Origin: Oikopleura dioica
Taxonomy: Eukaryota > Animalia > Chordata
NCBI GenBank assembly: GCA_907165135.1
Contig: OU015569.1
Coordinates: forward strand, 930,001 to 994,000
DNA length: 64,000 nucleotides
Reading direction: 5' to 3'
This document shows positions 1-64,000 of this stretch, in pieces. Below the pieces are notes generated by a model. It searched no databases. It saw only the letters and a list, made by a program, of their open reading frames with translations, and was not told where the DNA came from. Made by a program: the position numbers and the translations under genes. The first letter of the stretch is position 1. Every line of letters starts with the position of its first letter.

Positions 1-109
1 AAATTTTATGAGACGAAAAAGAGTATTTTAGTTGAATAAAATAGATAACATGAATCTTTTAGGTTATAATCTTGATAAGATCAATCATAGGGTTAGGATT
101 AGGGTTAGG

Positions 110-260
110 CTTGACTCGGAAGCCTGTGCGGAAAACCTGAGTCAGGGTCTGAAGGATCTTCAATAAACTGACGCGCAGCGGCTTTTACTAAACAAAGCCG
201 CGTAGCGGCTTTTCATTAGTGATCCTTCAGATCCTGACTCAAGTTTTCTTCACAGGTTGT
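110..260. mobile_element. MITE family A (CTGGGCTCGGCAACCTG...CCTGAGTCAGG TIR), degenerate copy
   Basis: Inverted CCTGAGTCAGGG/CCTGACTCAAG arms around internal AAGCCGCGTAGCGGCTT palindromes. Flanked by TTAGGG-like motifs. Confidence 0.7.
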
Positions 261-715
261 TAGGGATAGGGTTAGGGTGAGAGACTGTAAAAATAAAATT
301 TTCTTTTCTCTCTCTCTTTTTTTTTGGTTGGTTAGAAGATAGGCAAAGAAATCTATAAGCTCTTATGCTCCAGCGTGAAGTAATCTACCGCCAAGAATTA
401 AGATTAGTACTGTCACATTTTCTGAAACACTTTTTATGTCATCTCAAATGTTCCTCATCGTTTGTCGTTTTAAAAACTTGTGTTCTCATGCATTTTGAGT
501 ATTTAGAATTCGTCCAGAGCAAGTTCGAGAAAATCCCACTTGTTCGAGCTGGGAGAAAAGAATGCTCCGTAAAATTCTTGTAAAGTTATTAGCACACCAG
601 TTCTGCGGGCTGCCACATCTGAGAGGAAATTTTTACACAGCTGGGATTTATCGAGAGTTCATTTTCCAGTCGAAGTTCAAAGAAAAAACAAGCTTTTTTC
701 ATGTAACAGTACTAG

Positions 716-848
716 TTGGGCTCGGCAACCTGTGTAAAAAACCTGAGTCAGGGTGTGAAAGTACTTTGATGAAAAGCCGCTACGCGGCTTATAATTAAAG
801 ACGTTTCAGATGCTGAATCAGGTTTTCTACGCAGGCTTCCGAGCTCAA
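716..848. mobile_element. MITE family A copy
   Basis: TTGGGCTCGGCAACCTGTG ... GCAGGCTTCCGAGCTCAA inverted ends. Further half or short copies lie at ~1174-1211, ~2540-2587, 3155-3242 and ~3741-3860. Confidence 0.75.
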
Positions 849-1438
849 ATTTGAATGGAGCATTGAGCAAGTTGAAGTGCTTAAAAAGAAGAAGACGCAG
901 CGACGTGGGAGACGAGGGCATTCTAACGAGCTAGGAACATCAGCGCTTTTCACCTGCTTCGCGAGGACAGGACTCTCGATAATGAAAATATGGATTTTTG
1001 TGGCTGGCGAGCACGTGCTGAATATTTCACAACTCCGGGAACGCTTCAGTGAGAGTGTTACGGCACGCTTACAGATTTCGAGATTAATTCATTCAGAGCT
1101 TGTTTGATTTTGTCTAACTTCCCTTTTTTTATGAAGATTGAATCCAATAATTAGATTTTAATGATCTTTTAAACCCTGACTCAGGCTTTCTACACAGGTC
1201 GCCGAGCCCAGTTGTCGAGTGCAGGTTAGGGTTTGAGCCTTACATGTGGTTTGACTTATCTAAAAAAATAAGGGACAGACGTCTTTTAGAAAGCGCGTTT
1301 GTTGCGAGTAACAAGGCGATCAGGAATTCGAAAATAATCAGAACATGACCCAAAACTCAATCCTTCGTTCCAGCGGTTCAAATCAGCTCCTCTCTCTCAT
1401 ATTCTTACAAATTTTTAAGAAAAACTGCCAATAACACG

Positions 1439-2021
1439 TTAACGCTTGAACGCATATTGCGCAGATTTCTGCGCAGAGCACCTTCCAAGCTCGATAACTC
1501 AACTTTTACTTTATCAAAATTTAAAATGAACACCCACTTTTCGGACTCTTTTTCGATGAGGAATCTAAATCTGTCATCAAAAAAATTTTGTGGCCTCAGG
1601 TTAAAATTTTGGCTTCAGAGCGAAAATTTCCGTCCCTTTTAAATTCTCGAAATTTTCCTTATAAACTGATTCTTTTTTGACGAAATCTGCTAATTTTATT
1701 TTAGTAAAAATAAATCTAAAAGGTATCAAAATGACGATATATTTAAAACTATATCATCTTTTGTATAACAATCGATAAAACTTGAGAAAATGGCATTTTT
1801 TAGGTAATACTTGAAATCACTTGTTTTCGCGAGGTTAAGGTTAGGGTTAGGATTTTAAACTATAATTAGCTTCTTCGCAAGCGTCTGAGCTTCATTTTGG
1901 TAGATTCGGTTTTTTCAAATCTCGACCACAATCGTCGCTACAACGCTCCAAAGGTGCTGCGCAGAAATCTGCGCAATATGCGTTCAGCAGGAAAAAAATT
2001 TCGTGCGTTCATGCGTTAATA
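1439..2021. mobile_element. Non-coding TIR element
   Basis: ~38 bp inverted repeat TGAACGCATATTGCGCAGATTTCTGCGCAG (1448-1486) / CTGCGCAGAAATCTGCGCAATATGCGTTCA (~1957-1986). Outer TTAACGC(T/A)TGAACGCA inverted pair. Confidence 0.6.
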
Positions 2022-3394
2022 AGGAGAATTCAAATCAGAAAAAGCGCAAGAATTCTAGTGAGAAATTCTTACAGCGCCGTTATCACTCTTTTCTCTCTTT
2101 TTAGAAGAAGACAAGTATCCGGCGCTCTTGGCTCTCAAGGAAAAGATTGGCCGCCTAATTGTAATTGCCCAGGATGAAGAGGTTGAACTGCCCAGAAAAA
2201 ATGAGTTTGGAAACAAAAGCTACGTATGCGGTCAATTTTTGTTTTGCATACGTGTGCTGATGTGGGGTAATAACCCGCGAGTTTAATTTAATAACACGCT
2301 CGATTTTGGGATTTTACGAACCCAAAATATTTTTTCCAGGTTTCATCAAAGAACTAGAACGACTTGAAGGAAATTTTTATTCAAATTTTAGACGAGTAGA
2401 AGAATTAAAAAAAAAATTTATTTTTTATTATTTAAAATTTTTTTTATTAAAATAAAAAAATTATGATTAATTATTTATTTCGTTAATTGATTATTTTGGC
2501 GAAGCCACTTTGCGGCTTTGTCTTAAAAAAAAGCCGGTCTTCAGTCAGGACCTGACTCAGGATTTCTACACAGGTTGCCGAGCCCAGCCGCGAAGTCAAT
2601 AATTACGTGGCGACAAAACTTCCTCTTTTGCCGTTGAAGTGGGCATCTCAGTGTGAACGGCTGGTATCTCTATTATTATTATTATTAAGGATGATGCGGT
2701 ATCGGATGCGTTGCATAAGAAAGAAAAGCAAGAAGCACGTGGTGAATGCAGGAGAAACAATCATGTCCACGTCCGACGCTGCATTCGAGCTGCTTTAACC
2801 CAATCAGCCAGCTTGAGCGACAAGAACTGCAGAAAAAAATGAAGGGGCATGCAAGTTCCTGCGAGCAAGTATTTACGAATAATTGGGTCATTCTCAGAAT
2901 TCTTGATTTGCGAGACTTGATTTTGGAATGGCGGAGACATTCTATGTTCGACCAAAACGAATGGCCGTCTGGCTGAATCCGCAAAAGGTCGTTCTCGCGC
3001 TAACATCTCGACCACCGCCAGGTTATAATTTAAAAACACTTCTGAGCTCATCGTGGTAATGACGCTAGCGTCGTAAACGATGTTCCAAGTTTGAAATCGT
3101 TATTATCTTTTTTCAAATTCGATTTTTCCGAACTTGAAAAAAAGATTTTTAGATCTGGACTCGGCAACCTGTGAAGAAAACCTGCTTCAGGAGTTCTTTG
3201 AAGACCCTGACTCAGGTTTTCTACACAGGTTGCCGAGCCCAGACCCTTAACCTAACCCTTGATGCTGAGCACTCTTTTTTTAGCTGTTTAATTTGTTGCA
3301 ATTGTTGTGCGATTTTTTGAGTTTGCGTTGTTTGCGCATCGCGCCTCACGTTTTATTCGTTTATCTATCCCTCTCGAGCATTTTTAATTCGAGC

Positions 3395-4598
3395 ATGGAG
3401 GAAGCCGTGGTCGACACCACCACCACAGCACCGTCTACTGTTCCGCAGGTAGAGAAGAAGGAGCGTGAGAGAAAAGGGAAAATTTCGAGAAATTGAAATC
3501 TTATCGCAAAAGTGTCGCCTTTTTTTGGAAAATTTCGAGATGCGGCAATTTAGCACTCGCACTTCACTTGATGGTTTAGAAACAGCGCTGGACTTCCGAC
3601 TACTGCTGCCCGTGTCGTGGCGAGCACGACCAGATTTCTTGCCTTATTGGCTGCTGTCTCCCTTATTACTACCACGGAAAGCACAATAACAAGCCACTGG
3701 ATTCTTAAATGAGTTTCTTGAGCTTTGATTAAAAGTAGAGCTCGGGAACCTGGGTAGAAAACCTGAGTCAGGTTCTGAAGGTGGTTAATCCTTACGCGGC
3801 TTTTCCTCAAAGTCCCTTCAGAACTAACCTCAAGTTTTCTACACAAGTTTTCGAGCCGAGCAGTAGAGAATCAAGGATAAGTATGAAGGACGTAGCAAAG
3901 GATTATCCGCTGCTTGTTGCTGGCTCTTCTCTGCCGACGTGTTGGAATGCGCAGGCTTTGCAGGGGTATGACAATGACCTTGATTATATCGTCGTCAAGA
4001 GAACGATCTTAGACATTCTTTCTCGGCCACGGCTGCTGCGGCTGCTGCGGCAATCCCTTCTTCTATATTGGCTTTCCAATAACGATGCTTTTCACATCAC
4101 TTTTCAAAGCTTGTCTTACTAAAGCGTCGGCTCGGCAACCTGTGTTGAAAACCTGAGTCAGGTCTCTACTGAAAACCCACGAGATCTTTCAGCCCCTGAC
4201 TCAGGTTTTCAACACAGGTTGCCGAGCCCAGACCAAAGCTACTTATTCCAAAATGGTCGAAGAAAGAAACATTGGCGAAAAAAGCGCCACCACGTGGATG
4301 AAACTATTTTTATGCTCCAGAGCCTTTGTTGTTCAAGCACAACTTGATCTGAAAGAGGTAGGAAAATACGAATTTTACGCACGTTCTTTTTTGGCTTGAG
4401 AAGGATCCAAGTCGAGCCAGAAGAAGAAACCTATTTAGCTCATAATCGCATGCAAACACTTCCGTTTAGAAAGATACAAAAGGCTTTGGAAAAGCAGAAG
4501 TGGTCACGGAACAACCGCAGGACTTCACGAAAGCTGCCACCGATGCAGTCGCCAAGTCCGTTATCGAGCAACTCAATCCTTTTAGTTCTGACAAATGA
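3395..4598 (+). CDS. Multi-exon Cys-rich protein, PLAC8/cornifelin-like
   Basis: Exon translations QRWTSDYCCPCRGEHDQISCLIGCCLP and GHGCCGCCGNPFF resemble the PLAC8 W-x-x-x-x-C-C...CLxGCxxP pattern. Exon boundaries are approximate. Confidence 0.4.
4126..4231. mobile_element. MITE family A copy with near-perfect 8 bp TSD
   Basis: Flanks ACTAAAGC / ACCAAAGC around intact TIRs. Confidence 0.8.
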
Positions 4599-4872
4599 AA
4601 TAAAACAAATTCCATTTGCACGCCGCGTGCTCCAGCGCACCACTTCAAGAAAAGCTTTCAAAATACAATTCAAAAATTATGCAATTTATTGAATATTTTT
4701 TGACCAAAAATCTTCTTAAAAAATTTCATTTGAATCAATATTATTGAAGTATCTAATTATTATTCAAGTATCTAATAGATACTTGAAGGAAAAATAGGAA
4801 ATAAATGAATGAAATCAGTTTTTTTTTTATTTTTATTCATTTCTTTCGAATTATCAGTTTTACAGAGGTTGC

Positions 4873-5076
4873 TTAGAGAATGATGTTGTTCAGTAGAGCT
4901 TGATGGCCTGATCGAAATGCTCCTTCATAAGTTCCTGAATCGCGTAAATTGTCTCCTCGATCTCCAATGCAGTCGTCGATCAGTTCAAAGAAAAAATATA
5001 CAGCGATGCATTTCAACATCGCTATGAAAGTCGCACCAGCAAAAAGAACAATCAATATTATATAAAGTGCATCCAT
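4873..5076 (-). pseudogene. Truncated paralog of the adjacent TM-RING gene
   Basis: N-terminal hydrophobic segment, no RING. The 3' end shares ATCAAGCTCTACTGAACAACAT with the RING gene (DQAIKLY* in another frame). Upstream flanks at ~5145-5225 and ~5825-5900 are also duplicated. Confidence 0.5.
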
Positions 5077-5279
5077 GATGAAATTTTCTTTGCTCTTATT
5101 TTTTTGATAAATTCATTTTTCTGACTTCGCTTTTATTTACGAATGCTCTCGAGCACCGACTGTTTATGATATTTCTGAGCTGATTGCTATAATTCTTGAT
5201 ATTCAGCGAAAATAAATGAGAAATTTTTGGAGAGTTTTCAGTGTGATAGAGACAAGTGTTGCTGAGGGGAAAATGTTGT

Positions 5280-5747
5280 TCAGTAGAGCTTGATGATCTG
5301 GTCGTTGGTGAAAGGCTTTCGACAAATTGGACAGGAAGAAAGACGGTTCAAGCAATCGTTGCAAAAGCGATGGCCACAGGGAAGAGTGCATTCTTGACAA
5401 TCGTTACCATTGAAGACTTGAAAGCAAATCGGGCAAGAAGAGGGGTTTTGCTGTGTCTGTTCTTTTGTATTAACTTCCTGGCTTTTCTGCTTTTCAAAGG
5501 AGTTCAGGCGGCTTGGTTCCTGTTGAGCTTTCACTTGTCTCTGATGTTCCACTTTGAGTATTGCTTCTTCTTTCTCTTCGTCTAGTTGATTTTCTTGCCC
5601 ATCTTCTCTACAGCGCTCGAACAATCCGTAACAACAAGCGATGAGAGTCACGCATACCAAAATTACGAATCCAGTCGTATCTTCGTGTATCACTGGGCTT
5701 GCGGTAGTGGAGAAATGAGCCCAATCCCCGTCCATTTCGTAACTCAT
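5280..5747 (-). CDS. Single-pass membrane RING-HC (C3HC4) finger protein, probable E3 ligase
   Basis: CPIC...LPCGHRFCNDC...CPICRK, with hydrophobic segment GFVILVCVTLIACCYGLF. Intronless, 155 aa. Confidence 0.85.
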   Translation of the reverse strand: MSYEMDGDWAHFSTTASPVIHEDTTGFVILVCVTLIACCYGLFERCREDGQENQLDEEKEEAILKVEHQRQVKAQQEPSRLNSFEKQKSQEVNTKEQTQQNPSSCPICFQVFNGNDCQECTLPCGHRFCNDCLNRLSSCPICRKPFTNDQIIKLY

Positions 5748-6271
5748 GGTGAAAGCTTTGCTCTTATTTTGATACTGATTTTATTTTGACTTCCCTAGGG
5801 GATGTTCACTTATATTTACGAGAGCTCTTGAGCACCATCTGTTTACGATATTTCTGAGCTGATTGCTTTAATTTTTGATTTTCAACGAAAATAATTGAAA
5901 AATTATCCCTTTTACCAAGTGATAATGATCGAATCCAATATGAAATTGCCGAAAATTTTACTGAAATTCGCGGTTATTTGGAATTATTTGGAAAATAAAA
6001 TTTACTCAATAGAAAACTTGATTCGTATGCGAAAAACTGCTGGACGGCGGTGTTATTTGTTCTAGCGTTGTCGCTCTGCATAATCAAGAAAGGGACTGAA
6101 TTACTCAGCAGGAAACTCGAAATGCGTGTTGGTTCACTTACACTTAATTATTCAACCGCACAAACAGATTATGAATGAAATGATCGTTCAGGAATTGATG
6201 GAATTGCGATGGAACCTTTCAAAATAAGCAAGCAACGCTTCTTCTGAGCAACATCAGTCTTATTTACTTAA

Positions 6272-6951
6272 GGGGGTCCCCCACGATTTTTACATTTTTC
6301 GAATTCTAGATTTTTCTCTTCAGATTTGAATTCCTCATGCAAAAAGCTTCAAAAAGGTCCCTAGCTTTTTTCGATTGTTTTAGAAAAAAGTGTCCAAAAT
6401 TGACCTTGAAGTGGCCAATTTTGATGTATTTGCATGGAAATTAAAAAATCAACCCTTATTTACAGTTGTCTAAAGTACAAATATGGCACATTTTTAGAAA
6501 GGCTATGAGCTCAACTTTCTATTTATGTCCGAAAATATGGGTTTGGGTAATGCCCGGAAGGCAATTCGCATGGTTGAAATTTCAAAAATCGTACATTATT
6601 TTGATCGTCTTCGTTACATTATCATTTTTTGGAATTTGAAAAAACTGAGATACGCTTCACTAGATTAGCGTTAGACCTTTTAGAAACCACAGGAAAAAAA
6701 TAAATTGTTTCCTAAATTTTTGGAGTAAATCTCGTTCAAAAAGTACCCAAAAACGCGATTTTGCGCGAGATGGTTACCTTCTCGGCGCTCTAGCGCCGAA
6801 TGTGATTGGATTAAAAAAAATTTGAGACACGCTTCACTAGATCTAAGAATGATCTAGTTGTACGAAAAAAAATTTTTGAAAAATCTAAGTCCGTGACGCC
6901 GTGAGCGCCGTTTGAAAATCGCTCATTTCGGAAAAATCGTTGGGGACCCCC
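6272..6951. mobile_element. Non-autonomous TIR element with TTAA TSD (Kolobok-like termini)
   Basis: TTAA|GGGGGTCCCCCACGATTTT ... AAAAATCGTTGGGGACCCCC|TTAA. No ORF. Confidence 0.8.
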
Positions 6952-7534
6952 TTAAATAAGGGGCAAGGGAATGTGTAGTTCTAGTCGGGTGCTGCCATTT
7001 CCGTTTCGGACTTTTCGATTTTCCGGAACGTTGAAATTTATGGCGATGTCACCACTGGCAGCGAAAGTTTTGCTCCATAACATCAAAGGAGCAGCAGATC
7101 CAACACGCTCCTCTTCGTCAGCCAACTGAACTTTGCTTGCTCGTAAAAACGCGATCATCATATGCTCGACGTTTGGATAATGCCGAATTCCGAAATTAAA
7201 TGAGATAAGAAGAAATAGGAGATGACCTTGCTCCAGATTTCTTAAAAAAAGAGTTCAATTCTTGAGAGAAAAATGAAGGAGAGAGTATGTTCCGGTTACT
7301 GTCCTGATATTTGTACTTTTTGCTATTGGGTTGATAATGGTTGTAGCAATCAGTTTTTCATGTGTAATGAGACATACGGCGTTCAGGAAAGAATTCAAAT
7401 GATCGAAATATTTTCTATCTTGCTTATGAATTTATTGCATTTCCTCTAAGACTCAAGAGTGCCCCGGCGACCAAGTTTTATTTTTCAGGAAAAAGATTAA
7501 TCTTAGTTCATTTTTGTCTTTTTGAAGAATTATA

Positions 7535-8272
7535 ATGAATCTTAGAAACAGAGATCCGGAAGATATTGAAGGAAATGTAACTGAAATTCCTGGCTATTTT
7601 GAATGCGGATTGAATAAAATTTGTGGAAGATATGATGAATATTGCGATGACCCCACCACGAAAACTTCTACCACAACTACATTTACCACACATTTAATTA
7701 CAACGATTTTATCGACTTCAGAAGCGCTTACAACTGTTTTGTTCCAAGACTCGTTATCCACAGTTCCAAGCGAAGAACCAACTACTGATGCTATATTTTC
7801 TTCAACATTTTTCTCCTCAACTTCAATTTTCGATCTTACAACGTTTCTTCCGACAATTGCATCAACTTTTCCTGAATTCACGACAACGCCATTTTATTCA
7901 ACCAAAGCCACGGAAAAGTACGAAACAACAACAGAAGATGTCACAACGCGTCCACTTTCGCTGCCAACAACAGCTCAAAGTTCCAGCGGGGTTGAGACTC
8001 TTTCAACGTTTTCGTTTGCGACCACAGGGGCAACCGCTGATTATTCAGGGACGACCGCAGAAACGTCGACGACAGCTGAAACGATGACGACAGGGATTGT
8101 AGAAACAGGTAAACATCCTCTTGACGCTAAACAGACACAAACGTTGATTTGGTATCATTCCAGATTTATTTTTTATATCTACTATCGAATAAGACGATTC
8201 TCTGAAGCCTGCTCGCTACGTGGACTACTAGCTGAATTATTTGTAGTTTATAGTACTCTGAGCCAGCTATAG
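7535..8272 (+). CDS. Thr/Ser-rich mucin-like exon of a multi-exon gene
   Basis: 245-codon ORF dominated by T/S, with a small Cys motif (FECGLNKICGRYDEYCDD). Likely donor near 8108. Confidence 0.55.
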   Translation: MNLRNRDPEDIEGNVTEIPGYFECGLNKICGRYDEYCDDPTTKTSTTTTFTTHLITTILSTSEALTTVLFQDSLSTVPSEEPTTDAIFSSTFFSSTSIFDLTTFLPTIASTFPEFTTTPFYSTKATEKYETTTEDVTTRPLSLPTTAQSSSGVETLSTFSFATTGATADYSGTTAETSTTAETMTTGIVETGKHPLDAKQTQTLIWYHSRFIFYIYYRIRRFSEACSLRGLLAELFVVYSTLSQL

Positions 8273-9081
8273 CGCTGCATCTGTGAATGATGAATTTGTT
8301 AGAATTAGATATGCAACGTTTGATAACACAACTGCTTCGCGTCAGCTCGCTCATTGAATAAGCTAGTGTATCACTTCTACTCTTACAGTACCTTGCTACT
8401 GAAAGCAAGCAAGATTCCGATAGCTTGACATAGCAGGCCTTTGCCCGAGATTTGAAGCTGTTCGCCACGGATGGCGAACAGCTTAACCGGTCAGCCAATC
8501 ACAAGACAGGATTCTCATAGTGGCGGCGCAACCCCGGAATTGAGTCTGCTATCATTGGTATAATCCTGACGATTTTTCATGCAAAATCTCCGAATGGGGG
8601 TATGCTTTTAGCGATAACACATTTTTAACCCTTATTTTCATGATTATTTGGTCGCTCATTTTCATGGTATAATCATTAGATGCTAGAAAACTTAGCTCCT
8701 CATCCGATAGATTATGTAATTAATTATTATCTCATTATTTTCAAATTAAGTTTCAAGTAATTTCTGAATTAGATTCCAAGATAAAGCGGATGAGCTACTT
8801 GGGCAATCGTATTTTCTTTTATGTTATTTTTTGTCTGGGCGGGTACTAAAACTCGCCATGTTCTCGCGTTTCATTTAGCATTCATGATGGCTGCTAGTTC
8901 CCTCAAAACACGCTCAGTACCCGGATACTGCATGTTTCGATATCCGCCTTTCTTTATTCATCTGGCGCATGAATAGTTAAACTCACTTCTGAGCAACTGG
9001 TGGCGACACATCGCCCCTTAATCTTTCCACTTTCTGAAGGTCAAAATTATCAAAAAGGAGAAAAAGGAGAAGAACCATTTT

Positions 9082-10170
9082 TTGAGATTTGAAAACGAGA
9101 GATTTCCGATTATGGGGCCACCGAAAGTGCAATTCGGTCGGTCCAGAAGAAAAGCTCCAAAGGAACACGGAAGGAAGAGAAAGCTAAGAAGGCTGGAAAA
9201 GCAAGAGAGACGCGAAAAGAAGCTAAATGAGAACAAAGAAAAGAGAGTTATGCAGGAAATGCTAGAGAAGACCTGGGAAGAGTTCGAGAAGAGCCTCAAC
9301 ATCCAAGAAAAGAAGAATCACCAGAGCAGAATGTTCGGGAACGATTTGAAGGAAATGGAGGGCTCTGGTGGCTCGATTCAACGCTCTTTCGGGTTCCAAG
9401 AAGGCTCTGGAAACACGGGATTCTCTGCCGAGCCGATTATTACTGTCGATTTTGAAGACAACGAAGACTTTGGTGGCGTCGATGAGGTTGTAGAAGAGCC
9501 GCCGACAAACACTCCGATTCCCATTCATCAGGGCTCAACACCGTATTGGGCAACAATTCCTGGAAATAGCGGCTCTCAATCTAGCGAAAATACCGGCTCA
9601 GACTCAATCAATCATAGTAATTACTACTTTCCATTTTTCTTGAAAACAACTAAATAAAGATAAATTTCTTTTTTCTTTTCATCATTTTTTGAATCAAAAA
9701 TGATCAAAAGTGCTGGATTAAGATTTTGTTTCAGAATCAACAACGCCGATTCCAACGACAACAACAAAGACACTCTCCTCCTCCTCATCCTTTTCCACGC
9801 TGGTCTCGACCCTAACACTCACAACCAGCACCTTCTCAGATCAATCAAGCACGCAAGAAGAACTAGGCGAAGATCCCCCAATCCTGGGAAAATCACTTGT
9901 GGCAGTTATTATTCCAACAATTATGTTTCTCGTTGCAGTGGCAATTTTGTTCGTCATGTTTGGAAACCGAAAAGCTAGTGAAATCAAGCCCATGAAGAAA
10001 TTTGCCCAAGATGAGCCGGGGTCAAATTACGATAAGGTTTGTCTGAAAATTCATTTTCATTATTTATAATTTTAGTGGGACCATGAAATGGCACCAGGCC
10101 ACGTGAATCCAAGCTACTACAATCCAAACTTCTTGTTACGTAAGTTTTTTAAGCACTTTTCAACTAAATA
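9082..10170 (+). CDS. Single-pass type I membrane protein with Ser/Thr-rich ectodomain (possibly the same gene as 7535-8272)
   Basis: Exons at ~9082-9600 and ~9735-10035 (TTPIPTTTTKT...LVAVIIPTIMFLVAVAILFVMFG TM segment), then a short cytoplasmic tail. Confidence 0.5.
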
Positions 10171-10249
10171 AACAAAAAAAAAGACTATTGTAATTTTAGT
10201 ATTAATAATAAATAGAACCAACAATCGAGTGATACTACTATTAACTATT

Positions 10250-13200
10250 TCAGCGACTGTAACAGCACAGATTGACGAGCAGACTGGTCCAAGCTCGATC
10301 ATTGATGTTCCAGGCTCGGCGCAGCTTAGGTAAGCAGCACTAACGTGGCAAGCACAGACGATAAGAAAACATTTTCTCATCGGTTCACTCTTTTCTTATT
10401 CACTAACTCTCGATTGCTTGATTTTTGATTGCTCACATTTTGTTTTGACAGCACGAAAGACATTTCTGAAAATAACGATTTCTCACTCGATGATTTGCCA
10501 TCTGTCTTCTCCTCCGAGTCAGACAAGAAAACGATCAGTTCAAATCATCTGGACAAAGTGAAAGGTAAAGTCTTCTTCGCTTCTGTAAGTGACCGTTCTT
10601 CCCAAGCGAACTTGCGGAAGAGCTTCACGGAAACAGTTGGCACGGACTCGTCGACAATCAAAGTCGACAGCATTTCCATCAACTCGGACATCTTCAAGAA
10701 GGACCAGAAAGAAGCTGGCTACATTTCTGAAAGCTGCGAGATCGCGAAAGCTTTCGAGAAAGTAAAAGGACGTTCGATCAAAGAGCGAGATGTGGATGTT
10801 GACAGCATTCCTGAAGGTAAACAAAGAAAGTAAAACAGATAAAAATTCGATTCATAGAAGAAGGGAATGATGACGTTGTGATGGACTCTGCGCCATGTTC
10901 GGATGTTCAAATGATCGTCGAAAAAGAAACAAAGAAGGAAACAAGCAAGAAAAAGACAAGCAAGCACGCAAATAAAAACATCGCCGAAAAAGTGAAAAAC
11001 GCTAAAAAGTGGCTTGCCAAAGCGAAATCGGACAGTCTTCTTGTCACGGACTCGGAAAGCGAGTACAGACGGCGAAATCGCGAAAAGGGAAAAATGCTTC
11101 CTCGAATGGAAGATCTGAGCGAGGTGGAAGGCGTGAAGCCGAAAGTGCAAAGGAGAAAATCGGTGAAAGAACGGAACAAAAAGGCGAGCAAAAATTCGAA
11201 CTCGAGTCTGACAAATTCGGCGACGACCCAAAGTCAAACTCGCACTCTCTTGAAAACAAAGAAAAACGATACTTCTGCGGATATTCATACTTCTGTGTTG
11301 GATAGCACCACTGGGAAGACAACAACCGATCCAACGACATTGTCGACTCACGGAACGACAGACACTGGAACCACACGAACCACGAGCTGGACTGGAAACG
11401 ATCAAAGCTTTTTCTCGGGAACTGAGACAGGAACAGGAACGAAAACGGGAACAACATTGACTATTACCGCTTCAACGACGATGACGAGCTCGAGGACTGA
11501 TTTGATGACTTCATCAAGTATGACCAGAACAACCGAAACATTCACGCAAACGGAAACTGAAACAGAAACCGAAGCAACAACTCAACGATCACGTGACGAA
11601 ACTAGCGAGACTGAGACAAGAACGCACAGTTTTTCAAAAGGTGAATTTCAATTTCAAGCAAAACAAGCTTTATAACTTCATTTTTTCAGTAGACGAAACG
11701 GACTACTCCAGATCCCGAGATGAGATTTCTCATTCTAACTCTGGAAGCAAAAACTACACTGCGACAGATTACACAGAGCCAACTGTGGTCAATACGACAG
11801 ACTGGTCTAAATCGGGCCTAAATCAGTACTCAAAATCGTACTCTGACATTTCGAAGCAAAACTCTTATTCTGAGAAATACTCAAGCGATGAACGGGTTCG
11901 AGGATATTCGACTGGATCAAAGGGGGCCTATTCGAGTACCCTGTCCACAAACGATTTGCGCAGATCGCAAGGATACTACTACTCCATGCAAAACGAAAAA
12001 ATCGAGGAAGACGAGCGCTCACGGACCTACGAGCTGAGCAACCTGTCACAAACTGATCTAAGCAAGTACGATCATTCAGAGCTTACAAGGTCGAATACGA
12101 AGATAACAGATTACGATACAAGCTCTCGAAGATCAGGCTCACCGAGATATTCTGTTTCTCGCTCAAGATCTCGCACATCCCGATCCTCCAGATCCCGCTC
12201 CTCCAGTTCATCATCATCATCCTCATCTTCATCTTCATCATCATCCTCCAGTTCATCATCATCATCGAGATCGTCAAGTTGCTCCGATTCTCAACTTTCA
12301 AAAAGCGGAAAGTCCGGCAAAACCGAATATTCCCGCCGATCGTATGAGAAAAATCGCGCAAGAGTTCGAAGAGCTCGCGTTCAACACGGAAATCATCGCG
12401 AAAAAATTCTCAGAGGTCCAGTTCGAAGAAATCCCACGATGAGACCAATTTAGCCGCACCAACTCACGATCCAACCGACGTTTCTCTTTCAACCTTCCCG
12501 GAAATTTCAATCACTGAAGCGGAAAATACAAGCGCAGAAATGGCTCCAGCAAAGAGCCCCGAAAAAGCACGTAAAAAGGCAGACAAAGAGACATTGTCAG
12601 TAAAGAAAATTGAAACCAAGAAAAGTAAAAAGTCGCGAAAATCGCCGACCCAGTTGGAATTGAAAATGTCCGATTTTATGGACGAGCTCGAGGAGGTCCT
12701 TTCTGAAATGTCGGAGCGCTCCGACGCCGAGTGTCAGCGAGAAGTTTCGAGAATTCCAGTGCGAAAAATGCTCTCTACTTTTGAAAGCGAAATCAACGAG
12801 CGACCTCGTCGATTTCGGCAGCATCCTGTCATTGGAGCAAAGGCGAAGCGTTCCTCGACGAGGAGTAAACGCGTTTCTCAAAAGTCGCCGGAAAGTTTTT
12901 CGGAAAAAGTGGAGCGTTTCACGACTGATGGTTCAACCTCGAAATCTCCTCGTAAAATGTCCTTTGGCGGTCGGACTCCCGTCGGAAGCAGGATGAAGTC
13001 GTATTTGGGAACTCAAACGAGCGGCTCTGGAGAGCAGCTTAACTCACGCACATTTGCCAAGGTCTCCTACGACCAATACACTTCGGTGTTCAATTCTGAT
13101 CACACGAGCACAGCACCTTCTATCACTCAAACACCAAGTTTCACAAACACAACCGCACAGACCACCACAACAACCACGAACAGCAGCAACACAAATAACA

Positions 13201-13720
13201 ATTCTGCTTATAGCGCCGTCGAGATCGACTTTGATCGCTCCTCCATCAGGTTAGCAAATTTAGGCACTTCTAACATTTCCTCATTCGAGCGCTCTTCTTG
13301 GTTTGGACACGCGTGTATAAATAATAAATTTCAGTTCCGACACCGAATTAAATGATAATCGCCCCTCAACGAGACCGTCAACGACGTATGACATGGATGT
13401 TTAGTTTTCGTCAAGTGCGTTATCAATGTCTATTAATGTTGAGAGTCTAGCGCCGTGTCAAAACGCTGTAAGCACATAAAAACACTCTCTATTCTAGGCA
13501 CACACAACACAGCGTAATCGCCTCGGGCACTTCTGATGCCTCCTCGGACTCATCCTCCTCGTCATCTTCGAGCTCGAGCTCGAGCAACTCGAGCGGATTA
13601 TCAGAAGACGAGTACTCGATCCTCTCTCCCACGCTCTTGTCGGATGCAGCTAATCATTCCTACACGCGGAGTGGCTCCTCCTCCTCCACGACTTCTACTA
13701 TTACGCGATCGCGAAATTAA
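10250..13720 (+). CDS. Large multi-exon low-complexity Ser/Thr/Lys/Arg-rich protein
   Basis: Consecutive long + strand ORFs (10429-10833, 10878-11675, 11593-12453, 12540-13355) separated by short AT-rich GT-AG introns. Poly-Ser and RS tracts. No recognisable domain. Confidence 0.6.
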
Positions 13721-14144
13721 CTGTAACTCGAACTAACTGTATAAATAGCAATCAATTCAAACTATTTTGTAGATAACTGTAACTATACTACTGAACACAT
13801 GTAAAAAATCAATCCAGATAAATGACCCAATTTGATTCAACAATAAATAAATGATAAAAGAAAACATAAAACAAGAAAACACTTGACTCAAATTTTAAAA
13901 GAGAAAAGGCGGATAATCCAAATCGCCCTCTTTGGTATATAAACCCTTGTTTGACAGCTTGCATTCAGCCGATGCAAATTCAGCCGCAAAAGGGAGCCAC
14001 AAAAAAGGGTCTTTCGCTAAAAATAAAAATCGTTGCGATGCAAAGCTAATTAGGTTTTCAATCAGTAACGCGATTAAAAGAAAACAAGCAAGACTTACTA
14101 CATTGATAAGATCCTTCGCTAGAGAGAAATATCCAACCAAAAAC

Positions 14145-14869
14145 ATGAGAAACTTGATTAAACTTTTGCTGGTCTTGGCGGTGGCAAATGCAACGGAGAT
14201 TAAAGGACACGACGGACTGAGCTCGACAGGAAGAGTTTCTAATTCAGAGCTGCAAATTTGCTGAGCTGGTTGAGCTGAGCTGAGCTAGCTGGGTGAGCTG
14301 AGCAGTCCCTCAGCTCAGTTCAACCAGCTCAGCTCTATTTAGGGTCCGCTCAGCTCAGCTCAGCTCAACTACCTTAAAAAAAAGGTCTGCTCAGCTCAGC
14401 TCCGCTCAATGACCTCTGAAAAAGGCCAACTCAGCTCAACTCAGCAAAATTTGCAAGTCTGTTCCAATCGAGTAGCCATTTTTTCGCTGAAAATGACTTT
14501 TGCTAATTTTGGAAACTGAAACAGGTGGATGTATCATTTACAACGCGCCGGACGGAAGCGTCGTGTGGGGATGTCCAGATCAGAGTTCAAAATACAGAAT
14601 AGTAATTCAGCTTAGCAAAAGTAGCTTATCTCGTGCGGAAAATAAATAACTGCTTAAAACGCATTTAGAAATAAACGTTGAACTAAACTGTTAGACTCTC
14701 TGCAAGGTAAATCGTGTCACCCAAACAAGAGCTACCTTATCTAGCGGCGCATACAGTCGTAAGCTACGAAAAACGAAAGCGAAGTTCGCCCATTCCGCCA
14801 TCCATGCGAGACGACCCATATTTTGCGAAGCTGATTGCCCGTCTCCGCGAGTTCTCAATTGGAGGATGA
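14145..14869 (+). CDS. Small secreted protein (~85 aa), possible peptide precursor; 4 exons
   Basis: Signal peptide MRNLIKLLLVLAVANA. Exons 14145-14205, 14525-14596, 14695-14706 and 14757-14869 join in frame (two GA donors, one GT). Two Cys and a KRKR site. Confidence 0.5.
14245..14461. mobile_element. MITE family B (CTCAG/CTGAG pentamer-rich, TIR CAGAGTTGCAAATTT)
   Basis: Inverted ends plus AGCTC(AG) arrays. Lies in intron 1 of the secreted-protein gene. Confidence 0.75.
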
Positions 14870-15578
14870 CTCTTCCTTGATTTCACTCTTTCAAGTCTTT
14901 TTCGTGTTGTTCACTGTCAAAAACAATAAAGAGCATTTGGAATTTTAAAAAAGCGAAATTGAAATTTCTTTTCCAAAAAAACCGAGATTATTTTTTTTCG
15001 AAAAATGATGAAAAGCTACGCAAGCATTCGGAAGAAAAGGGAGATCCCTGGCAGGTCGCCAAGCTTCATCGACGAGAAAAGAGGTTTTTCAGCGAGCCAG
15101 AAATGAGAGAAATTGAAAGATGAGTTTTGCTTTTTATTCATTTTTATAATCTATAAATATGAAATGAGCTTCTTCGGTGATCGTTCTTTCGGATTGTTTG
15201 ATCTTTAGCAGCACAAAGGAAAAATCTGAGAAAACTCGACACCAATTTTTCACGCTACAGTGGCTGAGCTCGCGGAAAATATTTTCAACCCTTTACAATC
15301 GATCAAGGATCTTTATTGGCCCAATTTTGGGGCAGATATTTTTTTCGATTTTTTTTCACAATCAGAAGACTCTTCTGAAAAGAGTTAAAAGTTCCAAGTT
15401 TGGGAAAATAAAAGAGTTCTCTGGAGTTTCTGTCTGGAAGACGCGCTGTATTCTGCAGAATAAGCAAAAAGTAGCTCCATCTAAATTTCCGTCTTGTTTT
15501 TCAATTATTCTTTTATCGTTATTTTCGATATTTTCTAGAATGCCGTGAATTTTGGTGTTTGTAAAATTCAAGAGAAAG

Positions 15579-18334
15579 ATGGAGCTCAGTTTGTTAAAAA
15601 TGAGTCAGGCGGGAGTGAGCTTCACCGATTTCCCAATGGAGCTGCAGCTCAAGATCCTCTCCCAAGTCAATCTGGCGCAGATTTTGACGCTTCTGAAGAT
15701 CCATCCTTGGAAGGACGCGATTTTGGACTATCTGACGATTGAGGTAAAGAACTTCTTTCATGATGAAAGTTTCATCCAGAGTTGCAAATTTGCTGAGCTG
15801 AGTCAGTGATTTCTTACAGTGATCAGCTCAGCTCAGCTCACACACTTTCCGCTCAGCTCAATTATTTTCGAACATGATCTGTTCTGCTCAGCTCAGCTCA
15901 GACAATTATCACTTAGCTCAGCTCAGCTCAGCTCAATGATTTTAAAACAATTTTGCTACTAAAACACAGTAAAAAAACAGCTCAGCTCAACCAGCTCAGC
16001 TCCAATTAGAGCCCGCTCAGCTCAGCTCAACTACCTTAAAAAAGGTCTGCTCAGCTCAGCTCCGCTCAATGACCTCCGAAATAGCCCCGCTCAGCTCAGC
16101 AAAAATAAAGCATAATTTGCAACTCTGCTCTCATCGGCGAGAAAATATTAATCTAATTGAATCAGGCGCGCAGAGCTCGCAAAAACCCCAGTTACTACCC
16201 GCTTCTGGACAAGTTCCGATACGACGCGAAATTCGTCGACTTTTTCAACTACAACTATGACGAGCTCGCCCGGCAGAATCCGAACCTCTCGTCTTGGACA
16301 AATCGCGAGCCTGTCGCATGGCAAGTCGCCTTAAATCGCCTTAACTCTGTCAAACTGACTCTTTTACAGGTTTCTCTCGGCGCACCAGATGCTCAAAGAA
16401 GCTTCTGTCTTTGACCAGAAAAAGTGCTCGATTCACGTGCTGGACGCTGCTTCGCCGATGCACAATCCTGTCTTGAACACAAACGTCGTCTGCTTCACAA
16501 GAAACAAAAAGCTCTGCATCTGGCGACGTCAGAATCAGCAAATGCACTACATCGACTGCACGGAAACGCCAGTCGAGAACATGTAAGTTACATAACTTGA
16601 CATTATCTAAAGCATTTTATCTAAATCTATGAAAGTCCTCTTATGATAAAAAATGATTGATTAATTCTCTTAAGGAGGTAGATATCAAGAATCGCCATTT
16701 TCTGTCAGACTTTTCTCCCAAAATTAAAATAGTAACACCCTTATTTTACTTTTGAAACAAAAACTTTAGAACATTCTCTCTATTTCTTATGGAAGCTGAA
16801 ATTTTGAATTTTTCTAACTTTTCTAAAAAGCACCTCGAAAGCTCAAGAAATCTGAATTTTTGGCTTCCATAGGAAAGAGATAAATGCCTGAAATAAATTT
16901 TGAGCAGAAAAAATAAGGGAGTCACTATGCTAAAAATTTGAGAAAACACTGACATCAAATTCGATTATTGATATCTACCCCCTTAATGTATTCTTCTAGT
17001 TGGACTTGCAAGTCAAACATCGAGCTCTACGCATCGGAAAAATACATCATCTACGCTGCGATTTCAGACAATGGACATGTCCAGATCAGAGCTTACTGCA
17101 CCATCAATTTCAATCTACTCTGGGGGCTCCAGTCAGCCAAGTAAGTTTATTCAGGAAATGTTCGTCCACGCTTGATCGAGGCGGAATAAACAAATCTGTT
17201 TCTAGAAGCTACAACTACACAACGCTGAGGATTATCTCCGTCGATCCCAATGGGCGAATTTTGATTTGCGTCCAGCGCAGCGACGAGGCCGACATCGAGG
17301 AAGAAGGTCTGGCCGCCGACTTCGAGGATATGGACACGACCGAGGCTACGTATCTCTTTGCAGGCCCACAGGCGACGGATGTGACGGAGATTGAAACTGT
17401 CATCAACACGGAGGCATTGAGCCAGAAGCTCTACCTCTTTGGCAGTGTTTTCTACAAACTCACCCTCGAAAAGTAAGTTGTGTAAATTTAGTGGAAAAAC
17501 AAGTGCGCTCATTATCACTTTTCTCGTCAATTATCCATTCTTTTTACAAAATAAATAAAAAAAAGTGCATTATCGAGTTATCAATCGTATTTACGGATAA
17601 TGCAATTATAGATGCGCACGATACTTTGGTTCGGCCGTAAACATAAAATGCGTCAAGTTGCCATTTTCGAAGATGGGAGCAGGAGCCGAGGAGGAAGAGG
17701 TCTTCAAGCAGCGAACGCTGTTTACGATTCCAGACGATGTTGGCCTCGCCTACCTCGGAAATGAAATCTGCTTCTGGTATCATGATCGACTGGAGTTTCG
17801 AATTAGCTCTGTCGATGACCTACGAACCGTTGTTACTCCGGTCGATCTCCGCTGCAAGGTACTAATTTGTCGATTTAAATGGTAGTAGGGGGTTAACATT
17901 CGAGCTGCCCCTAACCCTAACTCCCTGGACCCCCTAAGGCCTTAACCAGGGGCTTCGCCCCCGTACCCCCTTAAGAGTTCCCAGTCCGTAACCCTAACCT
18001 CTAGCCCAGATTCTAGAGATACTTGATGGCTCGAATGATAACCCCTCTCTTCAATTCAAATCCGCATTAAAAGAAACTTTAGTCGGATATAAACGTCCTC
18101 GTCAACGGCGAAACCATCACTCTGACCGGCTTCGACCAAATCCACGCGCAAACCTTCGTCCTCAAGTTCTACCGCAAAGACGACCAGACCAAGACCGTTT
18201 CCTACCAGCGCGCCTTCCTGAAACAATCGGTGAGTCCGCACTCTGTTCACACTTCGGACTCTGCGATTGCAATTCTTCACCCGTCGCGCGTCTACCTCGA
18301 GGTTTACGACTATCTCTCCCCGCTGGTCGGCTGA
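15579..18334 (+). CDS. F-box protein, multi-exon
   Basis: FTDFPMELQLKILSQV...F-box at the N-terminus. Further coding-like exons at ~16160-16330, 16370-16584, ~17000-17475, 17660-17857 and 18085-18334. Introns carry MITEs. Confidence 0.7.
15777..16127. mobile_element. MITE family B copy
   Basis: CAGAGTTGCAAATTT ... AATTTGCAACTCTG with CTCAG arrays, in the F-box intron. Confidence 0.8.
16674..16982. mobile_element. MITE family D, TTAA TSD (Kolobok-like termini)
   Basis: TTAA|GGAGGTAGATATCAA ... TTGATATCTACCCCC|TTAA. Confidence 0.8.
17881..18053. mobile_element. MITE family C containing CCCTAA repeats, 8 bp TSD
   Basis: Subterminal IR AGGGGTTA(A/T)CATTCGAGC / GCTCGAATGATAACCCCT. Flanks ATTTAAAT / ATTCAAAT. 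Second copy at 37440-37873. Confidence 0.7.
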
Positions 18335-18721
18335 AATGACAAAATTCATAATTTCAACTTCAACTAAACTTTCTCTAAAAATACTTTTCTGTACTTAATT
18401 TTCTTCCTTCATTATTACTGTCGCCCAGTTTTTTCTTTTCTTTTCTCAAGAAAATGCTTTCAAAAAATGTCCATTTCTCATGGACGAAATTCAATTGTAT
18501 ATCCATTCAATAAAAATATCTTAAAAACGACAAATCAGCTTGTTTTGATATCAACGATGATTTCATTAGGTGTTTATTTGCAGTTAGAGCAGCGAAAGTT
18601 CAAACCAACCGTTTCGGCGCGAATCAGATTTAAAATCTCAACTGCAGGAGCAAAATTCGCCAGTCGCTAAAAATTATTGCCAAGAGAGGCCGTTTTCGCG
18701 GAAATTGGAAATTAATAAATA

Positions 18722-19660
18722 ATGCCAAAAGAGACTTTTTACGCAGTATCTGTTGGTCAACAGCCTGGAATCTATACGGATTTCAACGAGGCAAAGACTC
18801 AAACTCGAGGGATTCGAAACGGGCGCTACAAAAAGTTCAAAAGCAAGGACTCGGCCGAGCAATTCCTGGAAAAGGCTGGCGTTTTGCCACCGAAAGAACG
18901 TTTTTATGCTGTCGCTAATGGACGAAAAACGGGCTTATTTCAGAATAGCGCCGTAGCGCAAGCACAAATTCATCGATATCCTCACTCTTTGATGAAAAAG
19001 TTCTTTTCCCGGAATGAAGCGGTAGAGTTTCTGGAGAGTCAAGGACGATCAGTTGAGATCAAAGACAATGATGAAAGGAAACGGTCATACTTTTTTGAAA
19101 AAAACATTTTTTCGATCTATAAAGGAGCTGAAAAATGATCTGACTTCAGTCATCCTCTGGCTAAAAAGACCTTGGCCAAATTTGAGAAAACCTTCGCCAA
19201 GCAACGAAGGGAGATGTACGAGTCCCTTGGAATTGACTCAGGTGATATCATAGCAATTTTTTCGATAATAACTACCTAGAAGACGATCCTTACTCCGATG
19301 ACGATGATGATGACGATGACATGTACGGGTATTTCGACCCGCTTCATTACATGATGAATGCGCTTGGCATTGATTCAGGTAAATTATTAAAGGATAATTA
19401 TGATATGTTTTGTTCAACCTTTTTTTCTATTTTCATGCATATTTATAACAACTTCTAAGATGAATCATCCGATGATTGGGATTCGATCTACCAAGCATTC
19501 CCTGGTGGATACACTTACAAAGGATACACCTTTTACAATTGGTGAGTTTTGAAAGCATATCGTTAGCATTCTTATTTAAACTTTCCTTCAAGACTTTTGC
19601 TCAAAAAACGATCTACGACTCCACTCTTTGGCTCTGCACTTAGAAGCATTTACAACATAA
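18722..19660 (+). CDS. Protein with two tandem RNase H1 N-terminal hybrid-binding (Cauli_VI-like) domains and an acidic tail
   Basis: FYAVSVGQQPGIYTDFNEAKTQTRG..NGRYKKFKSKDSAEQFL and FYAVANGRKTGLFQN...YPHSLMKKFFSRNEAVEFL. Downstream short exons are acidic. No RNase H catalytic motifs seen. Confidence 0.75.
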
Positions 19661-20591
19661 ATTCCACTCTTGTTCACCCACTTTTAGCTGCGGTTTCTTT
19701 CTTTGAAATATTCTGCATTTAATAAGTTCTATTCAAAAGAATTAATTGCAACGGGCATAACTCGCGGGTTAGAAGAATGTCCTCAAAAAACTAGTTAACC
19801 TTCGCTTTTCAACTGAACAATAAAACGACAATTTCAAATTTGATATTGAGTACGTGTTTTAAATAAAATTGTACAGAAAGGTAGGGTCGTTAAACTCGTG
19901 CTTAGTTCAGTACGTACAGTAAGCTGCCGCGCAGTATCTTCATTACTACGCGCCAATACGCTTTTTGTTTGAATTACTCGCATGAGCTGCAAGCAATTCG
20001 CAACGCTTGAAATTAAAAATGTACAGTTTAAGTAATCGTCATTGTAGCGGTTTACATTTTGCAATGTCCAAAGTCCGGTTGACCGGTTTTTGACGCGTTT
20101 TTTTTCGTTTTCTGTTTGTTCCGTTTTTCGTGGTTTGTTTCACTGTAGCTCCGAATCACTGGAATTCACATGCTCCGAATGGATGGATAGAGAATATAAA
20201 AAGTATTTTACTGCATCGCGGAATTTGTATTTCTCATTTTCGCGGCAACTTTATACAAATTTGAAATATATACACTAAAAAAGAAAACAATCAATTTCTT
20301 TCTTTCTTTTTTAAATTGCGTACTTGCTGAAAAAGAAGTCGAATCTATCTTTTATGCTGAGTCATTACTGCTTGGCGGCTCGCTGGAATCTGTCGCTTGT
20401 TCACTGAACGAAAAAAAGGTTGAAAAAGGTTCAGCTTTTCCGATTTTTGACTTACGTAAAAAGAACTTTGTTTTCTGTTTTCTTCTTGCTCTCTACTGAG
20501 GTCGAGCTCAAATCGTCGCAACTCGAGGAGCTGGGCTCGTGTCTGTTCGGGCTAAGGATTTGATAAGGTCTCCGAATGACGAAATATTAAT

Positions 20592-21599
20592 TTACCTGTC
20601 TGTATCTCGGATGTATCGGGTCTGATGGATGTCGTTGAATCTGACTGAGCGCGTTCGCTCAACTGGCGCCTCCATAACTTCAGACTGGATCAACGCGGCG
20701 CCCGATCTGTAAGTCATGTCTGTAACCACGCTCTGGCTCTCAGACATGAGCTGGTTCTGATAGGCCATTTGTTGTTGAACGAACTGGTTGACGATTTCTG
20801 GCGGCACGATTTGTCCGTTTGGATCGATGACGACGGAGATGGGCTGTCCCTGTGGGCCGGAGATGATCTGCTCGCGGAACATTGGCGGCAACATCGGCGG
20901 CATAAATGCTTGGTTGTCCAAAGTGGCTGGTTCGGGGGAGTAGCTGGGGTTCGACATTCCGTACATGGGTGGATACTGCATGTGCGAGCTGAAGCCAGAA
21001 GGCGAGCGAAGGAGGCCCATGTTGGAGATGTTTCGCTGGAGGAAGTCGTTCTCGGTCATTGGCGAGTCGGACTTGTGCGGGGGAATGCCTTGCTTGGCGG
21101 CGAGGTGTTCTTTCTGAGACATTTGTCGGTTTCGCGAAAGAAGAGCCACGAAACTCATGGTGACGATGCTCAAGTAGCCGTAAAAGAGAAGGTAGAAACC
21201 AGCGATGAGCCAGGTGACGACGAGCTCTTGCACGTCCATCGTGTTTGGATCGTCGACGTTGTTGATGTTGGTGACGATGATGTAGCCACGGCTGGACTGC
21301 TCTTCTTCTTTTGGAACAGTGCGGTAAATTGCCTCGCCGAGCACCCAAATTGAGCAGAGTCCGGTGGCAACCGTCCAGCTGAAGGCGCCGATTTTCACTT
21401 TTGAAACTTCTTCGGCGACGCCGCAGCAGCAAGAGAACATCATCAACACGAATGCGGCAAGGGCAGCAACGCCGGCGAGTGCGATTCCGACAACAGCAAA
21501 GATCGCGTCAAGGTTTCCATCATTGAAAGAGATCTCAGGCAGCGACGAGTCCAGCAGAGCAGCTTGAAGAGACGACATCTGGCGGAAGATGTAGATCAC
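20592..21599 (-). CDS. Multi-pass membrane protein with Pro/Gln/Met-rich cytoplasmic tail (probably has an upstream exon)
   Basis: 335-codon ORF with three hydrophobic helices. An acceptor-like TTTAG lies just upstream. Confidence 0.7.
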   Translation of the reverse strand: MIYIFRQMSSLQAALLDSSLPEISFNDGNLDAIFAVVGIALAGVAALAAFVLMMFSCCCGVAEEVSKVKIGAFSWTVATGLCSIWVLGEAIYRTVPKEEEQSSRGYIIVTNINNVDDPNTMDVQELVVTWLIAGFYLLFYGYLSIVTMSFVALLSRNRQMSQKEHLAAKQGIPPHKSDSPMTENDFLQRNISNMGLLRSPSGFSSHMQYPPMYGMSNPSYSPEPATLDNQAFMPPMLPPMFREQIISGPQGQPISVVIDPNGQIVPPEIVNQFVQQQMAYQNQLMSESQSVVTDMTYRSGAALIQSEVMEAPVERTRSVRFNDIHQTRYIRDTDR

Positions 21600-21881
21600 G
21601 TTGAGTATCTAAATGGCAAATTGGGACACGTACTTTGTTAATTATTCCAACTATTGACAGCAAGTGTGACAGGTGTCTTGCTTTGTAAGCGTATATATAA
21701 AACCCGAAGAGCAATTTCGACAGATTGGGGGATTACAAAGCGTTTGATACCGTGTCTTTTGGAATCGACTTATGACTTTACGTCCTTGCAGACTCCCGTC
21801 AATACAGTAAAGCTGGCCGCGAAAAGAGAAAAGCGAGAAAATCGAAGAAAAGAAGAGTCATTAATTTTTAAAAGAAAAATA

Positions 21882-24800
21882 ATGATAACTGTGCTTGTAT
21901 TTCTGCTGACTGTAGTGTGGTCTTCACTATCCGCTAGGCTAGGTATTTATTCACGATGTTCTGAACATTAGACATCTAACATGACATTTAGCCGTATTGA
22001 GTGAGCCTGGGCATGATTTAACACGTGATCAAGTGTTCAAAGTGGCAGCGAAAATGTCCAACGAGAATGTCAGCTTTTACTTGTACGAGCCGGAGCAGCT
22101 GAACGACGGGAAGAATCCCTTTCGCGATTTTACGGCGCTGTGCAAATTGCTGGAAAAGCCGCTGCACGGGATTCTGTTCATTTCACGAGCAGGTACTTTG
22201 AGAATTACAAACTCCAGTGATGTGAAGCTAGGATCGCCCGCGTTGCCGAAAGTGGCCGATTTTGCAGAGACTATGGGATTGCCGCTGATTACACCTTTCG
22301 CGGGGCGAATTAAGGACTCCACAACCACGGTGTCGTTTCTCCCAGGCCGGATTTCATTCATTCACTCGAAAAATTACACGGCTTAGTGAAATCGGAAAAA
22401 GGAGAAGAACAGATCTTTGCATTTTTAAAAAGCCAAATCACAGATCTTCGGGAAACGATCATCTGGGCCTGTGAGAAGGCGAATGTGGTGCCAGTTGCGC
22501 GAGTTTTCCAACTGAACAAGGACAAGACTGTTCAACCGATTGTGATGTATTTCGACAAGAAAAGCATCGCTGATGAGATTGCGAGAACATTGGCCCTGTA
22601 CGATCGCGGCTCTCGACGGATAATATGCATCTGCGGCGGGCCCATCATTAACGAAATGATTCTAGTTGCGCAAGTGACTGGGCTCTTCAAGCGCAACATT
22701 AATATTCTATTCCTGGATCCGACGAGTGATCAGGCTTCGGGATATAAAGCCGCCCATTCAGTGACATTTTGATTACCGAAGCAAAAATAATACGAATTCA
22801 AGAGTGCACGGTTCTTGTTGCGTAACTCCTTTTATATCCAATCCTCAAGACTCTCGCGAATGTAGAAGCGACGGATGCTAATTTGCGAAGGGTCAAAAAT
22901 CAATGATTGATTTGAAAAATAAATAGTCCAAAATTTTTAACCCGTGAAGACAACATGGCTCCCTTATGACAAGAACTCGAGCGGATTCAATGCGAGGGCG
23001 GAGCTTCTTGAGATGGAAAATGTGACAACTGGGATGATTTTGACAAGCGAATCCTTGCGAATGTTCGGCTCGCTGCTGATCAAGGTTCCGGTAAGAAGCT
23101 GGCTCTAGAAGCGCTAAGCCGCGCTCGCCTCTTCCGCAACCCGTGTAAAGTCGATACCTTCCACAGAACCGGACGCGTTGGCGCCGCTGGCAGCCTCCTG
23201 CCGGAGGAAACGCAAATGGACGCAAGGTTAGATCCCATGCGGATATCTCCAATAAAACCTAGCCAAACACACTCTGTCTCGGCCGTTTTTTACGTTACGG
23301 GGCGGATAAGGACACCTCCGTTCAGGCACGCTGATGATCAAGAACAGCCCAAATTACACGTCCGAGCTCATTACCGGACTCAATATGTCGTGGGATGGTG
23401 AAGTCCTCCAGGTTAGCTTCAAATCTGTCACATTTGAAGGGAGCCTACGTGGCGCTCAAAAACCGTGCTCCAGTAATTTTGATACTCTCTTGTGTAACTG
23501 CCCTGCTAGCCGCGATTTTATCTGTACGAGCAGCACGTTGGCTACAACCACTTTACGGCGCAGTGGAACAAGCGCGATGGGATGACGTACTCCCAGCTCC
23601 TTCCGGCCTCAGTTATGTTAGAAACAAATCGATCTATAATTAATAGAACATGTTTCTAACCAATAGCAAAGAGCAGCCCGAGTACATACTGGTCACAACG
23701 CTAATCTCTCAGGAATGCGACTTCTAAGCTATTTCATTTCACTAACCACAGTCATTATTATTAGCCGGGATAAATACCGTACTTTACTGAAACTGGCGAA
23801 ATAAATAAAGTTCGTGTTGATAAAGGACTTTGTTTATCGTTAAGGGGGCGAGTAATTAGGCCCAGTAGCTGCGATGGTTATCGAAAAGGACATCCTCGGA
23901 ATATCTCATCCGGGACAGAAATTTCAAGTCGCACTGAGCCTTACATGAGTAAGTATCAGTTCGTCGCTCTCCAACTCGACGCAAAAAGGGGCTATTAAGG
24001 ATGTCTAACTGGGCCTTAATTTAGCCTTCTCGGACAAATTTCCCCTCGCTCTGCTCTGGCAAGTGGGACATGGCAACTTCTCACGCGAACGGTCATTTCC
24101 TTCGGAATACTTCGAAGGCTTTTGCAAAGGTAAGAAAGAAACAAGCCCGCGATTCTAGTTTAATGCGCCCTTTTGAAATCGAATTTCGCCTCTTTTCCCG
24201 GGCGCAGATTAAATGAACTGAATTGAATTGAAGCTAGGAATGGTCAAATCTGACGAATTCCATATTCGAATTTGAATATTTTAGAGCGCGGCGGACAAAT
24301 CTCCGCGGCGGAAATCGCCTTTCCCCGCTTTAAAACGTTCTAAATGCAATGCGCAAAGCTCGATAGTACTTTTACGTTTACAGTTACGTCTGCGGCAAGA
24401 TCTTTTGTCTAGATATCCTCGACGTAATGGCCCGGCAGCTCAACTTCAAGTATCGCATTCGGCTATGTTCTGATAATGAGTACGGCAACGAGCAGGCCGA
24501 TGGCACTTGGGTAAACAAAAAAAGCTTTTGAATGAATGGTTGCTCAGACTTTTTAGAACGGGATGATCGGCGAAGTGATTCTAGTAAAGGGCTTTTACCA
24601 CAACGGCAGCTTATTTCGTTTGTACGATTGCAGAGTTGAGCCCAAACAGGCCAAGCCGATTTGGCGATTGGATCACTGACGATCAGCTATGAGCGGGAGC
24701 AGCGCGTCTCATTCACCACTCCCTTCATGAACACGGGCGTTTCGATTCTATACAAAACGGCTAAGCCCTCGGATCCAGGTCAGGTGCACCAATAAAGTTA

Positions 24801-26387
24801 CTCAACTCAAAATCAAAAGAATGCCAATCCCTTTTTACTCAATTTCCAGGGCCCTTCTCTTTTCTGGCGCCTCTCTCCTCCTCCGTCTGGATTTCCATTC
24901 TAGTCGCGCTTTTCCTCGTCACCGTGGCAGTTTTTGTCGTGACGAAAACTGCGGCTGACGAGGCCAAACTTGGATGTTGTGATTCGGTTTGGTTTACGAT
25001 AGGCGCTCTTTTGCAGGCAAGAAAAAAAGAACGTGTGCTAATCATCGACCTTTTTCTTTAGCAAGGGCCCGACATTACGTTTACAACACCAGCTTCGCGG
25101 ACGATTACGGCTATCTGGGTAAGGAGCTAGTTTGATTTCTAAACAGCAGAAAAGCGTCTGTCAATGATCAACGACTCACACGCAATCTAGTGGTTTTTCA
25201 CGCTAGTCTTTGGCATGTTCTACACGGCGAATTTGGCGGCCTTCTTAACCGTCAAGCGAATGGACGTACCTATTAAAGGGGCCCAAGACTTGGCTCAGCA
25301 GAGCGCCATTGCCTATGGAACTATGGGAAGGTGCTTAGATCGCGCTACTTGACTTCTCAAAGGAGCAACTTGATCAGCACCAGGGAAGACGATGGCTCAA
25401 CGTCGTCATTTTTCAGAAACTCGAAAATTCCTCTTTATCCAAAAGGGTTTCCCAAGTCTAAACATTTTAGCTCTGGAGAGGTGAGTGGGAAACCCGATGT
25501 TTATCAACAAATGTGGAAATATATGGCGAGCAACAATGATGTGTTGGTGAAAGAGTAAGAGCTCCTTCTAACCAACCAGCGCTCAATAACTCCCTTTTCA
25601 GCCAGGAGACGGGCATTCAGCGGGTTCTGGATGGCGATTACGCGTTTCTGATGGAAGCAAGGCGGGTGGTTAAAATCTCAATTGTGCCGTGTCCATACAA
25701 TTTTAACTCCCCGACGCAAGTTCCATCGAGTACTTGACTACCCTCAACTGCAACCTGACACAAGTCGGGGGCCTCCTTGACTCCAAGGGCTACGGGATCG
25801 CCACGCCAAAAGGTATTCGTTCATTCGCTTTAAATAAATGAAAGACGACGTTCCAAGGGTCGAAGTGGCGTCAGATACTTTCGATGCAAATACTCAAAAT
25901 GCACGAGAACGGGATAATGGAAGAATTGCGGCAGAAGTGGTGGAAGGGCAACCAAAAACCGTGCCCCGTCTTGCAAGAAAACAAGGTAAGAAGCGCTCGT
26001 TTCGCGATTATGCAGATGGAATTGATATGGTTCCAATTGAATTATTGCTCGAGAATAGAAACTCGCCTTCTCTCTCTCGAATGATCCTTTTCCGCGCTGT
26101 CACATTAGCGTCAGGCAGGGTCAAACCGAAGCCGACACAATGGCAATGACGAGGCCGGCTGGTGACCGCACCCGGATCGTAATAGAGATCACGACACGTT
26201 CATTTTAATAACCGCGCTCCAAAAAAAAGGCCTCACGTGTATTTTAAAGAGCTCGCTGGGCATGGAGTCTTTCGGCGGCATCTACATCATCCTCTGCATT
26301 GGCGTCGTCGCCGCGTTGCTCGTTGCGCTGTGTGAATACGTCCGCAAAAGTAACCGTTTACAAGCAGAGTCTTGCCGAAACTGCTAA
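21882..26387 (+). CDS. Ionotropic glutamate receptor subunit, AMPA/kainate-type, many exons
   Basis: Signal peptide [18 protein letters not shown]. Motifs [81 protein letters not shown], and M4 [23 protein letters not shown]. Confidence 0.93.
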
Positions 26388-27167
26388 AGCGCTGGCGCTT
26401 ACATCTGTACCCGACGTGTTGAGTGGCCTTTTCTGCATTTTACGACGTTGGTTGCAAGTACTCCCACTTTGCACATTTTTACTCACTTTTCAAAATCAAT
26501 AAATCAAAACTCAAATGATCGATCTTTTATCGCCTTCAAAATACTTAGACGGAGACGCAGATTAGGACGTGTTCTGGTCACTTAGCCTCCCATCCCGATC
26601 GAAAATGGCAAAACTAACCGACATCTGTTTTGCGACAAGTTTATAATTTTGATGCGGCTGGTGCGGTTTAAGACAGCAAAGCCATCCAAGTAGCCACACT
26701 TTCGCCTTCTTGGAAAATCGGAAGCAGAAAACATAGATTCTCACTTTTCTCGGACTTAACCAATTTAAGGAAGTGCATTTTTGGATGACCAATAAGATTG
26801 CTGTATTTGGCCTACCGGCCAATCAAAACCCTGATCCATAAAAACACTTTCATAAATTGGTTTAACCCCTTTTTTGTCACGAATAATTCAATAAGTTCGT
26901 TGAACTCGAAGATCGAAATTCTCTCCAAAATCCATTTTTTCGCGAAATTCGACGCTGTTTTTGCAGAATTATTGACTCACGTTTGAACGCGTGCAAAAGT
27001 AATTTTCAATCGTCCTCTGTTTCAAAGAGCAAAAAAAAGGGTTGATTGATTTTAAAATCGATGTTCACATAGAGACTCATACTCATGCGTGGCGAATCGT
27101 TACGCGCAGGAAAAATATTGAGAGAAGAAGAAGAAGCGAATTTACTTCACAGAATATTAATATTATT

Positions 27168-30100
27168 ATGCGTTTGCTCGTCGGATTACTTTTCTTTCAA
27201 AACGTAAGTCTATGGATTTTTCTACAAGATAATCCTCTTTGGAGAGCTCAAAAAGATTCATCTTTTGGTTAAAATTTTAAAAAAGGCCCGCTGCGACGAA
27301 GAAAAGCTCTTCCAGCGACTTATTGGTAACTACGACACCCGCTCGCGCCCCGTGACCATCAACTCGCTCACCAAGCGTCCCAATCCGATAATAATTTGAT
27401 AACGGGCTCACAGAACGTTAGATAAAGCGCGAGGCTGACAACCGCTCTTTCCAAATGTCATCAGACATGTGCCAATGTCCGCCATGTCCGCTCGTCGCCA
27501 GAATAAACTACACGTTTATTATCTAAAAAAGACGAAAAAGAGCCCGAAAGTAAGCTTCAACTCTATTTGATTCAAATCGCCGATTTGGAGGAACGCAAAG
27601 AAATTCTCCACACTAAAGCTAGACTGAAGATTTCTTGGTACGATCCAAGGCTCCGCTGGGATCCGTAAGTATTCTAGCTGAGCTTGAGTAGCTCATGACT
27701 GCTCAGGGCGCAGTTCGGTGGCATGACGAAGATCAAGCTCAACTCCACGCGAGTATGGAAACCCGACATTGTCTTGCATAACTCCGTGACAGGCAATTTC
27801 AAAACGACGGAGCAGGGCCACTACTACAAAGGTGAGGTCTAATTGCTCCGTGGAGCCGTTTTGATATTTTGCGGAGCCGTTTTGATTTTGAACGCGAAAG
27901 TCTGTCGTAACCCGCCGCCGCCCAATTGCAAGTAAGCTAAAAGGCTTACAAGCATGTTATTATTACAGCGGTAAAGGTCAGTAGCAGAACTAATCGCGTG
28001 TGGAAATGGGAAGTGCCCGTGTCGAACGTGCTCGATCCCAGAAACCCAAGACGGATCTACGCTCAAAGAAATTTACGCAATTCAATTCTAGTGACCATAT
28101 TCGATAACGGAACGGTGGAATGGCAGCCTGCAGCGCTTTATCAGACTTCATGCGGCATTGATACGAAATTCTTCCCCTTCGATTCGCAGAACTGTACGCT
28201 AAAGGAATGGGGCTCTAGAAACGGCCAGTTAAGCGGCCGCCGATTGTTTGCCGAAGCTCAACGCAGTCCTCAAATTAAGTTCGGTTCGTGGAGCTTTACG
28301 GCGGAGGAGCAGTTGCTACTTCCGACTGGAAATAATGAGACCTTAAGGGAGGTGATTGAAGGATTAAGCCATGCCAATTACTCGTAGCAGCGCATAATTC
28401 TAATCCCTTTTATGTGAAATTATAATGCGGCAACAGTTCGTCAAGTCCGGCGAGTGGAAGCTCATAGACTCCCGCATCGAGAAGTCTTTAGAGGGATTCT
28501 ACAAGGCCCGGCTCGGAAGGAAGCGAACTACCGATGATACCAGTAGCAGACTCAAATCCGGGGTTACGCCGCCACTAAGAGAATCCTGTCTTGTGATTGG
28601 CTGACAGGATAACTTGTTCGCCATCTGTGGCGAACAGCTTGAAATCCCGGGCAAAGGGCTGCTATCATCGGTAGCTGCGAAAAGAGCCTAGTGAGCCGCG
28701 AAAAAGTATCGAAGCCAGGCGCTGATGAAATATTCAGTGATAACATTTCGATTTCTCCTGCGTCGAGAGCCAACGTTTTATTTGGTAAACGTAATCGGTT
28801 GGTAAAGCCTAATTCGCTCCTCATAATCACAGGGCCGTTAAGTTCCCTGCTTCCAAATAATTTTCCTCGCGATCGCCGCCTTCTGCTGCCCAGTGGACTC
28901 GAGCGAGAAGGTAAGAAGGTCCCTGACGCGTTTAGAAAATAGAGCTTACGGTATTGGTGTTTTTCTGTTTTGGTGTTTTGTTAAGTTAACGTTCAGCTTC
29001 TTTCTAAAACATTCAGGTCACCCTGTGCATAACCTTGTTAGTGAGCCTGACGCTGTTTCAAATGCTGATGTTCGAAATTATGCCGACGAATAGGACCCGG
29101 AGCGGCAGTTTTGGCACTGAGTGCTTAATTGGAATTATGCACCCGAGAAACCAAGATTATGCAAAAAGCCTTCAAGGATCCAGCCTGATCGCTTGATTAA
29201 CAATGCCTCAAGACGGCCACCGATTTCATAATGCCTTAAGATGACAGCGCTGCGGCACGTGACCCCCTTTAACTCCCAAACTTCGGAAATCAATTAAGCT
29301 CTAATGAGGACTCGGGGATCCTCTAAAATCGAGAAAACAACTGTTCAAATTCCGGGTCTGTGAACTTTCCCGCATTTTTGAGTCGCCATCCGCACTGAAA
29401 AGCAATGCCTCACTTTTAGGAGTCTTTCTGCTCTGTGTGACTGTGCTAATTACCACGTCGGTATGCTGTTCAGGTACGTGTAAGACCAAACATGAAATTC
29501 TCCCCTGAACTGGCGTAGTTCTAATAAGCTGCGCACCTCAAACACGGAATCCATTCCAAGCCCCTGTGACTCCATAACGTGCACAAGGGCTTGCGGAAAA
29601 AGTGACGTTCGAAAAATTCCAACACAACAGTAATGCTAGTAATCTGGAATACGGACAGAATATTCCGTAAAGCGCCGCCGCAATTAACTTTTGCGAAATT
29701 GCATTTGGTGGCGTCTACGCGCTCGGCTAAAAATAAGCAACTGTTGATGCAAAAATAGCTGTCAATTTTTAATTAGCTTTTTTCAGTGTTTATTGTGCGA
29801 TGCCAGGAAACGCGCGTGCGCGTCTTTGGCCGCCTGCCGAAATGGCTCCGAAAGCTGGGCGGCTTCCCCGACGAGTGCTTCCTCGACAATGATCTCAATT
29901 CCGAGGGCTCCCCGTCACAGGCACTTTCTAGATGACACCCTCCTCTTCCTCCTCGCTAACCATAATTCTAGCCCTACTTTGAGCTTTCGCAGACGCACAC
30001 GTTCGCCAACGGCTTGGGGAAGAAGGTCCTCCACCACATAAGGTTAGAGTTACTCCTCTCCACCACCGTTCTAACTAATCATCAGTTACATCAGCCGTGG

Positions 30101-30429
30101 AGTGGAGCGATTCGCGCGCGAGGAAACCCTCAAGGTAACTACTGCTAATTCTAGTTTGTTTTTGGCGGAACGGCGGATCGCGAAATTCACGCTTTTCTAA
30201 GCTTTATATAAGTTTTCTCGATTTCGTGTAAACAAGAGCGCGGGACAGCTTTTTCTGCGGAAGTGGCATAATCCAACGTTAACAAAAAATTAACGCGAAA
30301 AGGCTCCTTGAGGCTCATGTAATTATTTAGAATGAATGGCACTGGGCGGCGGCAATGCTGGAGCGCGCATTATTCGTCGTTTTCGTGATTTTGGGAGCTG
30401 CGACCGCGTTGTTGTTTGTTGGCAAATGA
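27168..30429 (+). CDS. Cys-loop ligand-gated ion channel, nicotinic acetylcholine receptor-like subunit
   Basis: [37 protein letters not shown], Cys-loop [37 protein letters not shown]2 [18 protein letters not shown], and M4 [16 protein letters not shown]. Confidence 0.92.
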
Positions 30430-31534
30430 GAATAAACAATCGTGAAATTCATTACGCTTCTTTGAAAAAAGAGCCTGACACTCCAAGTGATGAGCCCAAG
30501 ATTCCTTCGGCTGGGCTCATCTGCGGAGGACACCCTCGAACGGGAAAACAGAGTCCAACTCGTTTAGAGCTGCCCGGCTCTTGCCGATAAGGAGCGTTAA
30601 GTAAATCTAGCCCAGTTTAGAAGGAACCGGGGGAGAACTAGCTACTGTAAAACCGCCCGGGTCGATAATGCTGGGAGTTAATTGTCATCACCGAACATAT
30701 AATTGACGCCACATGCAAAATATAATGAAATCAGCTAAGCGCAAAAAACAGGATCTGACGCGAGCCTGCCCAATTCAAAAAAAGAGCAACGCAGAGAGAG
30801 AGAGAGAAAGACCGAATTATAATTTTCTACGCATTGATTGTTATAATGCGCTTAGAGAGAAAAATACGCCCATTCTTGTTTTTTGTACTTCTCTTAGGAA
30901 AAGCGGAAAACAACGAAGAGACCCAATTTTATTTTAAAAAAATCCTAAAAAATAGGCGTGAATTGAATTCAATAAATTTCGCAAATTACAGTAATGCGCG
31001 GAGAAGCAAAGCAAATGCGTCTGCGCCGCGATCTAAGCTGGCCAAGCCTCTCAGGAACAAAGGTGAGTCGCCAAAACGTGTGCGTCGCTCACTCATCCCC
31101 TCGGACATGTTCATTGACATGGGCTTTAGAATTTCTGCCCGGGTCAGCCAATGATCAGCGCCCGCGATCGCGTAAGAATTTAGAAAATTGCGCGTTGCTC
31201 TTTTTACTTTCGTTCACCTTGCAAAACAGTAAATTATGGATTAATATCGCTGCTGTTTAGATGATAGTACCGCGGTACTCGACAATCCATCGTAGATCTC
31301 CTTTCGACAACGCGGACTTTTGCCACGAGAGCCGTCAGGAGCGGCCTTATCGCCTTTTTCGTAATTATGTCAGAATTTCTTGCGCGAAAACACCGATAAG
31401 AGTAAAAAAATTCTTCAATACATCGTCAACTTCGTCTGCGAGAAAATCTAAGAAGGTCGAGTTCTCACGGTTGAAAAGAAGCCCCCTACGAATATTATTC
31501 CTGTCAACACTTGCTGTTTCTACTTGCTGTTTTA

Positions 31535-31738
31535 TCACCTAAGACTTACCACAAATCCAACGCCGGTGAGGATTGATCCCAGGCCGAGATTGCAGCAGAG
31601 GCAGCATGTGCTTACGCAGGGCTTGTGTAGATCGTCGGCGTCGAAGTCGTCGTGCTGAGCATGGCCGTATGGCAGCGGCTGCTCGTTCTGCACGAAGTCG
31701 ACGGAAATGGGAGAGGTTGATCGGCGATGATCTTCCAT
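31535..31738 (-). CDS. Exon of a LAPTM4/Mtp-like membrane protein
   Basis: STCCLCCNLGLGSILTGV resembles the LAPTM N-terminal CCxCCxVRTGTIILG motif. The other exons were not resolved. Confidence 0.45.
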   Translation of the reverse strand: MEDHRRSTSPISVDFVQNEQPLPYGHAQHDDFDADDLHKPCVSTCCLCCNLGLGSILTGVGFVVSLR

Positions 31739-32169
31739 CTCTCGATCTGTCTTACCTGAAAGAAGAGGCTTAGAAAGAGAAAAGGCTAAATTATTAGCTC
31801 AGTGAGAGGAACTAGCTGCCTGAGATAAGGAAGCGCCAGGAGCGGGCAGCGATTCTAAACCCAAACTGAAGATGGGGCACACGATAAACTTAACTCGCCA
31901 TGCTAAAAAAATTTTCCTAAATTTACCAAAAACGAAAACCAGGCGGTCTCGAAATGATGCAATATTTACTTATCGGGTTAGCAACTTTCCTAGCACCTAG
32001 TTTTTCTTATTTGTATTTGCAAATAGTATTGTTAATTGGATTTCATCAAATATTAATTATAAATTATAAATGAAAATTAGCGTTTATCCATAATTAAGGC
32101 GCCCCGGTTAGTAGTTACTAAGGAAAAATAGACGAGATGAGCACTTGTGCTCGTAGGTCTATTCAGTTT

Positions 32170-34535
32170 TGTTGTGGGTTAAAACGATCGGATGGGGGAT
32201 GGCAACGTTGCCGTCCTTCCGCTGCCAGCAGGGTTCACTCCTGTGCTTGCCTCAGCTTCCGACCGCTTCGGAGAAAGCGAAAAAGCGCTGATCGCCGCCT
32301 CTGATGAGCTTAGCGCTCATCTACCGAAAGGTTACAGCGCACTTTAGGATTTGCTGCTAACTCGGAACCGGAGACGCATCCGGCTTCGCACTAAGACGGG
32401 GACAAGTCGATCTCTTACCTTGATTCACTATCGAATAACTATCGTTTCAAAGCCAAAACCAATCAAATAGTCCTTTAGGCTTTTCGAAAAGTTAAAGTTA
32501 AAACTAGTGCTAGTAATAAAAATATAAAAAAAGGAGATGGTTAGTAGAAAGTTGAGTGTTGAACAGATGAGTCGTTTGATCAGCAATATCGACGATACTA
32601 GTGAAAAAAATTAGCGAAATTTTTTGCTAAGAAAAAATTACCTTCAATTTTTTGACTTCTATAGGCTTTTTCAGACATTTAGTAAATTAGTATTATTGAC
32701 AAGATTATGTTCTGATCCGACAGGTTAATTGAATTTCAATTTGCAAAAACGTCGCTGGGCTACTTTTTTATGAGTACTTTTGGTAAAAACACAGAAAAAT
32801 CACTGACAAACCGAATTTATGAAAAAATTTCTTGACGAATATTTTTTAGAAGTTCCGGATTTTTCGCTCGTTATTTATAATAGATGGCGCAAATTTTAAT
32901 TAAATAATTTGTTTTAATTTTTTTTTTTAATTTTATTTTCAATTTTTTTTTGATTAAATTTTTTTTCCTTGTTTAATTTTTTTCCCTAACTTTTATTTTT
33001 TTATAATTTCTTTTAATTTTTGTGACATTTTTTCTTCTTTTTAAATTTCTCTAAAACCTTTCCTTCGGATATTTAAAATCCAAAAGCAGCAAACTTCTAT
33101 GTTTTTTTCTTCAGCAATATACAAAAGGGTTCTCTATTCCGATTCGTTTTCCAGTTGTTTCACCAAAAATCTCTGTTTCCCGAAAATTGTTATCTTCCGG
33201 GCGCGAAGCAAAAAGTCTCTCGCGTTTTGGCGTAAAGTACAAAAGAATCTACAAAACGGTTTTGCGGCGGAGCTTCCTCCTTGCGCTAGAGCGGGAGCGT
33301 GGATCGATGCAGAAGGCGGTGGTGCTGTGGAGTAGCACCAAGGTACCCAGCGCCATCTATAAAGTCAGCACTCGTAGCGCGGCGCGGACGGCCGATCGTA
33401 GTCGCTTTTCAATGGTACGTTCCAAATGGCTCGCGGCGAAAACGAGGTTGAACCAGCAAAGGTCGCAAAGGCCACCTCAATTTCAAATACTCAACTCATA
33501 TTCACTCGATTATTGCGCAAAGCCGCCAATGTCGTTTATTCAAGTGAATTCCGCACTCTTCCTTGATTCCACCTTGTCAAGTCAAGTGCCGTTTCATTTC
33601 ATGAATTAGTAGCGCTAGAACTTTTTTTAGAAACTTTTTTTTCTCTTCGCGTCAGAATAAACTCTTCATTTCACTCTTCATTTTTGAATTTCTTTTATCT
33701 TCATTTTTTTCTGTTCATTTCTCAAAAACCATAATCACCGCGCCAGACTGTAGAATTGGTCGCTTGGGAACTGATGGCCAGTGATAAAATAAGACAAAAC
33801 TCGCTAATACAATATCGCCGAAGTAAAGCGTTAGTTGATAATAAAATGAATACAGTAGATACTAGATAAAATTATTATCAAAAAATCTTTCAGATGACAG
33901 TAACTAGCGAGAGAAATAGGGAGAGACCGCGTCTTACTCGCACGAGCTCCTGTAACTTCCCTGAAAGAGTCTCAAGAAAAACGCCCAGCTTGCGTCAGAT
34001 CCGAGAGGTTGGAAGTAACAACTTTGATAATTTAGGCGGGGTGCGTTTGACACCTCTTCCAGATAGCGGCGCTTTTCCGCCACTTCCTCCCGTGCCTCTA
34101 CTTCGCCACTACTTCTATCCGCTCTGAGCAATTACGGATCTGCATGGCAAAAGCAAGAAACAAACAAATGCCGAGTTTGGTGCAACAACAGTCCGCTCAT
34201 TGATTACACGTTCTAAATACGTGCTTTGCGGAAAGTTGTGAGACCGAAACTGCACTTCAGCGAAAGCAGCATTTTTCGTGAATTTTGGAACACTTGTCTG
34301 ACTTTGGGAATTTCTGAAATGGGCTGAGAGCGGCGCGGCGAGTGTTATTTGCGAGATTTGGAATGCGAGAAAATGACGCTCCCCTCGTCCGACTCGCTTT
34401 TTAATTGACTTGATAAGCATTTTAAAGGGCATCGAACCTGTCTCTAACGAATGCCAAGGGATCATTCAAGTGCTAGAGGCTAAATCCGATGATATCACTA
34501 CTCTCCTTCCGAGGCCAAACGTGGATGATAATTAA
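32170..34535 (+). CDS. Probable multi-exon gene(s), product unknown
   Basis: GC-richer coding-like segments with AG/GT boundaries at ~32180-32330, 33240-33410, 33894-34010 and 34425-34535. No recognisable domain. Confidence 0.25.
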
Positions 34536-35188
34536 CAGACTTGCTCAAGCACCAACCCAGCCCAGCCTCTTGTAATGAATTTAAAAAAGGCAAAAGTTAC
34601 GAATTTATTTACAAAACTTAAGAAAACACCAGTTTCTAGGTCTTCTGGAAATCAGGCCTCTTGAGCGTCCAGCGGCCGAAGGTAGCGCCGCCAGGTCGGC
34701 AACCAGCGAGAATCTTTGAAATGCTTTGGCCGAGTTTCGACAAAATTGAATTACGCGTTTTGGGCGGAAATTTTTGGCAATTGGCAAATTGGAAATGAAT
34801 TTGATGAAAGGATAGAATGCCAGTAGCGATTCGCCGCCACGCATTTCGGCGAGCAGGAATGAATCCGGCCGCCCGCAAGTGAGCCTAAGCCACCCATCAT
34901 GGCGAATGAAAACGTCGTCCCTAGCTCAACCCGAAACGCGTCTCGCCCGAACAAGCTCATTTTTTTATTTGCGAAACTGTCCTTTGGATTTGCTCGAAAT
35001 TTTTAAACTCCTCGCGTTGCACCTTCGCTGTCTTCTTATGCTTTGTTACCGGTTGTAGAGAGACCCCTTTTTGGTGGAATATTCAAAGCCAGCGCTTGTT
35101 TGTTTTAGTTTGTAATTTTGCTTATTCCTATTTTGCTTAGCGCTGCTCGAAAGCTCCGCAGACGTGGCTCACCAAAAGAAGCTATTAA

Positions 35189-35571
35189 GGAGGTAGATAT
35201 CAAGAACCTCCATTTTCTATCAAACTTTTCTCCCTAAGTTAAAATAGTGACACCCTTATTTTTCCTTGGAAACGAAAACTTTAGACCTTTCTCTTTTTCC
35301 TATAGAAGCCGAAATTTCGAATTTCGAAACAAATTTTAACAAAATTTCACGTCAAAGATCGCTAACTTTCCTAAAATGGTCATTTTGGCGACAATCGGAG
35401 GTGCCAGATTTGCATTGTAGCACCTCGAAAGCTCAAGAAATCTTAATTTTTGGCTTCCAAAGGAAATAGATAATTGCCTGAAATATATTTTGAGCAGAAA
35501 AAATAAGGGGGTCACTATGTTAAAAATTAGAGAAAAACTGACAGGAAATCCGATTCTTGATATCTACCCCC
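35189..35571. mobile_element. MITE family D copy, TTAA TSD
   Basis: TTAA|GGAGGTAGATATCAAG ... CTTGATATCTACCCCC|TTAA. Confidence 0.85.
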
Positions 35572-35603
35572 TTAAAGCTAGCTGTATATGATATACAGTA
35601 AAT

Positions 35604-37000
35604 CTATCGGTCTGTATATCTACATGTAGCCAAATGCAATTTCAAGAGGTAGAGATTACTTTCGAAAACGTGTGTCGCCGTCTTTTCGTTTCTAGCGTTA
35701 TCAACCGGATCCTTGAAAATGATCATCGTCAGTCCAACCACGACGCCGAAAATAACTCCCGATGCCACAGTGCCGAAAATGTAAAGCTTTGGATTGCCAA
35801 GAATGTAGCTCACTCCATCTTCTTCGAGGAAGAGCGACGTTACTGTATAATCGCCTGCTCAGGGTTCTTTTCTACTATCGCTCTAAACGAAAAAGAAGGG
35901 GAGTGTTCTTTCTAACAGTCAGAGTTAATCTTTTGTGGGGAGAATGAAGAACCGCCAGTTCCGGAAAACGGATTCACTTCTAACCCGCAGCTAAGCGCTA
36001 AATTCTAGCGTGGCACCTAAGACTACTACTTATCAATTCGTCCTAGAAATACGTTTGTTCTCGTGAAGAGTCGTTTTCTGGGAACTTTTGGGGCGACTTT
36101 TTTGTAATAAAATTTCTCAAGGGTAGTCAAATGCGGTTAGTACGGCAGTGTGTGCTCGTGGACGATCGTGGATGCGAAATCGCTAGTCAGCCGCGAAATC
36201 GTTCGAATATTTTTATTATCGAAAAAATGCTTCGAATTACTTGAACCCTGCCTTCGCCAGCGTTCTCTTGCATATAAGCAATGAGAGGTCCACGGGATAT
36301 GAATTGCTAGAAAACAAGAATTAGTGCCCGCCGGAGTCCAAAATTAGCAAGAAATCCGCGCTAGTCTTCTTCTCTCATCGAGAGCGCCGAGGAAATGACT
36401 GTCACAGGAACAAGCGGAATGACAAGCTAACTGACAGCAAAAATTGATCAGTATAATTGATTTTTATCAATCACTCGCTTCTTGCATACTAAAATAGCTT
36501 TCTAGCGATGGGTTTTTAGACTATTCTTTTTCAAATCGAGAAAATGTGGAACTTCGCTTATCAATACAGTAGATCATATCTTTCCAAAGATTTTTGGGAG
36601 ATATTTTTAACCAAGACCAGCTGGTTGGGGAATCTCCCGCGGTGAATTCCTCTACTAGTGCGCCCTCTTTTGACCACTGAATGGGATAAAAGGGGCAGAA
36701 TTTTAAAGAAGGATAAATTTTGTCAAATGAAAACATAACACTTTTTAACCATTTTGATCAAAGGTATGCCAAATTTGAAGTCGAGTTCCCACTACTTCCA
36801 GAGACCGTATTATCCTATGGAAGAACAATTGATGCTTTTATAAAATGAATCTACACCTAATAATGCAAGTTCTGTCAGAGGGAAACGAACACTGAAATAA
36901 ATATATTGAATAAATGAAAAATACAATATTACCCTTGTATCTTTATGGAGCTCTTTATGGAGAGAAAAGCCGCTAAATTCAGCAGAATTGTCTTTTTCAT
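35604..37000 (-). CDS. Probable type I membrane protein, possibly Ig-like
   Basis: Signal-like MKKTILLNLAAFLS near 37000. Ig-like exon IQWSKEG...MIYCID (36521-36690). TM segment LYIFGTVASGVIFGVVVGLTMIIF (35604-35813). Confidence 0.3.
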
Positions 37001-37219
37001 TTTTATGCGTGACATATTTCCGCTTTCCCTTTCTCGAGGAGGTAGAAGAGCGCGACCCAGATAGACCGTATTCTTACGTTTATGGGTAGTCTTTGATTTC
37101 AGTGATAATAATACTATTTGACGATTGGTGTTTGCTCTAGAAACCAGCGTGGCTGAAACACGTTTTCCACAGAGCTCAGAGCTAGGGGCCAAATTGTGTC
37201 TAATTATCCCAATTCGCCA

Positions 37220-40200
37220 TATATCAAGCAATTGCTGCTGTGACGACAAATATTACGGCAAGCTGGCTTCCAGAGCGCGCATTATTACAGAATCGAGAGA
37301 ACGAAATTAGCAGTCCCCCTTTTTGTCAGCAGTTCTTCCTATCAAATTAGTGAAGTAGCGGCTGAAATATTAAATGTTCGAAAGAAACAGAATTAATTCC
37401 GATTCCGTTTTTCATCGATAGTAAACCTATTGAAATTTTGGTAGTAGGGGTTATCATTCGAGCTGCCCCTATACCTAGCCAAGGGGGCTACGCCCCCGGG
37501 ACCCCACCCAAGGGTAAACTAAGGGCCCCCTTAAGAGTTTCCTGTCCCTAACCCTAACGTGGGCTCGGCAACCTGTGTAGATAACCTGAGTCAGGGTCAG
37601 AAAGAACTGAAATCAAAAACCGCGTAGCGGCTTTTATAGACGAAGCCGCAAAGCGGCTTCGCAGATATAACTACCTCGATTAATAATTGATTTCTGGCGA
37701 AGCCGCTTTGCGGCTTCGTTTATAAAAAAAAGCCGCGGCTTTTCAATTTAGATCTGTAGACCCTGACTCAGGTTTTCTACACAGGTTGCCAAGCCCAGAC
37801 CCTAACCCTAGCCTAGATTCTAGAGATATCGGATAGCTCAAATCATAGGCTCGAATGATAACCCCTCTCAACGGAAATTTTACATAACAGTCAGTTCGGC
37901 AAAAGAGCTGTCTGAGTTTAATACGCCGCAGAAGTTGAGCTTTTCTCAAAAGCAAAAATGAGCTGTGACCAAAAACGAGGTAACGCTCATTTACAGATCC
38001 ACATAACTAAACGGCTTAATAGCGAGACACTTGCGCTCAGTCTGACTAGACTTGGAACTCGAGAGAGAAGAATGATCACCTGAGTCTCGCCCGGCGCGGC
38101 AGGTCCTTCGGCGACTTCCGCGGCTCTTCTTCTTCTGGACCATTGACCGCCTGAATTAATAAGTTGGCGCGATTAGAGCCACTTGTGGCCTACCGTTACA
38201 TAATCCCTGCGACCCAACACACGTTTCGGCCGTCGAGTTGCAGACCCTCACTTCGCAGTGCAAGTAAATGTACGAGAAGGACTCCGTAAAACGGAACATT
38301 TTGAAGGAAAAGCGAGCGCGGTCCGAAACTCCGTTTTCCAAAATCTAAGTCCGAATTCCACGTTTTTCATGAACGACGCTACGAGTTCGCGCCCAGATGA
38401 ATAGAAAATGTACGAGCTTGAAAGGGTCGATTGCTTAAATTCAACACCACCATCCATCGCGCCATCCAAAGCTGTCACTCTGGCGTACGAACTCGTAGCT
38501 AGGCAGCCATAATATAATATAATACAAAGTTGCAAATTTTGATTAATTTTTCTGAGCTGAGCTGAGCTGACCTATTTCGGAGGTTACTGAGCTGAGCTGG
38601 CATTTTTCAGAGGTCATTGAGCGGAGCTTAGCTGAGCAGACCTTTTGTTTAAGAGAATTGAGCTGAGCTGAGCTGAGCGGACCCTAATTAGAGCTGAGCT
38701 GAGCTGATTGAGCTTAGTTGAGCTGTTTTTTACTGTTTTTTGGTAGTAAAATTGCATTCAAATCATTAAGCTGAGCTAAGTGATAGTTGTCTGAGCTGAG
38801 CAGAACAGATCATGTTCGAAAATAATTGAGCTGAGCTGAACTGAATGAAAATTGTCTGAGCTGAGCTGAGCTGAGCAGATCAGATCATTTTCCAAAATCA
38901 CTGAGCTGAGCTGAGCTGAGCGACTGCTCATATAATTATATAATATAATATATATTATTATATAATATAATCGAAACTTGCGGAATCCAGTCCTGAACAG
39001 TTTCGTCGTCCGGGTGAGTGCACATCGAAGCGATCAAGTTGTGGAGTCTGTTCATGTCGGAGAAGTTCGGCGAGTCCGTCGCAAAACAAGTCTGCAAAAG
39101 TGAAATCATAATTTTTCAAAAAAGAGGATAAATATTTAATCGCTCGGGACTAGTCGCAAGCGTTTTAAAATCCATGTCTTTTTTATCATTTTTGTAACAA
39201 TCTAAAATTCTATCAAGCTTATTTTTTCTAAAGAAATGAGCCAATTCCAATTTATAATTGGAACAAATTAAGGGTACACGACTCATCGTCAAAGATGATA
39301 ACATCCATCTGTAATATCCTGAAGCTCGTGTTCACGTACGTGTCCATGAAAAAAAAAAGAACTACTCGTTAAAACCCTCAGTATTTTAAACAAAAATATA
39401 CCAATTTGAAAGTTCTAGTTTCTAAAAAATAAAGTATCAGAAAACTCGGCTAAATTGGCTATTTTGACGTATTTTTTTGTAAAAAAATTTTCATCGAAAC
39501 AAGTAAAAAGAATAAAAAATAGAATAAGGGTATCACTACTTTAAAGTTTTCTGCTCGAAAATGAAGGTAAAAAGGCCTAGTTTGCTTTTTCGCGTTGGTT
39601 TGGAAAGTACCTGAATGGAAAGTACAATTTCGGGTCGTCTCAGCGGATCGTACATTTCGGTGGACACATAGACTGTTTCATCTAAAAGGGCTCGGCCTGC
39701 GTGTTATTTTTTAAACACAGCTGCGCTCACTAATAATCTCGGCGCTTGGCACTTTTGAAATAAACCCGGCGGTGGAGGGGTCATTTAGGCGCTTCTAAGG
39801 GAATGCCAAAAACTCTAATTAGAGTCGTGTTGCATCACTTAGCTCGTATTATTTGTTAATTTAAGGGAAGTTCGACAATGTTGACATAGTTCGTAATTAG
39901 GTTTTTGTGCTTGATTAGAAATGCAATGGAAGATTGGCTATCAGCCGGATTTACTTTATTCTGCACGGTGACGAGCAATTTCTATTTTAAAAATCCGGCG
40001 GTCAGCAAACGCACGCCTTCCATTCAAGAACCGGATTCCGCGCGTTCCAAACTCATTTTGCCCAAAATTGAAGTTCACTCGCAAAATAGGTCAGCACTCT
40101 GTACCCACTCAAGGACCAACGTAATATTGTTGTTTTTCGACAAACTTCAAGTTTGGGAGTTGACTTTTCAAGTACTGTTTTCCTTTCAAAAAGCAGCCTT

Positions 40201-41790
40201 TTTCCGAGCCCTAATTAAAAATACGCCAGCGCGATTTTCCAGCCGCTCGGATTCTTGAAATTGAGGAGTCTTCAAGTTCAGTTAAACAGCTGCCCGACTG
40301 TACTAAACTGGGCTCGGCAACCTGAGTAAAAAGCCTGAGTCAGGGTTCTAAAAGAGTAAATTGAAAAGCCGCGTAGTAACCAAACTCAAGTAACCAACTC
40401 AATGAATTATTTTAACTTGCGAAGCCGCTTCGCGGCTTCGTTTAAAAGCCGCTACGCGGCTTTTCATTTTACTCTTTTAGAACCCTGACTCAGGCTTTCT
40501 ACTCAGGTTGCCGAGCTCAGGTACTAAAGAGGGAAGTAACTGTAAACTGCTTCCTTGTACAGCTTCATATCGACGTCGAATTTGCCCATTTTCGTGTCGA
40601 ATTGGAGGGTTCTATAAGAATGTTTTTAAGAATCGTTTTAAGTTCCTTTGAATTTCTCGAATTAAATATTTATTCGAGGATGGAGCCACGAAGTACCTCT
40701 TGACAGGTGTAATCCCTTCGTTGTAGGACACAATATATTTGTCTTCGTAGACACAGCGAAAGTGGAGCAACGTCAGATCGCGGTTTTTGTCGAGCTTTAA
40801 AGGGTTGACGGATGTGAACGAAAAACGCGCAACTTGATTCAAAGAGTCAATTCAAAATGCAAGTACTTTTGACCAGTTGTGGCTTTCTTCCACTGAAGAT
40901 CACGGTAATTAGAGGCCACGTTGCAGAGAAACGTTTAAGGGGGTAGATATCAAGAATTGGATTTGCTGTCAATGTTTTCTCAAATTTTTAACATAGTGAC
41001 CCCCTTATTTTTTCTGCTCAAAATTTATTTCAGGCAGTTATCTATTTCCTATTGAAGCCAAAAATTAAGATTTCTCGAGCTTTCGAGGTGCTAGAATGCA
41101 AATCTGACACGTCCGATTGTCGCCAAAATGACCATTTTAGGAAAGTTAGCGATCTTTGATGAACAATTTTGTTAAAATTTTTTGAAATTCAAATTTTCGG
41201 CTTCCACAAGAAATAGAGAAAGGTCTAAAGTTTTTGTTTCCAGAGTAAAATAAGGGTGTCACTATTTCAACTTTGGGAGAAAAGCCTGACGGAAAATGGC
41301 GATTCTTGATATCTACCCCTTAACTGATTTATACAGTTTTGAACCTTCAATTTGCTAGATGACGAAAACGTGTGGCCTTTGCGTGAGTGAGACGAAACAA
41401 TTCGTCTACTATAGTTTTTGTAAAAATAAACATATATTATGGGCGCAAATAGAGCCTTGTCAGCAGGTTCGCGTAACTTTTCCAGCGCTCGATTATTCAA
41501 ATAATTATGGAAGGAAAAAGAAAAAGAAATAGTTGCTCAACAAAAGATTACATTTTCGGAAATGCGCGAAATGCACTGCCAGTTGTTGCTAATGCATTTT
41601 TCCAGGCCAGCGTTCAAAGTAACCCGTGGCCGACCGCGATATCGATAAAAACAGCGTGGAAACGTAAACGCGCGTCTGTAGCCGTGCACCGTTCCTGTAA
41701 CATGATTTGATTTGTGTAGACGAAATCCTCGGTGTCGTGGACCACGTTTGTCCCGCAGCTAGTGAATGGAAAAAGAGTGTAAGCTTGTAC
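37220..41790 (-). CDS. ZP-domain protein (end of ZP-N, ZP-C, furin site, hydrophobic tail)
   Basis: FPFTSCGT...FVYTNQI, HFRCVYED, GKFDVDMKLY, TCFATDS, ARFSFKMFRF...YLHCEVRVC, and RRRR furin site. The 5' end was not found nearby. Confidence 0.8.
37440..37873. mobile_element. MITE family C (TSD GAAATTTT) with nested family A copy at 37559-37798 (TSD ACCCTAAC)
   Basis: Both 8 bp duplications are readable directly in the sequence. Confidence 0.85.
38527..38930. mobile_element. MITE family B copy
   Basis: AAAGTTGCAAATTTT start and CTGAG arrays, in a ZP gene intron. Confidence 0.75.
40308..40520. mobile_element. MITE family A copy with perfect 8 bp TSD
   Basis: GTACTAAA|CTGGGCTCGG ... CCGAGCTCAG|GTACTAAA. 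An 8 bp TSD fits hAT/P/Merlin-type mobilisation. Confidence 0.88.
40939..41319. mobile_element. MITE family D copy, TTAA TSD
   Basis: TTAA|GGGGGTAGATATCAAG ... CTTGATATCTACCCC|TTAA. Internal sequence is inverted relative to the 16674 copy. Confidence 0.85.
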
Positions 41791-41949
41791 TAACACTGTT
41801 TACAACACCACTCGGGAAACGGATCATTATTAATTGGGGCTCTTATTGCTCAACATATATTACAAAATTATTAATTACGAAAACGAGAGGGGGCATTCAA
41901 GTTGAAAATTTAATTGCCAAAGAAAGAAAGATTTACTGCTAGGGTTTTT

Positions 41950-44055
41950 ACGGGACAAACCAAGAAAAGGAATAGTATTTTTGAAAGACCAATAAGATTG
42001 CTGTATTTGGCCTACAAGCCAATCAAAACCCAGATCCAGAAAATCACTTTCTTTTCTTGGTTCTGTGGCAAAAAAGGGATGATTTCAAAAACTTTTGCGG
42101 AGCCGGAAATCATGAAAAAGTGCTAGTGCAGTTTTGTCGAGCTCGTCGAGACGAGTCGATTGGTATAGGTCACTTTTGAAAATTTTAAGGATTTACCGGT
42201 TAACCGGCTGGTTACCGGAAATCACGTTGTCAGCTCCCGTTTTTGTTTTAGTCGACGGATTTTCATGTTTGAAGTGTCAAAATGATCCTTATGATCAGGG
42301 CTACTGTAGCCTCCGAGATGAGCCCCATATCTCAACTCCTGCCGAGCTTATCACTAAAAGTTTGATTTTTACGCACTTTTTCAGTTTGAAAGTTCATAAA
42401 GTAAAATTTGTACGGTAAATACTAATAATTTTTGCGGTTTTGATAGAGAATTCAAAATTAATAATACCGACCGGTCAAAACTTTGTAACCAGCCGGTAAA
42501 AAGCGCTAAATCGAAATTATGCCCTCAAAAACCACTTTTGTGATTATATTCACACAGATATGTGAATTTCTGGAAATATAAATTATTCTAATGGTGATTT
42601 TTCGGAAACAAGGGATATAATGATGATAATGCGCTTTTACGCATCTTCAGCGGCCAAATGAAGTGCAGAGGACTCCGGCAACACAAGTTAAACTACCATT
42701 AAGTGCTAGAAGAAGACTTCGCTATAAAAAGTCTCAGAAAATGCGGACTAAGGTATTTAGATCTCTATTCAATTTTTGATCGAGCCTTTTCACTGACTTC
42801 TTTGAAGAAATAAATTCCAACGACACAACCTAAGACAGAATGATCTGTCGCCAGAATCGTGAATGTAAAAGCTTCGCCAAGAACTGAGTTCGCATAGAGC
42901 CAGCAGAGGAAAGCAACAGCCCAGGTTGTTCCAGTTATCATTGCTGGAATCACTGCTTACGGTTATAAATCTGGTTTACCCTAATAGGAACAGAATTAGT
43001 TCTTACTCTCAAAAGGAGAAATATTATTTTTCTCTCTTCATTTCTCTTAAATTAATTTTCCGTAGCGAGTCCCTGGAAAATCTCAAACTCTAAGTAGAAA
43101 AATATCGATAAAAGAGTTGTATAACTGAGATAAATGATGTGAGTGAGAATAACGGGGAAGCTTTCAGTTCGAGCGGGGTCTTTAAAGTAGACAGTCCAGC
43201 CAGATTTTTCGTCCTTGATTCTACATTTTAATTCTCGGCAAGCCGCTCATCTATTTGTGTTAATTCAACCAACTGTGAGAGATCTAACAAGCCTGCACGA
43301 TTATGAGTACTGCTAGAAATCACGAGTTAGTTAGAAAGACTCATGGATCTAATGAGAATATTCATCACCTGATTCCTGGCATCGAGGGCTCGAAGCTGTA
43401 TAATTTATTTAGCATCACTACTAGAATAATTTATATTTCCAGAAATTCACATATCTGTGTGAATATAATCAAAAAGTGGTTTTTGAGGGCATAATTTCGA
43501 TTTAGCGCTTTTTTACCGGCTGGTTACAAAGTTTTGACCGGTCGGTATTATTAATTTTGAATTCTCTATCAAAACCGCAAAAATTATTAGTATTTACCGT
43601 ACAAATTTTACTTTATGAACTTTCAAACTGAAAAAGTGCGTAAAAATCAAACTTTTAGTGATAAGCTCGGCAGGAGTTGAGATATGGGGCTCATCTCGGA
43701 GGCTACAGTAGCCCTGATCATAAGGATCATTTTGACACTTCAAACATGAAAATCCGTCGACTAGAACAAAAACGGGAGCTGACAACGTGATTTCCGGTAA
43801 CCAGCCGGTTAACCGGTAAATCCTTAAAATTTTCAAAAGTGACCTATACCAATCGACTCGTCTCGACGAGCTCGACAAAACTGCACAAGCACTTTTTCAT
43901 GATTTCCGGCTCCGCAAAAAGTTTTTGAAATCATCAGGGGTTAGACCAATTTATGGAATTGATTTTATAGATCAGGGTTTTGATTGGCCAGTAGGCCAAA
44001 TACAGCAATCTTATTGGTTATCCAAAAATGCGCTTCCATAAATTGGTTTAGTCCA
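41950..44055. mobile_element. Long-inverted-repeat (foldback-like) element with ~600 bp arms
   Basis: Arms ~41988-42598 and ~43414-44018. The near-identical core 42078-42590 / 43422-43935 gives identical mirror ORFs at 42134 and 43594. A related terminal sequence also occurs at ~26745-26870. Confidence 0.85.
42650..43230 (-). pseudogene. TMEM144-like 3' gene fragment with in-frame stops
   Basis: GKPDL*P*AVIPAMITGTTWAVAFLCWLYANSVLG...VVGIYFFKEV, then LLLALNGSLTCVAGVLCTSFGR*. Resembles the TMEM144 C-terminal helices from memory. TAA at 42963-42965 and 42957-42959. Confidence 0.6.
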
Positions 44056-44136
44056 AAAAAAGGTTAAAACTTTCTTCAACAACTAAAATCTTTGAATCTT
44101 TGAGTCGATGATACCTAAACTCTTGTATTATTTTTG

Positions 44137-44402
44137 GAATATAGGATAAGGATTAGCAGCTCCATGGCTCGGCGAGCTCGGATTAGCAGCGAAGGAAGCA
44201 GGAGCGCCATGACCTAGTTCTAGAAGCGGGAGGTGACACGGGCGTAAGAGAGCGAGTCACAAAAAGAAGCTGCTAGGAATCACGCAAGTCAGTTCCGAAA
44301 ATTATAGCCCCAGGCTATAATTTCTAATAGGGAAGGTTAAGAGAATTTTGAGAGCCGCCAAACTCGCGCAGCCGAGATTTCAAACAACTCTCAAAAAACT
44401 CA
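44137..44402 (+). repeat. Split direct repeat A1
   Basis: Identical by eye to 58540-58805. Confidence 0.95.
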
Positions 44403-45064
44403 TAAGGTAGACCATCATTTGGATTCTTACCACCTTTCCCAGTCCCAAGGACTTAAAATACCTAGTCCGTTTTAAGACTATAAACTAAAATTCACCTTCA
44501 GTCTCAGGACTTTAAACCCTAAGTCCGAAAAGACTTCCAAAACTAGAAAGTCTCACTCAGACTAAAAACTTAGCCCTGCGGGAATAAGGAAGCTCTAAGT
44601 CCTGGTGACTATAAAATTTTATTCTTTCCAAAAAATCTTTGGATAAGACGCTCCTTACTCCAGATTAACTTCCGCTAAGAGATGCGAACATATATCGTTT
44701 TCTCCTACACGCAGCCCAGAAGCTCAGCTCAAGAACACAAGCGGCAAGTTCAAACCCCAAGGGAACTAGGGCGAGCCGGGAGAGCGCAGCAGCCCAGCAG
44801 CTTCTTTTGATTCAAAATGCGCGCGCAGCAGGTCCCAGAACCAATAAGCGCGGGGCATTTTCAGGCTAGCGCAAAAACAGCCAAAACAGCCACCATTAAA
44901 AAAAAGAAGCTCAGAGAAAGGAAAGCAAAAGAAAAAATAAAGAACTCATTCTCTTTCTCTCTGCTCAGCTATCTACTGTGCGCACCCAAGAATCTTTTGA
45001 TCTTCCCAGCTGCTTCTGAAGCGAAGTTTTGAAGCTTCAAACCTTCGATTTCCGTATTTAGTGA

Positions 45065-48000
45065 ATGTTCGGAGAATCGTTCGTGAAAGCAGCCAAAAAT
45101 TACGCACCGAAATGGGGCCTAGCTTCCGATGCAACGCCAAAAGTGCCGCTCGAACATGCAGCTAAACATCTCCAAAAACTGGAGAAATCAATCTCCAGGA
45201 AAAGGCTCAAAAAAGAAATTGAAATTATCCCTTCTTTTTCCGTAAGAAAAGAAATCTTAAGCCTAATTCAAGGAACGACCTTCTCATGGACGCGATCATT
45301 GACTGGATGAGAATCTCCAGAACAATCCTCCTCTCGGGAGACGAGGAAATCAGAATCATCAGACTCTTCGTACTCTCCGACGTCCATAGCATCCTTGCGA
45401 ATCAGAATCTGGCTTTCAACCCGAAAACGCCAGAAAAGGCGAAGCTTCAATTCGAAGAATTAGCGTCCTGGTGCAAGATAATCTTCTGCTCCTCGAGTGG
45501 AAAGCAATCACTGTGGCTGACACCGAAGCAAAATAACCCGGCAAAGACGCTGGAACTCATCTCGGAGAACATTGCAGCCGCTGAAGGTAGAACGCTGGAA
45601 GATTGGCAGCTAGAATCTGCACCCAACCCTTTCAATCCATCAGTAAGCCCAACGAAGCTGACCATAAGGGGCACACCAGAGCTTCACCCAAGCGTCGATC
45701 TGGAAAAATTTCCAAGCTTCTCAGAGCTCCTGAACGAGATCAGAGCGGAAGGAAAAAGAGAAGTACCGCTAAAAATAGTGGCACGCAAGATTCAAAAGCC
45801 GCTCAGCAGCAGAAGCAGCGAGAAACTCCGCCTTTCTTCAGCCCCAGATCCGGAAGAAGCAAACAGACTTTTCCCAACGGCTCTCTTGGAAGAATTTTCC
45901 AAAAGACAAGCGTTACGCGCGGAAGAGTGGTTCACGGTCTGGGAGGACCTAGCTTACGATCAAGTCTTGGACCAGGGCTTCTGGCACGATGTCTGCTTCC
46001 AAATCATCAAGGAAAACCCGTCCAAAGCTCAAGCAGACTACGAACACCAAGGTTTCAATAGCCGCTCGTGGCTCGGAAAGCTGATAACTAAAGGACTCGA
46101 AGAAATCTTCAACGCAATCTACAAGATAGAAGCCCAGCCAACACCGTCAGAAATTCTGGCAAAACTCCAGATGCTTAAAGCCTCAAAAACCTGGCACAGC
46201 ATTTGCCACAGGGAGAACGCGTGGCTAAGCCTCAAAAGCTGCGAAGACACGAAATGGGCCAGAGAACCACCAAAAAACAGCGACGCCTGGATTCCGGAAG
46301 TGCTAGGAGAGTTTAATCATCAAGATTCCAGACTACCCTGCTCAACGCCGCTTACGAGAATACTCTCACAGCTCGTCCTCCACCTGACTCACGCGCAGCT
46401 CACGAATGATAGCATCGTGGGACAAGACGGCGAATGCTGCGAAATGATCACCCAGTGGCACTCGTCATGGAAAGAGCTGACGGAGGCAAAAACGCTGGTA
46501 CCATGGCTCAAAGCTGCAGCCAAAAAATATACTCCGTTGGACTCGACTCTCCGAATCAAGAAAGTAGGAGAGGGCAAGAATAACTGGACCATGTGGATCC
46601 CACATAAAGCAGCTCCGCAGCTTTGGATCGTATGCTATGGCGACGAAAATCCTGCAAGACGGGAAAAAGCGCTTCTGGCTCTGGCAGAACACCCAGTCCT
46701 CAACGAAAAAGAAGCCGGCATGCTCAAAAATCTGGCAAGCAAAAACTGGTCGAAGGAGAACTGCGAGGAATGCATCCAAAGCTTCAACAACCCGAAGAAC
46801 TTCTGGGGAAAGGACAGATGCATAGTCGGCACCGCAAGACCAACAACCACCCAGAAGCAGCTGCTCGACGTAATGGTCAGAATAATAAGAACTTTAAACC
46901 AGCATCCTGAAGTCCCAAGAGACGTAACGCACCACCTAAAAATCCTCACCACCGGATGGAAATGGCCAACGGGGGGAAAGTTTAGCCCCTCTCCAATTAT
47001 CGAAAGATTCACAGATGCCTGGCTGTTCTATAGAACCAAAGCAGCTGAAGACACAAAATTGGCCGTCGAAGCAGAAGCAGAAGCTAAAAGAATCTGGAGC
47101 TGCAAGTGGCCGCTGTGCAAAAAAGATGCCTGGTGCGAGAAGCATGGCCTAAAACTGGAAATCTGTGAGAAGAGAAAACAAGATTGCCAAGAACTCCACG
47201 AAGAAAAAGCTGCTGCCATCTCAAAAGGAAGGCCTCGGCGTAAAGCCTTAAAAATCACCGACGAGGAATGGCAAAACCTCCACCAAGATCTCTCCAAACT
47301 CTTCAGCAAGATTTCCCCAAAAGCGGCATCGGCAAGCCTGATCGAAAAACTTCAAGACACAGAAGTAGAAGGCTTCGACTCGATCATCGAAGCCTGGAAA
47401 TCAACGGAAATCCTTCTTGGAGGCGGCAACGAAAAGATAGCCGACTTCGCCAGAAGATTCAAAGCGTCAGACTCGACCGTCAAAAAGCGGGAGAGAACGG
47501 AAAATCCCTTTCAAAAAGGCCTGGTCATCTACCACAGTGCGCTCCAATACACCAGGAACGGATTCGCAGCTTTCCCAATCAGACGCAGCGCGAAAGCGCT
47601 GAATGAACCTCTCAAGATCTTAGCAGAAAGCATCACGGAGGTCAAGAAAGGCGACTGGCAGCAAGTAGCAGCCCTAATTGGACGAACAGCAGCGAAGCTA
47701 GACGATATAATCATCGTTCTGCCAAGCGAGGAAGATGCAGAAAGCCTCCGTAAGCAGCTCTGCCAAACCATTTTCAATGCGAAATTGGTAACGCTGGCAG
47801 AAAGCGAAAACCTTCATGCAAGATTCAAGGACGACGAGGAAAGAATCACAGGCATCTGGAAAATCGCGACTGTAGCCTGCGACGGCGAATACGACTCAGT
47901 CTTTATGCCGTGCTGGGCGCACCCGAGAGTCGCGGAACTAATGTTCAGAGTCTGCAATAACCGAGCCACGAAAAACTGGACAATTGGAGCGGCAAAGAAG

Positions 48001-48285
48001 TTCCAACTCAGAAGCAATAAAGCATCTTGGGAAGAAGTAGCTGCTGAAAAGCTCGACATAAGCATCAGCGGCCCATTCACCACCCATATCAGGGACATCC
48101 TCATGGACGGAGTCAAAGCTGCCGGCAGTTTCACCGCGAAAGAAGATCTCCCAGCTGCGGAACCGGAAAATTTCTTTCCGAATATCTGGACGCCGGCCCA
48201 ACAGGAAAGAGTCCAAAGAAAAAGAGAGAATCGGGAAATCCTTCCGGCCATAAAAAGTAAAAAAAAGGGGCCTAGGTCGACATAA
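45065..48285 (+). CDS. Element ORF-A, ~1048 aa, unknown function
   Basis: 999-codon ORF from 45286, extendable to ATG 45065 through an in-frame GA-AG intron at 45199-45272. Cys/His cluster CKWPLCKKDAWCEKH..C. Confidence 0.8.
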
Positions 48286-48938
48286 AGATTCTAGCAGCTC
48301 AGACTCGATAAAAGACGCTTGAAGAAAGACTGGCACGACTCCTTAGCGAAGGTTAAAGAATACACCGCCGCTAAGCCTAGAAAAATCCCACTCAGGAAAG
48401 GAAAAACTCAAAATTAAAAGAATTTTCGCCTAATTTTTCCACCGCCAACTTTATGAGACTCATATTTTACCATAGGAAGAGAGTTTTCCTAGAAAAAAGC
48501 AGCCCAAATAGAATCCACCAATTTTCCAAAGCAGCAGAATCAAAATCCTTCAAAACAGCGCCGGAGCCAATCAGCGCGCGGCGCGGCGCGGAGGCAGAGA
48601 AGCGAAAAAAGGAAAAGGAGAAAAAGAGAAAAAGGGAAACCTAGCGGAAAAAGAGAAAAACTCCTAAAAAAGAGAGAAAACGACCACACAAGAGGAAAAT
48701 AAGAGAAAAAAGCTGCAAAACAAGCCGCCAAAAACAAAGCTGCTAGTTTTTTATTATTTTCCCGAGAAATTTCGCCTCTTTTTTCCTTCTCAAATTTCCT
48801 CCCCTCCCATATTTCATTTTTAATTCCGCCAAAAATTCATTTTAGCTGCAAAATTTTAGCTGCTTCTACAAAATTTTGTTCACAAAAAAAGAAAAACTTT
48901 CCCCAATAACAAAAAATTCTTTTACAGACTCGGAAAAC

Positions 48939-51404
48939 ATGAGCAGCAAAAACAGCATCAAGCAGCCAAAACCCATCCTCAAGAAGGCCAGGGACGATCC
49001 AGAGGTGGAAGTCGACGAAGAAGAGGGCAAGATCTTCAGACGCCACCGGGCGAAGGTGGTCAGGGAGTTCACTGCACTTACGGAGGAGCTGGTCAAAGGA
49101 AAAGAGTCAAAAAAAAAAACAATTCATTTAGAATTAAAACAGTTAAAGACTCTCTTAAAAAAGGTCTCTTGGACGAAAGCCTCAAAATACCTCTCCAGAA
49201 GCACATGGAAGCGATAGCGGAAGCATCAAGACTCCTGTCGAAGACGATCAGAGAATCCTTCGACGATCTAGAGGAAGAACACCACCACCAGACGCCAGAA
49301 GCCCTCTTCTACTCAGCTCTGAACGTCGCCAGAAACTACGTCGACATCCCCTGGATCATCAGCCTCGTCTACCTCGAGGAAGGCGAAGACATCGAAGCAG
49401 CCAGGCCCAGCTACTGGGACAAGATCGCCGACGTCAAGGCAAACCGGAACTTCCGGTTTTTAGAGGACAGACCACTCTCCAAGGAAGAACGAAGAGAGAC
49501 GAGGAGAAGCATCAGAAAGCAGCTTATGAGGGAAAAGGGCTGGGAGCACGCGAAAGCGAATTCCTACGCGGTCAAGTACCTCCTCGACCTGCCGAAAGAC
49601 GAAGCGACCCAGACTCCAGCAGCACCTCAGAAGCAGCAAGAGTGCCAGACGGATCCAGGAAAGGTTTAATCACCAACAGAAAAATTACTAAAAGTAAAAA
49701 AAAAAAATCTGTCAGAATAAACAAGTGATTAACCTTCACAAAAGACTTGGCCCAGACAGAAGCTGAAGCCGCCAAGCAGCCTGAGATGCAAGAGGAGGAC
49801 AGCAGCGGCATCGACACCCTCCCCGAGGGCGTAGCCGTGGGCGACGAAGGAGACGACTCAAGCAGCGAAGACGACGATTCCTACAACGCCCAGTCAGGAA
49901 AGGATTTATTAATGCTCATAAATAAATAAAATGATAAGGAGCATTTATAAACCTAGAAAAGATCCGAGCCAGTTCGACCCTCCAGCCGTCAAGAACCCAG
50001 AGCAGCTCAAGCCAGTCGTCGAAGCTGACAGCGATGAGGAAGCAGAGGAGGACGTCGAGGACGCTAAAGGAAAGGGGAAAAACAAAAATAAAAATGAAAA
50101 CGTAAGCTTACAAATCCTAAAGAACTTCAATCTCTAGAAAAACCAAAATAATCCCCTCAGAAGGACAAGAGTTCAAGGGCTTCCCAGCCCAGGACCGGCA
50201 GAAGGAGCCAGAACAGTCCAGCTTCCAGGGAAAAGCTCAACTTCGACGCAGAATGGGCCGAGCGAATCGCAGGAGCGGCCTGGACGAACAAAAGCTTCAA
50301 GAGCAGCTCAAGAAAGAAGAAGAAGAGACCCTTCAGCGCCAGAAAGAACTGGAAGCGAAACGAGAGCAAGCAGAAGCTCAGCGACGCCAGCAAGCCCTCG
50401 AGATGCGCAAGCTTCAAGAAGAACAGGAGATCCAGCGACGACAGGAATTCCTGAAGAAGCAGCAAGAAGAAGCTGAGAAGCGCGAGCTCGAAAAGAAACT
50501 GGAAGCGGCGAGAAAAGAGAAGGCAAAACTGGAAGCGAAAGCGGCGGCGAAGCGACAGGTAGAAGAGAACACCAGAATCCGCCAGGAATACTTCGAGAAG
50601 AAGGAGCAGCAGGAACGAGAAGCCAAACAGCGCCAGGAAGCCGCCCAACAGAAGCTGCAACAGGAAACCGCCAAAGCCGCCAAAGCCGCCCAGTCCGACG
50701 ACATGCCGCTCAAGAACCCCCGAGTCAGCGTCTTCCAAGTGGCCGAAACTGGAGAGCGAGGAAATTACTATTTCCTCACTAAAAAACAAGGAAAGGGGAA
50801 AACTTTTTATATTTTTTACAAAAATCTAAAAACATAAATACAAAATAAAACAAAAAGTAAACCCTCAAAAAGCCAAGCTCATGGATAAGGCCAGCGTCCG
50901 CGAAGCCCTCAACTACAAACGCAGCTACAACGACAAGCTCAGCGAGGAGGAACGCCAAGCAGTCAAGGAGGCTTGGTACAGCAGCGTCAGCTTCGAGAAA
51001 TTCTCCAACACCAGGAAGCCTGACCACAAACTCGCAAAGTATCACCGAGCGAGCGGCTGGGTAATCAAGGATGAGCCTCCCTTCAACGCTTCAGACCTCA
51101 TCCGCAGCCACGAGATTCGAATGTGCCACTACGTGTTCGAATTTTTAAATTACAGAGGCATCAAGCGGCGATTCAAAGAAGCATACGGTAAGCCAAAAAT
51201 CATACTTCCAAAAACTAATAGCGATTTTCAGAAGCCGGCCTCATCGACCCACAGCGGCTGGACGTCCTCATGGTCTTCACCATGAAAATCGTTGGTGGAA
51301 GGCTGGTGAAGTTCATCCGCCAGATGTTCGTCCGCTGTTTCCGCGACCACGACATCGCCATCCCCAGCATCAACGTCGAAGCAGCCCCAGAGACAAACTA
51401 CTAA
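48939..51404 (+). CDS. Element ORF-B, ~677 aa acidic/coiled-coil protein, about 7 exons
   Basis: Exons 48939-49098, 49164-49658, 49745-49897, 49962-50069, 50161-50790, 50873-51187 and 51232-51404 join in frame via phase-1 introns. EK/Q/R-rich coiled coil at 50280-50690. Confidence 0.65.
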
Positions 51405-51885
51405 GCAGCTCAAGCATCGAAGCATCTACAGACAAGGAAATTGTCTTCCAAATTTGCATTCTGCCTCAAATTTTTCCTCTTTATCTTCAAACTCACTGAA
51501 AAAAAAATCTTCAAATGGCAGAAGCCAACTGTACTAGAATAAATTAGAAAGTCTCACTAGAAGACAAAAGACTCTTTCTTAAAAAAAAAAGACTTAGCAG
51601 AATTTGCAACTCAAACTAAAAATAAAAACGAAATAAAAGAATTCTTAAATTCAGAAGCCAAAAAATACCTTGTCTCGGGCATGGAAGCGGCTAAAGAAGC
51701 CGACGCTCTGGAGCTTCTAGTGCCCTCAGCTTCAGGAATAGGCAGCAGAGAGTCTGTTTCTCAAGATAGTCAAGCTACTTAATTATTTGAAATCAGGACT
51801 GATTCTAGTTTCGGTATTCTTACTTTAAGTTCCGAAGCCCAAGCAGCAAGGCCAAAAACGGCTAAACCTATTAAAATCCTCCTTT

Positions 51886-53250
51886 ATGATTCCCAAAAAA
51901 AATGGATCAATAATAAAGATGCTAAGCCTCAGACAAGAAGAATCCCTCAACAGCAGAGACTCAGTGGATTCAGACAATGCACCAGAGGCAGCCATCGCAG
52001 ACGAGCCCCGAATGGCCCAAAGCGAAGAGCCGAAGGCATCAAAAACCAGCCTGAAGCTAGAAATCCTCAAGAGTCTGATCTGGGACATTCAGAACAGCCT
52101 CAACACAAACGCGGCGGTGCCGCCCAAAAGAATCGCATGCTACGGAGAAACGGTAGCCGAAAAAATGTCCAACCTAGTGAAAGAGGCAATAAAAATAATT
52201 TCCGAATCCCAAGAAGCATCAAACCAAGTCCGAAAGATTCTGACTCAGATGGAGGAGGAAGAAACTGAAGCAGCAGAAGCTATAGAAGCTTTTCAAGCAA
52301 TCGCAACCATTTCTCACGCCACCTCTATCAAAATCAACCGCCGGCTAGCCTCGACTAACAAAATCGAGATCGAAGAACTCCAAAACATGCTCCAAAACAA
52401 AGTTCGACCAATAGTGGAAAATCTTATGAAACAAGTCCACAAGTCGCAAGTTTTTTGCTCAAAAGAGCTCGTGTTCTGGGCCAAAATGATGGAGCCCTCG
52501 GAGCAAGACTCAGTATGCAGCGAGCAGCTACTGAAGCTGGAAGAAGCCGTAACGTGGATCCTTGAGAAGCTCTGGAGTCAATCAGCAGCGGCAATCCTCC
52601 GAATGGCCTTGGCGAAATGTGAAAAACCAGCATCTATGACCTCGAAAACCTCGCCAAGATTTGTCATGCTTACGCATATCTGGAACCTGAGATTCAAACA
52701 AATCCTCAAAAGACAAGAAAGCGACAGAGAAGCGGCCTTCACGAACGAGCAGCAAATAGCAGCGGCCATCTCAAGGGCGATTTTCGGAGATATACTTTTC
52801 CAGATAACCAATACCCGCTGCATTTTCCCGAGGCTCCTGGCAAGTGCAGCACGCTCAGCATGGACCCACCTTAACAGCATGATAGGCGAATCCAACCCCA
52901 TCAGCTGCATCCTCAAAACTTTCCTTGCCAACATTGATTCAAATCCTAGCTTCACGGCGTGGGACGCGATTCTATCGCTTAGAAAAATCTGGCCGAACCG
53001 TGACAGCATCCCCGAGGCGGAATATAAAATCCTCAACTTGGGCGGGATCGATGATAGAATCGAACGGGGAATCGCTTACCCTGCCTCACTAAAGGGAACG
53101 ACATACGAGAAGCTATTTTGGCGCATCCCAATCCCTCGAAGCTTCGAATACAATGGATTCTACGGCCGAGGAAGCAAGAGAAAGAGAGAAGACGAAGAAG
53201 CCAGCGACATGGGCGAGCATCAAGGCAGAAATGGAGGCATTAGCAGCTAA
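51886..53250 (+). CDS. Element ORF-C, 454 aa, unknown (helical, possibly Gag-like)
   Basis: Uninterrupted ATG-started ORF immediately upstream of pol. No motif recognised. Confidence 0.7.
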   Translation: MIPKKNGSIIKMLSLRQEESLNSRDSVDSDNAPEAAIADEPRMAQSEEPKASKTSLKLEILKSLIWDIQNSLNTNAAVPPKRIACYGETVAEKMSNLVKEAIKIISESQEASNQVRKILTQMEEEETEAAEAIEAFQAIATISHATSIKINRRLASTNKIEIEELQNMLQNKVRPIVENLMKQVHKSQVFCSKELVFWAKMMEPSEQDSVCSEQLLKLEEAVTWILEKLWSQSAAAILRMALAKCEKPASMTSKTSPRFVMLTHIWNLRFKQILKRQESDREAAFTNEQQIAAAISRAIFGDILFQITNTRCIFPRLLASAARSAWTHLNSMIGESNPISCILKTFLANIDSNPSFTAWDAILSLRKIWPNRDSIPEAEYKILNLGGIDDRIERGIAYPASLKGTTYEKLFWRIPIPRSFEYNGFYGRGSKRKREDEEASDMGEHQGRNGGISS

Positions 53251-53337
53251 AGGAGCTTTCGAAAAAATGAACCGCAACATTATCTCACCTGTCACAATCT
53301 TAGAATCACCACTAAAAGGCCCAAAAACTCTCGAAGA

Positions 53338-55687
53338 GTGGAAAATTTACGAGTCAAAGCTGCTGCACAGAGTCTTAGACGTTTTGGAACACCGAGAAAA
53401 GCCAGATTGGACCACTTTGTTTTTCAAAAAGAAGCAGACTTCATCTCAGGAATCTGGACGCACAATAAGGAGAATTGGAGGACGCTCATTCATCAGATGC
53501 CGGAAAAGGTAAAGCCGCTCATCTACCACTTCGTCATGAACGGAGCAGATCTCTTTTTGAATCTAAAGGCGATCCCTCATACGAAGCCAGTGGAGTTCAA
53601 GAAAAAGAAGCTGGTCACAAGATGGAAGAGGAATCACGCAAACTCGGACGCGATAAAGAAGCTTGGCGGGAACCTCAAGACCTGGTACAACGGCCGCCTC
53701 AGGCTTTCAAAGTTCGTACCAAAACCCTACGAAAAGATCGGGAAAAGATTCAAAAAGCTGCAAGTTGCAAGCCAAGAAGCAGTCAAAGAAAGAAACGAAG
53801 AAATAATCGACCAAATATCCAAGTGGTGCAAAATGGGATCAATCTCAAGGCTCCCCGAAGCATCTAAAGATTCGTGGCTACAATCAGGATTTATTCTGGT
53901 AGACAAGCCGGGCAGAGAGACCAGAGTCTGCCTCAATGGGGGAATCTTGAAGCCGCTGCAGCTCTACAGCTTCCCCTGCAAACTGGAAGCGGTCGGAACA
54001 GCCATCCAGATGCTCAAAAAAGGGGATCTGCTCTACAAGTTTGATGATAAAAAAGGTACGTAAAAAGAAACAATATACCAAAAGTAACCGTCTCCTTTTC
54101 TCCAGGTTTTCATCAGCTGCCGCTTTCAGAAGAAAGCAAAAAGATGGCATGCTTCGGATGGGGCGGCCAAAGATTCAAAAATAACATCCTTGCGTTTGGC
54201 CTCCCAGCAGCACCAGGCATCTACCAGCTTATGAATCTATGCGGCGTAAATTTTCTTAGAAAGAATGGCATCAAAATCACGCTTTACCTCGACGACAGAC
54301 TCCTCATCGTCTCACCAGCTTCGGAGGAAGATAGAAAGCAGCTTCTGGAAGGAAAGAAAATCAGCAGAGAAGTGTGGGCAACAGCAGCTACATTAGTGGC
54401 GCTCGGCGGCTTCGTAAACATCGAGAAAAGTACTTTTCTCCCCACCCAAAGACTCGAGTTCCTAGGATTCATCCTCGACACGACCAAGGAAACAGTCGAG
54501 ATTCCGCCGCAGCGATGGAAGGCTCTCACTGCACTCATGGAAGAGGCACAAAATAAACAACTGGTAGAAGCGAAGCTGCTAGAACGAATCAGAGGAACAA
54601 TGGCAAGTATGGCAGAAGTTTTCTCCAACATGAGACTCCTGATCAGGCAAACGACACTCCTCATAAAACAGGCCGACAACAAAAACCTCGAGAAAGTCCA
54701 ACTTACGCCTCAGATCAAGGCAGAATGGGCAAGATGGAAGAAGCTGGAAGAAAAAGGACTCTCAAGAATCTGGACGCAGAACAGCCGCCAAGAAACAGGT
54801 CTGATCATCTACACAGACGCGTCATCACACGCAGGAGCCATCGTCATTGAACAATGGGGCTTAGAAGAAAAATTTGCCTGGGAAGCCGATTTAGCCGACA
54901 AGCACATTTGCATCAAAGAAGCCATGGCCATCCTCTACGCTGTCGAATGGTATGGCCCAAAGTTCGAAAATAAAAGAATCCTCTTTCTTTGTGACAACGA
55001 CTCGGTCGTCCAAGGAATAATAGCCGGAAGCAAAGACCTCGAGATGAACGACATCCTAGTCAGAATCTGGGAAATCGCTCAAAGATTCAACATCGACTTA
55101 AAATGCGACTGGGTCAGCACTAAAAAGCAGCTGGCAGATGCACCTTCGAGAATCATCGACTCAAGAGAGCAGCGACTAACGGCAAACGGCTTCGCATATC
55201 TGCAATCGCATCTCACGGACGCGCTGGACGTCGACGTGGCAGCAACGGTAAGTGAATAAGAAGGCGCCAAAACGCCAGAAACCAACCCAAAGAGAAAAAA
55301 GATCGAATTATTCTTTTTTTTAAGATCCTGAATTCAAAATGCAAGGACTTCATAAGCCGCAGAGAATCAAAAGGAGCGCTTGGAGCAGATTTTCTCAGCT
55401 TCCCCATCCATAAGCTCATGGGCAGAAAACTTTATGCCTTCCCGCCGCAAGCAGTGGCTTTCAGATACTTCAAGCGGCTTACAGAAATTCCGACGCCGTG
55501 GGTACTACTCGTGGCCATCTTCGAGACCGAAACGGCAGTCATCGCAGAAGCTAGATCAAGAGGCTACAGAATCTTCGACCTTCCATCAGACTCCATCTTG
55601 ACCCCAGCAAAAGTAAAAACCACAGCAGGCTACTGGAAAATAGCATCTAATATCTCAACTGTAAAAGCTGTAGCACACAGACTCTAA
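53338..55687 (+). CDS. pol: reverse transcriptase, RNase H and DIRS-type methyltransferase-like domain (3 exons; start undefined)
   Basis: RT: FDDKKG|FHQLPL, AFGLPAAP, YLDD, LEFLGF. RH: YTDAS, HICIKEAMAI, CDNDSV, LADAPSR. MT: DVAAT|ILNSKC..F.S...YAFPP. Introns at 54056-54105 and 55248-55324. Confidence 0.95.
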
Positions 55688-55777
55688 AAGCTGCTTCCAC
55701 TCGTAACATTTCCCACTCAAGAGAGTACAAGCCTTGAAATAAAAAGACCCTCTCTTTAGATCAAAAAAAAAGCTAGA

Positions 55778-57015
55778 ATGGCCGAACGCCAAAACGTGTT
55801 GTCCATGGTGAAGGAGCACCTAGCAGCAACGCAGCACGACTCAAAAACTAGAGCCACCCGATTCGCCATCACCCAGGCGGAATATGACGCTGCAAAAGAT
55901 GCGCCCGAAGCTTCAGGCGACATCCAACGACTCCAACTCGAAATCGATGACATCAGAGGCGACTTGGCAATGCACGATAGCATCACCGACGAACTCATCG
56001 TGAGTACCAGGGATACAAAAAAAAAAAAGAAAATCCCTTCATTTTTAGGCCGAGATGAAAACGCTCGTCGAGAATCGGGAAAGAAGCATCGCCATCAAGG
56101 CCGCCGAACCCAACGCCAGAAAGCGAACCGCCGAGGAGAATCAGTTCTACGACAAGAACAATCCAAAGGAGATCGCCGAGGTCCTCGAGAAGCTTAGCAG
56201 CAAGAAAATGGAGCGCTACAACGCGAAGTCCGGAATGCTCAAAGCCATCAAGATCCGCGAAGCGGAAATTGCAGACCTAACCTTCAAGAAAGGCGACTCA
56301 GCAGCAACTCACACAGAAGTTGACCCAGTCACGGGCAAAATATCCTACTTCAAGGTAATGGGGAAGAAAAGAAATTAAAAATAAACACCGATTCTAGACC
56401 CAAGTAGCAGCAATTGACCTCAACCAGCACGAAGGGGAAAACATCGACGACATGGGCCGTCTCTTCCGCCAATTCGTCACAGACCCGAAGAAGCAACGAA
56501 GCTTCAAAGGAGCAGAGCTTCTCGAGCTGCTTAGACGCTACAAAGAAGCCATGGGACCTGAGCACTCCGCGAAGCCAGTGGTCACGGCCATCATCGACAC
56601 GCTGATCAAGATGCCAGACATGCCAAGACGAAATGCGCTGCTCCGCTGCTCCTCCCTCATGACAGCAACCACCCAGCACGATTTCGATTACACGCTCAGC
56701 ATGAATTGGACCACACCGCACCACAAGAAATGGATGCAAGCGGCAATGGACGGTTCGGAAGACTGGCGAAACAACGGCAAAGACGGAAACAACAAAAAAG
56801 GACGCCGAGGGGGTTTTAACGACCAAGGCACGTACAAAAAACAGCGAACAGACCAACCCAACGGCCAGAAAACTGACCAATCGGAAGACCAGAAGGGCAA
56901 GAGCGGCAGAGGACGCGGAAGAGGTCGAGGCAGAGGTCGGGGCCGCGGAAGAGGAGGCGCCAGCAACTCCAACAGCAACGCCAAGAAGCTTCAGGACCAA
57001 GGAGGCGTCGAATAA
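55778..57015 (+). CDS. Element ORF-D, 381 aa, C-terminal RG-repeat (putative nucleic-acid-binding/Gag-like), 3 exons
   Basis: GT-AG phase-0 introns at 56000-56048 and 56355-56397 join three ORFs. Ends in GRGRGRGRGRGRGRGG. Confidence 0.8.
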
Positions 57016-57200
57016 AGCTGCTAATAAAAAAATCCTAAAAACTGCCCTGAAAACTAGCGAGTTCTCCCAGCTTCTTTAGTAAAAAAAGAAGCAACCCTCT
57101 CCCAGCTGCATTTAGCGTCGCCCGCAGCAATTTAAAAAATCTCTTAAAAAAAAAAGAATATAATAATGCAAAAAGCTTCAGGTCAATTTGTACTTCAGAA

Positions 57201-58365
57201 ATGACCTGGCTAGAATTCGAGCATCTAAAGGAAATCTGGGACGTTACGGAAGCGCTCACGAACCCCGAAGCGGAAGAAGCTGATGACGAATCCACCATCC
57301 AGAACTTTCTGGACAGACTCTTGGATAAACCGAAGCTCAAGGCTTATGCCTACGGCAAGGGCGTAGTCATTATCCAAGACGTAGCCGCATCGAAGCTAAA
57401 AAAGCCGCTCACTTCGAAGCTCAAGCGCCAAATCAAGCTTTGGTGCGAACGAAGGGCCAGAGAGTCAGCAAAAGAATCTCTCCAGTTCCCAAAGGTAAAG
57501 CAGCTACACAGCTCAGCCATTTAACTCGACAACTCAGCAAGCAGAAGTGCTCGACGAACCAGAAGCTGTAAAACTCTGGGACGAGCTCATGGAAACCAAC
57601 AAGCCCAAGCCTCGGGAGGTTGCTGTCGCATTCTTTGTCACCTACGTGACAGGAGCTAGAATGGGGGAAGCACTGAGCCTCAGAATCGAGGACCGAAGCA
57701 TCATGAAGGAAGCAGCTAAAGAATTCTGGCGCTTCCATATCAGAAGCAGCAAGACGGACCCTTTCTGTAAAAGAATGGAAACGCTCAATATCCCCATGAA
57801 TATAAACCACGGAGTGCCGCTAGCAGAAGAACTACGACACCTGGTCCGAGACAAAAACTCTGGTGAGAAAAAGCCTCAAAAAAAAAGAGGGAAGCCATAA
57901 AAATAACCCATTTTTAGGCCTGCTTTTTCCGCTGCTGGACGAAAAGACAAGCATTGCGGGGGACTACCTAAGGCGATACAGCGATAAGGCAAGAATCGGA
58001 AAAAAGGTAAGCCCGAAAACTTTTCAAAATAATCAACGCTTCAGGTTTCAGCACACTCCGGCCGAGTAAGCTTCTACATCGAAGGCCGCCGAGCAGGACA
58101 ATCGCAAAGTACACTAACCCACACAATGCGTTGGGCCCCGGGAAGCGCGATGCCAGATTACTACGAACGATGCTGGCTAGAATGCACAGACGACGGAGCG
58201 CCAGCAGCCATCGCGGAAGCTAGAGCAGCGAAAAGAAGAATCTCTAACCATTCAGAAGCTGAGAGCCCCGCCCAAAGCGACAACGAACAAGGCGAAGGCA
58301 TTACCAAGAGAGCACGTACAGACGTCGAACCTAGCAGCAGCACAGCCGAAATCCCAGAAGCTTAG
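57201..58365 (+). CDS. Tyrosine recombinase, 342 aa, 4 exons
   Basis: Catalytic set R (TGARMGE), K (SSKTD), HxxR (AHSGR), W (MRW) and Y (PDYY), restored by GT-AG introns at 57495-57537, 57863-57917 and 58007-58044. Confidence 0.92.
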
Positions 58366-58494
58366 AAGCAGCGGGCAATTAGCCAAGCTCCTTCACTAAG
58401 AATACCAAAAAACTGCCTTCTCCTCTCTTTTATATGCCATAAAATAAAGAGTCAGTTATTTTCCAAATGATGAGAATAACAAAAATGGTAGGGA

Positions 58495-58985
58495 GGGAAT
58501 ATTCCTGTTACCATATTTATTAATGCGTGATTACTATACGAATATAGGATAAGGATTAGCAGCTCCATGGCTCGGCGAGCTCGGATTAGCAGCGAAGGAA
58601 GCAGGAGCGCCATGACCTAGTTCTAGAAGCGGGAGGTGACACGGGCGTAAGAGAGCGAGTCACAAAAAGAAGCTGCTAGGAATCACGCAAGTCAGTTCCG
58701 AAAATTATAGCCCCAGGCTATAATTTCTAATAGGGAAGGTTAAGAGAATTTTGAGAGCCGCCAAACTCGCGCAGCCGAGATTTCAAACAACTCTCAAAAA
58801 ACTCACCCACCCTCCATCCCTAAGAACGAAAACGATAGTATGTAGGTAAAACGAGCACACGCTTACATACTACCCATTCCATAACCTAGACTCCCGATCT
58901 CCGAGCGGAGTCTCCCATAGTATAGTAATTGCGCGTGCTCGGGAATATTCCTGTTACCATATTTATTAATGCGTGATTACTATAC
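58495..58985 (+). repeat. 3' repeat block B1-A2-spacer-B2
   Basis: B1 58495-58539 abuts A2 58540-58805, then a 135 bp unique spacer, then B2 58941-58985. Confidence 0.95.
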
Positions 58986-59149
58986 AAACGGAGAATCTTC
59001 TAAAAAGTTTCTTTTCGACAATCGGATATTACAGTAGTGCGAGGAGGATAGAACCAACTAAAGTCAACCTCGGGTCACGAAGGTAACAAATAAAACCCAG
59101 CAAAAAACCAAACAGAAAAGCCAGCCAAACAAATAAAAACTATTCTTAT

Positions 59150-60920
59150 GAGAAAGAAAGAAATGCAAGGAGCGGGCGAGGCAATTGCTGGGCCACATAA
59201 TTTGTGATGGCTAGGCAGTAATGAACCGGTTGGTCACAGGGCGGTTGATTGAATCAGCCCGACCGTGTTTGTCCACGTTTCGCTAAAATAGAGAAAGAAG
59301 GGGCTGCTTGTGTTCGGGTGTTGGCTCCACACAACGCGCTACAGGTGTGATGCAACGTTTTCGAAATTACGTTTTAGAACAAAAACTTTGTTTCACGGAA
59401 CCTCTACAATTAAATACGCGCCGCGGAGAGTTCCATCGCGGTTCAATCGACGCGATTTTAGACGGCTTATTAAAGGAGTGACTTATCACTTGTTCTGGAA
59501 GTAATAATTAATGAACAGATCTCGATAATATCAAGATCCTTGCTTGATTTTTGCTATAGTTATCTGTCCACCCAGAGTTGCAAATTTTGCTCTATTTTCG
59601 CTGAGCTGACCTGAGTAAAAAATTCTCTGAGCTGAGCTGGCCTTTTTCAGAGGAAATTGAGCGGAGCTGAGCTGAGCAGACCATTTTTAAGGTAGTTGAG
59701 CGGAGCTGAGCGGACCCTAATTAGAGCTGAGCTGAGCTGATTGAGCTGAGCTGAGCTGTTTTTTACTGTGTTTTTAGTAGTAAAATTGAGTTAAATTAAT
59801 TTTAACCAAAAAAGGTGGATTCTGAGTTGCAAATTTGCTGAGCTGAGCTGAGCTGAGTGAAAATTGTCTGAGCTGAGCAGATCAGATCATTTTCAAAAAT
59901 TACTGAGCTGAGCTGGGCTGAGCGACTGCTCAGCTTACTCAGCTAGGTCAGCTCACTCAGCTCAGCAAATTTGCAACTCAGAATCCACCTTTTTTGGTTA
60001 AAATTGATTTGGTTATTGAAAATTGAAGGACACGAGTCTAGATGCTCTTGAATTGAACAAAATACTCGTGCTGTAAACATTTCCTTGGTGCCGTCGAGAA
60101 CCGAGAAGCAGTTTTTGTTCCCTCTGAAGAATATCTTTGTTGGATCGTCGACACCTTTTTTTGGGAGAGCGAGAGTTAAAAATTTTTAGAAGAGCCTCGC
60201 GACCCATAATTCGCAACCTTATCGCCTCAACGTAGCGGACGTCGTGTTATCGGCGCCTATATCGCGTAGTATGTACTTTGAGGAAAACAAACGCCAGCAT
60301 TTGAAATATCCGGTGTCGATCCCGCTTCGTTAAATTACATAGGAGAGCACCATTCAAAAGAAAATACGAAACAAGGGACGAGTTTCTAAGGCGTTCAAAA
60401 AATTCAAGTTCCACTGGCGATTAGCATTTTCTAAGGTCTTCAAAAGAGGATTCCTCTCTCTTTTCTTGTCTCCTTTCCTAGTTTCATCGCCTCGAGTTCT
60501 GCCATTTCGAAGCTGATTTCAATTTTATCAGAGCCACATTCCAGGTTCGGCCCTTTCTTCTTATCGGCATTTTTAAGCTTATCCCAGGTGCTCAAATTCT
60601 AAGTTTACAAATTTTAAAGAACCTTCGACAGATTCATCGATGAACTGAGCCGATAGTGTTCATCAAAAAAAGTCACCAAAAAACCATGATCAATTATATC
60701 CGCTCCTCTGTAATTACAAAAATTGAGACCACGTTGAAGCTCTAGAATCCATCTTGGTAACCAAATTCTTCAAAAAAGCTTCTCTCGTGAAGGAAAAATC
60801 TCTCTCTCTCTTTTTTAGACCTGGTTCCTTGACAGCTGAATTTTCAAAGCGAGCCAAGAGGCGATCGTTTTTGAACTGAGCAAAAGTCAGTCCGAGAAAA
60901 ACTGCTAAAATCAGGCGCAT
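59150..60920 (-). CDS. 5' part of a secreted ZP-N-type protein gene
   Basis: Signal peptide MRLILAVFLGLTFAQ (ATG 60920). Exons with LECGSDKIEISF, IFFRGNKNCFS and RRVFNCR resemble the ZP-N cysteine spacing. Confidence 0.5.
59573..59981. mobile_element. MITE family B composite
   Basis: CAGAGTTGCAAATTT ends, with an internal second start at ~59820 whose inverted repeat extends ~25 bp into the flank. Confidence 0.78.
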
Positions 60921-61152
60921 TTTTCGCGGCAAATTTCTGACTGAATGAAACGGGGCTAAACAATTTCTAATAAATAGTGAATCGATTAGTGCACCATAGA
61001 GGTGGTGGAGAGAAAAAAATTTGGGAAGACAGCAACACTGTGACGAATCGCGGCCACAAGATTTACTACCCCTTCATGATGGATTCCTCCATCATCCAGT
61101 GTTGAGCCAGTCAAAGGACTTACGAAGCCCGGCAGTCGGGCTTTGTGATGTC

Positions 61153-61778
61153 CAGACTCTGGACTCCAGAGTTGCAAATTTGCTAAGTGAGTGAGCTTTT
61201 TTTAAGGTAGTTGAGCTGAGCTGAGCAGACCCTAATTAGAGCTGAGCTGGTTGAGCTGAGCCGTTTTTTTCCTGTGTTGTTAGTAGTAAAATTGTGCTAA
61301 AATCATTGAGCTGAGCTGAGTGAGCAGTCAGCTCAGCTCAGCGATTTTCGAAAATGATCTGATCTGCTCAGCTCAGCTCAAATATTTTAACACAGTTTTA
61401 CTACAAAATCACAGTAAAAAAACAGCTTAGCTCAACCAGCTCAGCTCTAATTAGGGTCCGCTCAGCTCAGCTCAACTACCCTTAAAAAAGGGTTTGCTCA
61501 GCTCAGCTCCGCTCAATGACCTCTGAGAAAGGCCAGCTAAAAACACAGTAAAAAACAGCTCAGCTCAACCAGCTCAGCTCTAATTAGGGTCCGCTCAGCT
61601 CAGCTCAGCTCAACTACCTTTAAAAAAGGTCTGCTCAGCTCAGCTTCGCTCAACGACCTCTGAAAAAGCTCAGCTCAGCTCAGCTCAGTAACCTCCAAAA
61701 ATAAGCCACCTCAGCTCAGAGAAATTTTTACTCAGATCAGCTCAGCTCAGGAAAAATGGAGCAAAATTTGCAACTCTG
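61153..61778. mobile_element. MITE family B composite with 8 bp TSD
   Basis: GTGATGTC|CAGA ... GCAACTCTG|GTGATGTC. Several internal CTCAG modules in both orientations. Confidence 0.82.
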
Positions 61779-63305
61779 GTGATGTCGACCCTCGCCGTTA
61801 TGAAAGAAGATGCACATGAACCGGAAGATGGCGAAGTAAACACCAGTCGTGGCTCCGAGTCACAAGTATACTCTATCATAATTCTTCGAAGATTCTTTCC
61901 ACTTCCGGAATCTGGCTAACGAGACCACGTTCGCTTGCTCTCACAGAAAGAAGAAGCGAGTACCTGGCAATTACTTATTAGCAGTTTTTATATTTTGCCC
62001 AATCGAAAATTATCTAAAAGGTCAGCAATCGAATTAAGCTATTTATTGACGAATGCTGGACATAGCTCTTTCTCAAGGGCGCTACTCTACCTCTTGAAGG
62101 GCTCTTTTACCTAATAACAGAGTTAATAACAGTCGAAAGAAATTGATAATCAACTTCAGCCAAATCGACTTTGCTCGCAACCAGAAACGAAACTATTCAT
62201 TAATCCGTTACACGCGAAAACTTTACAAGAGAAAATCAAACTCGAAAAAGTTACAAATCGCGAAAACTGTAATTTGCGCGATAACGCCTCGCCGATTGAG
62301 GGTTCGTTAGTTGAGCCACTGGACCGCAGTTTTCGAAAAGTTGATCCACAAAAGGGGCCACTTTTCGTGTCTCTCATCATTTTCGCCCAGCAGTCATTAA
62401 TACAGTCATGCGAGGGTAATCTACAGCCGCAGAAGTGCTCACAAGCTCATTCCGTTCCAAATGTGGTCAAATTCACGCGTCTGCCTCCGCCCAAAAACCT
62501 CTCATTTCACAATCTTGCAGCTGAGCAGCGATAAAGCAGCGAGCGAGCTCGTTGAGTATAAACGCGCTAAAACGGCACTCTTTCTTCAAAGCGTAGAAAG
62601 CTGATTTTCAGCGGGGAGAATTGGATTTTAAATTAAATATTTACCCTTTGTTATCCCTCTGATTATCTGTTGCCCAAGCTTGAGCTCACTTTTATGAAAT
62701 GTTCCAAGGACATAAATAAATCTTCTTGCGGTCGCAGCGGATATCGCGAGACCTGTTTAAATTTGGCGGAGCTAATTTTCGCGAAAAAATTGGATAACAA
62801 TTGACGGCCCTTTGAAGTTGTCTCTTCCAAAGAAGCTCTAGAATCTCTTGTTATTTTGAGATTCATGAAATTCAAAAAGCAAGAAATTAGTCAAAAAGAG
62901 AGAACAAAAATCATCTCTAGAATCTCTAAAAATCACGTGATATTGACATGGGACCGGGCTTTATAAAGAAAGCGCTTTCCGAATTTTCCTCAGTTCGCTT
63001 TTCAGAGTGAATCGGACAAGTCCGACGCCGCAAAAATTTAGGTACGTATTCATGTTGAGTTTGTAGTAAGCTCACTACACACTATTTTAGTAGCTTGTTC
63101 TACAACTGCGTTGAGCAATCCCCTTCTTTGGAGAAAGCCGTGGAAATCCACAGCGCAGTGGATAATTTGTACTTCTTCAAAAAAGAAGATCACTCCTATG
63201 GAACCTGAATAAAATCAATTTTCTCACCCCAATTTAAAATCCAGATTATTGTTTTTTCAAAACTTTAATCTTTTGCTTGTCTCTCTCTTTCCGTTTATTG
63301 CAGGA

Positions 63306-63536
63306 CTGGGCCCGGCAACCTTTGTTAAAAGCCTGAATCAGGGTCTGAAAGAACTGAAATGAAAAGCCGCGTAGCGGCTTTTTTAAAAACAAAGCCGCGA
63401 AGCGGCTTCGCTAATATTACCGTTTTAATCTACTAAATCTTCAGGCGAAGCCGCGCTGCGGCTTCGTTTTTAAAAAAGCCGCGTAGCGGCTTTTACTTCA
63501 GTTCTTTCAGACCCTGACTCAGGTTGCCGAGCCCAG
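63306..63536. mobile_element. MITE family A copy with perfect 8 bp TSD
   Basis: TTGCAGGA|CTGGGCCCGG ... CCGAGCCCAG|TTGCAGGA. Confidence 0.88.
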
Positions 63537-64000
63537 TTGCAGGATGCAGGTTTATTCGCTTTTGATTCAGTAACTACAGTAGTTGCGGGTTCTGTTTTCT
63601 GCATAAACATGGAGTAGTCTACGAATATGCGCCTGTAATTATCGCCTGTATACAAAGTGTCAGTAAGCAAGCAAGCAGTGAGTTTAGAGCTGCGGCTAAT
63701 GAAATTCGTAGAAAACGCCAAGAGAGGCTTTTCGCATTCTTTCCGGCAAAAGCAACTGTAATACGTGTTTTGACACGGTTTTGTAAATTCGAAACCGCCC
63801 AACGTGAACGCTGGTTAGTTACCATTCTCGGGCGCTAATTTATTTTCCCCAAGCAACAAGTGGCACCACGACAGAACGCGCTGATCCACTCAAAGACATT
63901 CTGTATTATTCTTTTTTATTATGATTCCAGAGCTAACATATTTATAACCAAGTAGTCGCGAAAGAGTGAGCATGTTTCTTTTATTGATCTGATTCGTTCG

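Follow-up and report, generated by a model that had tools for sequence, protein, structure and literature searches.

The window analysed here is a 64,000-nucleotide stretch of the Oikopleura dioica OKI2018_I69 genome (GCA_907165135.1, record OU015569.1). Positions 44137 to 58985 of the window are occupied by a 14,849-bp tyrosine-recombinase retrotransposon with PAT-type split direct repeats, which lies on the + strand and has collinear relatives. The left repeat A (A1, 266 nt, 44137–44402) and the right repeat A (A2, 58540–58805) share 266/266 bases, and the internal repeat B (B1, 45 nt, 58495–58539), which adjoins A2, shares 45/45 bases with the terminal repeat B (B2, 58941–58985). Together with the 135-nt spacer between A2 and B2 (58806–58940), the repeats run along the element in the split direct order A1...B1-A2-spacer-B2. 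The earlier note had placed an element of this type at this locus; its coordinates and repeat layout were exact, and the class was confirmed by the repeats, the reverse transcriptase (RT) and the tyrosine recombinase (YR). The spacer forms a conserved long hairpin whose 3' arm stops at the first base of B2, supported by three compensatory pairs (in four sequences only). Repeat B is conserved between diverged families. No target-site duplication was found at the flanks of the window copy or of three relatives (L001, L010 and L004), and no inverted repeat involving the element ends was found in the window copy. A possible 3-nt microhomology was seen at the flanks of L004. The coding strand is A-rich inside the element only, with an AT skew of 0.27–0.39 inside versus approximately 0 outside. 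Long ORFs occur on the + strand throughout; ORF-A has 999 aa and ORF-D 454 aa, and the rest are shorter or split. The window copy is full-length and nearly intact, and it is a very recent insertion, as the earlier note had proposed, because its terminal repeats are identical.

Once introns are removed, eight genes follow one another on this strand in the order A, B, C1, C2, D, pol, X and YR. The leader (44403–45064) carries a conserved donor-like TAAG/GT 4 nt past A1 and an AG acceptor 3 nt before the ATG of gene A; past the donor, its length varies between copies and no alignable sequence is present. Gene A (45065–48285) comprises a short conserved 5' coding exon from the ATG at 45065 and a main ORF of 999 aa (45286–48285), which in the window copy are joined in frame only via a non-canonical G(C/A/G)..AG intron with approximate bounds. 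Gene B (48939–49669) has approximately 210–230 codons and one intron, the bounds of which are also approximate. Gene C1 (50253–50837) encodes an E/K/Q/R-rich product of 194 aa that is probably a coiled coil, and gene C2 (50881–51404) has 159 codons and a shared GT..AG intron (51188–51231). Gene D (51886–53250) encodes an all-alpha protein of 454 aa, or of 443 aa from the second ATG at 51919. Gene D directly precedes and overlaps pol, and its position alone makes it a gag-like candidate. The gene A product had no Pfam, PDB or fold match, and the gene D product had no fold match. As the earlier note had supposed, the approximately 9 kb upstream of pol encodes unfamiliar proteins, with no detectable relatives outside the element family. 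The dN/dS values between relatives were approximately 0.15 for gene A, 0.09 for gene D and 0.03 for pol; judged from its substitutions, purifying selection acts on the accessory gene A.

The pol gene (53093–55687; shared introns 54056–54105 and 55248–55324) begins in the +1 frame, within the last part of gene D, and encodes RT, RNase H and apparently methyltransferase-like regions. The RT matched Pfam RVT_1 (E 9e-10) and contains the YLDD motif; its nearest solved structures are the RTs of Ty3 and caulimovirus, in line with an RT and RNase H of the Ty3/gypsy-related type. RNase H gave a weak match to Pfam RT_RNaseH and displays the TDAS...E...D...D pattern, and the best matches of the RT-RNase H exon were O. 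dioica proteins. No Pfam Dam match was found in the Oikopleura proteins. The methyltransferase-like domain was seen only when a 76%-identical relative (P0001) was aligned collinearly with a DIRS-type pol (P0052), in one stretch that crosses the Pfam Dam region of P0052 and includes the YAFPP motif. Gene X (55778–57015; shared introns 56000–56048 and 56355–56397) has 381 codons, and the basic C-terminal part of its product contains an RG repeat. By composition, X is a candidate nucleic-acid-binding protein. The YR gene (57201–58365; shared introns 57495–57537, 57863–57917 and 58007–58044) has 342 codons. Its window exon matched Pfam Phage_integrase weakly, the L005 product matched it at E <=1e-5, and the residues R, K, HxxR, H and Y were all found in the exon translations. 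RT, RNase H and YR all have their catalytic motifs, as the earlier note had stated, but pol, X and YR are not intact single ORFs. No Pfam match to an aspartic protease or a DDE integrase was obtained in open frames of at least 70 aa or in exons, which is weak evidence.

The frame changes in pol, X and YR are short shared introns, except for one true frameshift in pol. Seven introns were compared in five copies and an eighth was placed in the window copy. The ends were GT..AG in 32 of the 35 cases, at the same codon positions, and the introns of the compared copies were 38–87 nt long; the median intron length of the host is 49 nt (PMC8008620). Sequence and length of the introns varied between copies and the flanks were conserved. 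A codon walk skipping the introns reached conserved stops after 381 codons in X, 342 in YR and, after the first intron, 501 in pol. The gene models of relatives (X, 382–384 aa; YR, 331–333 aa) agree with these sizes, and the pol introns are placed identically in two independent annotations. On these comparisons, the element has at least eight, and probably ten, short spliceosomal introns, at the same positions in relatives that are 25–75% apart in protein sequence. The earlier reading had overlooked both the introns and the eight separately bounded genes. Intron content differs between families: L005 pol has one additional GT..AG intron, and in L003 the 5' intron of gene A is missing cleanly with the reading frame kept. 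Every start codon is preceded, at a distance of 0–11 nt, by an AG acceptor, and every stop is followed by A[AT]TAAA.

Pol is the only damaged gene of the window copy. It has zero premature stops, but its one frameshift qualifies the description of this copy as intact. A like frameshift is present at the homologous spot in L004 and absent from three other relatives. Given that the assembly is Nanopore-based, with an estimated error of 1.3% (PMC8008620), the frameshift may be an assembly error rather than real; if real, the window copy itself may depend on other copies.

Across the Okinawa and Bergen genomes, the whole gene set is collinear in five diverged relatives. L001, L004, L005 and L010 have the same repeat layout and are 14.5–15.2 kb long; L002 is collinear to the limit of the fetched DNA, and L003 is a truncated copy. 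L001 (chr1) and L010 (PAR), which lie on different chromosomes, belong to a sister family and match each other at 99.3% identity over exactly the stretch between the outer ends of A1 and B2, with no identity beyond. The unit A1...B1A2-spacer-B2 moves as a whole. Identity in gene A falls to 24% between families, and the order A to C2 is unchanged in every copy examined. In metagenome relatives of pol and YR, the accessory ORFs are different ones, unrelated to those of the Oikopleura family. In both public annotations, genes of these elements appear as ordinary host proteins (under 'unnamed protein product' or 'ribonuclease H'), with some models fused across genes.

We consider the family to be giant, multigenic, intron-bearing retrotransposons of the DIRS order, with a tyrosine recombinase and PAT-type split direct repeats, and assign a probability of about 75% to this whole explanation, inferred expression included. 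In the proposed scheme, transcription would start in A1, and the full-length unspliced RNA would serve as the template for reverse transcription, which would account for the introns kept in every copy. Spliced RNAs would be the messengers: the donor 4 nt past A1, or a host spliced leader, would be joined to the AG acceptor before each start codon. Each gene would thereby have its own mRNA and, past its stop, a poly(A) signal, as in host operons; from the end of gene D, pol would be read in the +1 frame. The cDNA would be closed to a circle via the internal B1-A2 junction, following the established model for the order, and the recombinase would insert the circle without a target-site duplication. 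Promoter, leader exon, acceptor usage and the alternative of cis- or trans-splicing are all deduced from sequence signals. A more far-reaching reading is tentative, and we lean somewhat against it. It holds that this is a 'complex' retroelement, in which a single eight-gene transcription unit would yield leader or spliced-leader messengers, the replicase would be readable only after splicing, and the unspliced RNA would be copied. Some of A, B, C1, C2, D and X might control the ratio of spliced to unspliced RNA or form a particle, and the family might be part of a wider marine clade with larger relatives. The larger relatives in that reading are same-strand gene arrays of at least 21 kb on metagenome contigs of 24–25 kb.

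Retention of introns is unusual for a retroelement, and movement as DNA could also explain it. If the recombinase now excised and reinserted the unit, as in Cryptons, no unspliced RNA template would be needed; the introns found in all copies fit this explanation, and the direct repeats A1/A2 and B1/B2 are possible recombination partners. However, conservation within the element is highest in RT and RNase H, which have the lowest dN/dS and intact motifs; this would be unexpected if they were dispensable. The clean in-frame intron loss in one family is typical of reverse transcription of spliced RNA, and the A-rich skew of the coding strand is typical of retroelements. We therefore regard current movement as DNA as quite unlikely.

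The earlier note had also suggested a virus-like gene complement. An endogenous virus-like element, whose accessory genes would encode particle or entry proteins and which would be a retrovirus-like agent instead of a plain retrotransposon, would suit six of the eight proteins being without an assigned function, and a size and gene number above any described member of the order; moreover, retrovirus-like Ty3/gypsy elements that carry env genes are known in O. dioica (PMC5240408). This suggestion found no support. No product has a hydrophobic segment at the level of a membrane span, and no Pfam capsid, protease, envelope or fusion match was obtained. The structure models of A and D matched no viral or other solved structure, with query-normalised TM-scores of <=0.17; since the models are of low to moderate confidence, the missing fold match is weak evidence. 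We judge an endogenous virus-like element very unlikely.

Could the locus be a composite, with an ordinary 6–7 kb PAT-like element (D, pol, X and YR) and captured host DNA or a nested insertion that brought in A to C2? These genes are without relatives outside the family and evolve faster than pol, and the different accessory ORFs of the metagenome relatives point the same way. The earlier note had named the absence of ORF-A, ORF-B and ORF-C from other copies as a sign of such nesting; they were looked for, and the other copies carry them. In all copies examined, from two host lineages and down to the most diverged gene A, A to C2 keep the same order, and the two young copies share their identity from A1 to B2 and nothing past the ends. 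There are no repeats or target duplications around an inner insertion, and gene A is, by its dN/dS, under purifying selection. Any capture would be older than the whole family, and we hold a composite locus to be highly unlikely. A decayed pseudogene copy is barely credible: pol, X and YR each run through several frames and pol has its one frameshift, but the interruptions fall at identical codon positions in five copies, mostly with GT..AG ends, they vary in length and sequence between conserved flanks, the frames are open to conserved stops once they are skipped, and the terminal repeats are identical.

Tyrosine-recombinase retrotransposons have been described as elements of 4–6 kb with two or three overlapping ORFs. 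At 14.5–15.2 kb and with eight separately bounded genes, the present family would be the largest and most gene-rich of the order reported within the literature checked. It is approximately three times the usual size, and its organisation resembles that of a complex retrovirus or a small host operon more than that of an ordinary jumping gene. Five to six of its eight genes are without an assigned function. The introns pose a paradox: one passes through the catalytic core of RT and three lie in the recombinase, and the enzymes need splicing while copying needs unspliced RNA. Retroviruses handle this conflict by dedicated RNA-export control. Intron gain and loss between families also provide a natural archive of such turnover in a genome known for it, and the public annotation of the genes as host proteins is worth correcting. 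The size stressed in the earlier note was borne out, since 28 characterised DIRS1-like elements span 4.0–6.3 kb (PMC3266345). Its view of the lineage as undescribed needs narrowing. DIRS-type elements are recorded for O. dioica and the genome is published, but the size, gene set and introns were not found described in the literature covered, which lies outside Volff 2004 and Denoeud 2010.

Comparison with known systems places the element among several better-known groups. LTR and retrovirus-like elements, such as Tor of O. dioica, have LTRs, a protease, a DDE integrase and target-site duplications, none of which were found in the Oikopleura element. An intron kept in genomic copies is known from the Ogre LTR retrotransposons of legumes and from Penelope-like elements, with one intron each. 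In both cases, as proposed here, the template is unspliced and the messenger spliced; in contrast, the Oikopleura element has 8–10 introns in five to six genes, including the RT catalytic core, and its introns turn over between families. Complex retroviruses and O. dioica operons offer a functional analogy only, in that one long transcript would both act as the genome and supply several spliced messengers, with an acceptor before each gene. O. dioica operons are resolved by spliced-leader trans-splicing at AG acceptors (PMC6883708). The Oikopleura element differs from complex retroviruses in having no LTRs, protease, DDE integrase or envelope gene, and its splicing is read from the DNA alone.

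Within the tyrosine-recombinase retrotransposons, no named DIRS, PAT or Ngaro reference was among the homology search matches. Ngaro and VIPER also belong here, Ngaro with split direct repeats, but they have no methyltransferase-like domain (PMC3266345), whereas the Oikopleura element apparently has one, by alignment and without a Pfam match. DIRS1-like elements, including OdDIRS1 of the same host species (GenBank AY634219; Volff et al. 2004, as cited in PMC2685390 and PMC3266345), belong to the same order and have the same pol domains RT and RNase H and, apparently, the methyltransferase-like one. Piednoel et al. counted O. dioica elements as DIRS1-like by phylogeny and did not flag them as PAT-like (PMC3266345). 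DIRS1-like elements have inverted terminal repeats as well as an internal complementary region (PMC3266345), whereas the repeats of the Oikopleura element are direct and split. By architecture, the element resembles PAT of Panagrellus redivivus and its nematode and sea-urchin relatives, and kangaroo and TOC3 of green algae. Both have split direct repeats in the order A1...B1A2...B2, carry RT, RNase H and YR regions on one strand with pol before YR, and lack a target-site duplication; the methyltransferase-like domain of PAT-like elements has a possible counterpart in the Oikopleura element, by alignment. The Oikopleura element is two to three times the size of these elements, has eight genes instead of two to three, with one extra gene separating pol from YR and five lying upstream of pol, and contains approximately 10 introns.

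The element (44137-58985, forward strand, 14,849 bp) carries split direct repeats in the order A1...B1-A2-spacer-B2. The earlier note had called these repeats identical by eye, and the comparison showed that they are exact. A1 (44137-44402) and A2 (58540-58805) match at 266 of 266 bases, and B1 (58495-58539) and B2 (58941-58985) match at 45 of 45. A2 directly follows B1 on its 3' side with no gap, and a 135-nt spacer separates A2 from B2. No duplicated bases common to both flanks of the window copy were seen, and no inverted repeat was found at the element ends. Strong A-richness of the forward strand is confined to the element. The 45-nt B repeat is kept across families. In addition, the spacer (58806-58940) and its homologs in L001 and L004 (relatives in the Okinawa genome) and L005 (a Bergen relative) form a long, conserved hairpin with an invariant GC-rich stem and a variable loop; its 3' arm stops at the first base of B2, and three compensatory pairs were found among these four sequences. 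Rfam and a tRNA scan revealed no RNA genes in the element, and the window holds no further element copies.

We next consider the accessory genes. The relatives used were the family's genomic copies in O. dioica assemblies and the metagenome contigs obtained from a look-up of pol relatives. Collinearity was tested by comparing translated pieces of the window copy with the loci around the relatives' genes. The gene order A, B, C (C1 and C2), D, pol, X, YR was fully collinear in L001 and L004 on Okinawa chr1 and in the Bergen copies L002 and L005; L003 is a truncated element copy. Identity between the window copy and its relatives was 24-41% for gene A and 51-76% for pol pieces. L001, L004, L005 and L010, a further Okinawa copy located in the PAR, measure 14.5-15.2 kb and have the same split repeats. 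Furthermore, L001 and L010 are 99.3% identical precisely from A1 to B2 and unrelated beyond that span. Because the identity stops at A1 and B2, the 14.5-kb unit, including the accessory genes, moved as one piece. Purifying selection acts on gene A, for which the comparison of L001 with L004 gave a pN of 0.24, a pS of 0.69 (saturated) and a dN/dS of ~0.15; the corresponding dN/dS values were ~0.09 (D) and ~0.03 (pol). The accessory genes are an integral part of the element.

The best relatives of the RT-RNase H frame were O. dioica proteins, at 76% identity among the OKI2018_I69 models and 65% among the Bergen models. One window protein is recorded in GCA_907165135.1 (OU015569.1), which places the window in the Nanopore-based Okinawa assembly (PMC8008620). 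Gene models related to the element family were found on Okinawa chr1, PAR, YSR and one unplaced scaffold, and on several Bergen scaffolds; annotated proteins of the window copy's own subfamily have one occurrence. The public gene models of the window's own record and of L001, L004 and L010 fuse element genes or cut them short: one model of 1363 aa spans pol-X-YR, and another of 1060 aa starts within gene A and extends through C2. The products of these models are called 'ribonuclease H' or left unnamed, and the element is therefore filed as host genes in the annotation.

The genes pol, X and YR are each distributed across several reading frames. Five-way DNA alignments showed that GT...AG stretches break the conserved coding sequence at fixed codon positions, and that both the length and sequence of these stretches and the frame in which coding resumes vary by copy. 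Eight introns are placed in the window copy. Of the 35 cases compared (seven introns in five copies), 32 are GT..AG, at 38-87 nt; the median intron of the host is 49 nt (PMC8008620). Mean pairwise identity was 0.42-0.52 within the introns versus 0.49-0.74 in the adjoining exons. The same two pol introns were used independently by the Okinawa and Bergen annotators. Frame continuity was determined by a codon walk over the introns with at most two carried bases, and the exons were searched one by one. The walk stays open to stops common to all copies in X (381 codons), YR (342 codons) and C2 (159 codons), and likewise over the 501 codons of pol beyond its first intron. The sizes of X and YR agree with those of the relatives' gene models (382-384 aa and 331-333 aa, respectively).

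One intron splits the core of RT, with the conserved FDDKKG and FHQ residues on either side; at this position the more distant relatives from metagenomes are intron-free. L005 has an additional pol intron (GT..AG, ~45 nt, about 11105-11144), and gene A of the truncated copy at L003 is a single open frame without the 5' intron present in the other copies (L003 10001-10260). Introns turn over between element families. No canonical GT..AG solution joins the 5' exon of gene A to its main ORF, and a non-canonical donor is needed in the window copy. From B to C1 the DNA alignment was too poor to set gene bounds.

Eight genes can be distinguished in the window copy, each with a start and a stop codon of its own. 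The catalytic motifs are all found: YLDD in the RT, the acidic residues of the RNase H, and R, K, HxxR, H and Y in the recombinase. A methyltransferase-like domain appears to be present: the stretch has no Pfam match in Oikopleura proteins, and it aligns, YAFPP motif included, with the part of a DIRS-type pol that Pfam assigns to Dam. The pol gene contains one frameshift and no premature stops; when the shared introns are assumed, with those of A and B placed only approximately, the remaining seven genes show no break. At the homologous spot L004 has a shift of the same kind, which L001, L002 and L005 lack. Since the Nanopore-based Okinawa assembly has an estimated error of 1.3% (PMC8008620), the frameshift may be an assembly artefact. 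The description of the copy as apparently intact agrees with its catalytic motifs and is not supported at this one position in pol.

The proteins encoded by the accessory genes were compared with known families and folds. Among all open frames of at least 70 aa and all exons, Pfam matched only RT and, weakly, RNase H and Phage_integrase; none of the element products matched a capsid, protease, envelope or integrase family, and none contains a segment resembling a membrane span. An exhaustive phmmer search with ORF-A, the main frame of gene A, gave 13 matches; where the source was looked up, the match was an O. dioica protein or a fragment from a metagenome or sequencing run, and none was informative. 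A sequence search of the PDB returned nothing for ORF-A, and only RTs for a pol-YR relative. AlphaFold2 modelled ORF-D, the main frame of gene D, as all-alpha with a mean pLDDT of 68; for ORF-A the pLDDT was 51. When the A and D models were compared with solved and viral structures by Foldseek, nothing was found at E ≤0.001, and query-normalised TM-scores were ≤0.17. Because the searches for membrane spans, for such protein families and for matching structures were all negative, the virus-like gene complement proposed in the earlier note is unsupported, though it may still apply with low probability.

More distant relatives were found in metagenomes, in a 25.1-kb ENA scaffold (L007) and two 24.4-kb ENA contigs from two samples (L008 and L009). 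Their pol and YR are intron-free, 25-41% identical to those of the window copy, and lie in same-strand arrays of at least 20 ORFs. L008 also has a pair of 55-nt B-like repeats, 326 nt apart, ~6 kb 3' of YR. In a profile comparison, the A and D alignments did not resemble the large L008 ORFs that were tested. These observations suggest even larger relatives in marine hosts.

An AG lies 0-11 nt ahead of every start codon, preceded in several genes by a pyrimidine-rich stretch, and this arrangement is found in the relatives as well. A[AT]TAAA occurs in the intergenic spacer downstream of each stop. A donor-like TAAG|GT lies 4 nt past A1 in all Okinawa copies (44406|44407 in the window copy) and is weaker in L005; the leader that follows is otherwise unalignable. 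We infer that this leader, or the host spliced leader (PMC6883708), would be spliced to the acceptor of each gene to yield the messengers, and that the unspliced transcript would be the template for reverse transcription. In the copies examined, pol opens in the +1 frame within the 3' end of gene D, which suggests that a D-pol fusion is made by frameshifting. Following the established model for the order, the circle would close through the B1-A2 junction and be inserted by the recombinase.

Other features were observed in the window. A foldback-like unit (42087-43925) is found ~210 nt 5' of the element. Its two inverted 416-nt arms are 99% complementary and 1007 nt apart, and shorter inverted pairs are nested within; the unit probably represents a DNA transposon or a MITE with long arms. 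Short-repeat families of CTGAGCTGAG-type motifs (14309-14438, 15848-16115, 38557-38930, 59627-60010 and 61196-61699) occur in direct and in inverted orientation to the left and right of the element, and similar ones flank the L004 relative; they probably represent an abundant MITE family in the O. dioica genome. A repeat of ~80 nt with a GC-rich hairpin core has at least six copies in the window (111-268, 717-847, 3737-3859, 37560-37638, 40309-40519 and 63307-63385) and is also found beside an unrelated element copy on chr1 (L001 18515-18699 and 19876-20013). At 10719-13355, forward-strand ORFs of 265, 286 and 271 aa follow in series with a marked, element-like A-over-T skew. These ORFs gave no significant Pfam match and no similarity to the element, and may be a remnant of another, unrelated retroelement. 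Finally, a 155-aa ORF with a RING-type zinc finger (5280-5747, reverse strand; Pfam zf-RING_UBOX, E 2e-7) is probably a host gene exon.

DIRS-type elements were already known in O. dioica (PMC2685390, PMC3266345, PMC5240408). The papers that were searched make no mention of their size, accessory genes or introns; the Okinawa genome paper leaves DIRS elements unnamed and 44% of repeats unclassified (PMC8008620). The ends and gene order of the window element, and its domain set with the putative methyltransferase-like domain, agree with those of PAT-like elements, and the inverted-repeat hallmark of DIRS1-like elements is missing. DIRS1-like elements measure 4.0-6.3 kb (PMC3266345), and the window element is far beyond them in both size and gene number.
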